Source of the DNA: Pseudomonadota bacterium | GTDB lineage: Bacteria; Bdellovibrionota_B; Oligoflexia; Oligoflexales; CAIYRB01 | Length of the DNA stretch: 37,488 bases | Assembly (NCBI GenBank): GCA_043750715.1 | Contig: JAYVBB010000175.1 | Location: 1 to 37,488, forward strand | Reading direction: 5' to 3' | In this document: piece after piece, positions 1-37,488 of the stretch | Numbering within the stretch: position 1 is the first letter of the stretch | Layout of the letters: the number at the start of each line of letters is the position of its first letter | The notes under the pieces: model-generated | Seen by the model: the letters and a program-made list of their open reading frames with translations, nothing else | Told to the model about the DNA's origin: nothing | Databases searched by the model: none | Program-made: the position numbers and the translations under genes

Positions 1-2
1 CC

Positions 3-470
3 ATAACGCTGAAGGAAGTCGAGGCCGATCCGACGGAAGCCGTCTTCCGGTATACGCACGGCATCGCGCGCCACGACGGCATGTGCCAGCGCCTGTTTCA
101 CGGCCACCGCTGCGCGATCCAGATCTTCGTCGGGGAAGAGCGCCGTCCTGACCTCGAACACTACGTCGCCCGCGACGTAATGGGTGCTCAGGTTCACATT
201 GCGACGCCCTCGCAGTTCAAGGTCGGGATGATCGAGCCTGGCATGCGCGGCAAGACGAAGGAACCGATCACGCTAGGCTACGAGGGCACCCAGGGCTACT
301 TCGAAGCCACGATCCCCTCCGACCGGGTGTTCTGCGTCGACCGCGAGACGAGCATCGAATGCATCACCCACGAGCTCGCGAAGCTGATCAAAAGGGAAGA
401 AAACACCGCCGAGCGCGTGCGTGTGATCTGCTACGAAGGCATCAACAAAGGTGCACAGGCCGACGCGTAG
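3..470 (+). CDS. hypothetical protein, 5'-truncated by window edge
   Basis: Frame 3 is open from the window edge (ITLKEVEADPTEAVFRYTHG...) through the listed 81..470 ORF to TAG at 468-470. Codons are GC3-rich. No family recognised by eye. Confidence 0.5.
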   Translation: MTLKEVEADPTEAVFRYTHGIARHDGMCQRLFHGHRCAIQIFVGEERRPDLEHYVARDVMGAQVHIATPSQFKVGMIEPGMRGKTKEPITLGYEGTQGYFEATIPSDRVFCVDRETSIECITHELAKLIKREENTAERVRVICYEGINKGAQADA

Positions 471-509
471 CCCCGGCCCCTCAATCGACTTGCGACTATC
501 GACTAGCGA

Positions 510-1415
510 CTACGCCGAGTACTTGCGCAAGATTTCGTCGACGAATTCCTGCGACATCGCCTCGCGGCGGAAAACGTCCGGCTGGGCCTCATAAGCAGCC
601 CGAACGGCGTCGGTCTCCGCCTTGAAGTCGTCGGAGAGGGCCTTGCCCGTGCGCATTTCCTTGAGGATCCCGAAGACGCATTTGGCGCAGCGCACCATCA
701 GCTCGACGTGCCCCTTGGCGAGCACCTTTTTGCTCGATTCTTTCGCGTAAGTCTTGCTCAGCGCGTCGATGACTTCGCAGAGGATCCGGAGCTGGTGGTA
801 GCCGTCCTTCCCTCCGAGGAAGAGGTACGCACCGTAGAGGCCGTTGAAGCGTTGGCCGATCGCGACGAACTGCGGCACGGCCGCGGGGTCGGCGGCGATT
901 TTTTTGAGGAGATCGATGGTCTGCTTGGCGTGCTGGGTCGCTTCCGCGATGCTTTCACCCGAAGCCGTTTGCTGCGCTTTCAACGCGGGTTTTTCCACCT
1001 TACCGTGGCCGTGACGAGCCATGTAGGGCTTGATGAAATAATCGACGACGTCCTGCCGGCGCACGGGCAAAGGCCGGACGTGAAGCTTCGGATGCTTTCT
1101 GATGGCGCCGGCAAGCGGCTCGAACATCGGCGCGGGGACGTAAACCAGGACACTGACCGCCGCGGCGCCGACCGCCTGCTCGATTTCCTTGAAGCGCGGC
1201 TCGAGATCGGTCTCGTTCGGAAAGAAGCTGGCGGCGTCGACCACGACGTTCCATATGAGCTGGTCCGTCTGCATCAGCTTCGCGCACGTCGTCATGCTGT
1301 CGGCGTTGATTTTTTCCGCCGTGAAACCGAGCGTGTTCAGCGTTTGGACCATGCTTACACGGAACTCGCCGCTCGACGTCAGCATCACCGATTTGATTTT
1401 TTCCTGCTTCGGCAT
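510..1415 (-). CDS. hypothetical protein with N-terminal receiver-like (pseudo-receiver) domain and helical C-terminal domain
   Basis: 301-aa ORF lying 30 nt downstream of the amidotransferase gene on the same strand. The N-terminal ~130 aa shows CheY-like strand periodicity (SVMLTSS / NVVVDAA / VLVYVP / YFIKPY), but the acidic DD pair is replaced by SS. The C-terminal ~150 aa is helical with no recognised motif. Confidence 0.6.
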   Translation of the reverse strand: MPKQEKIKSVMLTSSGEFRVSMVQTLNTLGFTAEKINADSMTTCAKLMQTDQLIWNVVVDAASFFPNETDLEPRFKEIEQAVGAAAVSVLVYVPAPMFEPLAGAIRKHPKLHVRPLPVRRQDVVDYFIKPYMARHGHGKVEKPALKAQQTASGESIAEATQHAKQTIDLLKKIAADPAAVPQFVAIGQRFNGLYGAYLFLGGKDGYHQLRILCEVIDALSKTYAKESSKKVLAKGHVELMVRCAKCVFGILKEMRTGKALSDDFKAETDAVRAAYEAQPDVFRREAMSQEFVDEILRKYSA

Positions 1416-1445
1416 ACTTCGTGATCGGAAAATCCAGGCGCCGAT

Positions 1446-2042
1446 TTAGTGCGGATTCGTCAGGCGGAGCCAGTTGCCCCGAAGCAGTGCCGCGGATTCA
1501 CTGAGAAAGGATTCAGGATGAAACTGAATGCCAAAGGCATCGGCGTCGCCGGCGACTTCCCGGGCGATTGCCTGAACTTCCCCGAGCTCGCACCGGGCGG
1601 TCACCCGCCACGGCGCCGGCAAAGTCGCTTCCTCGACGACCAGGGAGTTGTAGGTCGCGGCGCGAAACGACGCCGCGCCGAGGCCGGCGAAGAGCCCTCC
1701 CGAGCGTAAGGGGCGAATCTCCCTCGTCGAGCCATGAAACGGCGCGCTGCCGGGGACGATGCGGGCACCCGCCAGGTGCGCCAGCAGCTGGTGGCCGAGG
1801 CAAATGCCGAGAATCGGCGTCTTTCCGAGGAGCTTTTGCACCAGCGCCAACGTCGCGCGGGCATCTTCGGGGCGTTTGGGGCCGGGAGAGAGCACGAGCG
1901 GCACAGGCGCGGCGGCCAGAGCTGCCATGGCCGCTTCGTCGTCGAAGCAAACGCGCTCCACCTTCACGTCCGGATCCTGCTCGAGCCAATCTATGACGTT
2001 GAAAGTGAAGCTGTCATAATGATCTATCAGAGCCAATCGCAT
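1446..2042 (-). CDS. pabA: class-I glutamine amidotransferase, anthranilate / aminodeoxychorismate synthase component II (TrpG/PabA type)
   Basis: N-terminus MRLALIDHYDSFTFNV. GICLGHQ carries the nucleophile Cys and FHPES the His-Glu pair. The 198-aa length is typical. The gene is stand-alone and not in a trp operon, so pabA is preferred over trpG, but this is uncertain. Confidence 0.85.
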   Translation of the reverse strand: MRLALIDHYDSFTFNVIDWLEQDPDVKVERVCFDDEAAMAALAAAPVPLVLSPGPKRPEDARATLALVQKLLGKTPILGICLGHQLLAHLAGARIVPGSAPFHGSTREIRPLRSGGLFAGLGAASFRAATYNSLVVEEATLPAPWRVTARCELGEVQAIAREVAGDADAFGIQFHPESFLSESAALLRGNWLRLTNPH

Positions 2043-2059
2043 TGCCTGAGGTTACACCG

Positions 2060-2842
2060 ATGTTCCGTCCCGTCGCCATCCTGTGTTTCGCCTACATCGG
2101 CGGCGCGGCCGTCGCCGCGGAAGCCCCGAGATCCCAAGATGAAAACGTCAGCGAGGCGTTTTCCGTCCTCGGCAAGGTCAACCGCGCCTCGGAGCTCGAA
2201 CCCGCGGGATCGCGCGGCTCGATGGGGCTCGGCGTCGGCGCCGGCATGACCCGCTCGACCGTGCCGGAGCAGAATCCGGTGCTGGCCGCCCAGCTCGGGG
2301 ACGATTCGTTGGACAACGAGGACGCGGCCGGCACGACCGTCGACGTCCCACGCGTCTGGGTGGTCAAAGGTCTGCCGATGCCGGTCGACGTCGGCTTTTC
2401 CGGCGGCAAGGAAAATGGCTCCGGCATCACTCAGGCGAGCGGCTACGCCCAATGGACGATCTACGAAGCCCTGGCAATGCCGGCGATCGCGGTGCGCGGC
2501 AGCTACGGCCGCCTGTTCGGCCTCGAGGGCCTCGGCATGACGACGACCGGAGTCGAAGCCCTCGCCGGCATGGGCCTGCTCCGCTACTTCACGTTCTTCG
2601 GCCGCGCCGGCATCTACCAGCACAAAGGCGAGCTCAGCATCGACCAGGAAAGCAACCTGGCGTTCACGCTGGTCGACGGGGAAGAGGAAAAGACCGTGAC
2701 GCGCGGCTGGAGCGAGACCGTCATGGGCACGGGCCTCCGCATCATGATCTTACCGCCGTTCGTATCGCTCACGGGCGAGATGGAATGGAGCAGCGAGACG
2801 AACGGGCGCGACTTCGCGGCCAAGCTCGGCTTCGGGATGTAA
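2060..2842 (+). CDS. secreted / outer-membrane-like hypothetical protein
   Basis: ATG at 2060 is preceded by GAGG. Signal peptide MFRPVAILCFAYIGGAAVAAEA. The C-terminal half has alternating hydrophobic beta-strand-like patterns. The TTG at 2042 in the ORF track is less likely to be the start. Confidence 0.6.
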   Translation: MFRPVAILCFAYIGGAAVAAEAPRSQDENVSEAFSVLGKVNRASELEPAGSRGSMGLGVGAGMTRSTVPEQNPVLAAQLGDDSLDNEDAAGTTVDVPRVWVVKGLPMPVDVGFSGGKENGSGITQASGYAQWTIYEALAMPAIAVRGSYGRLFGLEGLGMTTTGVEALAGMGLLRYFTFFGRAGIYQHKGELSIDQESNLAFTLVDGEEEKTVTRGWSETVMGTGLRIMILPPFVSLTGEMEWSSETNGRDFAAKLGFGM

Positions 2843-2845
2843 ACG

Positions 2846-2873
2846 AAAAAGGCCCCGCCGGACGGCTGGGCCT
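2846..2873 (-). terminator. putative intrinsic terminator for the lipoprotein gene, between convergent genes
   Basis: On the minus strand there is a hairpin, AGGCCCAGCC-GTCC-GGCGGGGCCT, with stems GGCCC/GGGCC and GCC/GGC and one mismatch. It is followed by TTTTT (plus-strand AAAAA at 2846-2850). Confidence 0.45.
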
Positions 2874-2899
2874 CTGGATGGTAGTACCGAGTTGCTGGG

Positions 2900-4306
2900 T
2901 CAGTCGATTTCCGGGAAGAACCGGACGACGTTACTGCAGGCGAAGGTGCCGCCGGCGCCGTTGGTCGAAACGTAAGAGCTGAGGGCTACTTGATTCTGGT
3001 CCTCGTCGCCCGCGACTTTGAGCTTCACGTTGCCGTAGGTCCAAGTGATCGTCGCGTTCTTGTTCTTGGCGTTGAGCGTCGAGCTGGGATCCTGGGCTTC
3101 GAGGGGCTTGATGGTGTCGTTGTTCACGAATTTCGGGCCGAGCGTCAGGACATTGGAGGCGACACCGAAGGACACGTTTTCGGCGATGTTGTTGGCCGGC
3201 ACGGCCGTGATCAGAGCGAGGGGATCGGAGTTGACGCCCACGACGTTGGCCGTGATGGCGGCAGCGCCGTCCAGGTTGTCCTGATCGACGACCGACACCG
3301 CGCGGTTGAACATGATTTTGATCGAGCCGTCAGCCGCGTAGTTCTGAAAGAGCGTGCTGCAGGAGATCACTTTCAGCGGCTGGTTGCCGTCGGTCAGAAT
3401 GACGTTCAGGTCATAGGTGTTGAGGTCGTTGGGAAGAGCGCCGCTAATGCCTAGCACGAGGTTGGCGTGGGCCGCAGCGACGAAGTCCTTGGCGATCGGC
3501 GGGTACACGGTGACTTTGTAAAGTGCGCCGAGGCTCAATTTGTCGGCGGTGAACGTCGCATAGCCGTCGTCGCCCGTGGTGCCGCGCATTGGCAGGATAC
3601 GCGTGCCGGTCGCCGTGTTCACGAACGTGCCGTCAAAGCCGAACGTTCCGGAGGAGCCGGAGGCCATGGCTTCAACGTCGACTAGGGCGTCTTTGACCGG
3701 AGCGCCGTTGTAAACCGCACGCACGCGCAGGTCGCGGGTCGTGTTGCCGAGAGGGAAGAGGCGGATGTCCTGGAGCTCGAGGGGATCGGGGATCTTGACC
3801 TCTTCGACGACGGCTTGGCCGTCGGCCGCGACGCGTTTGGCTCGGGTCGAGGTGATCTTGACCGAGGACTCGAACGGCATGTAACCGTCGAGGAAGGCGT
3901 ACACGGGATAATCTTCTTCTACCGGAATGTCGCAGATGAAGTATTGACCTTCGATGCCGTCGACCTTGGTCGCCGCGATCTTGGTGCCGCGGATCAGGAC
4001 GAACAGCTTCGTCACGTCGAGGGCGATCGGTTGGCCGGTGAAGCCGTCGGTGACGACGCCTTGGAGGCAGCCGTAGCCGTCTTTGGCGCCAGGAGGTACG
4101 GGAGTCCCGGGCGTTCCGGGAGGGGTCTCGGCCGACGTTTTGTTCGTCGTGCCTTTACCTTCTTCTTCGGTGGTCTCTTCGGTGCTGCCACCGCCGCCAC
4201 CGCCGCCGCTGCTCGATTTTTTCTTGAAGGGGCCAAAGCACCCTCCGAGAACCAGGCTGCCAGCGATCGTAATCGCCAAAGCGAACGTACCTTGCGTCAA
4301 TTTCAT
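2900..4306 (-). CDS. lipoprotein with Gly/Thr/Pro-rich linker and carboxypeptidase-regulatory-like (CarboxypepD_reg) beta-sandwich domain
   Basis: Lipobox LVLGGC follows a signal peptide, then SSSGGGGGGGSTEETTEEEG...PPGTPGTPVPPG. The GVVTDGFTGQPI motif is typical of CarboxypepD_reg folds. A GGGAGG RBS lies upstream of the ATG. Confidence 0.75.
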   Translation of the reverse strand: MKLTQGTFALAITIAGSLVLGGCFGPFKKKSSSGGGGGGGSTEETTEEEGKGTTNKTSAETPPGTPGTPVPPGAKDGYGCLQGVVTDGFTGQPIALDVTKLFVLIRGTKIAATKVDGIEGQYFICDIPVEEDYPVYAFLDGYMPFESSVKITSTRAKRVAADGQAVVEEVKIPDPLELQDIRLFPLGNTTRDLRVRAVYNGAPVKDALVDVEAMASGSSGTFGFDGTFVNTATGTRILPMRGTTGDDGYATFTADKLSLGALYKVTVYPPIAKDFVAAAHANLVLGISGALPNDLNTYDLNVILTDGNQPLKVISCSTLFQNYAADGSIKIMFNRAVSVVDQDNLDGAAAITANVVGVNSDPLALITAVPANNIAENVSFGVASNVLTLGPKFVNNDTIKPLEAQDPSSTLNAKNKNATITWTYGNVKLKVAGDEDQNQVALSSYVSTNGAGGTFACSNVVRFFPEID

Positions 4307-4436
4307 GATGAAATGCCTCCCAGCCCATCCATGCCGGTTAAAGAATGATCGTTACATCCTCCCTTTTCGGCAAAGGCTGGCCCAGCTTTAGTGGAGTTAA
4401 GGCATGTCAGTATTTTTGAGGCGTTATCTCGGACGT

Positions 4437-6278
4437 TTAGGGCAGTACGGGCTGGGTGCCTTTACGGAAAATAGCCGTGGCGGACTGTCCAACGGTTACG
4501 ATCGATTGCGGGTCCTTTTTCAGGTCGTCCATGGTGACGCGGACGACCCGGTCGCGGACGAGCAGGTATAGCTCCCCTTCCGTCCGTAAATTGTCTTCGA
4601 TCAGGTTGAGGCGCGCTTTGATGGCAAGCGGGAGACGCACGTAGCCGTCGCGGACCCCGGTGTAGGCCATTTCGGCGCCGAGCAGCTTCGTGAGGGTCCG
4701 GACGTCGGCTTTGTCGAGGGCCGGGGCATTCATCGTCGCGAGCCAACCCGAGCGATCCTGAAAGTGGACGTTGACGCCCGGACCGCTGGCTTCCCGGTTG
4801 CTCAGGACGACGCGGCCTTCGCCGGAGAAGAGGCGCCAGAGCGCCGAGAGCTGCGCCTTCGACTTCAGGCGGATCTTGATTTTCTGATTCTTGGCCGAGC
4901 TGAAGGCAAGCCATTTGGCCAGCACGCCGTCGCCGAGCATGAGCTTCTCGAAGTGCACGGTCACCTGCTTTTCCGGAAGGTCAGCGAGCGACGCGAGCGT
5001 CAAGCGAGTCGGTTGGTCGGTCGCCATGGACGCTTCGATGTCGCCCGACGCGAGGTGGCCCGGGTACATGTCTACCGTGAAATTGCCGCTGACGCGGGAC
5101 TTGGCGCTCGGTCCGCAGATCTGCTCCATCGGCATCTTCACGAACTGGCGGCTGATCTGGTTGGCGCCGAACATACGGAATGGCTTCGCTCCGGAAGGAT
5201 GGAACTCGATGAAGGGCTGCCAGATCGTCGACGGCGACAAATGAAAGCGCGGCGCGATCGGAATCAGCAAATCCTTGGTCGAGGCGCATTCCGACTGCAG
5301 CGAGACGCCCGTGATCAGCACCGACTTCTGGACGCGCACGATCAAGGGATCGAGCGTGTGCGGGTCGGTTTTCGGCGGCGGCGCCATTTCGAGGACCCGG
5401 GCGGGAATCACGACCGGTTTGATCGCGACCTTGGGAATTGTCATGACGGCCGGAACCGGCTCCGGCACGGGCGGTAGCACGATTTCGCGGCTCAGAACCG
5501 GTACCATTTGCAAGATAGCAAGCGGCGCGGGTTTGGCGGGGGCGACGGGAGCCCCGGGGGTGCCTGCCTGAGTGGACGCCACACTCACTTTCGCTGCGAC
5601 CGGAGGCGGCGGAGGGGGCACTTTCGACGCCGGGATGACGCGCGGCGGAAAGTTCGGGGTCTTGCTCAAAGCCAGTGTCGATTCGAGGCGGGTCTGGAGC
5701 TCGAAAACCTGTCCGCCGGATTGAATGCTCAAAGGCTCGATGATTTTCGGCTCAGCCTGCGCGGCAGTGAGCGACGCCATCACGCTCTCGAAGGCTTGGG
5801 CCGTGGGAGACAGCGGGGGCTTCCGAGGCTGCGTCATCGACGCTGCGATCTGTCCTTTTAGAAGCACCAACTGCAAGTGGCCGGTCGACACGTTGCCGTC
5901 ATTTTCCTCGTCGATGCCGACCATGCTGTTGGGTCCGAGCACGAACCGCCGACCGCCCGGGAAGTCGACCAAAGCATGGCCGTCTTTGCCGGTCGCGACC
6001 ACGTCGCCCCGGCGCAAACCCTGATCGGTCCGCGCGTCTTCCCAAAGAATTGAGGTCTCCGTACGGTATTTGACCGTACCCACGGCTTGCGTAACCTTGG
6101 CGAGAACTGGGCCGTCGGCTGGTTTCACGAGGTCGAAGCGGATCAGGGAGTGCAGGACGACGGAGAAAGCCATGACCCAGACGACACCGACGAGCGCGAG
6201 CCAACGAGGGCGCGCCGCCCGGGCCGTGAGGCCTGCGGCGGGTAGAAAGTCGGGGGTGGCGGTGGGTTCTCCTGACAT
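4437..6278 (-). CDS. FecR-domain membrane protein with proline-rich linker and large unknown C-terminal domain
   Basis: Start placed at the ATG at 6278 (MSGEPTATPDF), which has a GGAGGA RBS. The 30 codons upstream (to 6368) have AT-rich third positions atypical for this DNA. One TM segment (WLALVGVVWVMAFSVVL). FecR-like segment GTVKYRTETSILWEDARTDQGLRRGDVVATGKDGHALVDFPGGRRFVLGPNSMV. PPPPPP tract. Confidence 0.75.
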   Translation of the reverse strand: MSGEPTATPDFLPAAGLTARAARPRWLALVGVVWVMAFSVVLHSLIRFDLVKPADGPVLAKVTQAVGTVKYRTETSILWEDARTDQGLRRGDVVATGKDGHALVDFPGGRRFVLGPNSMVGIDEENDGNVSTGHLQLVLLKGQIAASMTQPRKPPLSPTAQAFESVMASLTAAQAEPKIIEPLSIQSGGQVFELQTRLESTLALSKTPNFPPRVIPASKVPPPPPPVAAKVSVASTQAGTPGAPVAPAKPAPLAILQMVPVLSREIVLPPVPEPVPAVMTIPKVAIKPVVIPARVLEMAPPPKTDPHTLDPLIVRVQKSVLITGVSLQSECASTKDLLIPIAPRFHLSPSTIWQPFIEFHPSGAKPFRMFGANQISRQFVKMPMEQICGPSAKSRVSGNFTVDMYPGHLASGDIEASMATDQPTRLTLASLADLPEKQVTVHFEKLMLGDGVLAKWLAFSSAKNQKIKIRLKSKAQLSALWRLFSGEGRVVLSNREASGPGVNVHFQDRSGWLATMNAPALDKADVRTLTKLLGAEMAYTGVRDGYVRLPLAIKARLNLIEDNLRTEGELYLLVRDRVVRVTMDDLKKDPQSIVTVGQSATAIFRKGTQPVLP

Positions 6279-6424
6279 GGGTCCTCCGGGGCATTGTTTC
6301 GGAAGGTCCGCGAAGACATTTAGGTAATCTCGAAAATTTGTAGTTCTTCCGAGCACCTCCGACTCCATAACGGCTCATAAACGCCGATATCTACTTAGGG
6401 AAACTTCTCAACCCGAAGGATTTC

Positions 6425-8368
6425 GTGCAGCGACTGCCTCTCCATCGCTCTCTGGCGTTCAAGCTCTTCTTGGGCGTCTCTTTCATGCTCTGCGTCGCGC
6501 TAGGCATCAACGCCTGGCACAACGCGGAAAGCATTCGCACGACTTTGCTCCTTGGAATCCAGGACAAAGCGATGCAGAACGCGCGGCGTACCGCGACCAG
6601 TGCCGATGCCGTGATCGACTCCTGGCTGAGCCAGCTCATCGTCATCACTAACGGGTTGAGCGGTGCTCCGAAAGACCGGTATAGCGAGCTGATCCAGGGA
6701 TTTGCCTCGTCGAATCCCGAATTTCTGACCGTCGAGCTGATGCTCGAAACGAAAGAAAACGGCAAAACGAAGTTCAGCTCGCTCGCGAAAGCGAACGTGG
6801 TGAACGCCAACGACGAGCGCCTTTTAGGCAAAGGGAACATGGAAGTCGCGACGAGCGTCGGCAACGCCGCGCGCAGTTGGCTTGAAGCCAAGACGCCGGA
6901 CGACAAGTCGCAAGGCTTCGCCATCACCAATCTCACGCTGACCTCGAAAGTCCCCACCGTCGGCCTCGTCCTCTCGTTCCCCGTCCGCGGCAGCTCCGAG
7001 AAGCTCTGGGCCGTCCTGACCGCCTGGCAGACGAAGCTCTACGGCTCGCTTTCCGGCGGTGGTCGCGACCAGGTTGCGCTTCTCGACGCCGGCGGCCGAC
7101 TCGTTTCGGCGTCCAACGTCAAGCTGCTCGACCGCGCCCGACAGAATTACACGTCGCACCCCCTGCTCCGCGGTTTGTCGGCGACCGCCTCGCCTTATGG
7201 ATTCAAGCAATGGCACCGCCGCACGGGTCCCGTCCTCGGTGCTTACGCCAAGCTGCCGCGCCTGGGCTTGATCGCGCTGACGGAATCAGACGCGACCCCG
7301 GCCTACGCCGCCATGCAAATGGTGCTGACGCGGTCGCTGCTGTGGGCCGCCCTGCTGCTCCTGGTCTCGCTGCTCGCCAGCTACCTGGCCGCATCCGGAA
7401 TCACCCGCAACCTCCGCCAACTCATGGCAACCACGGTCCAAATCGCCAACGGCGACTTCAAGGCCCGGGTCGAGCTGAAGTCGAACGACGAAATCGGGCT
7501 CCTCGGCGGAGCCGTCAACAACATGGGTGGCCAGCTCGAACTCCTTATGGGGGACCGCCTGGAGAAGGCCCGCCTCGAAGCCGAGCTCAAGACCGCGAAA
7601 ATCGTCCAGGACGCGTTCTTCCCCAAACTAAAGCCCGACGAGGCGGAGTTCCGCTTCTCGACGTTCTTCCGCCCGGCCTCCGAGTGCGGAGGCGACTGGT
7701 GGGGCCACTACCGTCTGTCTCCCAAGCACGAGCTGATTTGCATCGCGGACGCGACTGGTCACGGCGTTCCCGCAGCCCTCGTGACGGCGATGGTCTTTGC
7801 CGCGACGTCGATCATGGCGAGGCGCTTCGTCGAGCGCGGTAAAGACCGCTACTCGCCGTCGGACCTGCTGCGCGAGCTCAATGCAACCCTCTGCGAAACG
7901 GAGAGCGCCAAGCTTACGATGACGTTCTTCGCCATCATCTTCGACCTCGAGACGGGCTTCATGCACTTCTGCAACGCCGCCCACAATTTCCCGTTGCTGC
8001 TGCGAAAGGGCGAGGTCGCTCCGATCACGCTGCGCTCGGTCAACGACCCGCTCGGCATGTACCCGGACGTCGCCTACAAGGACGCCGAGCCCGTGCAGAT
8101 CATGCCGGGCGACCGCGTCATTCTCTTCACCGACGGGCTGATCGAGTGCACGGACGCCAAAGATGACCCGTGGGGCCGCCGTCGCTTCCATAAGGCATTG
8201 AAGGCTCATACGGGCGGATCCCTCGTCGAGCTCAAGGACAACCTTGTGAAAAGCGCTTACGCCCACTTCGGCGACCACCCGGCGGAAGACGACGTCACGG
8301 TCGTCGTCACCGAAGTTCCCGAAACCTGGGAATCGCCCGCTCTTCCCAAGCTGGAGGAAGCCGGATGA
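6425..8368 (+). CDS. membrane sensor with periplasmic domain, HAMP domain and PP2C/SpoIIE-family serine phosphatase domain (RsbU-like)
   Basis: GTG start with a GAAGGA RBS. N-terminal TM, ~270-aa extracytoplasmic region, second TM. HAMP segment (ITRNLRQLMATTVQIANGDFKARVELKSNDEIGLLGGAVNNM). PP2C motifs GGDWWG, DATGHGVPAALV, LFTDGLIE, DDVTVVV. Confidence 0.9.
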   Translation: MQRLPLHRSLAFKLFLGVSFMLCVALGINAWHNAESIRTTLLLGIQDKAMQNARRTATSADAVIDSWLSQLIVITNGLSGAPKDRYSELIQGFASSNPEFLTVELMLETKENGKTKFSSLAKANVVNANDERLLGKGNMEVATSVGNAARSWLEAKTPDDKSQGFAITNLTLTSKVPTVGLVLSFPVRGSSEKLWAVLTAWQTKLYGSLSGGGRDQVALLDAGGRLVSASNVKLLDRARQNYTSHPLLRGLSATASPYGFKQWHRRTGPVLGAYAKLPRLGLIALTESDATPAYAAMQMVLTRSLLWAALLLLVSLLASYLAASGITRNLRQLMATTVQIANGDFKARVELKSNDEIGLLGGAVNNMGGQLELLMGDRLEKARLEAELKTAKIVQDAFFPKLKPDEAEFRFSTFFRPASECGGDWWGHYRLSPKHELICIADATGHGVPAALVTAMVFAATSIMARRFVERGKDRYSPSDLLRELNATLCETESAKLTMTFFAIIFDLETGFMHFCNAAHNFPLLLRKGEVAPITLRSVNDPLGMYPDVAYKDAEPVQIMPGDRVILFTDGLIECTDAKDDPWGRRRFHKALKAHTGGSLVELKDNLVKSAYAHFGDHPAEDDVTVVVTEVPETWESPALPKLEEAG

Positions 8369-9849
8369 AGCGTCTCCTCGTAGCTGCAGCCGCCTTCCTG
8401 TCCGGGAGCGCCTATGCCGAAGTGCGGCCGCATCGCCTATTCGTCGAGCTGAAACCCGGCTCGACGCCGGTCTGTTCGACATTGGCTGAATCGCTGCGCT
8501 TTCACTTTCAGTCCCGGCAACGCATGGAGCTCTCGGACCTGTCCAAGGCCGACCACGTCATAAGCCTTGCCTGCGACGCCACGCTGGTCGACGCGACTTG
8601 GACGACGCGGATAGTGACAGCCGGGAAGAAGGAGAAGGAAGAGGTCGTCACGGCGTCCGTGCGCTTGGCCATCGCCGGCGACCCGACGAAAAGCCATCCC
8701 TCGCTGGCTCTGGCGCTGACACAGCAACTGCTCGACAAGATCCCCTGGGACGGCGAGATCAACGCCCTCATAAAACCGCGTAAGATCGAAGGCAAGTCGG
8801 AGCTCATGGGACCGCCCGCCAAAGGCATCCACACGATGGCCAACGCGGCCGCGGGCTACATTCAGAGCGTCGCCGCGACCAACTGTTCGCCCTTCGAAGT
8901 GGCCTTGATCCGCAAAGGCTCCGAAGGGGCCGAACTCGAAGTGATCGGCGAGGGCGCCTTCACTTCGGTCGGCACCTTCGCTTCGCCGTCGGAAGTCTAC
9001 CTCGACCGCAAGGTCCCGCCGGGCACTCGGCCGGTTTTCCGGTTGATCCTCGTCGCCGACGCCCGCCGCGAAGTCCGCAAGCTCGTCGCGCGCTGCAAGA
9101 AGACGATCGGTGAAGGCGAAGGCGAAAGCCTGTCCCGCCTCGTCGCGGGCGATCTCGGCAAGGCCCTTTCCAAGGAGACGATCGAGATCAACATGGTCCA
9201 GCAAAGGGCCGGTCTCTTCGCCGCGCAATACTCGTCGAAGAACGGCGTCAAGATGCCGTTCGGCGCCGTGGCCTTCGCCCAAAGCCGCGCCGACATCGGC
9301 GACTTCCTTGCCGTCGACGGCCGCATCGCGCGAAGCGTCTCTTCCCGGCCGTATGCGCCGACCCTCGGAGAGTCGGCGGTCAACCCCGAGATCACGTTCG
9401 GCGAAGGCTTCGCGATGGCCCGTTTCTCCCTCGACGATGTGACCATTACCGTGGGGCCGGGCCTCATTCTGGAGAAGGTCAACTCGCCTTTCTACGAGGC
9501 CAATGAAGAACGCACGACGACGGACGCTGACGGCAACACGGCTCCGAAAAAACCCCAACAGCGCTCGTCCAACGCGCGCGGGGCCTTCGCCCTCGGAGTG
9601 CGCACCGAGATCGACGGCTGGATCCTCGACGCGCAGACGGCCTTTTCCCTGGGCAAGGGAAACAACCACCTGACGTTCGAGTCCGGCCTGAACTACCGCC
9701 TGACCGACACCTGGTTCGCGGGCGGCAACCTGTTCGTCCTTGGCCTCGGAGCGGATCGCAAAGGCGCCCCCGGGGGTCGGCTCGTAGCCGTTGGCGGCAA
9801 CATCGGCTTTCTGCTCAAGCGCACGAAAAAGGAAGGGCCCCACCGTTGA
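8365..9849 (+). CDS. secreted protein, C-terminal half beta-barrel-like (candidate outer-membrane component)
   Basis: Its ATG overlaps the phosphatase stop (ATGA), with a GGAGGA RBS. Signal peptide MKRLLVAAAAFLSGSAYAE. The C-terminal ~200 aa has alternating-hydrophobic strands (GAFALGVRTEIDGWILDAQTAFSLG...LNYRLTDTWFAGGNLFVLGLG). No terminal aromatic residue. Confidence 0.7.
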   Translation: MKRLLVAAAAFLSGSAYAEVRPHRLFVELKPGSTPVCSTLAESLRFHFQSRQRMELSDLSKADHVISLACDATLVDATWTTRIVTAGKKEKEEVVTASVRLAIAGDPTKSHPSLALALTQQLLDKIPWDGEINALIKPRKIEGKSELMGPPAKGIHTMANAAAGYIQSVAATNCSPFEVALIRKGSEGAELEVIGEGAFTSVGTFASPSEVYLDRKVPPGTRPVFRLILVADARREVRKLVARCKKTIGEGEGESLSRLVAGDLGKALSKETIEINMVQQRAGLFAAQYSSKNGVKMPFGAVAFAQSRADIGDFLAVDGRIARSVSSRPYAPTLGESAVNPEITFGEGFAMARFSLDDVTITVGPGLILEKVNSPFYEANEERTTTDADGNTAPKKPQQRSSNARGAFALGVRTEIDGWILDAQTAFSLGKGNNHLTFESGLNYRLTDTWFAGGNLFVLGLGADRKGAPGGRLVAVGGNIGFLLKRTKKEGPHR

Positions 9850-10184
9850 AATGCGCTGCCCTTCTCATTTCGGTGATCTGGCACGCATCTCTGGCAGGGG
9901 CCGATCCTCTGAATGATCCGGAGCGGCGTTTGGATAAATACGCCCATTTTGGCATCTCGACGACGATCACCGCGGCGTTCGAGACGATCATCAAAGGATT
10001 CCACCGCGACCACCGCGTTTCCGACGAGAACCGGTCGGTCTCGAGTACTCTGGCCCTCTCCATCGGCGCCATCAAGGAATACCGCGACTTCAGCGCTGGC
10101 GCCACGCGCGAAGAGTGTCGCCGGGACCTCATAGCAGACGCCTTGGGCGTAGCTTTCGGCAATCTGCTTCACTGGGAGTTTTGA
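9846..10184 (+). CDS. small YfiM/DUF2279-like envelope protein
   Basis: TTG start overlaps the upstream stop (TTGA). Hydrophobic N-terminus. DKYAHF ... IKEYRD ... RRDLIADALGVAFG resembles the DKxxHF / KExxD / DxxAxxxG pattern of the YfiM family as I remember it. Confidence 0.5.
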   Translation: MKCAALLISVIWHASLAGADPLNDPERRLDKYAHFGISTTITAAFETIIKGFHRDHRVSDENRSVSSTLALSIGAIKEYRDFSAGATREECRRDLIADALGVAFGNLLHWEF

Positions 10185-10188
10185 CGTT

Positions 10189-10896
10189 TTGTCAGCCGTG
10201 AAACCGAGCAAAATCTATTCCGTCACCGAAGTCGTCGGCGAATCTCCGCACGCGCTTCTGCCGGAATTGATGGCTCTGTTGCAGAGGCCCGATCACGTTT
10301 CCCAGGTCTATTGGTTCGCCCGTCGCTGCTTCGACGTCAGCCTGGCACTGCTGGTTCTGATCGTCGGCATGCCCGCGCTGATTACGATTGTCGTGGCGAT
10401 CAAGCTGGAATCCAAAGGACCGGTCTTCTTCAAACAGAGCCGTGTCGGTCAGCACCTGCGCATCTTCGGGATCTTCAAGTTCCGCACCATGTTCCAGGGG
10501 GTCGACTCGGAACCGGTGGCGTTGTTCGATGCCGAATCCCAGACGTTCCGCCGGCCGCGGTTCAGTGAAGACCCGCGCGTCACGAAAATGGGTCGGATGC
10601 TCCGCCGCTTCAGCTTCGACGAGCTGCCCCAGGTATTGAACATCCTGTCGGGAGACATGAGCTTCATCGGCCCGCGGCCACTGACCATCACCGAATCTCT
10701 TGCAGTACCGAAGTCAGCATTGTGCCGCTATTCGGTTCCCGCCGGCATCACGGGCCTCGCGCAAATTCGTGATCGTCACTCGCTCTTCACTTACAACCGC
10801 TTCGACTCCGACATCGAATACACGAAAACGGTGTCGCTGCGCGTCGACTTCCACGTCTTTTGCCGGACGTTCCGGCGAATGCACGACTTGGGCTGA
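10189..10896 (+). CDS. undecaprenyl-phosphate sugar-phosphate transferase (small monotopic 'bacterial sugar transferase' PGT), locus A
   Basis: Motifs: KGPVFFKQSRVG, FKFRTM, DPRVTKMGRMLRRFSFDELPQVLNILSGDMSFIGPRP (Asp-Glu dyad), GITGLAQI. The start is uncertain: TTG 10189, GTG 10198 or ATG 10270. Confidence 0.9.
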   Translation: MSAVKPSKIYSVTEVVGESPHALLPELMALLQRPDHVSQVYWFARRCFDVSLALLVLIVGMPALITIVVAIKLESKGPVFFKQSRVGQHLRIFGIFKFRTMFQGVDSEPVALFDAESQTFRRPRFSEDPRVTKMGRMLRRFSFDELPQVLNILSGDMSFIGPRPLTITESLAVPKSALCRYSVPAGITGLAQIRDRHSLFTYNRFDSDIEYTKTVSLRVDFHVFCRTFRRMHDLG

Positions 10897-11004
10897 GAGC
10901 GGCCATGAGGTGGGACGGCGCGGCCTCCCGGCGCAGTGGCTAGCTCATTCGGACTTTTTTGTGCACTTGCCAAAATGAGGCGTCGCCGGCGCGCCGGGCC
11001 CTCA

Positions 11005-11019
11005 ATTTCCTCAGGAAAT
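11005..11019. promoter_or_regulatory. inverted repeat ATTTCC-TCA-GGAAAT upstream of PCP gene
   Basis: Perfect 6-bp arms with a 3-nt spacer, about 50 nt upstream of the ATG at 11070 in the 174-nt gap after the sugar transferase gene. Confidence 0.2.
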
Positions 11020-11069
11020 GTGCCGACTAATAGGTGCGAGTCCGCGCCGGGCGGTCACGAGAAGGCACG

Positions 11070-13322
11070 ATGACGAAATCGAACACATCGTTTGAAGACA
11101 TCTACGATCGACTTTACCGCTTCCGCGCCCTAATCGCGGTTGCGATGGTAATTGGTTCGACGGTTGCGTTCTTTCTCGCCTATACCGTCAACAAATACTC
11201 GGCAACGGCGACCCTGCTGGTCCAAAAAGCCGAGACCAACCTGCTGCAAGGCCTGACTGCGGACGCCAACCGCAGGATGTCGTTCGGCGGCATAAACGGC
11301 CGCGACGTCTACGTCGAAAAGTTTCTCGTTTATCTAAACTCGAAGAGCTTTTACAACGCCGCCTTCGAAGAGATTTCCGTCCTGCCCGAGTATAAGTGGA
11401 TTCGCCGCACGCTGGTTCAGACTCGTCTCCAGGGATTCAAGGAACGCCTGCAAGGCTACGGTTTCCCGGTCCACGTCCGCATCGACGACAGCGCCGGACC
11501 GAACTTGGCCCGTGTGCTGCAAGGCACCGTGCGAATCAACCGCGGCGACCGCAATACGCTGAGTGTAACTGCCACCACCGGCAACCGCGATGTTTCGGTC
11601 TTGCTAGCCAACCTGATTGCCGACATCGCCATCAAGCACACCATCGAGCGCGAGCTCAAGGAATCCGACGAAGCCCGTGCCTACATTCTGACGAAGATCA
11701 ACGATATCGGGGGCAGGCTGGACGAAATTCGCTCGGGAATAACTGCTTTGGCCAAGGGCACGTCCACCGGGTCGCTTTTCGACAACCCGTTGCGCGTTTC
11801 GAACAGCGACCGGCTGCAGGCCGACATCCAGGCCTCCGCCCTGCGGCTCAGCGCCAACAAAAAGGCGATATCCCGGCTCGTCGGTGCCGTGAAAAACCGT
11901 AGCGCCAACCTCGCCGGCTCCGCCAATACCAACGGAGAAGAGCTGGTCGGATCGCTCATGCGCCAGATCGAATCGCTGCAATCGCGTCGAAGCTCCCTGG
12001 TCGCTCAAGGCACCAGCGTCGACTCGGCGCTGATTCGTGAGCTCGACGAGGAGTTAAAAGCCACGAAAACCCGCCTGAAGACGATGCAAGACGAACCGAC
12101 GGACGATGCGGATGGCACCGGCATCGACCCCGCGGAACTACTGCGCGAGCTGCAAATCGAAAACGTCAAGCTCGGCGACTACTTGGGCTCGGCCAAGGAG
12201 ATGTACAAAACACTCGTCGCCAAAGACGCCAACGTCCCCGAAAATCAGCAGCGCCAGATGAGCATGATGAAGCGCGCCGATATCGAGCACGCGCTGCTCG
12301 CCGAGTTGACGAAGCAGCTATTCCAGTTGGACGTGCAAAAGATTTCTTTGAAAAACAAGATCGCCGTGCTCGAGTCCTCTGACCCGGACGGCGTCCTCCG
12401 CACCCCGAGCGTGGACTCCTCCGTCTTCTCCGGCGCGCTGCTCGGCGCCTTGGCGGCCGTCGCCTTCGCCCTATTCCTCGAGCACCGCGACCCGACGGCG
12501 TTCACCGTTCGGGACCTGCAGTTCTTCCAATTTCAGCACTTGGGCTCCATCCCGCGCCTCGGTCTTCGCAATCCTAAAAAGCGCGGCAACAGCCTCGGAG
12601 GGCAGTTCGGCTCGACTGCCTTCCATAGTCCTATGCAGTTCGGCGCCTATTCGATGATCATAAAGTACGTCCGCACTCGCCTGATCCGGATCGCCAAAGA
12701 CACCGGCTCCGGAGCCCGGGTCATCTCGATCCACAGCGCGGTTGCTGGCGAAGGCAAGACGATGGTCGCTTACGGAATCGCCCAATCCCTGGCGTCCCTC
12801 GGTCGTCGCGTCCTCTTCGTCGACGCCGACGTGCTGGGATCCCGGATGCGCGAACTGTTCGCAACCGAGAACTCGGGGGGCCTGGTCGCTGTTTTGAGCG
12901 GCCAATCGACCCTCAAAGAGGCGCTGGTTTTGAACGCCACGCCGAACCTCGACCTGCTCCCTCCTGGGGCGCGCGTCCTCGACTCGACGGAGCTGCTGAC
13001 CAACGGTCAATTCGAAGTCATCATTGCCGCCGCACGGAGCCAATACGACTTCGTCGTGGTCGACACTCCGCCGGTGAACCTAGTTCCGGACGCGACTTTG
13101 ATTGCGGCCGCCGCCGACATCGTGACCTTCGTGGTCTCCTGCTCCCGCACTAAAATTCGGGAAGTGGACGAAGCCGTGAATAACTTGACTCAAGCGACGG
13201 ATCGCCCCCTTTACCTGATACTCAACCGGGTCCGCCGGGCGGCCCGGAAGGGCGGTGCCTACAACTACGCATACAATCCCAACGTGAAACCGGCGGAGCT
13301 GCCGAAGATCCGCGCCAGTTGA
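11070..13322 (+). CDS. polysaccharide co-polymerase (Wzz/GumC-type) fused to BY-tyrosine autokinase (PCP-2a, Wzc-like), locus A
   Basis: ATG at 11070 with a GAGAAGG RBS. N-terminal TM, long coiled periplasmic region, second TM (ALLGALAAVAFALFL). Walker A AVAGEGKTMV, Walker A' VLFVDADV, Walker B DFVVVDTPPV. C-terminal tyrosine cluster GGAYNYAYN. Confidence 0.9.
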   Translation: MTKSNTSFEDIYDRLYRFRALIAVAMVIGSTVAFFLAYTVNKYSATATLLVQKAETNLLQGLTADANRRMSFGGINGRDVYVEKFLVYLNSKSFYNAAFEEISVLPEYKWIRRTLVQTRLQGFKERLQGYGFPVHVRIDDSAGPNLARVLQGTVRINRGDRNTLSVTATTGNRDVSVLLANLIADIAIKHTIERELKESDEARAYILTKINDIGGRLDEIRSGITALAKGTSTGSLFDNPLRVSNSDRLQADIQASALRLSANKKAISRLVGAVKNRSANLAGSANTNGEELVGSLMRQIESLQSRRSSLVAQGTSVDSALIRELDEELKATKTRLKTMQDEPTDDADGTGIDPAELLRELQIENVKLGDYLGSAKEMYKTLVAKDANVPENQQRQMSMMKRADIEHALLAELTKQLFQLDVQKISLKNKIAVLESSDPDGVLRTPSVDSSVFSGALLGALAAVAFALFLEHRDPTAFTVRDLQFFQFQHLGSIPRLGLRNPKKRGNSLGGQFGSTAFHSPMQFGAYSMIIKYVRTRLIRIAKDTGSGARVISIHSAVAGEGKTMVAYGIAQSLASLGRRVLFVDADVLGSRMRELFATENSGGLVAVLSGQSTLKEALVLNATPNLDLLPPGARVLDSTELLTNGQFEVIIAAARSQYDFVVVDTPPVNLVPDATLIAAAADIVTFVVSCSRTKIREVDEAVNNLTQATDRPLYLILNRVRRAARKGGAYNYAYNPNVKPAELPKIRAS

Positions 13323-13352
13323 CGACGACAACCTTCTGACCGGAAACGAATC

Positions 13353-13880
13353 ATGTACCGATCCCTACTTATCATCTACCTGGTCGCAACGGTCGCGCTA
13401 CCCGCGCGGGCCGAGCCGCTCATCGCGGAACGTCCCCGCCTCGAAGGTTCGCCCGGCTTCGGCCGGAAGGAAATCGGCAACGTCGCGCAGGAATTCTACT
13501 CGCCGGGCTATGCGGGAGAGCTGCTGATCCCCGTCAAGGTCATCGGCGCCGTGAAAGCAGCCGGCATCTACCACATTCCCAAAAAAACAGACCTCGCCAC
13601 GCTGCTCGCCATGGCAGGCGGTATGACGGGCGCCGCAAGCAACAGCGTACTGATCAAACGTCGCGCGCTCGCGAAGGAAACGGTAACCGTCGTCGACCTC
13701 ATGCACGCCATCGAGACGCCGGACGTCGCACTGCCGTTTCTGGAGACGGACGACATCGTCGTCGTACAAACCAAAGAGCCGATCGTTTCCCCGGACACTT
13801 TGACGATGATGGGACTCGTCGCGTCGGTCCTCAGCCTGATACTTTCCAGCATCATCATCTCGCAAGCCACCCGGAAGTAG
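13353..13880 (+). CDS. SLBB-domain polysaccharide export protein, truncated 'mini-OPX' (signal peptide + one SLBB + C-terminal helix), locus A
   Basis: Signal peptide ends ARA-EP. SLBB segment IPVKVIGAVKAAGIYHIPKKTDLATLLAMAGGMTG...VLIKRR followed by LETDDIVVV. C-terminal hydrophobic helix MMGLVASVLSLILSSIIISQATRK. Paralogue at 28990..29472. Confidence 0.8.
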   Translation: MYRSLLIIYLVATVALPARAEPLIAERPRLEGSPGFGRKEIGNVAQEFYSPGYAGELLIPVKVIGAVKAAGIYHIPKKTDLATLLAMAGGMTGAASNSVLIKRRALAKETVTVVDLMHAIETPDVALPFLETDDIVVVQTKEPIVSPDTLTMMGLVASVLSLILSSIIISQATRK

Positions 13881-13886
13881 TGGTCG

Positions 13887-15422
13887 ATGGTCAAAGCGGA
13901 CAACGTCAACAACAACCTCATAGCGCTGATCAGCGCCGCGCTCTTCGGAATGGAGCTGTGGACCGGCACGGACCCTTTCTTCGCGTTTCTCATGGCGATG
14001 TGCGTCCTCTTCTTTTTTCTCTCCTTCAACCGCCTGGGCGGCCTGACGACACCTGTCGGAGGGGCCTTCACCGTCTTGGGCGCATCGACGGTACTCATCT
14101 CGCAAGTGGCTAAAATCGTGCTTTCGCAACCTGCGGATTCCTATTTGAAGGCTCCGCTGCCCACGGCGCTGGTGATGACTTTCGGCATGGCCTCGGTCTA
14201 CGTCGCGACTCACGTGAGGGACATCCTGCCGTCCATCACGCCAGCGGTTCGGGTGATCACGAATCCAAGCCAGTATCGGGCCATTTCTCTTCTGACCATC
14301 TCGACGCTCGTCCTCTTCTCGATTGCCGACGCTGTCATCCCGACGTTCCGGTTGATGCCCGGAGTCCTGGGATTCGTGGCTCTGATGCCCTATCTGTCAG
14401 GGCTCGCCTTGTGTACCGAAGTCGCCTACGCGATCAAGACCTCGGGCGGCCGGAAGTCCACCACTTTTCTGTTTTATCCGATCGTACTGTACATTTGGAT
14501 TCCGGCCTTTTACGGACTGTGGAAGTCCGGCATGTTTTTTCCGGTGATGATCTACCTCGTGACCATCTTCAGCTTCCGGTATCGCTTCCGGCCCGCCAAC
14601 TACGCGGCAGGCGTCGCCGTTTTGGGCCTGCTGTTTCTGATCGGCCTGCCTCTGTCCAAGCTGGGTCATAATTATATCGCGGACAAATACGAAGGCGACA
14701 TGATCGGCTCCCTGACCGAGTTCGCCGAAGACCTAGGAGAAAGCGGCGGCATCATGACGCTCCTCGATTCCCGGGTCGACGACTGGCTCGCCCCGTCAGA
14801 CGATAATGCATTCGGTCAATACTATGGCTCGGACATGGGATTCCTCGATCGTCAATCCCTCATCGCGGCAGCCGACTGGCTGATTGCCGACAGCCTCCCC
14901 CGTCAAACCGAAGGCCTCGAGCGGTTCTTTGGTCGGGTGACTCTGTTACCCAAAGCTCTGACTGGCGACGCCGTGACGGACGGCAGCAACAACTATCTGG
15001 CGGTACGCGCCGGTATTCTGGACGAGAACGACCTCGTCACGGGCATTGCTTTCGGCATCTTCGCCGACCTCTTCGCGCACTTCAATTTTTTGGGCTTGCT
15101 CTTATCCGCACCTTTGCTTTTTCTGGCTTTTTTCCTCGCGACGGATCTGGTGGCGCGCACGATGACCAACAATCTCTGGGGCATCATGATGTTTGCGGTC
15201 TCAGAACACACCCTGGCCGAAAGCAATGGCGCGGGAGTTATATTTCACATCGTGCGGACCGTCCCTTTTTTCATTGCCGTCTTCTACGTCATGGAGACTA
15301 CCTCCGGACTCTTGGTCGACTTCTTCCAGGACAGGCGATCCTCGCACGCGTCCTTGACGCTTCTACCGGTCGTCGCCAGGGGCGAGTTCGAAGGCATCCG
15401 AAGATCGGCTCGTGACCGGTGA
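13887..15422 (+). CDS. polytopic membrane protein, candidate Wzy-type polymerase of unrecognised family
   Basis: 511 aa. About 8 N-terminal TM segments, a ~110-aa hydrophilic loop (NYIADKYEGDM...GILDENDL), then about 3 more TM segments. Sits between the export and GT genes, 6 nt after the SLBB gene, and its stop overlaps the next start (GTGA). Confidence 0.65.
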   Translation: MVKADNVNNNLIALISAALFGMELWTGTDPFFAFLMAMCVLFFFLSFNRLGGLTTPVGGAFTVLGASTVLISQVAKIVLSQPADSYLKAPLPTALVMTFGMASVYVATHVRDILPSITPAVRVITNPSQYRAISLLTISTLVLFSIADAVIPTFRLMPGVLGFVALMPYLSGLALCTEVAYAIKTSGGRKSTTFLFYPIVLYIWIPAFYGLWKSGMFFPVMIYLVTIFSFRYRFRPANYAAGVAVLGLLFLIGLPLSKLGHNYIADKYEGDMIGSLTEFAEDLGESGGIMTLLDSRVDDWLAPSDDNAFGQYYGSDMGFLDRQSLIAAADWLIADSLPRQTEGLERFFGRVTLLPKALTGDAVTDGSNNYLAVRAGILDENDLVTGIAFGIFADLFAHFNFLGLLLSAPLLFLAFFLATDLVARTMTNNLWGIMMFAVSEHTLAESNGAGVIFHIVRTVPFFIAVFYVMETTSGLLVDFFQDRRSSHASLTLLPVVARGEFEGIRRSARDR

Positions 15423-16528
15423 AGAAAATCGTCTACTTCTGCGATTGGCTACCCCCGGACTTCGGGGCCGTCGGACAGTACAGCCTGCAATTCGCGCGGC
15501 AGCACGCGGCCAACGGCAATGAAGTTACGCTATTTGGGCTGTCTTCCACGGACGATTCCGTCACCTGGGAGACGATGGGGACGACGAATCTCGGCATCTT
15601 CCGCGTCCACTCCCGGATTTACGAACGTGCCGCTTTGAGCCGGCGCTTGCTGTGGACCGCGACGACCAACTGGCGTCTGCTTCGTCGGGCCTGGTCGTAT
15701 CTGCGGGCGGCCGATACCGTGATTTTCACCGGCAGCCCCCCCTTCCTCGTGCACTTTCTGGCTCCCTTGAATTGGTTCCTGCGCAAGGCGCTGGTTTACC
15801 GGATGACCGACTTCTATCCCGAATGCATCATCGCGGCGAAGCCGACGCTTCGCCCGTGGCTCTACCCCCTGCTGAGTCTCACCAATTTCTGGCGACGTCG
15901 GGTAGGCACCCTGGAAGTCATCGGTGACGACCAAAAAGAGCGGCTTCTCGGTTACGGCATTCCGAGCGAACGGATCGCCGTCGTGCGGGACCTGTCGCCC
16001 GTCGCGTTCAGCGGAAGCGAACCAAAGATCGGACGGCCTCGCACGGCTTCCCCGGGACCACTGCTGCTTTACTCCGGAAACCTCGGCGTTGCTCACGACT
16101 GGCAAACGTTCGCGGACGCCTACGTGTCACATCAAGCCGGCGGCAAGCCTTCGGTCAACCTCTGGTTGAATGCGACCGGATCCGGCGCCGATCTCCTGGA
16201 GCAAAGTCTCAAGTCGCGTGGGGCCCCCCTGCACCGAAGCGGCTTGGTCCCGCTAGCGGAACTTTCCAGCCTTCTCGTGAGCGTGGACGCTCACCTGATC
16301 ACGCTGAAAGACGAGTTCGTCGGGTACGTCCTGCCGTCCAAGGTTTACGCGTGCATCGATTCGAAGCGTCCGATTTTGTACATTGGCAGCAAAAAATCCG
16401 ACGTCTATCGGCTTTGCCTTCGGGGCCTCGCCGCCGACCGCTTCTTCCACGCCGAGGTCGGCGATCACCGTCGGGTCGCCGAGCATCTCGAGTCGCTTCG
16501 CAAGCTCTATCCTACGTCGTCTACGTAG
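15419..16528 (+). CDS. GT-B glycosyltransferase, family 4 (WcaI-like)
   Basis: N-terminus MKKIVYFCDWLPPDFGAVGQYSLQFA. C-terminal VLPSKVYACIDSKRPILYIG is typical of WcaI-like GT4 enzymes. The GTG start overlaps the upstream stop. Confidence 0.85.
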   Translation: MKKIVYFCDWLPPDFGAVGQYSLQFARQHAANGNEVTLFGLSSTDDSVTWETMGTTNLGIFRVHSRIYERAALSRRLLWTATTNWRLLRRAWSYLRAADTVIFTGSPPFLVHFLAPLNWFLRKALVYRMTDFYPECIIAAKPTLRPWLYPLLSLTNFWRRRVGTLEVIGDDQKERLLGYGIPSERIAVVRDLSPVAFSGSEPKIGRPRTASPGPLLLYSGNLGVAHDWQTFADAYVSHQAGGKPSVNLWLNATGSGADLLEQSLKSRGAPLHRSGLVPLAELSSLLVSVDAHLITLKDEFVGYVLPSKVYACIDSKRPILYIGSKKSDVYRLCLRGLAADRFFHAEVGDHRRVAEHLESLRKLYPTSST

Positions 16529-16857
16529 CGGATCAAATTCGCCAGGGTATCCGGCCAGTCGCCGCGGAAAGCCACTGCGCGGTCGTCCACGTAGGCGTCA
16601 GCGATCAGCTTTGGCCCGACGAAGACTTGGTCGAACGGAATTTGAAAGTGGTTGAGGAAGTCTTCGATGAAGGCGATTTCCTCAGGCAGTCGGTGCGCCG
16701 CAATGGCTTCAGTCGTGCGACACGTGTGAATTACTATGACGTGTCCCATCTGGCGCAGGCTGATCATGGCGTCGCGCGCCCCGTCGACGGGCCAGACATT
16801 GCCCTCGGCGTCCAGGTTCGCCAGCGTGTTGTCGAAGTCGACCGCGATCGTAGCCAA
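16507..16857 (-). CDS. 116-aa capless HAD-superfamily phosphatase ('mini-HAD'), locus A
   Basis: TTG start at 16857 is preceded by GGAG at 7 nt (MATIAVDFDNTL). All four HAD motifs are present: DFDNTL, VIHTCRT, K in GPKLIAD, YVDDRA. Only the 3' third of the listed 279-aa ORF is credible. Paralogue at 28617..28988. The 3' end overlaps the convergent GT gene by 22 nt. Confidence 0.8.
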   Translation of the reverse strand: MATIAVDFDNTLANLDAEGNVWPVDGARDAMISLRQMGHVIVIHTCRTTEAIAAHRLPEEIAFIEDFLNHFQIPFDQVFVGPKLIADAYVDDRAVAFRGDWPDTLANLIRYVDDVG

Positions 16858-16889
16858 ACTGAGTACTCCTATATGACGTAGCGGGATGT

Positions 16890-17897
16890 CTAGCTGGCGC
16901 GTTTGACGGCGCCCTGATCGCGACGCGGCTCGAGCCAGCCCGCCTTGTCGACCTGTGACGCCACCCACGCATAAGTCTTCGCCATACCCTCGCGCAGCGG
17001 CCGCGACGGCGCCCACTGGAGCTCTTTCATGATCAGCCGGTTGTCGGAGGACCTGCCGCGGACTCCGTTGGGCCCCTTGACGTGCTCGATGCTCAGCTTC
17101 TTGCCGGCGAGGTCCATCGCCATGTGCGCCAGGTCGTTGATCGAAAGCAGCTCGTCGGAGCCGATGTTCACCGGGCCGGCGAACGGCGAGTTCATCAAGC
17201 GGAGGACGCCCTCGACGCATTCGTCGATGTAGAGAAAGGTGCGCGTTTGTTTGCCGTCGCCCCAGATTTCGATGCTGTCGCCGTCGGCGGTCGCCGCGAC
17301 TTTCCGGCAGACTGCCGCCGGCGCCTTCTCGCGGCCACCCACCCAAGTGCCCTCCGGCCCGAAGATGTTGTGGAAGCGGGCGATGCGAACGTCGGTGCCG
17401 GCGTTGCGCTTGAATGCCAGGTAGAGGCGCTCACTGAAAAGCTTCTCCCAGCCATACTCGCTGTCCGGGGCCGCGGGATAAGCCGAGGCTTCTTCGCAGT
17501 TGGGATTGCTCGGGTCCATCTGATTGTGTTCGGGATAGATGCAGGCCGAGGAGGAGTAAAAGATCCTGCCCATGCGGCCTTGGCCGAGACGCAGGACGTT
17601 GAGATTTATCAGCGAGGAGTTCGACATGATCTGGGCATCGTTGTCGCCCGAAAAGATGAACGCCGCGCCACCCATGTCGGCAGCGAGCTGATACACCTCG
17701 TCGAAGGTTTCCTTGAACACCGTCTTCACGAAATCGGGCTGGGTCAGATCCCCTACGAGGAAACGGTGGGCGGGCGACGCCGAGAACTCATGCCGCTTCA
17801 GATCGACGCCGGTGACGTGATGGCCTGCATCCTTCAGGCGGCGAACGAGATGCCCCCCGATGAACCCTCCGGCACCACAGACCAAGACGCGCTTCAT
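16890..17897 (-). CDS. gme: GDP-mannose 3,5-epimerase (SDR, extended family)
   Basis: ATG at 17897 with a GGGGGAAG RBS. GAGGFIGGHL Rossmann motif. YSSSACIYPEHNQ, RFHNIFGPEGTWVGGREKAPAAVCRK, WGDGKQTRTFLYIDECVEGVLRL, PVNIGSDE and GPNGVRGRSSDN closely track the plant GME sequence as I recall it. Confidence 0.88.
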   Translation of the reverse strand: MKRVLVCGAGGFIGGHLVRRLKDAGHHVTGVDLKRHEFSASPAHRFLVGDLTQPDFVKTVFKETFDEVYQLAADMGGAAFIFSGDNDAQIMSNSSLINLNVLRLGQGRMGRIFYSSSACIYPEHNQMDPSNPNCEEASAYPAAPDSEYGWEKLFSERLYLAFKRNAGTDVRIARFHNIFGPEGTWVGGREKAPAAVCRKVAATADGDSIEIWGDGKQTRTFLYIDECVEGVLRLMNSPFAGPVNIGSDELLSINDLAHMAMDLAGKKLSIEHVKGPNGVRGRSSDNRLIMKELQWAPSRPLREGMAKTYAWVASQVDKAGWLEPRRDQGAVKRAS

Positions 17898-17944
17898 TGC
17901 TTCCCCCTGACGACCATTTCTCCAACCTCTCGGCGGACATAGGG

Positions 17945-17958
17945 ATATCGGCCGATAT
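17945..17958. promoter_or_regulatory. perfect 14-nt palindrome ATATCGGCCGATAT in divergent promoter region
   Basis: Lies in the comparatively AT-rich 236-nt gap between the divergent epimerase and carbamoyltransferase genes. Confidence 0.3.
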
Positions 17959-17995
17959 TCAGGGGTGCTGAAGAATAAATTGCCGCATCGTAACT

Positions 17996-18004
17996 TGCTA
18001 TAAT
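17996..18004 (+). promoter_or_regulatory. candidate extended -10 promoter element (TGcTATAAT) for carbamoyltransferase operon
   Basis: TGCTATAAT lies about 130 nt upstream of the proposed start at 18134. No well-spaced -35 element is seen. Confidence 0.25.
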
Positions 18005-18133
18005 TACAGGATTTAACAAAGGTCCGAGGCATGCGGCTGAAGCCCGGGAGTGTGATAAAATGGAGCTACTCCATCTCTAACCTCTTTGCCGGTCCAGCCC
18101 TCCCAATTCAACTCGCGCTCGTGGGGAAACTCC

Positions 18134-19894
18134 TTGAAGAAGCATGTCGTGCTTGGCATCAGCTCAAGCCACGGCGATTCGTCCGCGGCACTCATTGTCG
18201 ACGGGACGGTCGTTGCCGCCGTGGAAGAAGAGCGCTTCGACCGCATCAAGCATTCCGCGCAGTTTCCCGAGCACAGCATCCGTCACTGTCTGGCCGCGGC
18301 CGGCCTAAATGCGACGGACGTGGATCTCGTCGCGCTGCCGCGGAGCCGCTCCGCCGCCTGGCTCCGCAAGCTCCGGTTCGCCTGGAGCGGCCGCAACACG
18401 GTTTCGGGACTCGCCAACTACCTCAGCCGCGAACGCAATCGCAGCTCCGACGTCGAAGCCTTGGCCGAGTTGGGCTTTGACCCTTCCCGGCTGCGTCGCG
18501 TCGAGCATCACGTCGCCCACTTGATGAGCGTCCGGATGCTGCGCCCGCGGGACCCCATGGCGCTTTTGTCCTTCGACGGCTTGGGGGACTTTGCCTCCAC
18601 CGTGACCGCCGTGACGGACGGCGACAAGATGCGCGTGCTGAAGCGCACCTACTTCCCCCACTCGCTCGGCTTTTTCTACACGGCCATGACGCAGTTTCTA
18701 GGCTTTCCCTACTTTGGGGACGAGTTCAAAGCCATGGGTCTGTCGAGCTTCGGTCGGCCGCGCTACCTGGAAGCTCTGCGTGAGCTCGTGATGACCCGCC
18801 CGGACGGCGGTTTCGAGTTGAATCTGCGGGCGTTCCCCGTCGCCAAGTTGGGCAAATCCTTCCGCATCGACAAGGGCCGGCCGATCGTCGGACCGATCTT
18901 CGACGCGGACGTCGTCTCGGCCGTGCTCGGCCTGAAAGAGCGCCGCCCCGGGGACGAGGTGCTCCCCGAGCACGAAGACTTGGCCCTTTCAGTGCAGCGC
19001 CGCTTCGAGGAAGTGGCGGCGCACGTCCTCTGCGATCTGCACGCCAAGACCAAGAGCGACACCATCGCTCTAGCCGGTGGCTGCGCCCACAACAGCGTCT
19101 TCGTCGGCAAGATTCCCGCGCTTACCCCTTTCAAACAAGTCCTCGTCGCGCCGGCTGCGGGCGATGCCGGACTGGCATTGGGGGCCGCCGCCTGCGTCCA
19201 CGGCGGCGCCGTCACGCCCGCCAGCGGCCATTGGGGTCTGCTCGGTCCGGACATCGCGATGGATCAGGGTGCGTGGGTCGAGCTGGCGATTCCAACCCGG
19301 CAACGGCAGTACCAGGACGACGCTTCGCTGATCGAGCGCCTGGTCGACGAGCTCGTCAAAGGCAAGGTCGTCGGTCTGGCTCGGGGCCCGATGGAGTTCG
19401 GACCGCGCGCACTCGGCAGCCGCAGCATCGTTTGCGATCCGCGGCACGAATGGATGAAGCGGCGCCTCAACTCGCTGGTCAAGCATCGCGAGCCCTTCCG
19501 GCCTTTCGCCGCCTCCGTTCTCGAAGAGCAGCAGAACGACTGGTTTCAGAACTGCCGGGAGAGCCCCTTCATGGAAGCAGTCTTCGCCGTCAAACCCGAG
19601 CGCAAGGACGCCATACCAGCCGTCGTCCACGCCGACGGATCCTGCCGGATTCAATCGGTGTCGCATGCGAGCCAGCCGTTCTATCACGAGCTGATCAGCG
19701 CCTTCGCGAAACGGACGCAGGTGCCCATGCTGCTCAACACGTCTTTCAACGACAGCGAGCCCATCGTCCGCACCTCCGCTGAAGCCATCGACTGCTTCCT
19801 CCGCGGCGGTCTGGATCACGTCGTCATCGGACGAGTGCTGATCTCGCGCGAAGACGCCACGGCCTGGGGCGACCACCCGGCCAAAGCCGTCTAA
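18134..19894 (+). CDS. NodU/CmcH-family carbamoyltransferase
   Basis: VVLGISSSHGDSSAALIVDGTVVAAVEEERFDRIKH is the canonical N-terminus of the family, followed by GGCAHNSV and a C-terminal domain with PAVVHADGSCRIQ and LNTSFN. TTG at 18134 with a GGGGAA RBS is preferred to the ORF-track start at 18086; GTG at 18149 is also possible. Confidence 0.9.
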   Translation: MKKHVVLGISSSHGDSSAALIVDGTVVAAVEEERFDRIKHSAQFPEHSIRHCLAAAGLNATDVDLVALPRSRSAAWLRKLRFAWSGRNTVSGLANYLSRERNRSSDVEALAELGFDPSRLRRVEHHVAHLMSVRMLRPRDPMALLSFDGLGDFASTVTAVTDGDKMRVLKRTYFPHSLGFFYTAMTQFLGFPYFGDEFKAMGLSSFGRPRYLEALRELVMTRPDGGFELNLRAFPVAKLGKSFRIDKGRPIVGPIFDADVVSAVLGLKERRPGDEVLPEHEDLALSVQRRFEEVAAHVLCDLHAKTKSDTIALAGGCAHNSVFVGKIPALTPFKQVLVAPAAGDAGLALGAAACVHGGAVTPASGHWGLLGPDIAMDQGAWVELAIPTRQRQYQDDASLIERLVDELVKGKVVGLARGPMEFGPRALGSRSIVCDPRHEWMKRRLNSLVKHREPFRPFAASVLEEQQNDWFQNCRESPFMEAVFAVKPERKDAIPAVVHADGSCRIQSVSHASQPFYHELISAFAKRTQVPMLLNTSFNDSEPIVRTSAEAIDCFLRGGLDHVVIGRVLISREDATAWGDHPAKAV

Positions 19895-19904
19895 GCGGGC
19901 CGCA

Positions 19905-20912
19905 ATGACTTCGAACCGTCCGTCGCTGCTCTATCTCGGTCGCAAAAAAGGCCCGTTCTTCTCGATCGAGCGGGTTTTCGCCTGGGTCGGTCGGGAGGTC
20001 TCGTCGGACTTCGACGTGGCCTTCGCTGCTGCGCCGTGCGAAAGCCGTGGCCTGGTCCGCCGCCTCGTCAACGTTTTCTGGGCTGCCCGCGAGCGCCACG
20101 GAGTCGTGCACGTAACGGGCGACATCAACTACGTGGTTTTGGGCCTGTGGCACCGCGCGACCGTCCAAACCCTGCACGACATTCACACGCGGCATCGGCT
20201 CAAAGGCCTCCGGCGTTGGCTTTTCGACAAGCTTTGGATCGTCTGGCCGATCCGGGCGAGCGGCCTCACGACGGTCGTTTCCGAGTTCACGCGGGCGGAG
20301 ATCGCGGGAGTCCCCGGAGTCGACGCCGGCAAACTCGTCGTCGTCCACAACCCGGTGGACCCCTCGTACGTGTTTCGCGCGAAACCGTGGAATGCGCAGC
20401 GACCACGCCTGCTGCATGTCGGCACGACTCCCAACAAGAACCTCGAGCGGATCGTCGAGTCCGTGCGCGGAATCGTCTGCGAGCTGGGCGTGGTGGGACC
20501 GCTTACCGCCGCGCAGCGGGCACTCCTCGACGCCAGTGGCGTGGTGTACACGCAAAAGCAGGATCTCAGCTCCGAAGCATTGTACGAAGAATACTGCGCG
20601 TGCGACGTGGTCCTGTTCGCGTCGACCTACGAGGGCTTCGGCTTGCCCATCATCGAAGCGCAGACCGTAGGCCGCCCTTTGATTACCAGCCGGACGGCCT
20701 CGATGCCCGAAGTGGCCGGGGACGGCGCCGTCTTCGTCGACCCGTTCGACGTGCAATCCATCCGCGACGGGATCCTTGCCGTTACCGGGGACGAAGCCCT
20801 GCGCGCCCGACTGGTCGCCGCGGGACGGAAGAATGCCGAGCGCTTCCGCTTGCAGACGGTCGCCGCCGCCTACGCGGACGTCTATCGCCGGGTTCTGGCG
20901 AAGGCCCCTTAA
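19905..20912 (+). CDS. GT-B glycosyltransferase, family 4
   Basis: EGFGLPIIEAQTVGRPLITSRTASMPEVAGDGAVFVDP carries the E-x7-E type motif of GT4 enzymes. The ATG lies 10 nt after the carbamoyltransferase stop. Confidence 0.9.
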   Translation: MTSNRPSLLYLGRKKGPFFSIERVFAWVGREVSSDFDVAFAAAPCESRGLVRRLVNVFWAARERHGVVHVTGDINYVVLGLWHRATVQTLHDIHTRHRLKGLRRWLFDKLWIVWPIRASGLTTVVSEFTRAEIAGVPGVDAGKLVVVHNPVDPSYVFRAKPWNAQRPRLLHVGTTPNKNLERIVESVRGIVCELGVVGPLTAAQRALLDASGVVYTQKQDLSSEALYEEYCACDVVLFASTYEGFGLPIIEAQTVGRPLITSRTASMPEVAGDGAVFVDPFDVQSIRDGILAVTGDEALRARLVAAGRKNAERFRLQTVAAAYADVYRRVLAKAP

Positions 20913-21034
20913 TTGCCTGATATGTCGGGAATTTTGTTGGCCGCTTGAGGAATTTTCCGCCGCGTAGCCTAAGCATAGCCCCCAAGCGGTCCGATACCTA
21001 GATTGGTCGATCTTTCCAATCAGATGGGCGGCAA

Positions 21035-22783
21035 GTGAGCAACTCACGCGGCAATTCCGGGCCTTCGCGTTTGGCGATCCTTGGATTCGCGCTTCAAACT
21101 CTTCGCATGGCGTCGTCCACTTCGCCGAGGCATGCCGTACTCGGAATCGCCAGTCCGCTGGCACTCGGCTCGCTCAACTTCGCCGTCGAGGCGGCGTTCG
21201 CCGCGCAGTTCCAGGCTGCCCTGGCCTCGCTCGGCATCTCGCTCGGGGGCGAGTCGAACGCGACCGGCTTTTTCCATCACCAAACTCTGAACACGGCAAT
21301 CGTGTTTCTCCTGATCATCGGGACGATTAGAGCCGTACTCTCCGCCTTGCAGATCTTTTCCTACGGCTACTTTATGGAAAAGTTTCGCTACCTCTTTCGT
21401 CACCGGCTTCTCGATGACGTCCAGGAGCGCGGCACCATCGTCGGAGACCGGGTTGTCGCCAATTTCACCGAAGACATCAACCGTGTGGCCGAATTGTTCT
21501 GCTCCATCACGACGATGACCGGCGGCTTGGTTCAAGCTTTGTTGGCAATGTTGGCAATGTTCTATCTGGCACCCGCGGTGACGGTTGGCGTGATCTTGAT
21601 GGGAATCGCCGGATATCTCCCTCTCTACTATCTGACTCGCCGACAGCTCGAGATAACCAGCCAAGCCTCTCACTATTGGGAACAGGCCAGCTCGGCTCTG
21701 CTCGACGCCTTGCGCAACCACACGCTGCTGAAAATCCACAAGGCCGAATCGACGCAGTACGCCAAGGTCCAGCTCAACCTCGCGACGAGCCTCGACCACA
21801 TCCTGACGAGCCATGCGGCGTCCAGCTTTCGCATGTTTCACCCCCAGTTTCTCGGCGTGGTGGGGATCGCGGCCTTGATTTACGTCGCTCACCGCTGGAG
21901 CCCGTTTCCGGCCGGGACGCTGTTTCCCTTCCTCTACATCATGGGGCGTACCGCGCAGAACCTCTCGATGGCTTCGCTGCAAATCGGCTCGATAAAGGCC
22001 GTAGCAGGAAATATCGATGCCTTGCAGCCTTACATGGACCGTCAGTGCCCCTCTGCGAGGTCCGCAGGGAAGAAGGCTGGTCGCCGCGCGGATCACGGCC
22101 AGCTGAACATCGGCTGGACGCTGGCAGGCGTAGGCTTTGCCTACCCGAAGTCTCCGGCCCGCGTCCTCGACCGCCTCGATCTCCGCATCGTTCCCGGCAC
22201 GTTCACGCTGATTACCGGTGCTTCCGGTTCGGGTAAGTCGACCCTCCTGCAACTTTTGATCGGCGAACTAACCCCCCAACAGGGAAGCGTCGTGGTCGAC
22301 TTCGGTAACGGAGTGTCCGGCCCCCTGAGCAAGTTGAAGGACGAGCTCCTGTCCAGCATCGGCTACGTCGGCGTCGGCGGAGCACTCCTGCACGCGACGG
22401 TTCGGGAGAACCTCATGCTGGGCATCGAGAACCAGCCGACCGAACACGAAATCGCCGCGACCCTGGAGGCATGCAAGTGCGACTTCGTCTACGAACTGCC
22501 GCAAGGGATCGACACCCTGATCTCCCCGACCGACGTCGGCATCTCCACTGGACAACGCCAACGGATCGCCCTGGCACGGGCGCTTCTACGCCGGCCGCGC
22601 GCGCTGCTTCTCGACGAGGCGACAGCCAATCTGGACAGTGAGACGGCGCGGGTGATCGCGAGCGAAATCCTGCGGCTCAAGGGGCTAGTCACCATCGTCG
22701 CCATCAGCCACGGCTTCGAGTTCGCGGAACACGCGGACGTCCACGTGGATCTCAAGCCGGCCGCAGACCGTCTGGCGTCCTGA
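21035..22783 (+). CDS. fused ABC exporter (six-TM ABC_membrane domain + ATPase), locus A
   Basis: Walker A GASGSGKSTLLQLL, signature ISTGQRQRIALARALL, Walker B LLLDEATANLD, H-loop ISHG. N-terminal ~330 aa is polytopic. The start is uncertain: GTG 21035 or ATG 21107. Confidence 0.9.
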   Translation: MSNSRGNSGPSRLAILGFALQTLRMASSTSPRHAVLGIASPLALGSLNFAVEAAFAAQFQAALASLGISLGGESNATGFFHHQTLNTAIVFLLIIGTIRAVLSALQIFSYGYFMEKFRYLFRHRLLDDVQERGTIVGDRVVANFTEDINRVAELFCSITTMTGGLVQALLAMLAMFYLAPAVTVGVILMGIAGYLPLYYLTRRQLEITSQASHYWEQASSALLDALRNHTLLKIHKAESTQYAKVQLNLATSLDHILTSHAASSFRMFHPQFLGVVGIAALIYVAHRWSPFPAGTLFPFLYIMGRTAQNLSMASLQIGSIKAVAGNIDALQPYMDRQCPSARSAGKKAGRRADHGQLNIGWTLAGVGFAYPKSPARVLDRLDLRIVPGTFTLITGASGSGKSTLLQLLIGELTPQQGSVVVDFGNGVSGPLSKLKDELLSSIGYVGVGGALLHATVRENLMLGIENQPTEHEIAATLEACKCDFVYELPQGIDTLISPTDVGISTGQRQRIALARALLRRPRALLLDEATANLDSETARVIASEILRLKGLVTIVAISHGFEFAEHADVHVDLKPAADRLAS

Positions 22784-22799
22784 AGTCACCTTCAGGACG
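22776..22799. terminator. perfect 10-bp hairpin spanning both stop codons of convergent genes (possible bidirectional terminator)
   Basis: CGTCCTGAAG-tcac-CTTCAGGACG. The ABC TGA (22781-22783) sits in the left arm and the M14 TGA (complement of 22792-22794) in the right arm. There are no flanking U tracts. Confidence 0.4.
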
Positions 22800-23817
22800 T
22801 TCCGTACCAGAGGTCCTTGGCTTTGCCTTCGCAACGGTCGGCTTCCATGCGGGCGGCCGAAAGCCAGTTTTCGTGCGAAACCGTCGCCCGGAACAGGAAG
22901 TCGAGCAGCGCCAGGTGCCTGCGCAGCGTACGTTGGATGCGGTGCGGCAGCACGGGGTTGAAAATCCCCAGCGACGACAAAGCCTGCCGCGGGTTCTTTT
23001 TGATCCAAAGCCATGATCCCATCTCGAGAGTCAGCGGCAGAAAGACCCGGCCCCGCGCCGCTTGCCGATGCTCCAGAAACAGGTAGTCCCACAAATCGCC
23101 GTGGGTCACGTACTTCAGGGATTGGGGTTCCATCAGGTAGTAATGGTTCGGCAGGCTCCGGTCCAGGCGCACTTTCAGAGCGTACATTTTCCCGAGATGG
23201 TCGAAGGACTGCTTCGAGTAAGCGAACGGAAACCACAAGCGGTCGACCATCCCGAAGCCCGAATGCATGTCGAGGGCGACCGAGAACCGGCTGGGAAACA
23301 CCTCGCGGCGGATGAACTCGGCCAAGGCTACGGCTTCTGGCTGCATCGGCTCGCCTGCCGCTCCGCGGTACCAGGGCAGGTGCTTCGAGATGCGGTGGCC
23401 GCCGACGAGCGGAATGTTCGGCTTGGTCTCCGCGTCGAGCGGAGCGTTACGCATCAAATCGACGCCGAGGGGGTTGGACCTCGTGCCGGAATACATGCCG
23501 GCCGGATTCACCAGGGGGTAAAACACCATGCGGGCATTGCGAAGCAGGTGCTCGAGGCCCTTGTCCCAAGCCAGGAGCTCGACCAGCGTCCGGAGCTGCG
23601 ACAATGCGACGTTGGTGCCGATGCGCTCGAGCCCGTGCACGCCTCCGACGTACGCCACGGTAGGAGCAGAGCGGTCGGCGGTGCCGAATACGAATGAGTA
23701 GAGAGGAAACACCTCTCCCGCGTGGCGCACTTCCCCTTCGAGCCGGACCGTGCCGTATCCCCGGCAACTCTCAGCCAGTTCCTTCAACTCGAGCATTTCG
23801 GGGAGACGGCGCTTCAC
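22792..23817 (-). CDS. M14-family zinc carboxypeptidase/amidase-like protein (DUF2817/MpaA-like)
   Basis: Zn and catalytic pattern: GGVHGLERIG (HxxE), VNPAG, NPLGVDLMRN, DMHSG, LTLEMG. Candidate starts are GTG 23844, GTG 23817 (GAGAGG RBS, used here) and ATG 23796. All of them overlap the 3' end of the upstream acyltransferase gene. Confidence 0.75.
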   Translation of the reverse strand: MKRRLPEMLELKELAESCRGYGTVRLEGEVRHAGEVFPLYSFVFGTADRSAPTVAYVGGVHGLERIGTNVALSQLRTLVELLAWDKGLEHLLRNARMVFYPLVNPAGMYSGTRSNPLGVDLMRNAPLDAETKPNIPLVGGHRISKHLPWYRGAAGEPMQPEAVALAEFIRREVFPSRFSVALDMHSGFGMVDRLWFPFAYSKQSFDHLGKMYALKVRLDRSLPNHYYLMEPQSLKYVTHGDLWDYLFLEHRQAARGRVFLPLTLEMGSWLWIKKNPRQALSSLGIFNPVLPHRIQRTLRRHLALLDFLFRATVSHENWLSAARMEADRCEGKAKDLWYGTS

Positions 23818-24514
23818 TGTGGAACCTCTCGGCGATCCGGGCACGAACCTCGCGGGCGATCAACTTTCTCGATTTGTGTCCTCGGAACGCCACTTCGCCC
23901 AGGACCGAGACCTGGGCTCTGATCGTCTTCGTTTGCATGAGGCTCCAGAGATGGGGGAAGAACGTCATCTCCCCATACCAGGCGACCTCGGGCGCCTGGT
24001 CATACCGAAGACACACGGGTACGACGCGACATGAGCTGCGTATCGCCGATTCTAGCAAAGTTTTCTTGAACTCCATAAGGTGTTCGCCGTTGGACGTCGA
24101 CCCTTCCGGGAAGAGCGTGACCGAATGGCCGCGATTCAGGAGATCGGCCAGCTGAATGATGTCCTGCTGCACGCTCCAGACGTTGCGCCGCTCGACGAAG
24201 GCACAGCCGGCGGCGCGGGTGATCCAGCCGAGCACGGGGGTTTGCTCGATCTCCCGCGACGTGACGAACACGGACGGAAAGATCGCATTGATTACGATGA
24301 CGTCGACGTAAGAAATGTGATTCGGCAGCACGAGAATCGGCCGACCCTCGACCTCCGCGAGCCCCTCGGGATCGTCGACCTCGCAGCGGATGTCCAGGAT
24401 CCTCATCAACAGGAAGCACACGAGCCGCGTCAGGGCCACGACGCGCCGTTGCCCGGAGTCCCGCGACGTGGTGGTCATGCGGAGGAGCAGGGCGGCCGGC
24501 ACGAAAGAGATCAT
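23771..24514 (-). CDS. olsA: PlsC-family lysolipid O-acyltransferase (OlsA-like)
   Basis: NHISYVD (HX4D) and FPEGSTSNG motifs. The ATG at 24514 overlaps the upstream stop (ATGA). The longer 345-aa ORF-track version would run through the upstream gene and is Arg-rich. Confidence 0.8.
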   Translation of the reverse strand: MISFVPAALLLRMTTTSRDSGQRRVVALTRLVCFLLMRILDIRCEVDDPEGLAEVEGRPILVLPNHISYVDVIVINAIFPSVFVTSREIEQTPVLGWITRAAGCAFVERRNVWSVQQDIIQLADLLNRGHSVTLFPEGSTSNGEHLMEFKKTLLESAIRSSCRVVPVCLRYDQAPEVAWYGEMTFFPHLWSLMQTKTIRAQVSVLGEVAFRGHKSRKLIAREVRARIAERFHSEAPSPRNARVEGTG

Positions 24515-25347
24515 GCACCAAGCGAAGAGGACAAGTTTCGCGACCGCTCGGGCTCTCTCATGAACTTGCGATCGAAGGCCGCGGCCATTGCGCTCATATT
24601 CAGCATCGTCAACCAATCTGCGCAATTGAAATCGCGATCGATCACCGGTTGCGAACATATCTTGGCTCCTGCCTTGAGATAGGTTTTGAACAGCGACGGA
24701 ATCTCGATCGGCTCGTCGTTCTCTTCGGGAATGATCACGGAGTCGAAGCCGTCGATCCGGTACCCTTCCCGCGCTTTGACCGCGTGCGTGAGGTCGACCA
24801 TCCCGCACTGGACAAAGTAGCGGTGGATCCGGGCTATCTCAAGAACGTCCGTCGTATTGATGCTGGAGAGGCCGAAGAGGTAGTCGGCTCCCGATGCCTT
24901 GATGTATTCGGCGATCCCTCTCCAAAGGAGGTTGATCACAATGCCGTTACGGTAGTCGCGGTGAATGCAGGCGCGGCTGAGCTCGACCTTGTGCCCTGGC
25001 ACGTCGAGCAAGCCGCCGATCTCGAACTCGGTGTTCGAGTAGAATTTGCCGCTGGGTCCGGTAGGGATCAACCGGTAGACGCCGGCGATGCGTCCCGCCT
25101 TGCGGTCGAAGATGGCGACGTGATCGGCGATGTCGTCGAACTCGTCCTGGTCACTCTTGAGGCTGATCCATTTCTTCGCGAACTCGTAATGGAAAACTGA
25201 GCGCCGTAGCGCGAGAACCTGCTTGAGCTCCGCCCGATTCGAAATCGTCTTGACGTGATAGTCACGCACCGTGAAATCGACCAGGATCACGTTGGACAGC
25301 ATCATGCACCCCGCTGTAAACGTTGAAGTCACCAAGATCTTCATCAA
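24511..25347 (-). CDS. olsB: OlsB-family GNAT N-acyltransferase (lyso-ornithine-lipid / N-acyl amino acid synthase)
   Basis: RAELKQVLALRRSVFHYEF, AGVYRLIP, ELSRACIHRDYRNG and the C-terminal PSLFKTYLKAGAKICSQPVIDRDFNCADWLTML match the OlsB / hemolysin-like acyltransferase pattern. The start is 25347/25344 or the internal ATGATG near 25305. Confidence 0.8.
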   Translation of the reverse strand: MMKILVTSTFTAGCMMLSNVILVDFTVRDYHVKTISNRAELKQVLALRRSVFHYEFAKKWISLKSDQDEFDDIADHVAIFDRKAGRIAGVYRLIPTGPSGKFYSNTEFEIGGLLDVPGHKVELSRACIHRDYRNGIVINLLWRGIAEYIKASGADYLFGLSSINTTDVLEIARIHRYFVQCGMVDLTHAVKAREGYRIDGFDSVIIPEENDEPIEIPSLFKTYLKAGAKICSQPVIDRDFNCADWLTMLNMSAMAAAFDRKFMREPERSRNLSSSLGA

Positions 25348-25407
25348 ACCTAGATGGGACGATTAAAGGACGCATAAAGCCAAATTAAAATCTTTAAGCA
25401 AAAGACA

Positions 25408-25446
25408 TAAAAAACTGCCGCCGGTCCCCGAAGGGGCCGGCGGCAG
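25408..25446 (-). terminator. rho-independent terminator downstream of the M28 peptidase gene
   Basis: Minus strand reads CTGCCGCCGGCCCC-TTCG-GGGACCGGCGGCAG followed by TTTTTTAT. About 13 bp of GC-rich stem with one bulge. Confidence 0.75.
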
Positions 25447-25478
25447 GATGGACGGGTCGTTCAGGCTCTCATGGAATC

Positions 25479-26762
25479 TTAGTTGAGACCGCCGAAGTGC
25501 ATGATGTACGCAAGTCCCAGCTTCGCGAAACCTGCGGCTTGGTTGAAGGCATTGGCGTTGGTGACGTTGTCTTCGGCCGAGTGGATCTTGTGGTTGTAGC
25601 TCGTCGGATTCTCGAAAGGGAACGAGGTCGCGTAGCCCGCCCGGCGCCAGGAGGCGTGGTCGCTGCTGCCACCGGACAGGTTCGCCTTCGCCCAGGGCAT
25701 GCCGGAGTAGCCGTCTACCAGCTGGCCGAGCATGTCGTTGAACGCCGAGTCCGTGTTGTTGTTCACGAACCAGATCTTGTCGGGGGCCCCGGTGGCCTTC
25801 CAAAGATCCATGTCGTGCTGAACCATGGCAACCACGTTGACGCCCGCGGCTTTGTAGTCGTTGGCGATGTCTTGGCTGCCGACCAGCCCGACTTCTTCCG
25901 CCGCGTAGGCGTGGATTTCGAGGGAGCGCTCGAGGTGGATGTCGTTGGCCATCAGCAGGCGGAAGATCTCGAGGTTGGTCGCGGTCCCGGAGGCGTTGTC
26001 GTCCGAGCCCGGAGCGCGCCCGCTTGAGCCGTTCTGCCAATTGACGCTGTCCAGGTGACTGCCGAGCACGATTACCTCCGATGCCCGCGTCGTACCCTGG
26101 ATCTTCACGACCAGGCTCCGCTGCGGGGTGGCGCTGCCGTGATCATAGGTACTGATCGTCACGTCGGTGCGACCGCCTTTGAGCGCGTCGTACTTTTGCG
26201 CCAGCATCTCGGCGACGCCGAGGCCGGTCGTCGTGTTGTGGAAGCGGGTGTTGATCGCCGACAGCTCGTCGATCGTCCGGGCGATGTTCTGGGCGAGGAC
26301 CTGCTCGGTGACCCGGGTCACGCGCGCGTCCCGTTGCGCTAGCGGAATGATCGGGGTAGGCGTCGCCGCGGTTTCAGCCAACGGTTGGCCGTCGAGCTTC
26401 TCGAGCACGCCGCAGGCGAGGCCCGAGCCGTGTAAGCGGCCGGCGACTTCGTCGATGCGGTCGGCCTTGACGCGCATGATCGCGACGCGATGCGGCTCGA
26501 ACGCGAGGACGTCGCCGAGCGCCGCGACCTGCGCGGGGAGCGAGCTCTCGAGCGACATGTTGAGCACGTAAACTTCCTGGAAGTCTTCGCGTGTTGCGGT
26601 GGCCGTGCGGAGAACTGCGAGGTCGCCGTCGCGGTACAGCACGCGCTCGGCGTTCACAGGAGCGAAAGCGGAAAGGCCTTTGACGACCTCGACGGGGCTG
26701 GCGGCAAATGCCGCGCTTCCCCAAACCGACGCGAGCAAAACGGAAATGATCCCGGTTTTCAT
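25479..26762 (-). CDS. secreted M28-family aminopeptidase
   Basis: Signal peptide MKTGIISVLLASVWGSAAFA. GSHLDS, PGSDDNASGTA, AAEEVGLVGS and SDHASW are the M28 co-catalytic zinc ligand motifs. GGGGGAG RBS. Confidence 0.9.
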   Translation of the reverse strand: MKTGIISVLLASVWGSAAFAASPVEVVKGLSAFAPVNAERVLYRDGDLAVLRTATATREDFQEVYVLNMSLESSLPAQVAALGDVLAFEPHRVAIMRVKADRIDEVAGRLHGSGLACGVLEKLDGQPLAETAATPTPIIPLAQRDARVTRVTEQVLAQNIARTIDELSAINTRFHNTTTGLGVAEMLAQKYDALKGGRTDVTISTYDHGSATPQRSLVVKIQGTTRASEVIVLGSHLDSVNWQNGSSGRAPGSDDNASGTATNLEIFRLLMANDIHLERSLEIHAYAAEEVGLVGSQDIANDYKAAGVNVVAMVQHDMDLWKATGAPDKIWFVNNNTDSAFNDMLGQLVDGYSGMPWAKANLSGGSSDHASWRRAGYATSFPFENPTSYNHKIHSAEDNVTNANAFNQAAGFAKLGLAYIMHFGGLN

Positions 26763-26874
26763 GCACTCCCCCTAAGCGGATTTCTCGTGAAACATGAGGA
26801 AAATTACAGTGATGATAGGCCGACGTTGGCCGGACGGTCAACTCGCGCGGCCTTGGCCTTTCCTCTAATGACGA

Positions 26875-26891
26875 TTTGGCGGAGCGCCAAA
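26875..26891. promoter_or_regulatory. inverted repeat TTTGGCG-GAG-CGCCAAA upstream of collagen-like protein gene
   Basis: Perfect 7-bp arms with a 3-nt spacer, in the 208-nt divergent intergenic region about 80 nt upstream of the ATG at 26971. Confidence 0.25.
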
Positions 26892-26970
26892 CCAGCTCAT
26901 TGTTTTCCCGCACGACATCCTTTATTTAAGCGCCCGAGTTTCGAAATCAGCAATCCATTTGGAGGACATC

Positions 26971-27591
26971 ATGAAGAAGTTCGTTCCTTATGCTCTCGCC
27001 GCTGCCGCCGTCACGATGATCGCCGCATCCGCTCAGGCCGACCACCGCGGTCGTGACAGCGATGCCGTCTCCGCATCCCAGCAGGTCGAACAGGACGCTT
27101 ACGCCCTGGTCCAGATCCTTGCCCGCGGCGGCCCCGCCAACACCCAACTCATCCAAAATGGCGGCATGGTCGCCAAGGAAGCGCAGGACCTCACCAACTC
27201 GCTTACGGGTCACGGCATTTCCAATGCCGAGCAGGAATTTCGGGAAGTTTTGCGCGCCTTCGACATCCTCAGTGACAACTTCCGCTGGCAAGGGCGTCAA
27301 AGCGGCATGGCGCAAAACGCTTTCTATCGCCTCGACTCCAGCGTTCAGGACCTGGAATATGCGTTCGGAGGCGGCGGTCGGGACGGTCGGGACGGTCGCG
27401 ATGGCCAGGACGGTCGGGATGGCCGCGACGGACGTGACGGCCAAGACGGACGCGACGGCCAAGACGGACAGGATGACGGCAGTGACTGGGGCCAGGACCC
27501 AGGCAACGACGGCGGCGGCGACGACTGGGGCCAGAGCGACGACGGTCAGGACGGCGGCCAGGACGACGGCGACCGGGGCGTTCGTCACTGA
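26971..27591 (+). CDS. secreted acidic protein with collagen-like Gly-X-Asp repeat tract
   Basis: ATG at 26971 lies 4 nt after GGAGGA. Signal peptide MKKFVPYALAAAAVTMIAASAQA. A ~110-aa helical domain, then GGGG(GRD)3GQD(GRD)3GQDGRDGQDGQD and a D/G/W-rich tail. Confidence 0.75.
   Translation: MKKFVPYALAAAAVTMIAASAQADHRGRDSDAVSASQQVEQDAYALVQILARGGPANTQLIQNGGMVAKEAQDLTNSLTGHGISNAEQEFREVLRAFDILSDNFRWQGRQSGMAQNAFYRLDSSVQDLEYAFGGGGRDGRDGRDGQDGRDGRDGRDGQDGRDGQDGQDDGSDWGQDPGNDGGGDDWGQSDDGQDGGQDDGDRGVRH
27376..27474 (+). repeat. imperfect 9-nt tandem repeat (11 units) encoding G-R/Q-D triplets
   Basis: ggt cgg gac / ggt cgg gac / ggt cgc gat / ggc cag gac ... The units differ mainly at synonymous positions. 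Confidence 0.9.
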
Positions 27592-27611
27592 GTCAGCAAT
27601 GGTGTTAAAGT

Positions 27612-27630
27612 GAGGGCGTGAAGCGCCCTC
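27612..27630 (+). promoter_or_regulatory. GC-rich hairpin enclosing the RBS and GTG start of the GT8-like gene (terminator/attenuator-like)
   Basis: GAGGGCG-tgaag-CGCCCTC is a perfect 7-bp stem followed by TTCCCATTT. The left arm contains the GAGGG Shine-Dalgarno-like sequence, and the GTG at 27618 straddles the stem/loop junction. Confidence 0.35.
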
Positions 27631-28610
27631 TTCCCATTTCGACAGTGTACGTCGCGTGTTACTACCGGGACTATTGGATGGCCCGGGCGTGCGTAGCCAG
27701 CGTCCGCTACTTCTATCCTGACATCGAGATCCTGCTGATCAAGGATACGGCTGCCGGCGACTTTTGCACGCGCGAGCTGGAAGAGGCCTGGTCGGTCAAA
27801 TGCCTGGAAACGACGCGGCGGGCGTTCGGATGGGGCTTCGTCCATCTCGAGACGCTTTTCGTGCCCCGGCCGGGTCGCTACCTTTGCCTCGACTGCGATA
27901 TCGTGCTGCTCGGGCCGGTTCTGGACGAGCTGGAGAAAGATCCCGCCGATTTCATCGTGGCATTGGACCAAGACGGACCCGCGACCCTGGAGGCGGCGAA
28001 CGACCGGATTTCCTGGATGCACGGGAACTATTACCACCCCGAGCGCCTGCCCCAGTACGATCCGGACTACGTTTACCCGGGATTTCTCTTCAACGCCGGA
28101 CAGTTCGTGGGAACGCCCTCGCTTTTCGACCGGGATGACCTGTCGCCCCTAATCGAATGGACGGAGCCGCCGCGCGTGCGCGACTTGCATACGTTCGGCC
28201 GCGGCGACCAGGGTCCTTTCAACTACTTCCTGACGAAGCAAGCCGCCCTGGGGCGCATCCAGCTCAGCGTCCGACCTTACATGCATTGGCCCGGGTGGCC
28301 AGGGACGGCGGACTTCTCGGTGCCCAAGATCGCCGCCAAAACGGAAACGCCCAAGATCCTGCACTGGGCCGGCCGGGGAACCAACGAAGCCGGACGCCTG
28401 GCGCGCGCCGACATCTTTCGCTTCTTCGAAACCCACTACTACACCAGGATCGCCGACGGCCGCCGCAAGCGGATTCAGCGGAACGTCGGCCAGATCCTCG
28501 GCGAGCGCCTCGCCGGAGCGGCCAGAGGCGTCAAGCGCTTCGCGCCGCAGTCAGTAAGAAACCGGTTGAAAAAGAGCGTCTATCGCTGGGTAGCCCGCCT
28601 CACGAGTTGA
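27618..28610 (+). CDS. GT-A fold glycosyltransferase, family 8-like
   Basis: STVYVACYY (beta1), LDCDIV (DxD), FNAGQFV, GDQGPFNYFL and ILHWAG resemble the GT8 motif order (DxD ... FNAG ... DQD.LN ... HY.G). Confidence 0.65.
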   Translation: MKRPLPISTVYVACYYRDYWMARACVASVRYFYPDIEILLIKDTAAGDFCTRELEEAWSVKCLETTRRAFGWGFVHLETLFVPRPGRYLCLDCDIVLLGPVLDELEKDPADFIVALDQDGPATLEAANDRISWMHGNYYHPERLPQYDPDYVYPGFLFNAGQFVGTPSLFDRDDLSPLIEWTEPPRVRDLHTFGRGDQGPFNYFLTKQAALGRIQLSVRPYMHWPGWPGTADFSVPKIAAKTETPKILHWAGRGTNEAGRLARADIFRFFETHYYTRIADGRRKRIQRNVGQILGERLAGAARGVKRFAPQSVRNRLKKSVYRWVARLTS

Positions 28611-28616
28611 GGCGAC

Positions 28617-28988
28617 TCAGCCGGCCTCGCTACGCCGGCGTCGCCGAGCCTCGAGATGGCTGCCCAAGGCATCCAAGGTGTCTCCCCAGTCGCCTCGGAA
28701 CGCCACCGCGCGGTCGTCCACGTAGGCGTCGGCGATCAGCTTGTCTCCCGCGTAAATCTCGTCGAAAGGAATGCCGAAACTCACGAGCGTGCCTTCAATC
28801 CAGCGGATCTCCTCGGCGAGGTCGCCGATTTCACTGGCAACGGTCGTCCGGCACGTGTGAATCAAGAGGCGATGGCCGAGACGCCGCAGCTCCAGCATGG
28901 CCTCGCGGGCGCCTTCGACCATCCGGACTTCCCCGTCCGCGGTTTCCTCGAAAAGCGTGTTGTCGAAGTCGATTGCGAGGACAGCCAC
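28617..28988 (-). CDS. 123-aa capless HAD-superfamily phosphatase ('mini-HAD'), locus B
   Basis: GTG at 28988 (MAVLAIDFDNTL). Motifs IHTCRT and KLIADAYVDDRAVAFRGDW. Roughly 55-60% identical by eye to the 16507..16857 product. The start lies 1 nt after the upstream SLBB gene stop. Confidence 0.8.
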   Translation of the reverse strand: MAVLAIDFDNTLFEETADGEVRMVEGAREAMLELRRLGHRLLIHTCRTTVASEIGDLAEEIRWIEGTLVSFGIPFDEIYAGDKLIADAYVDDRAVAFRGDWGDTLDALGSHLEARRRRRSEAG

Positions 28989-28989
28989 G

Positions 28990-29472
28990 CTATTGCCGTT
29001 TCGAGACGAAGTAAAGCGTAAGGACGGAAACCGCGGACGACACCGCGGCAAAAATCAGCGGCAGGTCCGACTTGAAAGTGCGTTCGACGTAAATCATGTC
29101 CCGATCTTTCACGGTGAAGGACTCGGCATTGTGAAACAGGTCCAGGTACTGCTCTTTGCTGTCCCGAACCAGGCGAATGTTCGGCATGTTGGCCAGTCCG
29201 GTCGGACCGCCCGCCGATCCCAGCGCATCGGTCAGCTTCGAGCCGACCGGAATGAAGTGAACTCCCGGCTGGAAGACCTCACCCCAGATGTTGACGCTGA
29301 CCAGGACTTTCGCGCCGGGCTTGGTCGTGAAGAATTCGGAGCCCGACCGCTTGGGCAACTCGTCCGGCTGAACGTACGGCTCGGCAACCAGCCGCGAGCT
29401 CCAAAATGACAAGATCAGGATACCGGCGAGAAAGCGGTATTTTTTGAGACGAACGGGGCATCTGGTGGTCAT
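28990..29472 (-). CDS. SLBB-domain 'mini-OPX' paralogue, locus B
   Basis: Signal peptide ends LVA-EP. SLBB segment VSVNIWGEVFQPGVHFIPVGSKLTDALGSAGGPTG...IRLVRD, then VKDRDMIYV. C-terminal helix LPLIFAAVSSAVSVLTLYFVSKRQ. Confidence 0.8.
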   Translation of the reverse strand: MTTRCPVRLKKYRFLAGILILSFWSSRLVAEPYVQPDELPKRSGSEFFTTKPGAKVLVSVNIWGEVFQPGVHFIPVGSKLTDALGSAGGPTGLANMPNIRLVRDSKEQYLDLFHNAESFTVKDRDMIYVERTFKSDLPLIFAAVSSAVSVLTLYFVSKRQ

Positions 29473-29588
29473 GATGCCATTTTCCCACGAAAGTCCCGCC
29501 CGTGTCTCTCGGCACGAATTGCCGACTCCTCACGCCGACCCCGGGAATGCTATGCTTGCATGACTCCCGACGATTCACGGGGTAAAGT

Positions 29589-30485
29589 TTGCCGCTCGTC
29601 TCAGTCGTCATTCCGACTCACAACCGCCTGGACTTGTTGCAACGAGCCATTGCGTCCGTCCGTGCTCAGACCTGTCACGACCTCGAGATCCTCGTAGTGG
29701 ACGACGCGTCGACGGACGACACGCCGAAAGCAATGGCCGGCGCCGCGGACGCCCAGCTCCGCTTTTTCCGGTTCCCGGAGAACCGCGGCCCCGCGGCATG
29801 CCGCAACCTCGGACTGCGGGAGGCGCGCGGGCGCTTCGTCGCGTTCCTTGACGACGATGACGTTTGGCTGCCGGCCAAGCTCGCCCGCCAGATCGCCGCG
29901 GTCTCTCCCTACGAGGACGCGGGACCGGCATTTTGCTTCACGGGAGTCTTGCATCAAGAGGGCCCGGACCAGTACGAGCCGGCGCAGCCGCTGCTGACTG
30001 CCGGACGACCGTTGGGCGATTTCATTTTCGTGGACGGCGGCGCTCTGACGATCTCGGCCGTTCTGGTCGACCGCGACCTGGCCGCAAACTTCGGATTCGA
30101 CGAAACCCTGCGTCAACATGAAGATTGGCTTTTCTATCTGCGGTTGGAAGCAGCGGGCGCCCGCGTCGTGCAGGTTCGCGCTCCGCTTACCGTCATTCGC
30201 GTGGATCCGCTCAGGAACAGCCTCTCGCACCGGTTCGACGTCGCCGAAATCCGAGCCTGGCTGACTGCCGTCGGACCATTTCTGTCTGATGCCGCCGCGG
30301 CGGCGTATCGCGCCAAGATCTACGCCAAGCGCCTGCTGCGCTACGGCCACGTTCTCGAAGGCCTGACTTATCTGGCGGCGGGCCGGCGGCAAGGCCTCAT
30401 TTCGACGCGGCGAATTCTTTCGACGCTCGTCTTCGCGGTGGCGCCGCCGCTGCACAGGGCACTCACCAGGCGCCGGTCCCCTTGA
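29589..30485 (+). CDS. GT-A glycosyltransferase, family 2
   Basis: TTG start. VSVVIPTHNRLDLLQRAIASVRAQT, ILVVDDASTDDT, NRGPAACRN and FLDDDDVW are the classic GT2 motifs. Confidence 0.9.
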   Translation: MPLVSVVIPTHNRLDLLQRAIASVRAQTCHDLEILVVDDASTDDTPKAMAGAADAQLRFFRFPENRGPAACRNLGLREARGRFVAFLDDDDVWLPAKLARQIAAVSPYEDAGPAFCFTGVLHQEGPDQYEPAQPLLTAGRPLGDFIFVDGGALTISAVLVDRDLAANFGFDETLRQHEDWLFYLRLEAAGARVVQVRAPLTVIRVDPLRNSLSHRFDVAEIRAWLTAVGPFLSDAAAAAYRAKIYAKRLLRYGHVLEGLTYLAAGRRQGLISTRRILSTLVFAVAPPLHRALTRRRSP

Positions 30486-31305
30486 AGATCGTGGGAATGG
30501 TCTTCAAGATCAAGACCGCATCCACCTTCCAGCAACGGGTCTTCGCGTATTCCGCATCGAGAGATATCTTGTGCAAGCCATTTAGCGAATCGCGCGCGGT
30601 CGCTTGCCAGAATCCGGTGAGACCAGGCATCGCCGCGAATCGAATCATGTGTTTTTCGGGGATGACGCAGGAGTCTTCCGCGGAAAGCGGTCTCGGGCCG
30701 ACGATCGACATGTCGCCCTTGACGATGTTGAAGAGCTGAGGCAGCTCGTCGATGCTCCAGCGCCGCAAATGACGTCCGACTTTAGTGATGCGCACGTCGG
30801 CTCTCGCTTTGAGCATGCCCCCTTGCATCTCGTTGACGCTCAAAAGATAAGCGCGCTTGGTGCCGGTGACCATCGTGCGGAACTTGTAAATTCTGAAAGG
30901 GCGGCCATACTGCCCCGTCCGAATCTGCGAGTAGAACGGACTGCCGCTCGTAGTGACGACGATCAATAAAGAAACCAAGACGAAAAGCGGCAGCAACAGG
31001 ATGACCGTCGCGGTAGCGACGACCCGGTCGAACAAGGATTTGCTCAGCAGGTAAAAGAACTTCGTTTCGTTAGAAAGCTTCCACTCGTAGAAATAGTCCA
31101 TGGCGACTATCAGCTCCGGACGGGCGACGCCCCGGGTCAGATAAGTCTTAGCGATCTCATGCCAATCGCGGGGCTCGGTTCCTGGTTGGGAAATACGAAG
31201 CGGAGGCAACGGACCTTCCGTCCCCTGCTGCGTCTGTGGCGATTTCGAGGCCGTAGAAATGGGTATCCTCGCTTGGTGAAGTATTTGTCGGCAAGTTGGC
31301 GCCAC
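30463..31305 (-). CDS. undecaprenyl-phosphate sugar-phosphate transferase (small PGT), locus B paralogue
   Basis: GSPFYSQIRTG, YKFRTM, DVRITKVGRHLRRWSIDELPQLFNIVKGDMSIVGPRP and GLTGFWQ. The start is ATG 31305 or ATG 31101 (MDYFYEWK). The 3' end overlaps the convergent GT2 gene by 23 nt. Confidence 0.88.
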   Translation of the reverse strand: MAPTCRQILHQARIPISTASKSPQTQQGTEGPLPPLRISQPGTEPRDWHEIAKTYLTRGVARPELIVAMDYFYEWKLSNETKFFYLLSKSLFDRVVATATVILLLPLFVLVSLLIVVTTSGSPFYSQIRTGQYGRPFRIYKFRTMVTGTKRAYLLSVNEMQGGMLKARADVRITKVGRHLRRWSIDELPQLFNIVKGDMSIVGPRPLSAEDSCVIPEKHMIRFAAMPGLTGFWQATARDSLNGLHKISLDAEYAKTRCWKVDAVLILKTIPTIFKGTGAW

Positions 31306-31356
31306 TACTTAGATGGGCTGGGAAATTCCGCCGGACTTAGCCAAAGAAGAGTGGAA

Positions 31357-32373
31357 TCACCCGGGAGACCCAGGACTTTGGCGAAGTGATTTGTAATAAA
31401 TGCTTTCGATCCCTTGGGCGACCTGATCGAGCGCCGCAGCGCCCAACCTCCTGGATCCATTCGACCAGCGAGGCAATTTTAGAAAATTCACCAACGCGGC
31501 ACCCAGTTCCGGAACGCCGCCTTCTACAACGACGGAATGCTCGACTCCCTGCAAACGCTCCCTGACATCGCCGACGGGCACCGTCACGACGGGCAGGTCG
31601 CAGGCCATGGCTTCTTGCACGACCGTGGGCGAGCCTTCCGATAGGCTGGTCACCAGAAGGCAGTCGGCCGCGGCCATCGCCAAAGGCATTCGTTCCGGAT
31701 CGAGGTCGCCCCGCAGGACGACGAACTCGAGCGCCGGCACTTGGCGTCGTGCCCAGGCGACGACGGCCTCGGCCAGCGGCAAATTCTTGATCTTCGGGTT
31801 GGATCCCGCGTTAAAGAGTACGGTCGGACGGTCCAGGGGCCAGCCGAGGGCCAGCCTCGCTGCTTTTCGATCGGAAGGGTGGAACGCCGCGGTGTCGACC
31901 CCGCTCGGCAGGACTTCAAGGCATTTCGGCCGAAAGACGAGCTTCGATGCGATCTCGCGGCTGACGCAAACGACAGCGCTCGCCTGGAGCGACGCGAGAT
32001 GGGAAGCCATCAGGCCCAGGGAGGATCTGAGGCGCGAATACTGAGGATTGACGTTGATGTCGCTTCCCCGAAAGGTGATTACCAACGGGACCCTCCCGAC
32101 GGCGATCGCAGCCAGCAACGCGTTGAACTTGCCGAACTGCGCATGCACCAAGTCGGGTTTTTCCGCGGCTATCATGGCCCGCAGGCGTCTCCATTCCCGC
32201 CAAAGCGCCCGCGGCCTATATTCCAGCGAAAACCCGAAAAGAGCGACGTGATGGCCCCTTCTGCGGAGAGCCGACGCCTCGCGATGACTGAACACCATCA
32301 AGCCCGGGCGAAGCATGCCGGGCATGACGAACAGGACTCTGAGGGAGCGCTCACGCACTTTCATTTGCGACAC
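31357..32373 (-). CDS. GT-B glycosyltransferase, family 4
   Basis: LRVLFVMPG N-terminus and SLSEGSPTVVQEAMACDLPVVTVPVGDV C-terminal GT4 motif. The start is 32373 or 32364 and overlaps the upstream gene end. Confidence 0.85.
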   Translation of the reverse strand: MSQMKVRERSLRVLFVMPGMLRPGLMVFSHREASALRRRGHHVALFGFSLEYRPRALWREWRRLRAMIAAEKPDLVHAQFGKFNALLAAIAVGRVPLVITFRGSDINVNPQYSRLRSSLGLMASHLASLQASAVVCVSREIASKLVFRPKCLEVLPSGVDTAAFHPSDRKAARLALGWPLDRPTVLFNAGSNPKIKNLPLAEAVVAWARRQVPALEFVVLRGDLDPERMPLAMAAADCLLVTSLSEGSPTVVQEAMACDLPVVTVPVGDVRERLQGVEHSVVVEGGVPELGAALVNFLKLPRWSNGSRRLGAAALDQVAQGIESIYYKSLRQSPGSPG

Positions 32374-33604
32374 CTTCGACGAGCCTCAAGCCTTTCGGCT
32401 CACTTTCACCCTCTGTCTGCGCTTTCTCGGAGAAGACGGCGTGAATCAGCAGCAGCCAGAAGAGCTGCCCTGACAGATACATTGGATAAGCGGCGCCCGC
32501 TTCAGTCGCCGAAAAAATCAATGTTCCTGGCAAAGCCATCGTCAACCATGAACGCTCGGTCAGAGGCAAAGGAAATACGGCCCGACGAAGCCGGAGCAGG
32601 TGCGTCCAGACCGCGCTGAGCAACGCCAGCGAAATCAACGCCGCGTGAGGAACGCCGTAGGTCAACGCCTGCGCTAAATAGAAATTGTGCGCGCCACCGC
32701 TCGTTTCCCAGTACATCTTGGTCTCGCGGGACCAAACGGCCGCGTGCGATGCCGCAGATCCGACACCGGCGAGCAGGCTGCTCTGAATCCGCATCAAGGC
32801 GTCCATCCATATCGCCGTCCGTCCGGTAAGGCTAGCGATTTCCTTGCTGTCCTGGCCCCGCGAAAGGTACTCCGCGAAATCGTCAAAAAATGGACTGAGC
32901 ATCAGGCCGACTACGATAGTCGCGAAGATCGCGGGCCGGCTCGGGCGCCACGGTAGCGTCCAAGGCTTCAAGACGAATAGGGCGACGACGGCAGCCGCGA
33001 TGCCCGCGGACGTGCGGGAGCGCGTCAGGGCGATCAGGACGCCGATGACCACGATCACCAGGGCCTTGTGGTACTTGCTCATGAAGTCCGCCGTGAGAAC
33101 GAACGGCAGAGTCATCGCGAGAGCCGCGCCCGTCTGGTTGGGTTGGCTGAAAACTCCGATCATGCGCCCCGACCACCACAGATGCGGCATGGGAACCACA
33201 CCGTCCGCAAGCAGGAGAACCACGGAGGCGCTAGTGAGCGCCACGGCGAACAGCGCGATCGACCGGCGGATCCTCGGCCATTCCTCGCGATTCAAAAAGA
33301 GCGACAGGATCAGCAGAGTCTCGACGTACTCCCGGTGCAACGCCACGTCGTCGGCATGCAGGACCTGCGCGAGCGTGAAGCTGATCATCAGAGGGATGAA
33401 TACGAAGCCGCCGAACCCCGTGACGGTCTTCAACGACGACCGGATCTTTTTCGGATCGAAGGCTACGACCGCCGCTGCCAGCAAAGCCCCTTGAGCTAGC
33501 AAAGGTCCAAACGACGGGCTCGTCATCTTGGTGTGGGTGAGCCACACGCCGATCGCCGAGATCACGAGGTACCAGAAGTATGGCTTGTGGAAATCCTTCG
33601 CCAT
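32351..33604 (-). CDS. O-antigen ligase/polymerase-family (Wzy_C-like) polytopic membrane protein
   Basis: 417 aa with about 10-12 TM segments. A central LTRSRTSAGIAAAVVALFVL segment is followed by a periplasmic loop, as in Wzy_C proteins. Located between the PCP and GT genes. Confidence 0.7.
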   Translation of the reverse strand: MAKDFHKPYFWYLVISAIGVWLTHTKMTSPSFGPLLAQGALLAAAVVAFDPKKIRSSLKTVTGFGGFVFIPLMISFTLAQVLHADDVALHREYVETLLILSLFLNREEWPRIRRSIALFAVALTSASVVLLLADGVVPMPHLWWSGRMIGVFSQPNQTGAALAMTLPFVLTADFMSKYHKALVIVVIGVLIALTRSRTSAGIAAAVVALFVLKPWTLPWRPSRPAIFATIVVGLMLSPFFDDFAEYLSRGQDSKEIASLTGRTAIWMDALMRIQSSLLAGVGSAASHAAVWSRETKMYWETSGGAHNFYLAQALTYGVPHAALISLALLSAVWTHLLRLRRAVFPLPLTERSWLTMALPGTLIFSATEAGAAYPMYLSGQLFWLLLIHAVFSEKAQTEGESEPKGLRLVEGVANESA

Positions 33605-33611
33605 GAAGCCT

Positions 33612-35951
33612 TCAAGAAGTCTTGCGGTAACGCTCGGACGAGTAGCGATAGCGAGCCATGGACCCGAGCTCCACGCCGCTGCCGGACTGGGTCATGATCG
33701 ACATCACTGGAGTGTCGGGCCGGCGATGCCTCTCGACGGACGCCACCGCCTCCTCCATTTCCGCGACGCGCGAGCGACCTTCTCGGCAGCATAGAATGAT
33801 CGAGTCGGCTTGCTCGACGAGGAGGCAGGAGTCGCTGACAAAGAGCGGCGGTCCGTCGATCACGATGGCGTCCACTTCGCGCCGAAGCAACGCCAGGGCT
33901 CGCAGCAAGGTGTCGATGGGGCCGTCCATCGTTACGGGCTGCGGGCCAGTCGCTTCAGCCGAGGGAGAGAAGTGAAAAATCGCAGGCTCCCGCGTCGTCG
34001 CCTGGTCCCGAACCGCATGCTTGATCGTGGCTTCGACGGGCAGGTTCGGCGCGATCTCGTGGACGACGGCCCCTTCGGGGACGTGCGTCATGACGTTGCG
34101 GTCGACGGCGCGCACGTCGAAGTCGACCAGGGCCACGCGCAGGCCTTTGCGCTGCAGCGAATACGCCAGGATGACCGCGGAAACCGATTTGCCCATTTTC
34201 GCCTCATTGCCGCAGACCACCAGCGTGTGGCCAGGGACCTTCGATCCGACGATGCGCTTCTTGATGGCGTAGCCGAGGCGGCTGACGGTGTCGTTGATCT
34301 GGGCCTGCGCGAAGATCGAAAGGCCGCCGCGCCGGGCGCGGAACCGCGGGACGGAACCGATGTACGACGTCAAAGGCAGCGTTTTCAGCTGATCCGCCGA
34401 GAAAATCGTTTCGCGGAGCATGTCGTGAGCGGCCCAGAGCGCCGCAATGATGACCGCCACGAACACGAGTAGAGACAACAGCATCATCGGCTTACTCGAC
34501 GACGAAGTGCTCGCGATCGCCGGATCCTCGATGACGAAGAGGCTGTTGATGTCCGAATCGCTTTGTATCAGGTTTTTGTAGTAGAGCTCCGTCAACACGG
34601 TAAGTACCTGGACGATGCGCGAATGGTCGATCATCATTTGAGACATCTTGGCCTGGAGCTCGGGGAATCTCGCCACCTCGCGCTGGTTTTCCATCAGATT
34701 GGCGTTCGATTCCTCGTAGTACTTCGACGCGGACGCCACCTCGCTTTCGAGCGACGACTGCTGACGGGAGACGTCTTGATAGAGGTCTTTGAGCCTCGGC
34801 AGTTCCAGCAGCTGCTTGCCGTCGCCAGTCGGCGCGACTTTCGCCAGCTCCATCTTCATTTGCTCGAGCTTCTCGTCCAGCAGCGCGTCGCCGCTCCCCG
34901 CGGAGCCGCCGCGAATCTGCACCTTGCCGAGTTGATACCGCCGAATTTCCGCTTGCAGGGCCTCGAACTTGCTCGTGTCGAAGTCCGAGATCTTGCCCTT
35001 CATCGAATCGGAGAGGCTTGCGGCCGTGGTCTTCAGGGTCTTAAGCATCGCCTGACTCGCCAGCACCTTGGCTTTCGCTTCGCCCACTTTCGCCATCGTG
35101 TCGAGCAGGGACTGGTAGCGGAGATCGACGTATCTCTCGTTGTTCGGGAAGGAGTTTTGCCGCACGAAGGAAACGATTTGGTCGGCGCTTTGCGCGAGCT
35201 CCGCCCGGGTGTCGTCGATCTTCTTGCCGAGAAAGGTCACAGTCTTGCGGGTCTGCTCGTTGGCGATCGACCGGTTGAGGTCGGTGAGCGAAGTTGCCAG
35301 GACTTGCGTGATTCTGAGAGCTCTCTCGGGATTGGGATCGCTGAATTCGATCGTGAACGACCCCGCGTCCAGCTCGCTGTTGAATTTGATCCTTTTTTTG
35401 AAGGCCAGATAGTCCCAATCGACGTACTTCTCGCGCGCGACCACGTACTCTTCGCCGAACATTTTCACTTTCAGGGGTCGAAGCCACTGCTTGAATTTCT
35501 TGCTCACCGGCACCGGCTGGTCAGGACCCGGAGCCGCGTCGGACCGGAGCGCTGTCTGAACTTTTCGGTAGATGACCTGTGACGTGATCAGGGTTTCCTG
35601 GCTCGTGATGAATGTGTCGCGTTCCATGGCAGAAAGGTGGCCAGACAATCCGGCGAAGTCTGCGCCTTGCAAGGGAGAAGCCGACGGTGACGTGGCGAAG
35701 ATTTTCAGCGATGCGCTGAGTGGCAAGTCGGAGAAGCGGACGACGGTTAGAATTGCTGGCAAACAAAGGAGCATGGCCAGGAGCATCGGCTTCAGCCGGG
35801 CCCTCGGCACATGACGGACATAAAAAAGAAAATCCTGCTTCAAACCAAAAACCTCGTAACGCTCTATCGGCGCGCCGCGGGCAGGCGTGAATCCAGGGAT
35901 TGGGGCGTTCCGGCAAAGATCGAGGCTTTTATCCCAGGATCGCCGCGGCAT
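33612..35951 (-). CDS. polysaccharide co-polymerase fused to BY-kinase-like P-loop domain (PCP-2a), locus B paralogue
   Basis: N-terminal LKQDFLFYVRHVPRARLKPMLLAMLLCLPAIL (Wzz-type start + TM1), coiled periplasmic region, TM2 (MMLLSLLVFVAVIIAALWAA). Walker A GNEAKMGKS, A' VALVDFDV, B AIVIDGPPL. C-terminal RYRYSSERY. ATG 35951 is preferred; ATG 36008 is the maximal ORF. Confidence 0.85.
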   Translation of the reverse strand: MPRRSWDKSLDLCRNAPIPGFTPARGAPIERYEVFGLKQDFLFYVRHVPRARLKPMLLAMLLCLPAILTVVRFSDLPLSASLKIFATSPSASPLQGADFAGLSGHLSAMERDTFITSQETLITSQVIYRKVQTALRSDAAPGPDQPVPVSKKFKQWLRPLKVKMFGEEYVVAREKYVDWDYLAFKKRIKFNSELDAGSFTIEFSDPNPERALRITQVLATSLTDLNRSIANEQTRKTVTFLGKKIDDTRAELAQSADQIVSFVRQNSFPNNERYVDLRYQSLLDTMAKVGEAKAKVLASQAMLKTLKTTAASLSDSMKGKISDFDTSKFEALQAEIRRYQLGKVQIRGGSAGSGDALLDEKLEQMKMELAKVAPTGDGKQLLELPRLKDLYQDVSRQQSSLESEVASASKYYEESNANLMENQREVARFPELQAKMSQMMIDHSRIVQVLTVLTELYYKNLIQSDSDINSLFVIEDPAIASTSSSSKPMMLLSLLVFVAVIIAALWAAHDMLRETIFSADQLKTLPLTSYIGSVPRFRARRGGLSIFAQAQINDTVSRLGYAIKKRIVGSKVPGHTLVVCGNEAKMGKSVSAVILAYSLQRKGLRVALVDFDVRAVDRNVMTHVPEGAVVHEIAPNLPVEATIKHAVRDQATTREPAIFHFSPSAEATGPQPVTMDGPIDTLLRALALLRREVDAIVIDGPPLFVSDSCLLVEQADSIILCCREGRSRVAEMEEAVASVERHRRPDTPVMSIMTQSGSGVELGSMARYRYSSERYRKTS

Positions 35952-37035
35952 ACGCCTGCACCGCCGCTTCCACCGAAAAAGACCGGCCGCGGCGGCGTAA
36001 GGCGTCACGGGAGGGACTTTCGGCCGCGGCCTCGCGGATCGCGACGGCGAGGCGTTCCGGGTCGCCGGGAGGCACCAGCCGTCCGAACCGCCCCCCTTCG
36101 AGGATCTCGCCAGGTCCGGCCCGACAGTCGGTCGAGACCACGGGACAACCGAGGGCCAACGCTTCGATCAAAACGCTAGGCAGGCCCTCGCGCACGGACG
36201 AAAGCACGAACAAATCCGCGCGTGCAAGATAAGCAAAGGGATTGCAGCTGAATCCGGGCAGGGACACGGCGTCACTGATGCCGAGAGTCCTGGCCTCCGC
36301 TTCGAGGCGCACCCGTTCGGGACCCTCGCCGAGAATCAACAGACGCACCGGCGTGTTTCTGCGGACTATGGCGACTGCCTTCAGCAACGTCGCCTGATCT
36401 TTTTGTGGTGTGAGACGACCGATGTTCAGCAGGAGCGGGCCCGTGCCTGCCGGCAACCACGACTCGTCGACGGGCCTCGTCGCCAACTCGTCGATTTCAG
36501 GGCGAAAGATCGGATTATAGATCACTCGCGCCGGAGGAGATACGACGCCCAGATAGTTCCGAACCGAGTCGGCGACACCTTGGGAGACGGCGATGACCGT
36601 CGCGCTGGACCCGTAGGTCCGTCGAGCGGCGAGCTTTCGCAACCAGCCGAGGCTCATGCTCGCAAAGACGTCGTCGTCATAGGAAAGATGGGCCACGGCC
36701 ACGTGTTTGGCGCGACTTCCCGCCAAACGCAAGGCCAAGCTCGTCGCGATGTTGGCTGCCGTCAGATGGGATACCACGACGTCCGGCCGAGCCCGGCGAA
36801 AGTACGCGACGAGCGGCGGTATCGCCCGCGCCAAGCGGCTGGCGTCGAACCGAATGATGGGGATGCCGAGCTTCGCTGCCCCGAACGCGTCTTCGCCCCG
36901 CGACAACTGAACGACTTCGAGCGTGCCGGGTGCTAGGGATTTCGCCAACCCGGCTAGCAAGTTGACGACCACCCGCTCGGCGCCCCCTCCTGCAAGGTTG
37001 AGCACGACAAATACCGTCTTTTGGGGAACCGCCAT
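35929..37035 (-). CDS. GT-B glycosyltransferase, family 4
   Basis: VFVVLNLAGGGAERVVVNL N-terminus and SVREGLPSVLIEALALGCPVVSTDCRAGPGEIL. First gene of the minus-strand locus-B operon. Confidence 0.9.
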   Translation of the reverse strand: MAVPQKTVFVVLNLAGGGAERVVVNLLAGLAKSLAPGTLEVVQLSRGEDAFGAAKLGIPIIRFDASRLARAIPPLVAYFRRARPDVVVSHLTAANIATSLALRLAGSRAKHVAVAHLSYDDDVFASMSLGWLRKLAARRTYGSSATVIAVSQGVADSVRNYLGVVSPPARVIYNPIFRPEIDELATRPVDESWLPAGTGPLLLNIGRLTPQKDQATLLKAVAIVRRNTPVRLLILGEGPERVRLEAEARTLGISDAVSLPGFSCNPFAYLARADLFVLSSVREGLPSVLIEALALGCPVVSTDCRAGPGEILEGGRFGRLVPPGDPERLAVAIREAAAESPSRDALRRRGRSFSVEAAVQAYAAAILG

Positions 37036-37138
37036 GGACCCTCGCCGCGAAAGGATAATTCTTCCATTTTATCACGTCCGGCAAATTCCGTTCCGCCGGC
37101 AATTCATGGGCCTTCGGGTTTCGGCCGAAAAGAACGGC

Positions 37139-37488
37139 ATGAGTCGCACTCCTTGGCAATTAATAGCTGACCGGCGGGTCCTCGTACTCGCCGGCATCGG
37201 CGTCGTGTCTTCGCTGGCAATGGCGACGATGGAGATGGCATTCGCCGGCGCCCTTCTGCTTCTGATGCGGACCTTGGGGGTGCTCGGCACGAGCCAGGCC
37301 TTGCGGTTTTTTCCAGACAGTGTTGCTTGGACGCCCATGCAAGTCGCCCTGCTTTTGTGCGGCCTGGGGATCGTCCGGGCCATTGCCTACTCTGGCGCCA
37401 TTTTGCAGATCAGGAACACGCTGCGCAGATTCAGCGCCACCGTGCGGTCCCATTCGTCGATCGTCATGTCCTCTACCGTGGCGAGCTG
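37139..37488 (+). CDS. N-terminal part of a fused ABC exporter (membrane domain), 3'-truncated by window edge
   Basis: Absent from the ORF track because no stop is reached. ATG 37139 (or 37106) gives MSRTPWQLIADRRVLVLAGIGVVSSLAMATMEMAFAGALLLLMR...LLLCGLGIVRAIAYSGAILQIRNTLRRFSATVR. This parallels VFLLIIGTIRAVLSALQIFSYGYFMEKFRYLFRHR of the 21035 ABC protein. Divergent from the GT4 operon. Confidence 0.55.
   Translation, partial: MSRTPWQLIADRRVLVLAGIGVVSSLAMATMEMAFAGALLLLMRTLGVLGTSQALRFFPDSVAWTPMQVALLLCGLGIVRAIAYSGAILQIRNTLRRFSATVRSHSSIVMSSTVAS

Follow-up and report, generated by a model that had tools for sequence, protein, structure and literature searches.

The SLBB-only protein encoded at 13353-13880 (protein A) represents a genuine short form that is conserved and had not been described, and its gene sits in the 'wza position' beside a gene for a Wzc-like co-polymerase (PCP). 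No earlier description of an SLBB-only, PCP-linked protein came up in the literature searched. A second, divergent SLBB-only protein (protein B) is encoded in the same window, by which we mean the whole 37,488-nucleotide stretch of DNA that was analysed, and both open reading frames are present exactly as the initial annotation had given them (175 aa for protein A and 160 aa for protein B). The GC content of the window is ~62%. The features discussed below are as follows.

8365-9849, forward strand: 494-aa secreted protein with a signal peptide, earlier proposed as a candidate barrel
10189-10896, forward strand: priming phosphoglycosyl transferase of locus A (Bac_transf, Pfam 177.8 bits)
11034-13322, forward strand: PCP-2a/Wzc-type co-polymerase of 762 aa with a BY-kinase domain and a tail rich in Tyr (TIGR01007)
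13353-13880, forward strand: SLBB-only protein A, 175 aa (ORF list, Pfam, AlphaFold, Foldseek)
13353-13412, forward strand: signal peptide of protein A, residues 1-20
Approximately residues 21-57 of protein A, forward strand: low-confidence linker (AlphaFold)
13524-13772, forward strand: SLBB beta-grasp of protein A, residues 58-140 (AlphaFold secondary structure)
13791-13874, forward strand: C-terminal helix of protein A, residues 147-174, tail RK (AlphaFold)
28990-29472, reverse strand: SLBB-only protein B, 160 aa (ORF list, SLBB_2 match)
Residues 1-30 of protein B, reverse strand: signal peptide, ending in SSRLVA and followed by EP
29086-29295, reverse strand: SLBB of protein B, residues 60-129 (SLBB_2, PF22461)
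29002-29064, reverse strand: C-terminal helix of protein B, approximately residues 137-157, tail KRQ
33612-36008, reverse strand: second PCP-like protein with a P-loop domain (Pfam P-loop families), 798 aa, locus B

Architecture and relatives of the SLBB-only proteins

Proteins A and B share the architecture that had been proposed for them, consisting of a signal peptide, a linker of ~35 aa modelled at low confidence, one SLBB domain, and a C-terminal helix. The signal peptide of protein A (MYRSLLIIYLVATVALPARA, followed by EP) contains neither Cys nor a lipobox, and neither a lipobox nor a beta-signal was found in the SLBB-only proteins. The AlphaFold model of protein A has a pLDDT of 71, with low confidence over residues 15-44, and the protein ends in SQATRK; the C-terminal sequence of protein B is LPLIFAAVSSAVSVLTLYFVSKRQ. 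The two proteins are 29% identical (E 2e-8). Judged by sequence their paralogy is old, and each has a separate set of orthologues (45-83% identity for protein A and 43-78% for protein B). For the B type, an alignment profile search of genome contigs recovered 2 relatives only, in a Bacteriovoracaceae MAG and a 'bacterium' MAG, and the order of a divergent GT2 gene, the SLBB gene, and the downstream gene is kept in L013 and L014. A metagenome profile search recovered a single short locus; the best 150 of 21,329 family-profile matches were swamped by multi-SLBB proteins.

The SLBB domain

Residues 61-114 of protein A match Pfam SLBB (PF10531) at 30.9 bits and residues 60-129 of protein B match SLBB_2 at 41.2 bits, both above the Pfam gathering score of 27, in line with the SLBB unit first described. 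The acidic strand described as following the SLBB motif is likewise conserved, with D134 and V138 invariant in alignment A1. When the AlphaFold model of protein A was searched with Foldseek, the top PDB matches were the SLBB domains of OPX proteins, namely WzaB (9n9a; E 2.7e-5, rmsd 1.8 Å over 83 columns) and Wza. Sequence-profile matches to WzaB 9n9a (7.7e-7) and Wza 2j58 (5e-5) both span the full SLBB domain, the SLBB of the proteins here aligns to residues 153-231 of Wza, and in NCBIfam the OPX families EpsE, EpsY, and Wza match best, through their SLBB regions. Sequence and predicted fold support the assignment of this domain to the OPX type. The domain is not specifically nearest to the terminal repeat of long OPX (27 observed vs 20.4 expected, P=0.07); derivation from that repeat is not significant, the first repeat being the best match equally often.

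Absence of a PES domain

The statement that neither locus encodes a full-length OPX holds within the 37-kb window by both profile and six-frame searches. Poly_export (PES, PF02563), whose profile the initial annotation had proposed as a check, is absent from A and B: it gave no match in either protein or in five relatives at E≤1, and none in the other large window ORFs scanned (at E≤0.001 for some and E≤1 for others). A local PES HMM built from 130 PES domains matched nothing in all six frames of the window at E≤10 and nothing in the six frames of related contigs L001-L010 at E≤1. A PES remnant in the linker was ruled out by hhalign, which gave a probability of 2% for the family profile against the PES profile. 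A split or frameshifted OPX gene was also ruled out, since each gene has its own signal peptide, the PCP stop lies upstream of A, and a 116-nt divergent intergenic region lies upstream of B. Because PES is the criterion behind all published OPX classes and both large surveys (Saidi et al. 2022; Schwabe et al. 2022, PMC9601211), the SLBB-only family falls outside the known OPX classes, and its members are invisible to those two surveys.

Synteny with the co-polymerase gene

The product of 11034-13322 matches TIGR01007 at 128 bits (cut-off 108) and aligns with the Wzc structures 7nhr and 9exo over residues 394-749. A transmembrane scan placed TM1 at residues 32-50 and TM2 at approximately 460-485, leaving a periplasmic domain of ~415 aa. 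The stop of this gene is 30 nt upstream of the start of the protein A gene. An A-type or related SLBB gene directly adjoins a Wzc-type PCP-BY-kinase gene in 7/7 independent loci (the A locus of the window, L006, L009, L011, L012, L005, and L004), and the SLBB gene directly follows the 3' end of a PCP-gene orthologue in L006, L009, L010, L011, L012, and L005. The stop and start of the two genes overlap in L009, and in L006 the pair stays together though its orientation is opposite to that of the remaining cluster. Adjacency was seen in every A-type locus recovered, but not for the B type, whose gene lies in the same locus as the PCP-like gene 33612-36008 without adjoining it. The 33612-36008 product has predicted transmembrane segments at residues 72-90 and 508-526 (transmembrane scan), a periplasmic domain of ~417 aa, and weak NCBIfam matches to chain-length determinant and eps_fam that are below cut-offs.

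All recovered contexts whose neighbouring genes could be identified are polysaccharide loci. In locus A, the 10189-10896 product also matches TIGR03025 at 208 bits (E 2.4e-61), below the 295.55-bit cut-off of that model, and as a priming transferase it assigns the locus to an undecaprenyl-phosphate-linked polysaccharide pathway.

The C-terminal helix

A C-terminal helix is present in the model, but no profile match to Wza_C (PF18412) was found in A or B, and its hydrophobicity is like that of inner-membrane helices. The 19-residue Kyte-Doolittle mean of the helix is 2.0-2.5 (2.26-2.47 for the A type), against 0.69 for the E. coli Wza tail. The A-type helix has no charged residue over ~21 residues, a summed value on the Hessa scale of -0.7 to -1.5 kcal/mol, and a hydrophobicity that matches the window's own inner-membrane helices (2.1-2.8) and exceeds that of all 147 PES-OPX tails (maximum 2.18, median 1.15), 26 of which, all bona fide, also exceed a threshold of 1.6. 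Given this hydrophobicity, the segment should stop transfer in SecYEG. The helix of L004 is amphipathic and charged, with only ~12 uncharged residues, and so cannot be a classical inner-membrane anchor; the architecture and the PCP adjacency are kept in this locus.

The helix is as conserved as the SLBB domain, with G154, V156, A157, S158, S161, and S165 invariant in the A type, and the conserved helices carry a stripe of small Ser/Ala residues. The C-terminal flank is net positive (RK, KRQ, KKK) and the N-terminal flank neutral or acidic, a bias that is not discriminating because many PES-OPX tails, and Wza too, likewise end in basic residues. An arrangement of last SLBB, short linker, and single helix, alignable to the family profile, ends 47 of the 147 PES-containing multi-SLBB OPX, and some of these tails resemble the A-type motif (e.g., P0091, IMSIVASSLSIVNSAVGIFK). 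Homology of the helix to OPX tails was not demonstrated, the best score of a helix-only HMM against them being 8.2 bits, compared to 5.9 for reversed and 3.6 for shuffled tails.

The proposed barrel partner

The initial annotation had named the 8365-9849 product as a possible beta-barrel partner encoded in the same operon, a proposal that the data do not bear out. Searches of Pfam (best E 0.061), NCBIfam, and PDB sequences gave no match for the protein, and its AlphaFold model, made from 3 sequences, has a pLDDT of 37.8. Its beta-rich C-terminal region of ~150 aa shows alternating hydrophobicity and could form at most ~8-10 strands, which would be too small for the 16-18-stranded porins of Class-3 OPX; the barrels Wzp, PgaA, and AlgE have 16-18 strands. 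The 'same operon' label is a loose one: the gene shows translational coupling to its upstream neighbour, HAMP-PP2C (6425-8368), and to the 112-aa gene downstream (9846-10184), and in L006 this block and the PCP-SLBB pair are on opposite strands. It forms a conserved unit with the genes for the HAMP-PP2C phosphatase and the phosphoglycosyl transferase (L006, L007, and L008), not with the SLBB gene. In L007 it has no adjacent SLBB gene; its co-occurrence with the PCP-SLBB pair is seen in the window and L006. No other barrel candidate is conserved beside the SLBB genes.

Comparison with known systems

As in the Class-1 OPX Wza (PDB 2J58), a beta-grasp SLBB domain leads directly into one C-terminal helix whose end is basic, and the gene lies beside wzc. 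Wza is built from D1 (PES), D2 and D3 (SLBB), and D4 (the Wza_C helix), whereas the proteins here have no D1, one SLBB, no lipobox, and a far more hydrophobic, uncharged helix, with a mature length of ~150 residues compared to ~360 in Wza. Short D1D2-plus-helix OPX of ≤280 aa, found mostly in Bacteroidetes, lack a coupled barrel and have been proposed to work like Wza (Schwabe et al. 2022, PMC9601211). The proteins here resemble them in being shortened, in ending with a helix, and in having no evident coupled beta-barrel, but differ in lacking the PES that the short OPX contain and through which those were all found, and by analogy look like the next step of reduction. They are also small and PCP-paired in a pathway-specific way like the Class-3 OPX WzaB, EpsY, and WzaX of Myxococcus xanthus, WzaB being the best structural match for the SLBB domain, and WzaB and EpsY pair with the porins WzpB and EpsX (PMC12819527, PMC9603273). 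In contrast with the proteins here, WzaB (PDB 9N9A) is a lipoprotein that has D1, ends in Phe-Phe, and needs an 18-stranded porin, none of which was found here. In known OPX, D1 carries the PCP contact (Arg106/Arg107 in WzaB), and D1 and D2 together drive Wza octamerisation (PMC12819527).

GfcC/YmcB of the E. coli group 4 capsule (PDB 3P42) is another PES-less capsule-locus protein with Wza-like beta-grasp domains, although it has two of them and the proteins here have one. The Foldseek match to it is weak (rank 15), and its family (PF06251) gave no match in A or B at E≤1. GfcC is soluble and periplasmic, occurs together with a full OPX (GfcE) and a barrel (GfcD), and reportedly ends in an amphipathic C-terminal helix. 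ComEA (PDB 8DSS, 8DFK), a small membrane-anchored protein with an SLBB-like domain said to serve in oligomerisation, is the top PDB sequence match by a small margin (8dss, 5.8e-7), but the alignment is limited to residues 64-111, the first half of the SLBB, where the OPX alignments cover the whole domain. ComEA is anchored at its N-terminus, carries an HhH DNA-binding domain at its C-terminus, and acts in competence; no HhH domain was found in the SLBB-only proteins, and ComEA-like NCBIfam matches appeared only at E 0.03.

Possible functions of the SLBB-only proteins

We tentatively favour the reading that A and B belong to the OPX lineage as PES-less members with a single SLBB, each serving its Wzc-type co-polymerase as a locus-specific periplasmic or outer partner. 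The presence in one genome of two loci that each have a divergent copy is what would be expected of a pathway-specific export component. The minimal OPX suggested at the outset agrees with the OPX-type SLBB, the absent PES, and the PCP linkage, but the hydrophobicity of the helix favours the inner membrane. Also in its favour are the lack of any PES in the window and in L001-L010, the SLBB-helix ending seen in 47 of the 147 PES-OPX, and the amphipathic L004 helix. The missing D1, site of PCP contact and octamerisation in known OPX, also counts against a minimal OPX, as do the lack of a lipobox and of a Wza_C match, the undemonstrated homology of the helix to OPX tails, and the lack of a specific tie to the terminal repeat of long OPX. 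Under the favoured reading, the protein would be exported by Sec and cleaved by signal peptidase I, and the protomers may then oligomerise so that their SLBB domains ring the path of the growing polysaccharide, like rings R2 and R3 of Wza. The C-terminal helices with their Ser/Ala stripe would pack into a membrane-embedded bundle, probably in the outer membrane; the result would be a 'mini-Wza' with one ring and no need of a beta-barrel, which contacts the PCP and passes the polymer through itself. The stronger version, in which a ~150-residue protein lacking PES and lipid anchor is by itself a complete outer-membrane channel docking directly on the Wzc-type co-polymerase, strikes us as rather unlikely.

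Because the A-type helix is so hydrophobic, an inner-membrane-anchored accessory is nearly as likely as a minimal OPX partner. The helix would then be a stop-transfer anchor in a type I topology, with the SLBB domain in the periplasm, the basic tail in the cytoplasm, and passage across the outer membrane left to an OPX or porin encoded elsewhere. The helix would pack on the transmembrane segments of the PCP, the polymerase, or both through its small-residue stripe, and the SLBB would bind or guide the nascent glycan at the face of the inner membrane. A hydrophobicity equal to that of the window's inner-membrane helices and above every PES-OPX tail examined, flank charges that fit the positive-inside rule, and the lack of a lipobox, beta-signal, or Wza_C match all fit such an anchor, as does the loss of D1, which docks known OPX on the PCP crown, and conservation of the helix on a par with the SLBB suggests specific helix-helix contacts. 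However, this arrangement needs an unseen OPX serving at least two loci, even though each keeps a divergent SLBB gene, and the charged L004 helix is an unsuitable anchor in the same synteny. The charge pattern is shared with PES-OPX and Wza, 26/147 PES-OPX tails also pass 1.6 on the Kyte-Doolittle scale, and no case of an SLBB protein anchored in the inner membrane came up for Wzx/Wzy pathways in the literature search. A periplasmic adaptor linking the PCP to a separate barrel, be it the 8365-9849 product or one encoded elsewhere, appears improbable. The nearest solved structure is that of the Class-3 OPX WzaB, and the 494-aa protein offers a signal peptide, a beta-rich C-terminal region, and co-occurrence with the PCP-SLBB pair in two loci. 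Yet its model and searches give no sign of a known barrel, its likely strand number falls short of that of Wzp, PgaA, and AlgE, its gene is coupled to those for the PP2C and the phosphoglycosyl transferase and stands apart from any SLBB gene in L007, and the SLBB genes have no other conserved barrel neighbour. Moreover, short OPX that possess a helix, as the proteins here do, lack a coupled barrel (PMC9601211). The tripartite look of short motif, hydrophobic helix, and basic cluster also recalls a sorting signal (PEP-CTERM/exosortase, GlyGly-CTERM, or MYXO-CTERM) that would be cleaved off after a brief stay in the inner membrane, and the PCPs give weak matches to XrtA-associated families, while the ComEA match could point to a ComEA-like SLBB protein unrelated to export; we regard both as very improbable. 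NCBIfam sorting-signal models gave no match in A or B at E≤1 or in relatives at E≤0.01, exosortase and rhombosortase families gave none among the window ORFs scanned, and a PEP-CTERM-type signal was rejected on these grounds. In the A type, the 'EP' preceding the helix corresponds to the V-P-E that usually follows the strand in OPX SLBB domains; the B type lacks it. The ComEA-like alternative is opposed by the missing HhH, the half-domain alignment, and the polysaccharide loci in which the genes are found.

Implications

That a protein with SLBB and helix but no PES is conserved in the wza position reveals a blind spot in PES-based surveys of OPX proteins. If the protein is an exporter, it would be a minimal unit carrying polymer from the co-polymerase across the outer membrane without the domain thought to serve PCP docking and octamerisation, which would make the role of each OPX domain directly testable. 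Were it a complete channel, it would be the smallest OPX and would break the rule that all OPX carry Poly_export. It would then also be a new integral alpha-helical outer-membrane protein, with an SLBB ring fused to an alpha-helical pore of uncharged Ser/Ala-zipper helices, raising the question of how such a hydrophobic helix escapes the inner membrane. If it is instead anchored in the inner membrane, it would be a new accessory subunit of Wzc-type machines. Either way, it is a small protein that lends itself readily to structure determination and genetics.

SLBB-only proteins in two polysaccharide loci

The window carries two undecaprenyl-phosphate-dependent polysaccharide loci, A and B, each encoding a short protein with one SLBB domain (hereafter also A and B).

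Features of the two loci
Locus A, start: HAMP-PP2C phosphatase, 494-aa secreted protein, 112-aa YfiM-like protein
8365-9849, +: 494-aa secreted protein, signal peptide, four conserved cysteines
Locus A, middle: phosphoglycosyl transferase (PGT), Wzc-type co-polymerase (PCP)/BY-kinase, SLBB-A
13353-13880, +: SLBB-only protein A, 175 aa (ORF; Pfam SLBB)
Locus A, remainder: 511-aa polytopic protein, glycosyltransferases, epimerase, carbamoyltransferase, ABC exporter
Locus B: GT4, PCP-like protein, Wzy_C, GT4, PGT; divergent GT2; SLBB-B, HAD-like protein
28990-29472, -: SLBB-only protein B, 160 aa (ORF; Pfam SLBB_2)

Both reading frames exist as first annotated and share one architecture, namely a signal peptide, a linker, a single SLBB unit, and a C-terminal helix with a basic end. 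Each begins with a typical signal-peptidase-I signal (…PARA/EP in A, …RLVA/EP in B), and neither has a lipobox. The linker comprises ~35 residues (AlphaFold pLDDT <50 in A), and the helix, of ~21-28 residues, is followed by RK in A or KRQ in B. The two proteins are 29% identical (E 2e-8), and their architectures recur in A-type (P0002-P0004, P0067, P0112) and B-type (P0006-P0008) orthologues. More remote members of the family were found in L003, L004, and L005, and the relatives include a Bacteriovoracaceae MAG. That A and B are pieces of a longer OPX gene is ruled out, as the start codon of A lies 30 nt past the stop of the co-polymerase gene and a 116-nt divergent intergenic region precedes the start of B.

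An OPX-type SLBB domain without a PES domain

Residues 61-114 of A match Pfam SLBB (PF10531, 30.9 bits) and residues 60-129 of B match SLBB_2 (PF22461, 41.2 bits), both exceeding the gathering score of 27. In the AlphaFold model of A (pLDDT 71), a beta-grasp fold at 58-140 is followed by a helix at 147-174; the model's best PDB fold match is the Class-3 OPX protein WzaB (9N9A, E 2.7e-5, rmsd 1.8 A), E. coli Wza constructs are also among the best, and ComEA and GfcC come next. The family profile aligned along the whole domain with WzaB (7.7e-7) and Wza (5e-5), whereas the likeness to ComEA (5.8e-7) was limited to the first half. Together, the profile searches and predicted structure bear out the initial assignment of the fold as an SLBB domain of the OPX type. 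In NCBIfam, the SLBB-only proteins came closest to the SLBB portions of three OPX families (EpsE, EpsY, and Wza), with scores well short of cut-off since everything else in those families is lacking here. Searched against 1.84 billion representatives, the profile returned 21,329 matches. Of the best 150, which were examined, 147 have several SLBB domains, and a local Poly_export (PES) profile matched 130 of the fetched set. The matches include giant OPX proteins that contain PES and 12-28 SLBB repeats, with up to 2,313 aa (P0091, P0107, P0130, and similar).

At E<=1, neither A and B nor five relatives have a PES (PF02563) match, and none was found in the other large ORFs scanned in the window. 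Six-frame scans with an HMM built from 130 PES domains gave no match, either in the window (E<=10) or in L001-L010 (E<=1), confirming the earlier proposal that neither locus encodes a full-length OPX protein, and hhalign comparison of the family and PES profiles gave 2% probability. Wza_C and GfcC models likewise failed to match A or B. Since PES is absent from A and B, they lack a defining OPX feature. Both large OPX surveys retrieved or classified these proteins via PES (Saidi 2022; Schwabe 2022, PMC9601211), and the SLBB-only family is therefore invisible to both. Because PES was searched for and not found, this family lies outside OPX as currently defined; the most economical reading is that of a reduced OPX derivative.

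Linkage to the co-polymerase

Comparison across loci shows, as its key result, that the SLBB-only genes are linked to the PCP. All independent loci recovered that are A-type or related to it (locus A, L006, L009, L011, L012, L005, and L004) have the SLBB-only gene directly next to a PCP-BY-kinase gene. Stop and start overlap in L009, the order is reversed in L004, and in L006 the pair is intact though on the strand opposite the rest of the cluster. Residues 394-749 of the locus A PCP align to Wzc structures, and its periplasmic domain spans ~415 aa. Around B-type genes, the conserved neighbours are different ones, a GT2 gene in divergent orientation and a gene downstream; the B-type genes sit inside PCP/Wzy loci, yet the PCP is not adjacent.

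Several other features of these loci were observed. L004 (193-2939), from a high-GC MAG without classification, has its SLBB-only gene upstream of and overlapping the PCP gene, whose product has the tail YGYGYGYGYYRYHYRY. Downstream of SLBB-B, a 144-aa ORF (28617-29051, -) contains the HAD-phosphatase-like motif DxDxT (IDFDNTL). As listed, this ORF shares its first 62 nt with SLBB-B, which makes a later true start probable; in L013 and L014 (1485 onwards) a gene at this position follows the B-type orthologue. Directly downstream of SLBB-A, and conserved with it in L001 and L002, is the 511-aa polytopic protein (13887-15422, +), which has at least seven hydrophobic segments, matches nothing in Pfam or NCBIfam, and is possibly a divergent Wzy-type polymerase. 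In neither locus did the ORFs scanned include a Wzx/MOP flippase. The fused ABC_membrane and ABC_tran exporter of locus A (21035-22783, +), with HepA-family, MsbA, and PglK matches all below cut-off, may be a lipid-linked-oligosaccharide flippase or a polysaccharide exporter. The carbamoyltransferase (Carbam_trans_N, Carbam_trans_C; 18086-19894, +) among the locus A glycosyltransferases suggests that the polymer contains a carbamoylated sugar. Elsewhere, neighbouring, overlapping GNAT (Acetyltransf_5) and PlsC-type acyltransferase genes (23771-25347, -) resemble a pair for ornithine-lipid synthesis, OlsB/OlsA. A beta-rich 266-aa protein with a signal peptide (2042-2842, +) may be a small outer-membrane barrel; neither it nor the adjacent 468-aa lipoprotein (2900-4306, -; LGGC lipobox, Gly/Thr-rich linker) has a family match.

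The 494-aa protein

A composite translocon, in which A or B would work with a separate barrel, is an unlikely arrangement. The 494-aa protein, initially put forward as the candidate barrel partner, found no support in this role. It has no match in Pfam, NCBIfam, or PDB sequences, and its AlphaFold model, from a three-sequence alignment, is unusable (pLDDT 37.8). Its final ~150 residues are beta-rich, with room for an estimated ~8-10 strands, which would be too narrow compared to the 16-18 strands of polysaccharide porins. Its gene overlaps the upstream PP2C and downstream 112-aa genes by 4 nt each, the PP2C/494-aa/112-aa block and PGT are found again in L006 and, less completely, in L007 and L008, and in L007 the PP2C/494-aa block has no SLBB gene nearby. 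We therefore regard this protein as belonging to a regulatory or priming module, not as a demonstrated export partner.

A FecR-like bitopic protein (4437-6368, -) is encoded divergently from the operon at 6425-10896 (+), which comprises the HAMP-PP2C (SpoIIE-type) phosphatase, the 494-aa Cys-containing protein, the 112-aa weakly YfiM-like protein, and the priming PGT. Conservation of this FecR-like/PP2C/PGT block in L006, and partly in L007 and L008, suggests that priming is controlled through a phosphatase.

The C-terminal helix and the role of A and B

How A and B are read is decided at the C-terminal helix, where evidence points in both directions. We tentatively favor A and B as PES-less minimal OPX-type partners of the co-polymerase, in which the SLBB domains would form a ring and the helices an oligomeric bundle, most likely at the outer membrane. 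Among the 147 multi-SLBB proteins within the best 150 of 21,329 matches, 47 end in a last SLBB, short linker, and single helix alignable to the family profile (extension ending <=15 residues from the C-terminus), and only 22 have the same extension at an internal repeat. Some OPX tails resemble the A-type motif (IMSIVASSLSIVNSAVGIFK in P0091, compared to GLVASVLSLILSSIIIS in A), and basic ends are common on them, including that of E. coli Wza. A small-residue stripe is kept in the helix (A157, S161, and S165 in A), V156 and S161 being invariant across A and B, a pattern that fits helix-helix packing in an oligomer. The L004 relative, unlike A and B, has a charged amphipathic helix with acidic residues at its end. 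Statistical support for homology of the helix to OPX tails was lacking (8.2 bits compared to 5.9 for reversed tails), and of the repeats in long OPX proteins, the terminal one is not specifically the closest to the SLBB domain (P=0.07).

The main rival, for which the odds are also somewhat below even, is that A and B are SLBB accessories of the PCP/polymerase complex anchored in the inner membrane, and it best accounts for the hydrophobicity of the helix. A-type helices have no charged residues, and their Kyte-Doolittle 19-residue mean is 2.26-2.47 (B-type, 2.03-2.08), compared to 2.1-2.8 for inner-membrane helices of the window itself, a median of 1.15 for the 147 PES-OPX tails (>=1.6 in 26, >=2.0 in 5, >=2.2 in 0), and 0.69 for the E. 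coli Wza tail (sequence verified against 2J58). Summed values on the Hessa scale, a simple central-position scale and not the full position-dependent predictor, are -0.7 to -1.5 for A-type and +0.6 to +2.0 for B-type helices. Long uncharged hydrophobic segments stop transfer through SecYEG, and by this principle A at least should stay in the inner membrane. Domain D1 is also missing from the SLBB-only proteins; in WzaB it carries the PCP-binding arginines, and in Wza, D1 and D2 jointly drive octamerisation (PMC12819527). However, an inner-membrane accessory would require an exporter outside view. A C-terminal sorting signal, or an SLBB role unrelated to polysaccharide export, is highly improbable, and no known C-terminal sorting-signal model matched A or B. 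About 18% of PES-OPX tail helices are themselves hydrophobic enough for a transmembrane call (Kyte-Doolittle >=1.6).

The minimal OPX reading explains the synteny at the wza position, the locus-specific paralogues, and the absence of PES-OPX from the two loci and ten related contigs. It also accounts for the helix of L004 being amphipathic and for the dichotomy between helix and barrel in published short OPX proteins, some of which have a C-terminal helix without a coupled barrel (PMC9601211). OPX modularity is already known to be wide, and the function of A and B is predicted; if they do prove to be exporters with one domain and no PES, the OPX family would need a revised definition.

Follow-up and report, generated by a model that had tools for sequence, protein, structure and literature searches.

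The three-gene locus

The window analysed here, a stretch of 37,488 nucleotides from a Pseudomonadota bacterium (contig JAYVBB010000175.1), carries on its minus strand the genes for an OlsB-like protein, a PlsC/OlsA-like protein and an M14-fold zinc hydrolase. They lie in series and each overlaps the next. The following features are distinguished, listed in the direction of the minus strand:

25409 to 25446, minus strand: intrinsic terminator at the end of the M28 aminopeptidase gene, which lies upstream (folding and sequence reading)
25348 to 25408, minus strand: AT-rich leader, presumed promoter region of the operon (base composition)
24511 to 25344, minus strand: OlsB-like GNAT N-acyltransferase (PF13444; ORF 24511-25347)
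23771 to 24514, minus strand: PlsC/OlsA-like O-acyltransferase (PF01553; start ATG 24514, stop 23773-23771)
22792 to 23817, minus strand: M14-fold zinc hydrolase (PF00246; ORF extends to 23844)
22776 to 22799, no strand assigned: perfect 10-bp hairpin spanning the M14 stop codon (folding)

The tetranucleotide ATGA at 24514-24511, read directly from the sequence, holds both the start codon of the PlsC-like gene and the stop codon of the OlsB-like gene. Four in-frame starts are available to the M14 gene (GTG 23844, GTG 23817, ATG 23796 and TTG 23787), which overlap the PlsC-like gene by 74, 47, 26 and 17 nt, respectively. GTG 23817 is the likely start and was chosen because the motif RRLPEL, encoded upstream of ATG 23796, is conserved among the homologues and because GAGAGG precedes this codon at a distance of 7 nt.

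Upstream of the operon, the M28 gene, whose product has a signal-peptide-like N-terminus, is followed by a bulged, GC-rich 14-bp stem (25415-25446) and a U-run (25409-25414). Folding assigns this hairpin -32.1 kcal/mol (z -4.6), a value equalled by none of 200 shuffles; a simple terminator scan missed it because the stem is bulged. By this prediction the three-gene operon is insulated from the M28 gene. The aminopeptidase is no conserved neighbour either, with no tblastn match in 80 M14 loci with flanks of up to 5 kb. The leader that follows is marked by a GC content of 0.33 (25350-25409), as compared with about 0.62 across the window. A sigma-70 consensus scan found no promoter for the operon. 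A Pho box scan with an E. coli-type consensus, allowing up to three mismatches, gave a single, uninformative match: it is distant from the operon, and its score was reached in 32 of 100 shuffles. At the other end, the hairpin over the M14 stop codon lies 8 nt from the stop of a convergent ABC exporter gene and has no T-run. It folds with -29.5 kcal/mol (z -5.5) on the minus and -27.0 kcal/mol (z -5.2) on the plus strand and may act as a two-way transcription stop. The sequencing runs that contain the window or a portion of it, six in number, are all DNA metagenomes and come from two studies.

An earlier note on this DNA had described three translationally coupled genes behind an upstream region of their own, a unit in which the PlsC-like gene overlaps the M14-like starts by 26-74 nt and which a strong terminator separates from the M28 gene. 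All of this is borne out: the ATGA overlap, the PlsC/M14 overlap (47 nt at GTG 23817), the AT-rich stretch and the -32.1 kcal/mol hairpin with its UUUUUU tract are present.

The acyltransferase pair

The OlsB-like protein matches PF13444 over the full length of the domain (79.6 bits, E 3.2e-22). Besides ATG 25344, its gene could start at TTG 25347 or ATG 25304; alignments with relatives begin at about residue 12-30. The PlsC/OlsA-like protein matches PF01553 (81.5 bits, E 6.2e-23), and its translation contains the motifs NHISYVD (HX4D) and FPEGSTS (EGT-type).

The arrangement resembles the olsB-olsA operon of Sinorhizobium meliloti and Pseudomonas aeruginosa, where a PF13444 gene is likewise followed by a PF01553 gene with overlapping stop and start, and the best NCBIfam matches of the window pair are the OlsB and OlsA models. 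Scores stay far under the equivalog cut-offs: the OlsB-like protein reaches 112 and 95 bits with NF052554 and NF052555 (cut-offs 350 and 320), its partner 109 and 98 bits with the OlsA models NF052553 and NF052552 (cut-off 300). The amino acid of the head group is therefore not fixed by sequence. The OlsB-like enzyme would make an N-(3-hydroxyacyl)-amino acid, i.e. a lyso-aminolipid. What sets the window locus apart from olsB-olsA is the third, overlapping gene for the M14 hydrolase.

Structure of the M14 protein

The M14 protein matches PF00246 (E 3.9e-15). The HxxE...H...E set, which the earlier note had read as intact, is invariant in all 18 aligned homologues: H54, E57 and H178 are the zinc ligands and E258 the catalytic glutamate, and they align with their counterparts in carboxypeptidase A4. 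Invariant, too, are R106 and R116, the equivalents of the carboxylate-binding Arg127 and Arg145. The Asn144 position is occupied in the homologue alignment by an invariant methionine (M115), which argues for a mode of substrate binding unlike that of classical M14 enzymes.

The predicted structure has a mean pLDDT of 82. Its nearest structural neighbours are carboxypeptidases B and T (Z 24-25, with 261-273 residues aligned; Foldseek E about 1e-13, TM-score 0.58-0.66), at a sequence identity of just 17-20%. With carboxypeptidases B, T and A4 (PDB 7eqx, 1obr, 1kwm and 2bo9) it shares the fold, the HxxE...H motif, the catalytic glutamate and the two arginines. In contrast to these enzymes, the window protein has neither a signal peptide nor a pro-domain: its N-terminus lacks any hydrophobic stretch and the catalytic domain starts within about 15 residues. 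Further differences are the methionine in place of Asn144, two conserved loops that are the family's own, a longer, basic C-terminal helical region, and genomic partners which are lipid enzymes and not proteolytic systems. Residues 124-139 and 262-285 combine strong conservation with a high content of Trp, Lys and Arg, and the confidence of the model is low in both segments; they could be loops that become ordered on a membrane or lipid.

Other zinc hydrolases of this fold are more remote. MpaA is matched with Z 15.6, and the deacylases AstE, DoeB and aspartoacylase with Z 11.6-13.7, i.e. further off than the carboxypeptidases. Profile matches to the latter group are weak: with AstE_AspA_cat (PF24827) the window protein scores 15.2 bits, under the gathering cut-off of 25, and AstE_AspA matches occur in 7 of 18 homologues (best E 0.0034). 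DUF2817 (PF10994) is matched by 17 of the 18 at E≤1 (best 4.5e-7). AstE, AspA and DoeB remove the acyl group from N-alpha-acylated free amino acids, and a reaction of this kind is what we propose below for the window enzyme. Their known substrates carry short acyl groups and are not lipids.

Linkage to aminolipid synthesis in related genomes

An M14 orthologue is found in 22 of 41 related genomes. Twenty of these 22 also contain an OlsB-like gene, the two exceptions being genomes of 81% and 53% completeness. In 17 of the 20 relatives with both genes, belonging to seven families, the two share a contig and lie within 2.3 kb of each other. Their arrangement varies, with at least five orders seen (OlsB-PlsC-M14, M14-OlsB-PlsC, OlsB-M14, divergent and convergent). 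By a rough estimate, a single-copy gene falls within 5 kb of another in a genome of 4-5 Mb with a chance of about 0.2%; the genomes and loci counted here are not phylogenetically independent.

The earlier note had counted a lack of conserved adjacency among the findings that would speak against its idea. The adjacency is conserved, in several orders, and recurs in scattered proteobacteria, so a role of the M14 enzyme in aminolipid metabolism is, at the level of genome sequence, well supported. The spread of the M14 family beyond this lineage, its hydrolase partner and the phosphate-starvation neighbourhoods, all described below, had no part in that note.

The family in other bacteria and its hydrolase partner

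The M14 family extends to Bdellovibrio, Burkholderiales, Nevskiaceae and Oceanospirillaceae. It comprises about 117 clusters at 50% identity (E≤1e-30) and, among the 8,000 candidates scored, at least 7,600 clusters at 90% identity (E≤0.001). The wider survey covered the best 80 M14 loci of a species-genome collection, with flanks of up to 5 kb. Eighteen of these 80 have an OlsB-like gene within 5 kb, and 16 have it within 2.3 kb, among them loci of Burkholderiales and of one Ketobacteraceae genome. The OlsB-linked loci fall in separate clades of the M14 tree (a quick IQ-TREE search). Where the M14 gene is unlinked, a PF13444 gene was found elsewhere in five of five genomes, as compared with 2 of 14 control genomes.

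The most frequent companion is an alpha/beta hydrolase. According to Pfam, it is encoded immediately 3′ of the M14 gene in 59 of the 76 loci with enough downstream DNA, and 53 of the 80 wider loci hold an M14-hydrolase pair with no OlsB-like gene within 2.3 kb. In P0184 the two are fused in frame and both motif sets are kept; from its sequence the fusion looks genuine. Two further candidates, P0271 (M14 and PF13444) and P0272 (M14 and hydrolase), were rejected as fusions, as their middle parts resemble out-of-frame translation, and count as adjacency.

All-against-all clustering of 805 ORFs from 100 loci returned OlsB, PlsC and the hydrolase as the only recurrent partners. Loci with PlsC and loci with the hydrolase are largely, not strictly, alternative to each other: 14 have OlsB and PlsC only, 7 OlsB and the hydrolase only, and 2 all three. 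In the family to which the window belongs, the hydrolase partner seems to be missing. One hydrolase of the window genome (C257, 31% identity) was considered as an orthologue and rejected because it behaves like a paralogue: its best match in a relative is a different hydrolase (2e-52, as against 1.2e-21 for the M14-linked one); in five further genomes of the family, matches to the partner reach just 26-29% identity.

The partner is not OlsI. Two members score 23.3 and 25.1 bits with NF052614, whose cut-off is 385, and a third gives no match at E≤0.001. The planctomycete OlsH/OlsI pathway is nevertheless similar in that, according to PMC12493201, an alpha/beta hydrolase belongs to an aminolipid cluster and acts on a lyso-ornithine lipid. 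It differs in that the M14 loci have no GH3-like gene and in that the window locus has PlsC instead of the hydrolase.

Proteobacterial M14-hydrolase pairs often lie beside phosphate-starvation genes. A scan of the 136 shortest of the 144 proteins flanking M14 loci assigned 15 to families of the phosphate-starvation or lipid-renovation type, an uncontrolled raw count. They are Phytase-like (three), Metallophos (two), two glycosyltransferase matches (GT28 C-terminal and EryCIII-like), and one each of GDPD, PhoX, PhoR, polyphosphate kinase, 5′-nucleotidase, CHAD, CYTH and PhnA.

Possible functions of the M14 enzyme

The overlapping genes, the complete catalytic set, the carboxypeptidase fold and the conserved proximity to OlsB, PlsC and the hydrolase are what the analysis shows; from them we infer a substrate, a reaction direction and a physiological purpose. 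The three genes would form one operon for an ornithine-type (acyloxyacyl) aminolipid. The OlsB-like enzyme would make the N-acyl-amino acid, to which the PlsC/OlsA-like enzyme would attach the ester-bound fatty acid. The M14 protein would be a cytoplasmic zinc amidohydrolase, probably working at the membrane surface and dedicated to aminolipids. Most likely it would handle the N-acyl-amino acid as though it were a peptide C-terminus, the conserved arginine holding the free alpha-carboxylate, and cut the amide bond between fatty acyl group and amino acid, so that the latter is set free along with a 3-hydroxy fatty acid. In the lineage of the window, it could thereby clear surplus, membrane-damaging lyso-lipid and permit turnover or remodelling. 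In most other lineages the alpha/beta hydrolase would first remove the ester-bound fatty acid, and the pair could dismantle the whole lipid.

An aminolipid amidase which cleaves the N-acyl-amino acid (the lyso-lipid), together with an esterase where one is present, is the function we favour, tentatively and at somewhat under an even chance. Among the options of the earlier note (head-group trimming, deacylation and supply of the amino acid), deacylation fits best because of the alpha/beta-hydrolase partner and the carboxypeptidase chemistry. The same-fold N-acyl-amino-acid deacylases AstE, DoeB and aspartoacylase count in its favour, and carboxypeptidase A offers a chemical precedent as it cleaves non-peptide N-acyl-amino acids such as ochratoxin A. 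Besides the methionine at the Asn144 position and the phosphate-starvation neighbourhoods taken up below, three points count against an amidase. First, co-translated with the synthases it would resemble a futile cycle unless it is lyso-lipid-specific or regulated; genes for synthesis and breakdown do share operons elsewhere (glg, cphA/cphB). Second, the hydrolase partner is apparently missing in the window's own family. Third, since OlsI is an alpha/beta hydrolase and yet an O-acyltransferase, the partner of the M14 enzyme need not be an esterase.

The last point leads to an unlikely alternative, that of a biosynthetic or remodelling pair: the hydrolase would be an O-acyltransferase, the M14 enzyme would condense or transfer, and together they would build or rebuild aminolipids in phosphate starvation, using fatty acids that are free or derived from phospholipids. 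Aminolipids are made under phosphate starvation, not removed, so the 15 of 136 flanking proteins of that type favour such a role over breakdown, although this figure is an uncontrolled raw count. The alternation of PlsC and hydrolase loci (14 and 7 of 100 loci, both in 2) suits it as well. PM20D1, a mammalian M20 enzyme, shows the condensing or transfer direction, and RhlA is another alpha/beta-hydrolase O-acyltransferase. However, zinc carboxypeptidases are not known to serve as synthases in cells, and an N-acylating M14 enzyme would duplicate the adjoining OlsB. The precedent is OlsI, an O-acyltransferase in an aminolipid pathway (PMC12493201); against it, the partner is no OlsI equivalog (23-25 bits against 385; one of three without a match).

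Equally unlikely in our estimate is head-group trimming, in which the OlsB-like enzyme or a later step yields a dipeptide or extended head group and the M14 enzyme removes its C-terminal residue. Dipeptide-headed aminolipids exist (the serine-glycine lipids), the carboxypeptidase fold and the carboxylate-binding arginine are retained, and the gene overlaps suggest translational coupling to the synthases. Yet no gene that could add a second residue, such as an ATP-grasp enzyme or ligase, recurs in the 100 clustered loci, and trimming leaves the conserved hydrolase partner without a role. Section 10 of the review PMC12971839 does not name the enzyme which adds serine to glycine lipid.

We give a still smaller chance to substrate supply. 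Here the M14 enzyme would act on an N-acetylated precursor or short peptide and so provide the OlsB-like enzyme with the amino acid of the head group, such as ornithine. Such a task would resemble that of AstE and DoeB, which share the fold and, by their entry titles, deacylate small N-acyl-amino acids, and the gene overlaps predict co-transcription with the synthase. It leaves unexplained the hydrolase partner, the fusion protein and the conserved aromatic and basic loops. Moreover, the M14 gene tracks OlsB, and no arginine or ornithine metabolism gene recurs in the loci.

Similarly improbable is an unrelated housekeeping peptidase (a murein-peptide or general cytoplasmic carboxypeptidase) placed next to the lipid genes by chance or shared ancestry. 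The structural match to MpaA (Z 15.6) would agree with it, as would the 53 of 80 wider loci in which the M14-hydrolase pair has no OlsB-like gene within 2.3 kb. On the other side, the proximity outlasts at least five rearrangements and is seen again in M14 clades that are separate in the tree. The M14 and OlsB-like genes also co-occur in 20 of 22 genomes, and their proximity would arise by chance in about 0.2% of cases, bearing in mind the phylogenetic dependence of the counts.

Least probable is a self-sufficient fourth route to acyloxyacyl aminolipids, free of ATP and ACP. In it the M14 enzyme, like PM20D1, would condense a fatty acid with an amino acid or swap the amino acid, the hydrolase would O-acylate like OlsI, and fatty acids released from phospholipids in phosphate starvation would be recycled. 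For the window this would mean that the OlsB/OlsA lipid has its head group diversified or exchanged by the M14 enzyme.

Implications for aminolipid metabolism

When phosphate is short or cells are stressed, many bacteria exchange phospholipids for ornithine-type lipids, which also act as signals to the immune system of hosts. Their synthesis is known to follow three routes, and there are several known enzymes that modify them. Our literature search met with no published connection between a peptidase and these lipids, and with no enzyme that removes or recycles them; a word search of a 2026 aminolipid review, like the review sections read, gave no mention of a peptidase or of an enzyme for degradation or turnover.

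In Bdellovibrionota and in several orders of proteobacteria, the synthase genes are accompanied by this uncharacterised family of zinc hydrolases, usually together with an esterase-like partner. If the M14 protein is indeed an aminolipid amidase, it would be the first known enzyme for the breakdown or remodelling of aminolipids. The family may represent the aminolipid hydrolases that have been missing so far, or else a maturation step not yet described. In both cases a step would be added to a pathway that was supposedly mapped, and a tool would be gained to control the aminolipid content of engineered membranes.

Organization of the operon

The three genes are read as minus-strand ORFs which overlap head to tail throughout. 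They are listed here with their two neighbours.

24511–25344, minus strand: OlsB-like protein gene (alternative starts TTG 25347 and ATG 25304)
23771–24514, minus strand: PlsC-family protein gene, ATG start
22792–23817, minus strand: M14-like protein gene, third in the row, likely start GTG 23817
25479–26762: secreted M28 aminopeptidase gene, upstream of the operon
21035–22783: ABC exporter gene, convergent with the M14 gene

The tetranucleotide ATGA (24514–24511) holds both the PlsC start and the OlsB stop codon. Four in-frame M14 starts overlap the PlsC gene by 74 nt (GTG 23844), 47 nt (GTG 23817), 26 nt (ATG 23796) and 17 nt (TTG 23787). We consider GTG 23817 the likely start because the segment RRLPEL, coded upstream of ATG 23796, is kept in aligned M14 homologues and because GAGAGG precedes GTG 23817 with a spacing of 7 nt; the start codons of the operon are predictions in general. 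Upstream, the M28 gene ends in a hairpin (z −4.6, folding energy −32.1 kcal/mol) with a run of six U behind it, after which the GC content falls to 0.33 versus ~0.62 window-wide. At the 3′ end of the operon, a perfect 10-bp hairpin (−29.5 kcal/mol) straddles the M14 stop codon, 8 nt from the stop of the exporter gene. The earlier note had described the overlapping ORFs, the ATGA, the preceding terminator and the AT-rich upstream region, and its description is accurate.

The three genes belong to the families PF13444, PF01553 and PF00246. For the first two, the top NCBIfam models are OlsB and OlsA, with scores (112 and 109) far under the equivalog cut-offs of 350 and 300. As judged from sequence, the two proteins together form an aminolipid synthase of the OlsB/OlsA-like kind.

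The M14 protein

The M14 protein is predicted to be a cytoplasmic enzyme with an intact carboxypeptidase-type active site. Its N-terminus lacks a hydrophobic stretch, and H54-x-x-E57, R106, R116, H178 and E258 are kept in all 18 aligned homologues, while the equivalent of Asn144 is an invariant Met. An AlphaFold model built from the homologue alignment (mean pLDDT 82, pTM 0.85) has its best structural matches in carboxypeptidases B, T and A (Z 24–25 over 261–273 residues; Foldseek E ~1e-13). Z scores are 15.6 for MpaA, 14.9 for the cyanophycin dipeptidase CphZ and 11.6–13.7 for the N-acyl-amino-acid deacylases AstE, DoeB and aspartoacylase. No NCBIfam model matched the protein; among the homologues, 17 of 18 matched DUF2817 at E≤1 and seven matched AstE_AspA_cat weakly. 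A protein atlas search agrees with the structure and family matches. Segments 124–139 and 262–285 show some of the highest sequence conservation and abound in Trp, Lys, Arg and Phe, yet their modelled pLDDT is <50; they may be loops which become ordered on the membrane or the substrate.

Linkage among related genomes

The search covered the genome that holds the window plus 40 others from its genus, family and order, with presence set at E≤1e-50 for the M14 orthologue and E≤1e-10 for the OlsB-like gene. The M14 orthologue is present in 22 of these 41 genomes and the OlsB-like gene in 26: 20 carry both, two only M14, six only OlsB-like and 13 neither. Completeness of the two M14-only genomes is 81% (M14 here sits at the start of a contig) and 53%. 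Of the 20 genomes that carry both genes, 17, from seven families, have them ≤2.3 kb apart on one contig; as the 41 genomes are kin, these counts are non-independent. In the remaining three, the contig stops 17 bp past M14 (one genome) or the genes lie on separate contigs (two genomes of one genus). The order OlsB-PlsC-M14 occurs in the window's family and two other families. Elsewhere we find M14-OlsB-PlsC, OlsB-M14 without PlsC, divergent OlsB and M14, or M14 convergent with PlsC-OlsB. Proximity kept through rearrangement is a classical mark of functional coupling.

The tight PlsC/M14 overlap is not universal even in the genus, since at loci L004 and L006 of genus relatives, unlike L003, the PlsC-like match stops ~350 bp before M14.

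The wider family and its hydrolase partner

At E≤0.001 the M14 family comprises at least 7,658 clusters (90% identity) among 8,000 scored, and at E≤1e-30 it comprises 117 clusters at 50% identity. A one-genome-per-species scan confirmed 551 relatives, and the analysis continued with the best 80 loci; their hosts include Oligoflexales, Bdellovibrio, many Burkholderiales, Nevskiaceae and Oceanospirillaceae. Gene calls at the loci are crude (longest non-overlapping ORFs), so counts were taken from tblastn.

When 805 crude ORFs, drawn from all 100 loci, were clustered, one dominant neighbour emerged, an α/β hydrolase of ~260–290 residues (PF12146, PF12697, PF00561) which begins at or just past the M14 stop codon. 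In tblastn searches this hydrolase lies directly 3′ of M14 in 59 of the 76 loci with ≥700 bp downstream. Among the best 80 loci, 18 have an OlsB-like gene within 5 kb, 16 of the 80 have one within 2.3 kb, and five have PlsC. Two loci, L013 and L060, hold all four genes. Five of five genomes with an unlinked M14-hydrolase pair have a PF13444 gene elsewhere, two of these genes being 576-residue OlsF-like frames, whereas a PF13444 match occurs in only two of 14 control genomes. Furthermore, one protein, P0184 (586 aa), joins an α/β hydrolase and M14 in a single frame with the motifs of both kept, and its hydrolase half aligns full-length with the M14-linked hydrolase. Two other fusions, P0271 and P0272, resemble read-throughs of frameshifts and were counted as adjacency only. 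In a maximum-likelihood tree built by quick search from 97 M14 sequences, the window's family groups with an Oligoflexus record (SH-aLRT 95), and OlsB linkage appears in several separate clades. Linkage of the M14 family to OlsB-like, PlsC-like and α/β hydrolase genes is conserved.

The window's own family seems to be without the partner: the best matches reach 26–31% identity, and the match in the window genome behaves as a paralogue in reciprocal search.

In Bdellovibrio and Pseudobdellovibrionaceae (L056:6808–10906; also L027, L070 and L093), two conserved genes without Pfam match come after the M14-hydrolase pair, one of ~478 aa ending in an outer-membrane-barrel-like C-terminal Phe and one of ~890 aa; these loci may represent an extended system in that lineage. 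An M14-hydrolase locus (L040) also comes from a metagenome bin with the title Bordetella parapertussis; the organism label of this record looks doubtful because its M14 groups with Ideonella and Aquabacterium (Sphaerotilaceae) in the tree.

Among 144 immediate ORFs flanking the M14(-hydrolase) unit, 136 were scanned, the eight longest being left out. Families of phosphate-starvation or lipid-renovation type occur in 15 of the 136: Phytase-like (three), calcineurin-type phosphoesterase (two), two glycosyltransferase matches (GT28 C-terminal and EryCIII-like C-terminal), and GDPD, PhoX, PhoR, polyphosphate kinase, 5′-nucleotidase, CHAD, CYTH and PhnA (one each). A fatty-acid hydroxylase and a desaturase likewise flank M14. 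We treat the phosphate theme, seen in raw counts, as a lead, not a result.

Other features of the window

Directly next to the M14 3′ end, genus relatives carry a GATase gene (PabA/TrpG-like) and a gene for a secreted protein without Pfam match. Their window homologues (55% and 40% identity) are separated from M14 by ~20 kb, which points to an insertion in this genome or a deletion in the relatives.

1446–2042, minus strand: GATase homologue
2042–2842, plus strand: secreted-protein homologue
2900–22783: intervening polysaccharide genes (sugar transferase, chain-length kinase, glycosyltransferases, epimerase, carbamoyltransferase, ABC exporter)
26959–27591, plus strand: 210-aa protein with signal-peptide-like start and C-terminal GRDG/GQDG repeat run, no Pfam match; coding strand putative, since a longer opposite-strand ORF overlaps it
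27618–28610, plus strand: 330-aa ORF without a Pfam match at E≤0.01, flanked by the M28 region on one side and a second polysaccharide cluster on the other
28990–29472, minus strand: 160-aa protein with one SLBB domain (PF22461, 1.8e-10), adjoining glycosyltransferase, Wzy-like and kinase genes (29.6–37 kb)

Possible function

Full-text literature searches, with subscription journals outside their coverage, returned in the accessible text no peptidase tied to ornithine-type aminolipids; DUF2817 is named in three papers, none of them functional. By word search, the terms peptidase, degradation, turnover, catabolism, deacyl- and recycl- are absent from a 2026 review (PMC12971839).

Because an N-acyl-amino acid with a free α-carboxylate is formally a carboxypeptidase substrate, the M14 enzyme might cut the amide bond of a lyso-aminolipid. 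The hydrolase partner would take off the ester-bound fatty acid, and together they would reverse the work of OlsB and OlsA, or of the fused OlsF. We tentatively favour this reading, in which both substrate and direction are presumed.

Head-group trimming by M14 appears unlikely, as the loci hold no recurrent gene which would add a second residue. That the two enzymes serve biosynthesis or remodelling, the hydrolase acting as O-acyltransferase, is about equally unlikely: OlsI, the α/β-hydrolase O-acyltransferase of the aminolipid pathway, provides a precedent (PMC12493201), but the partner does not qualify as an OlsI equivalog. Amino-acid supply by M14 is still less probable, leaving the hydrolase partner and the fusion protein without a role. 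Similarly improbable, a peptidase unrelated to aminolipids is hard to reconcile with linkage kept through rearrangement.

If M14 is an amidase of lyso-aminolipids, it would act on the lyso-lipid in the lineage of the window, where PlsC is present and the partner hydrolase apparently missing, and would serve either turnover or as a safety valve.
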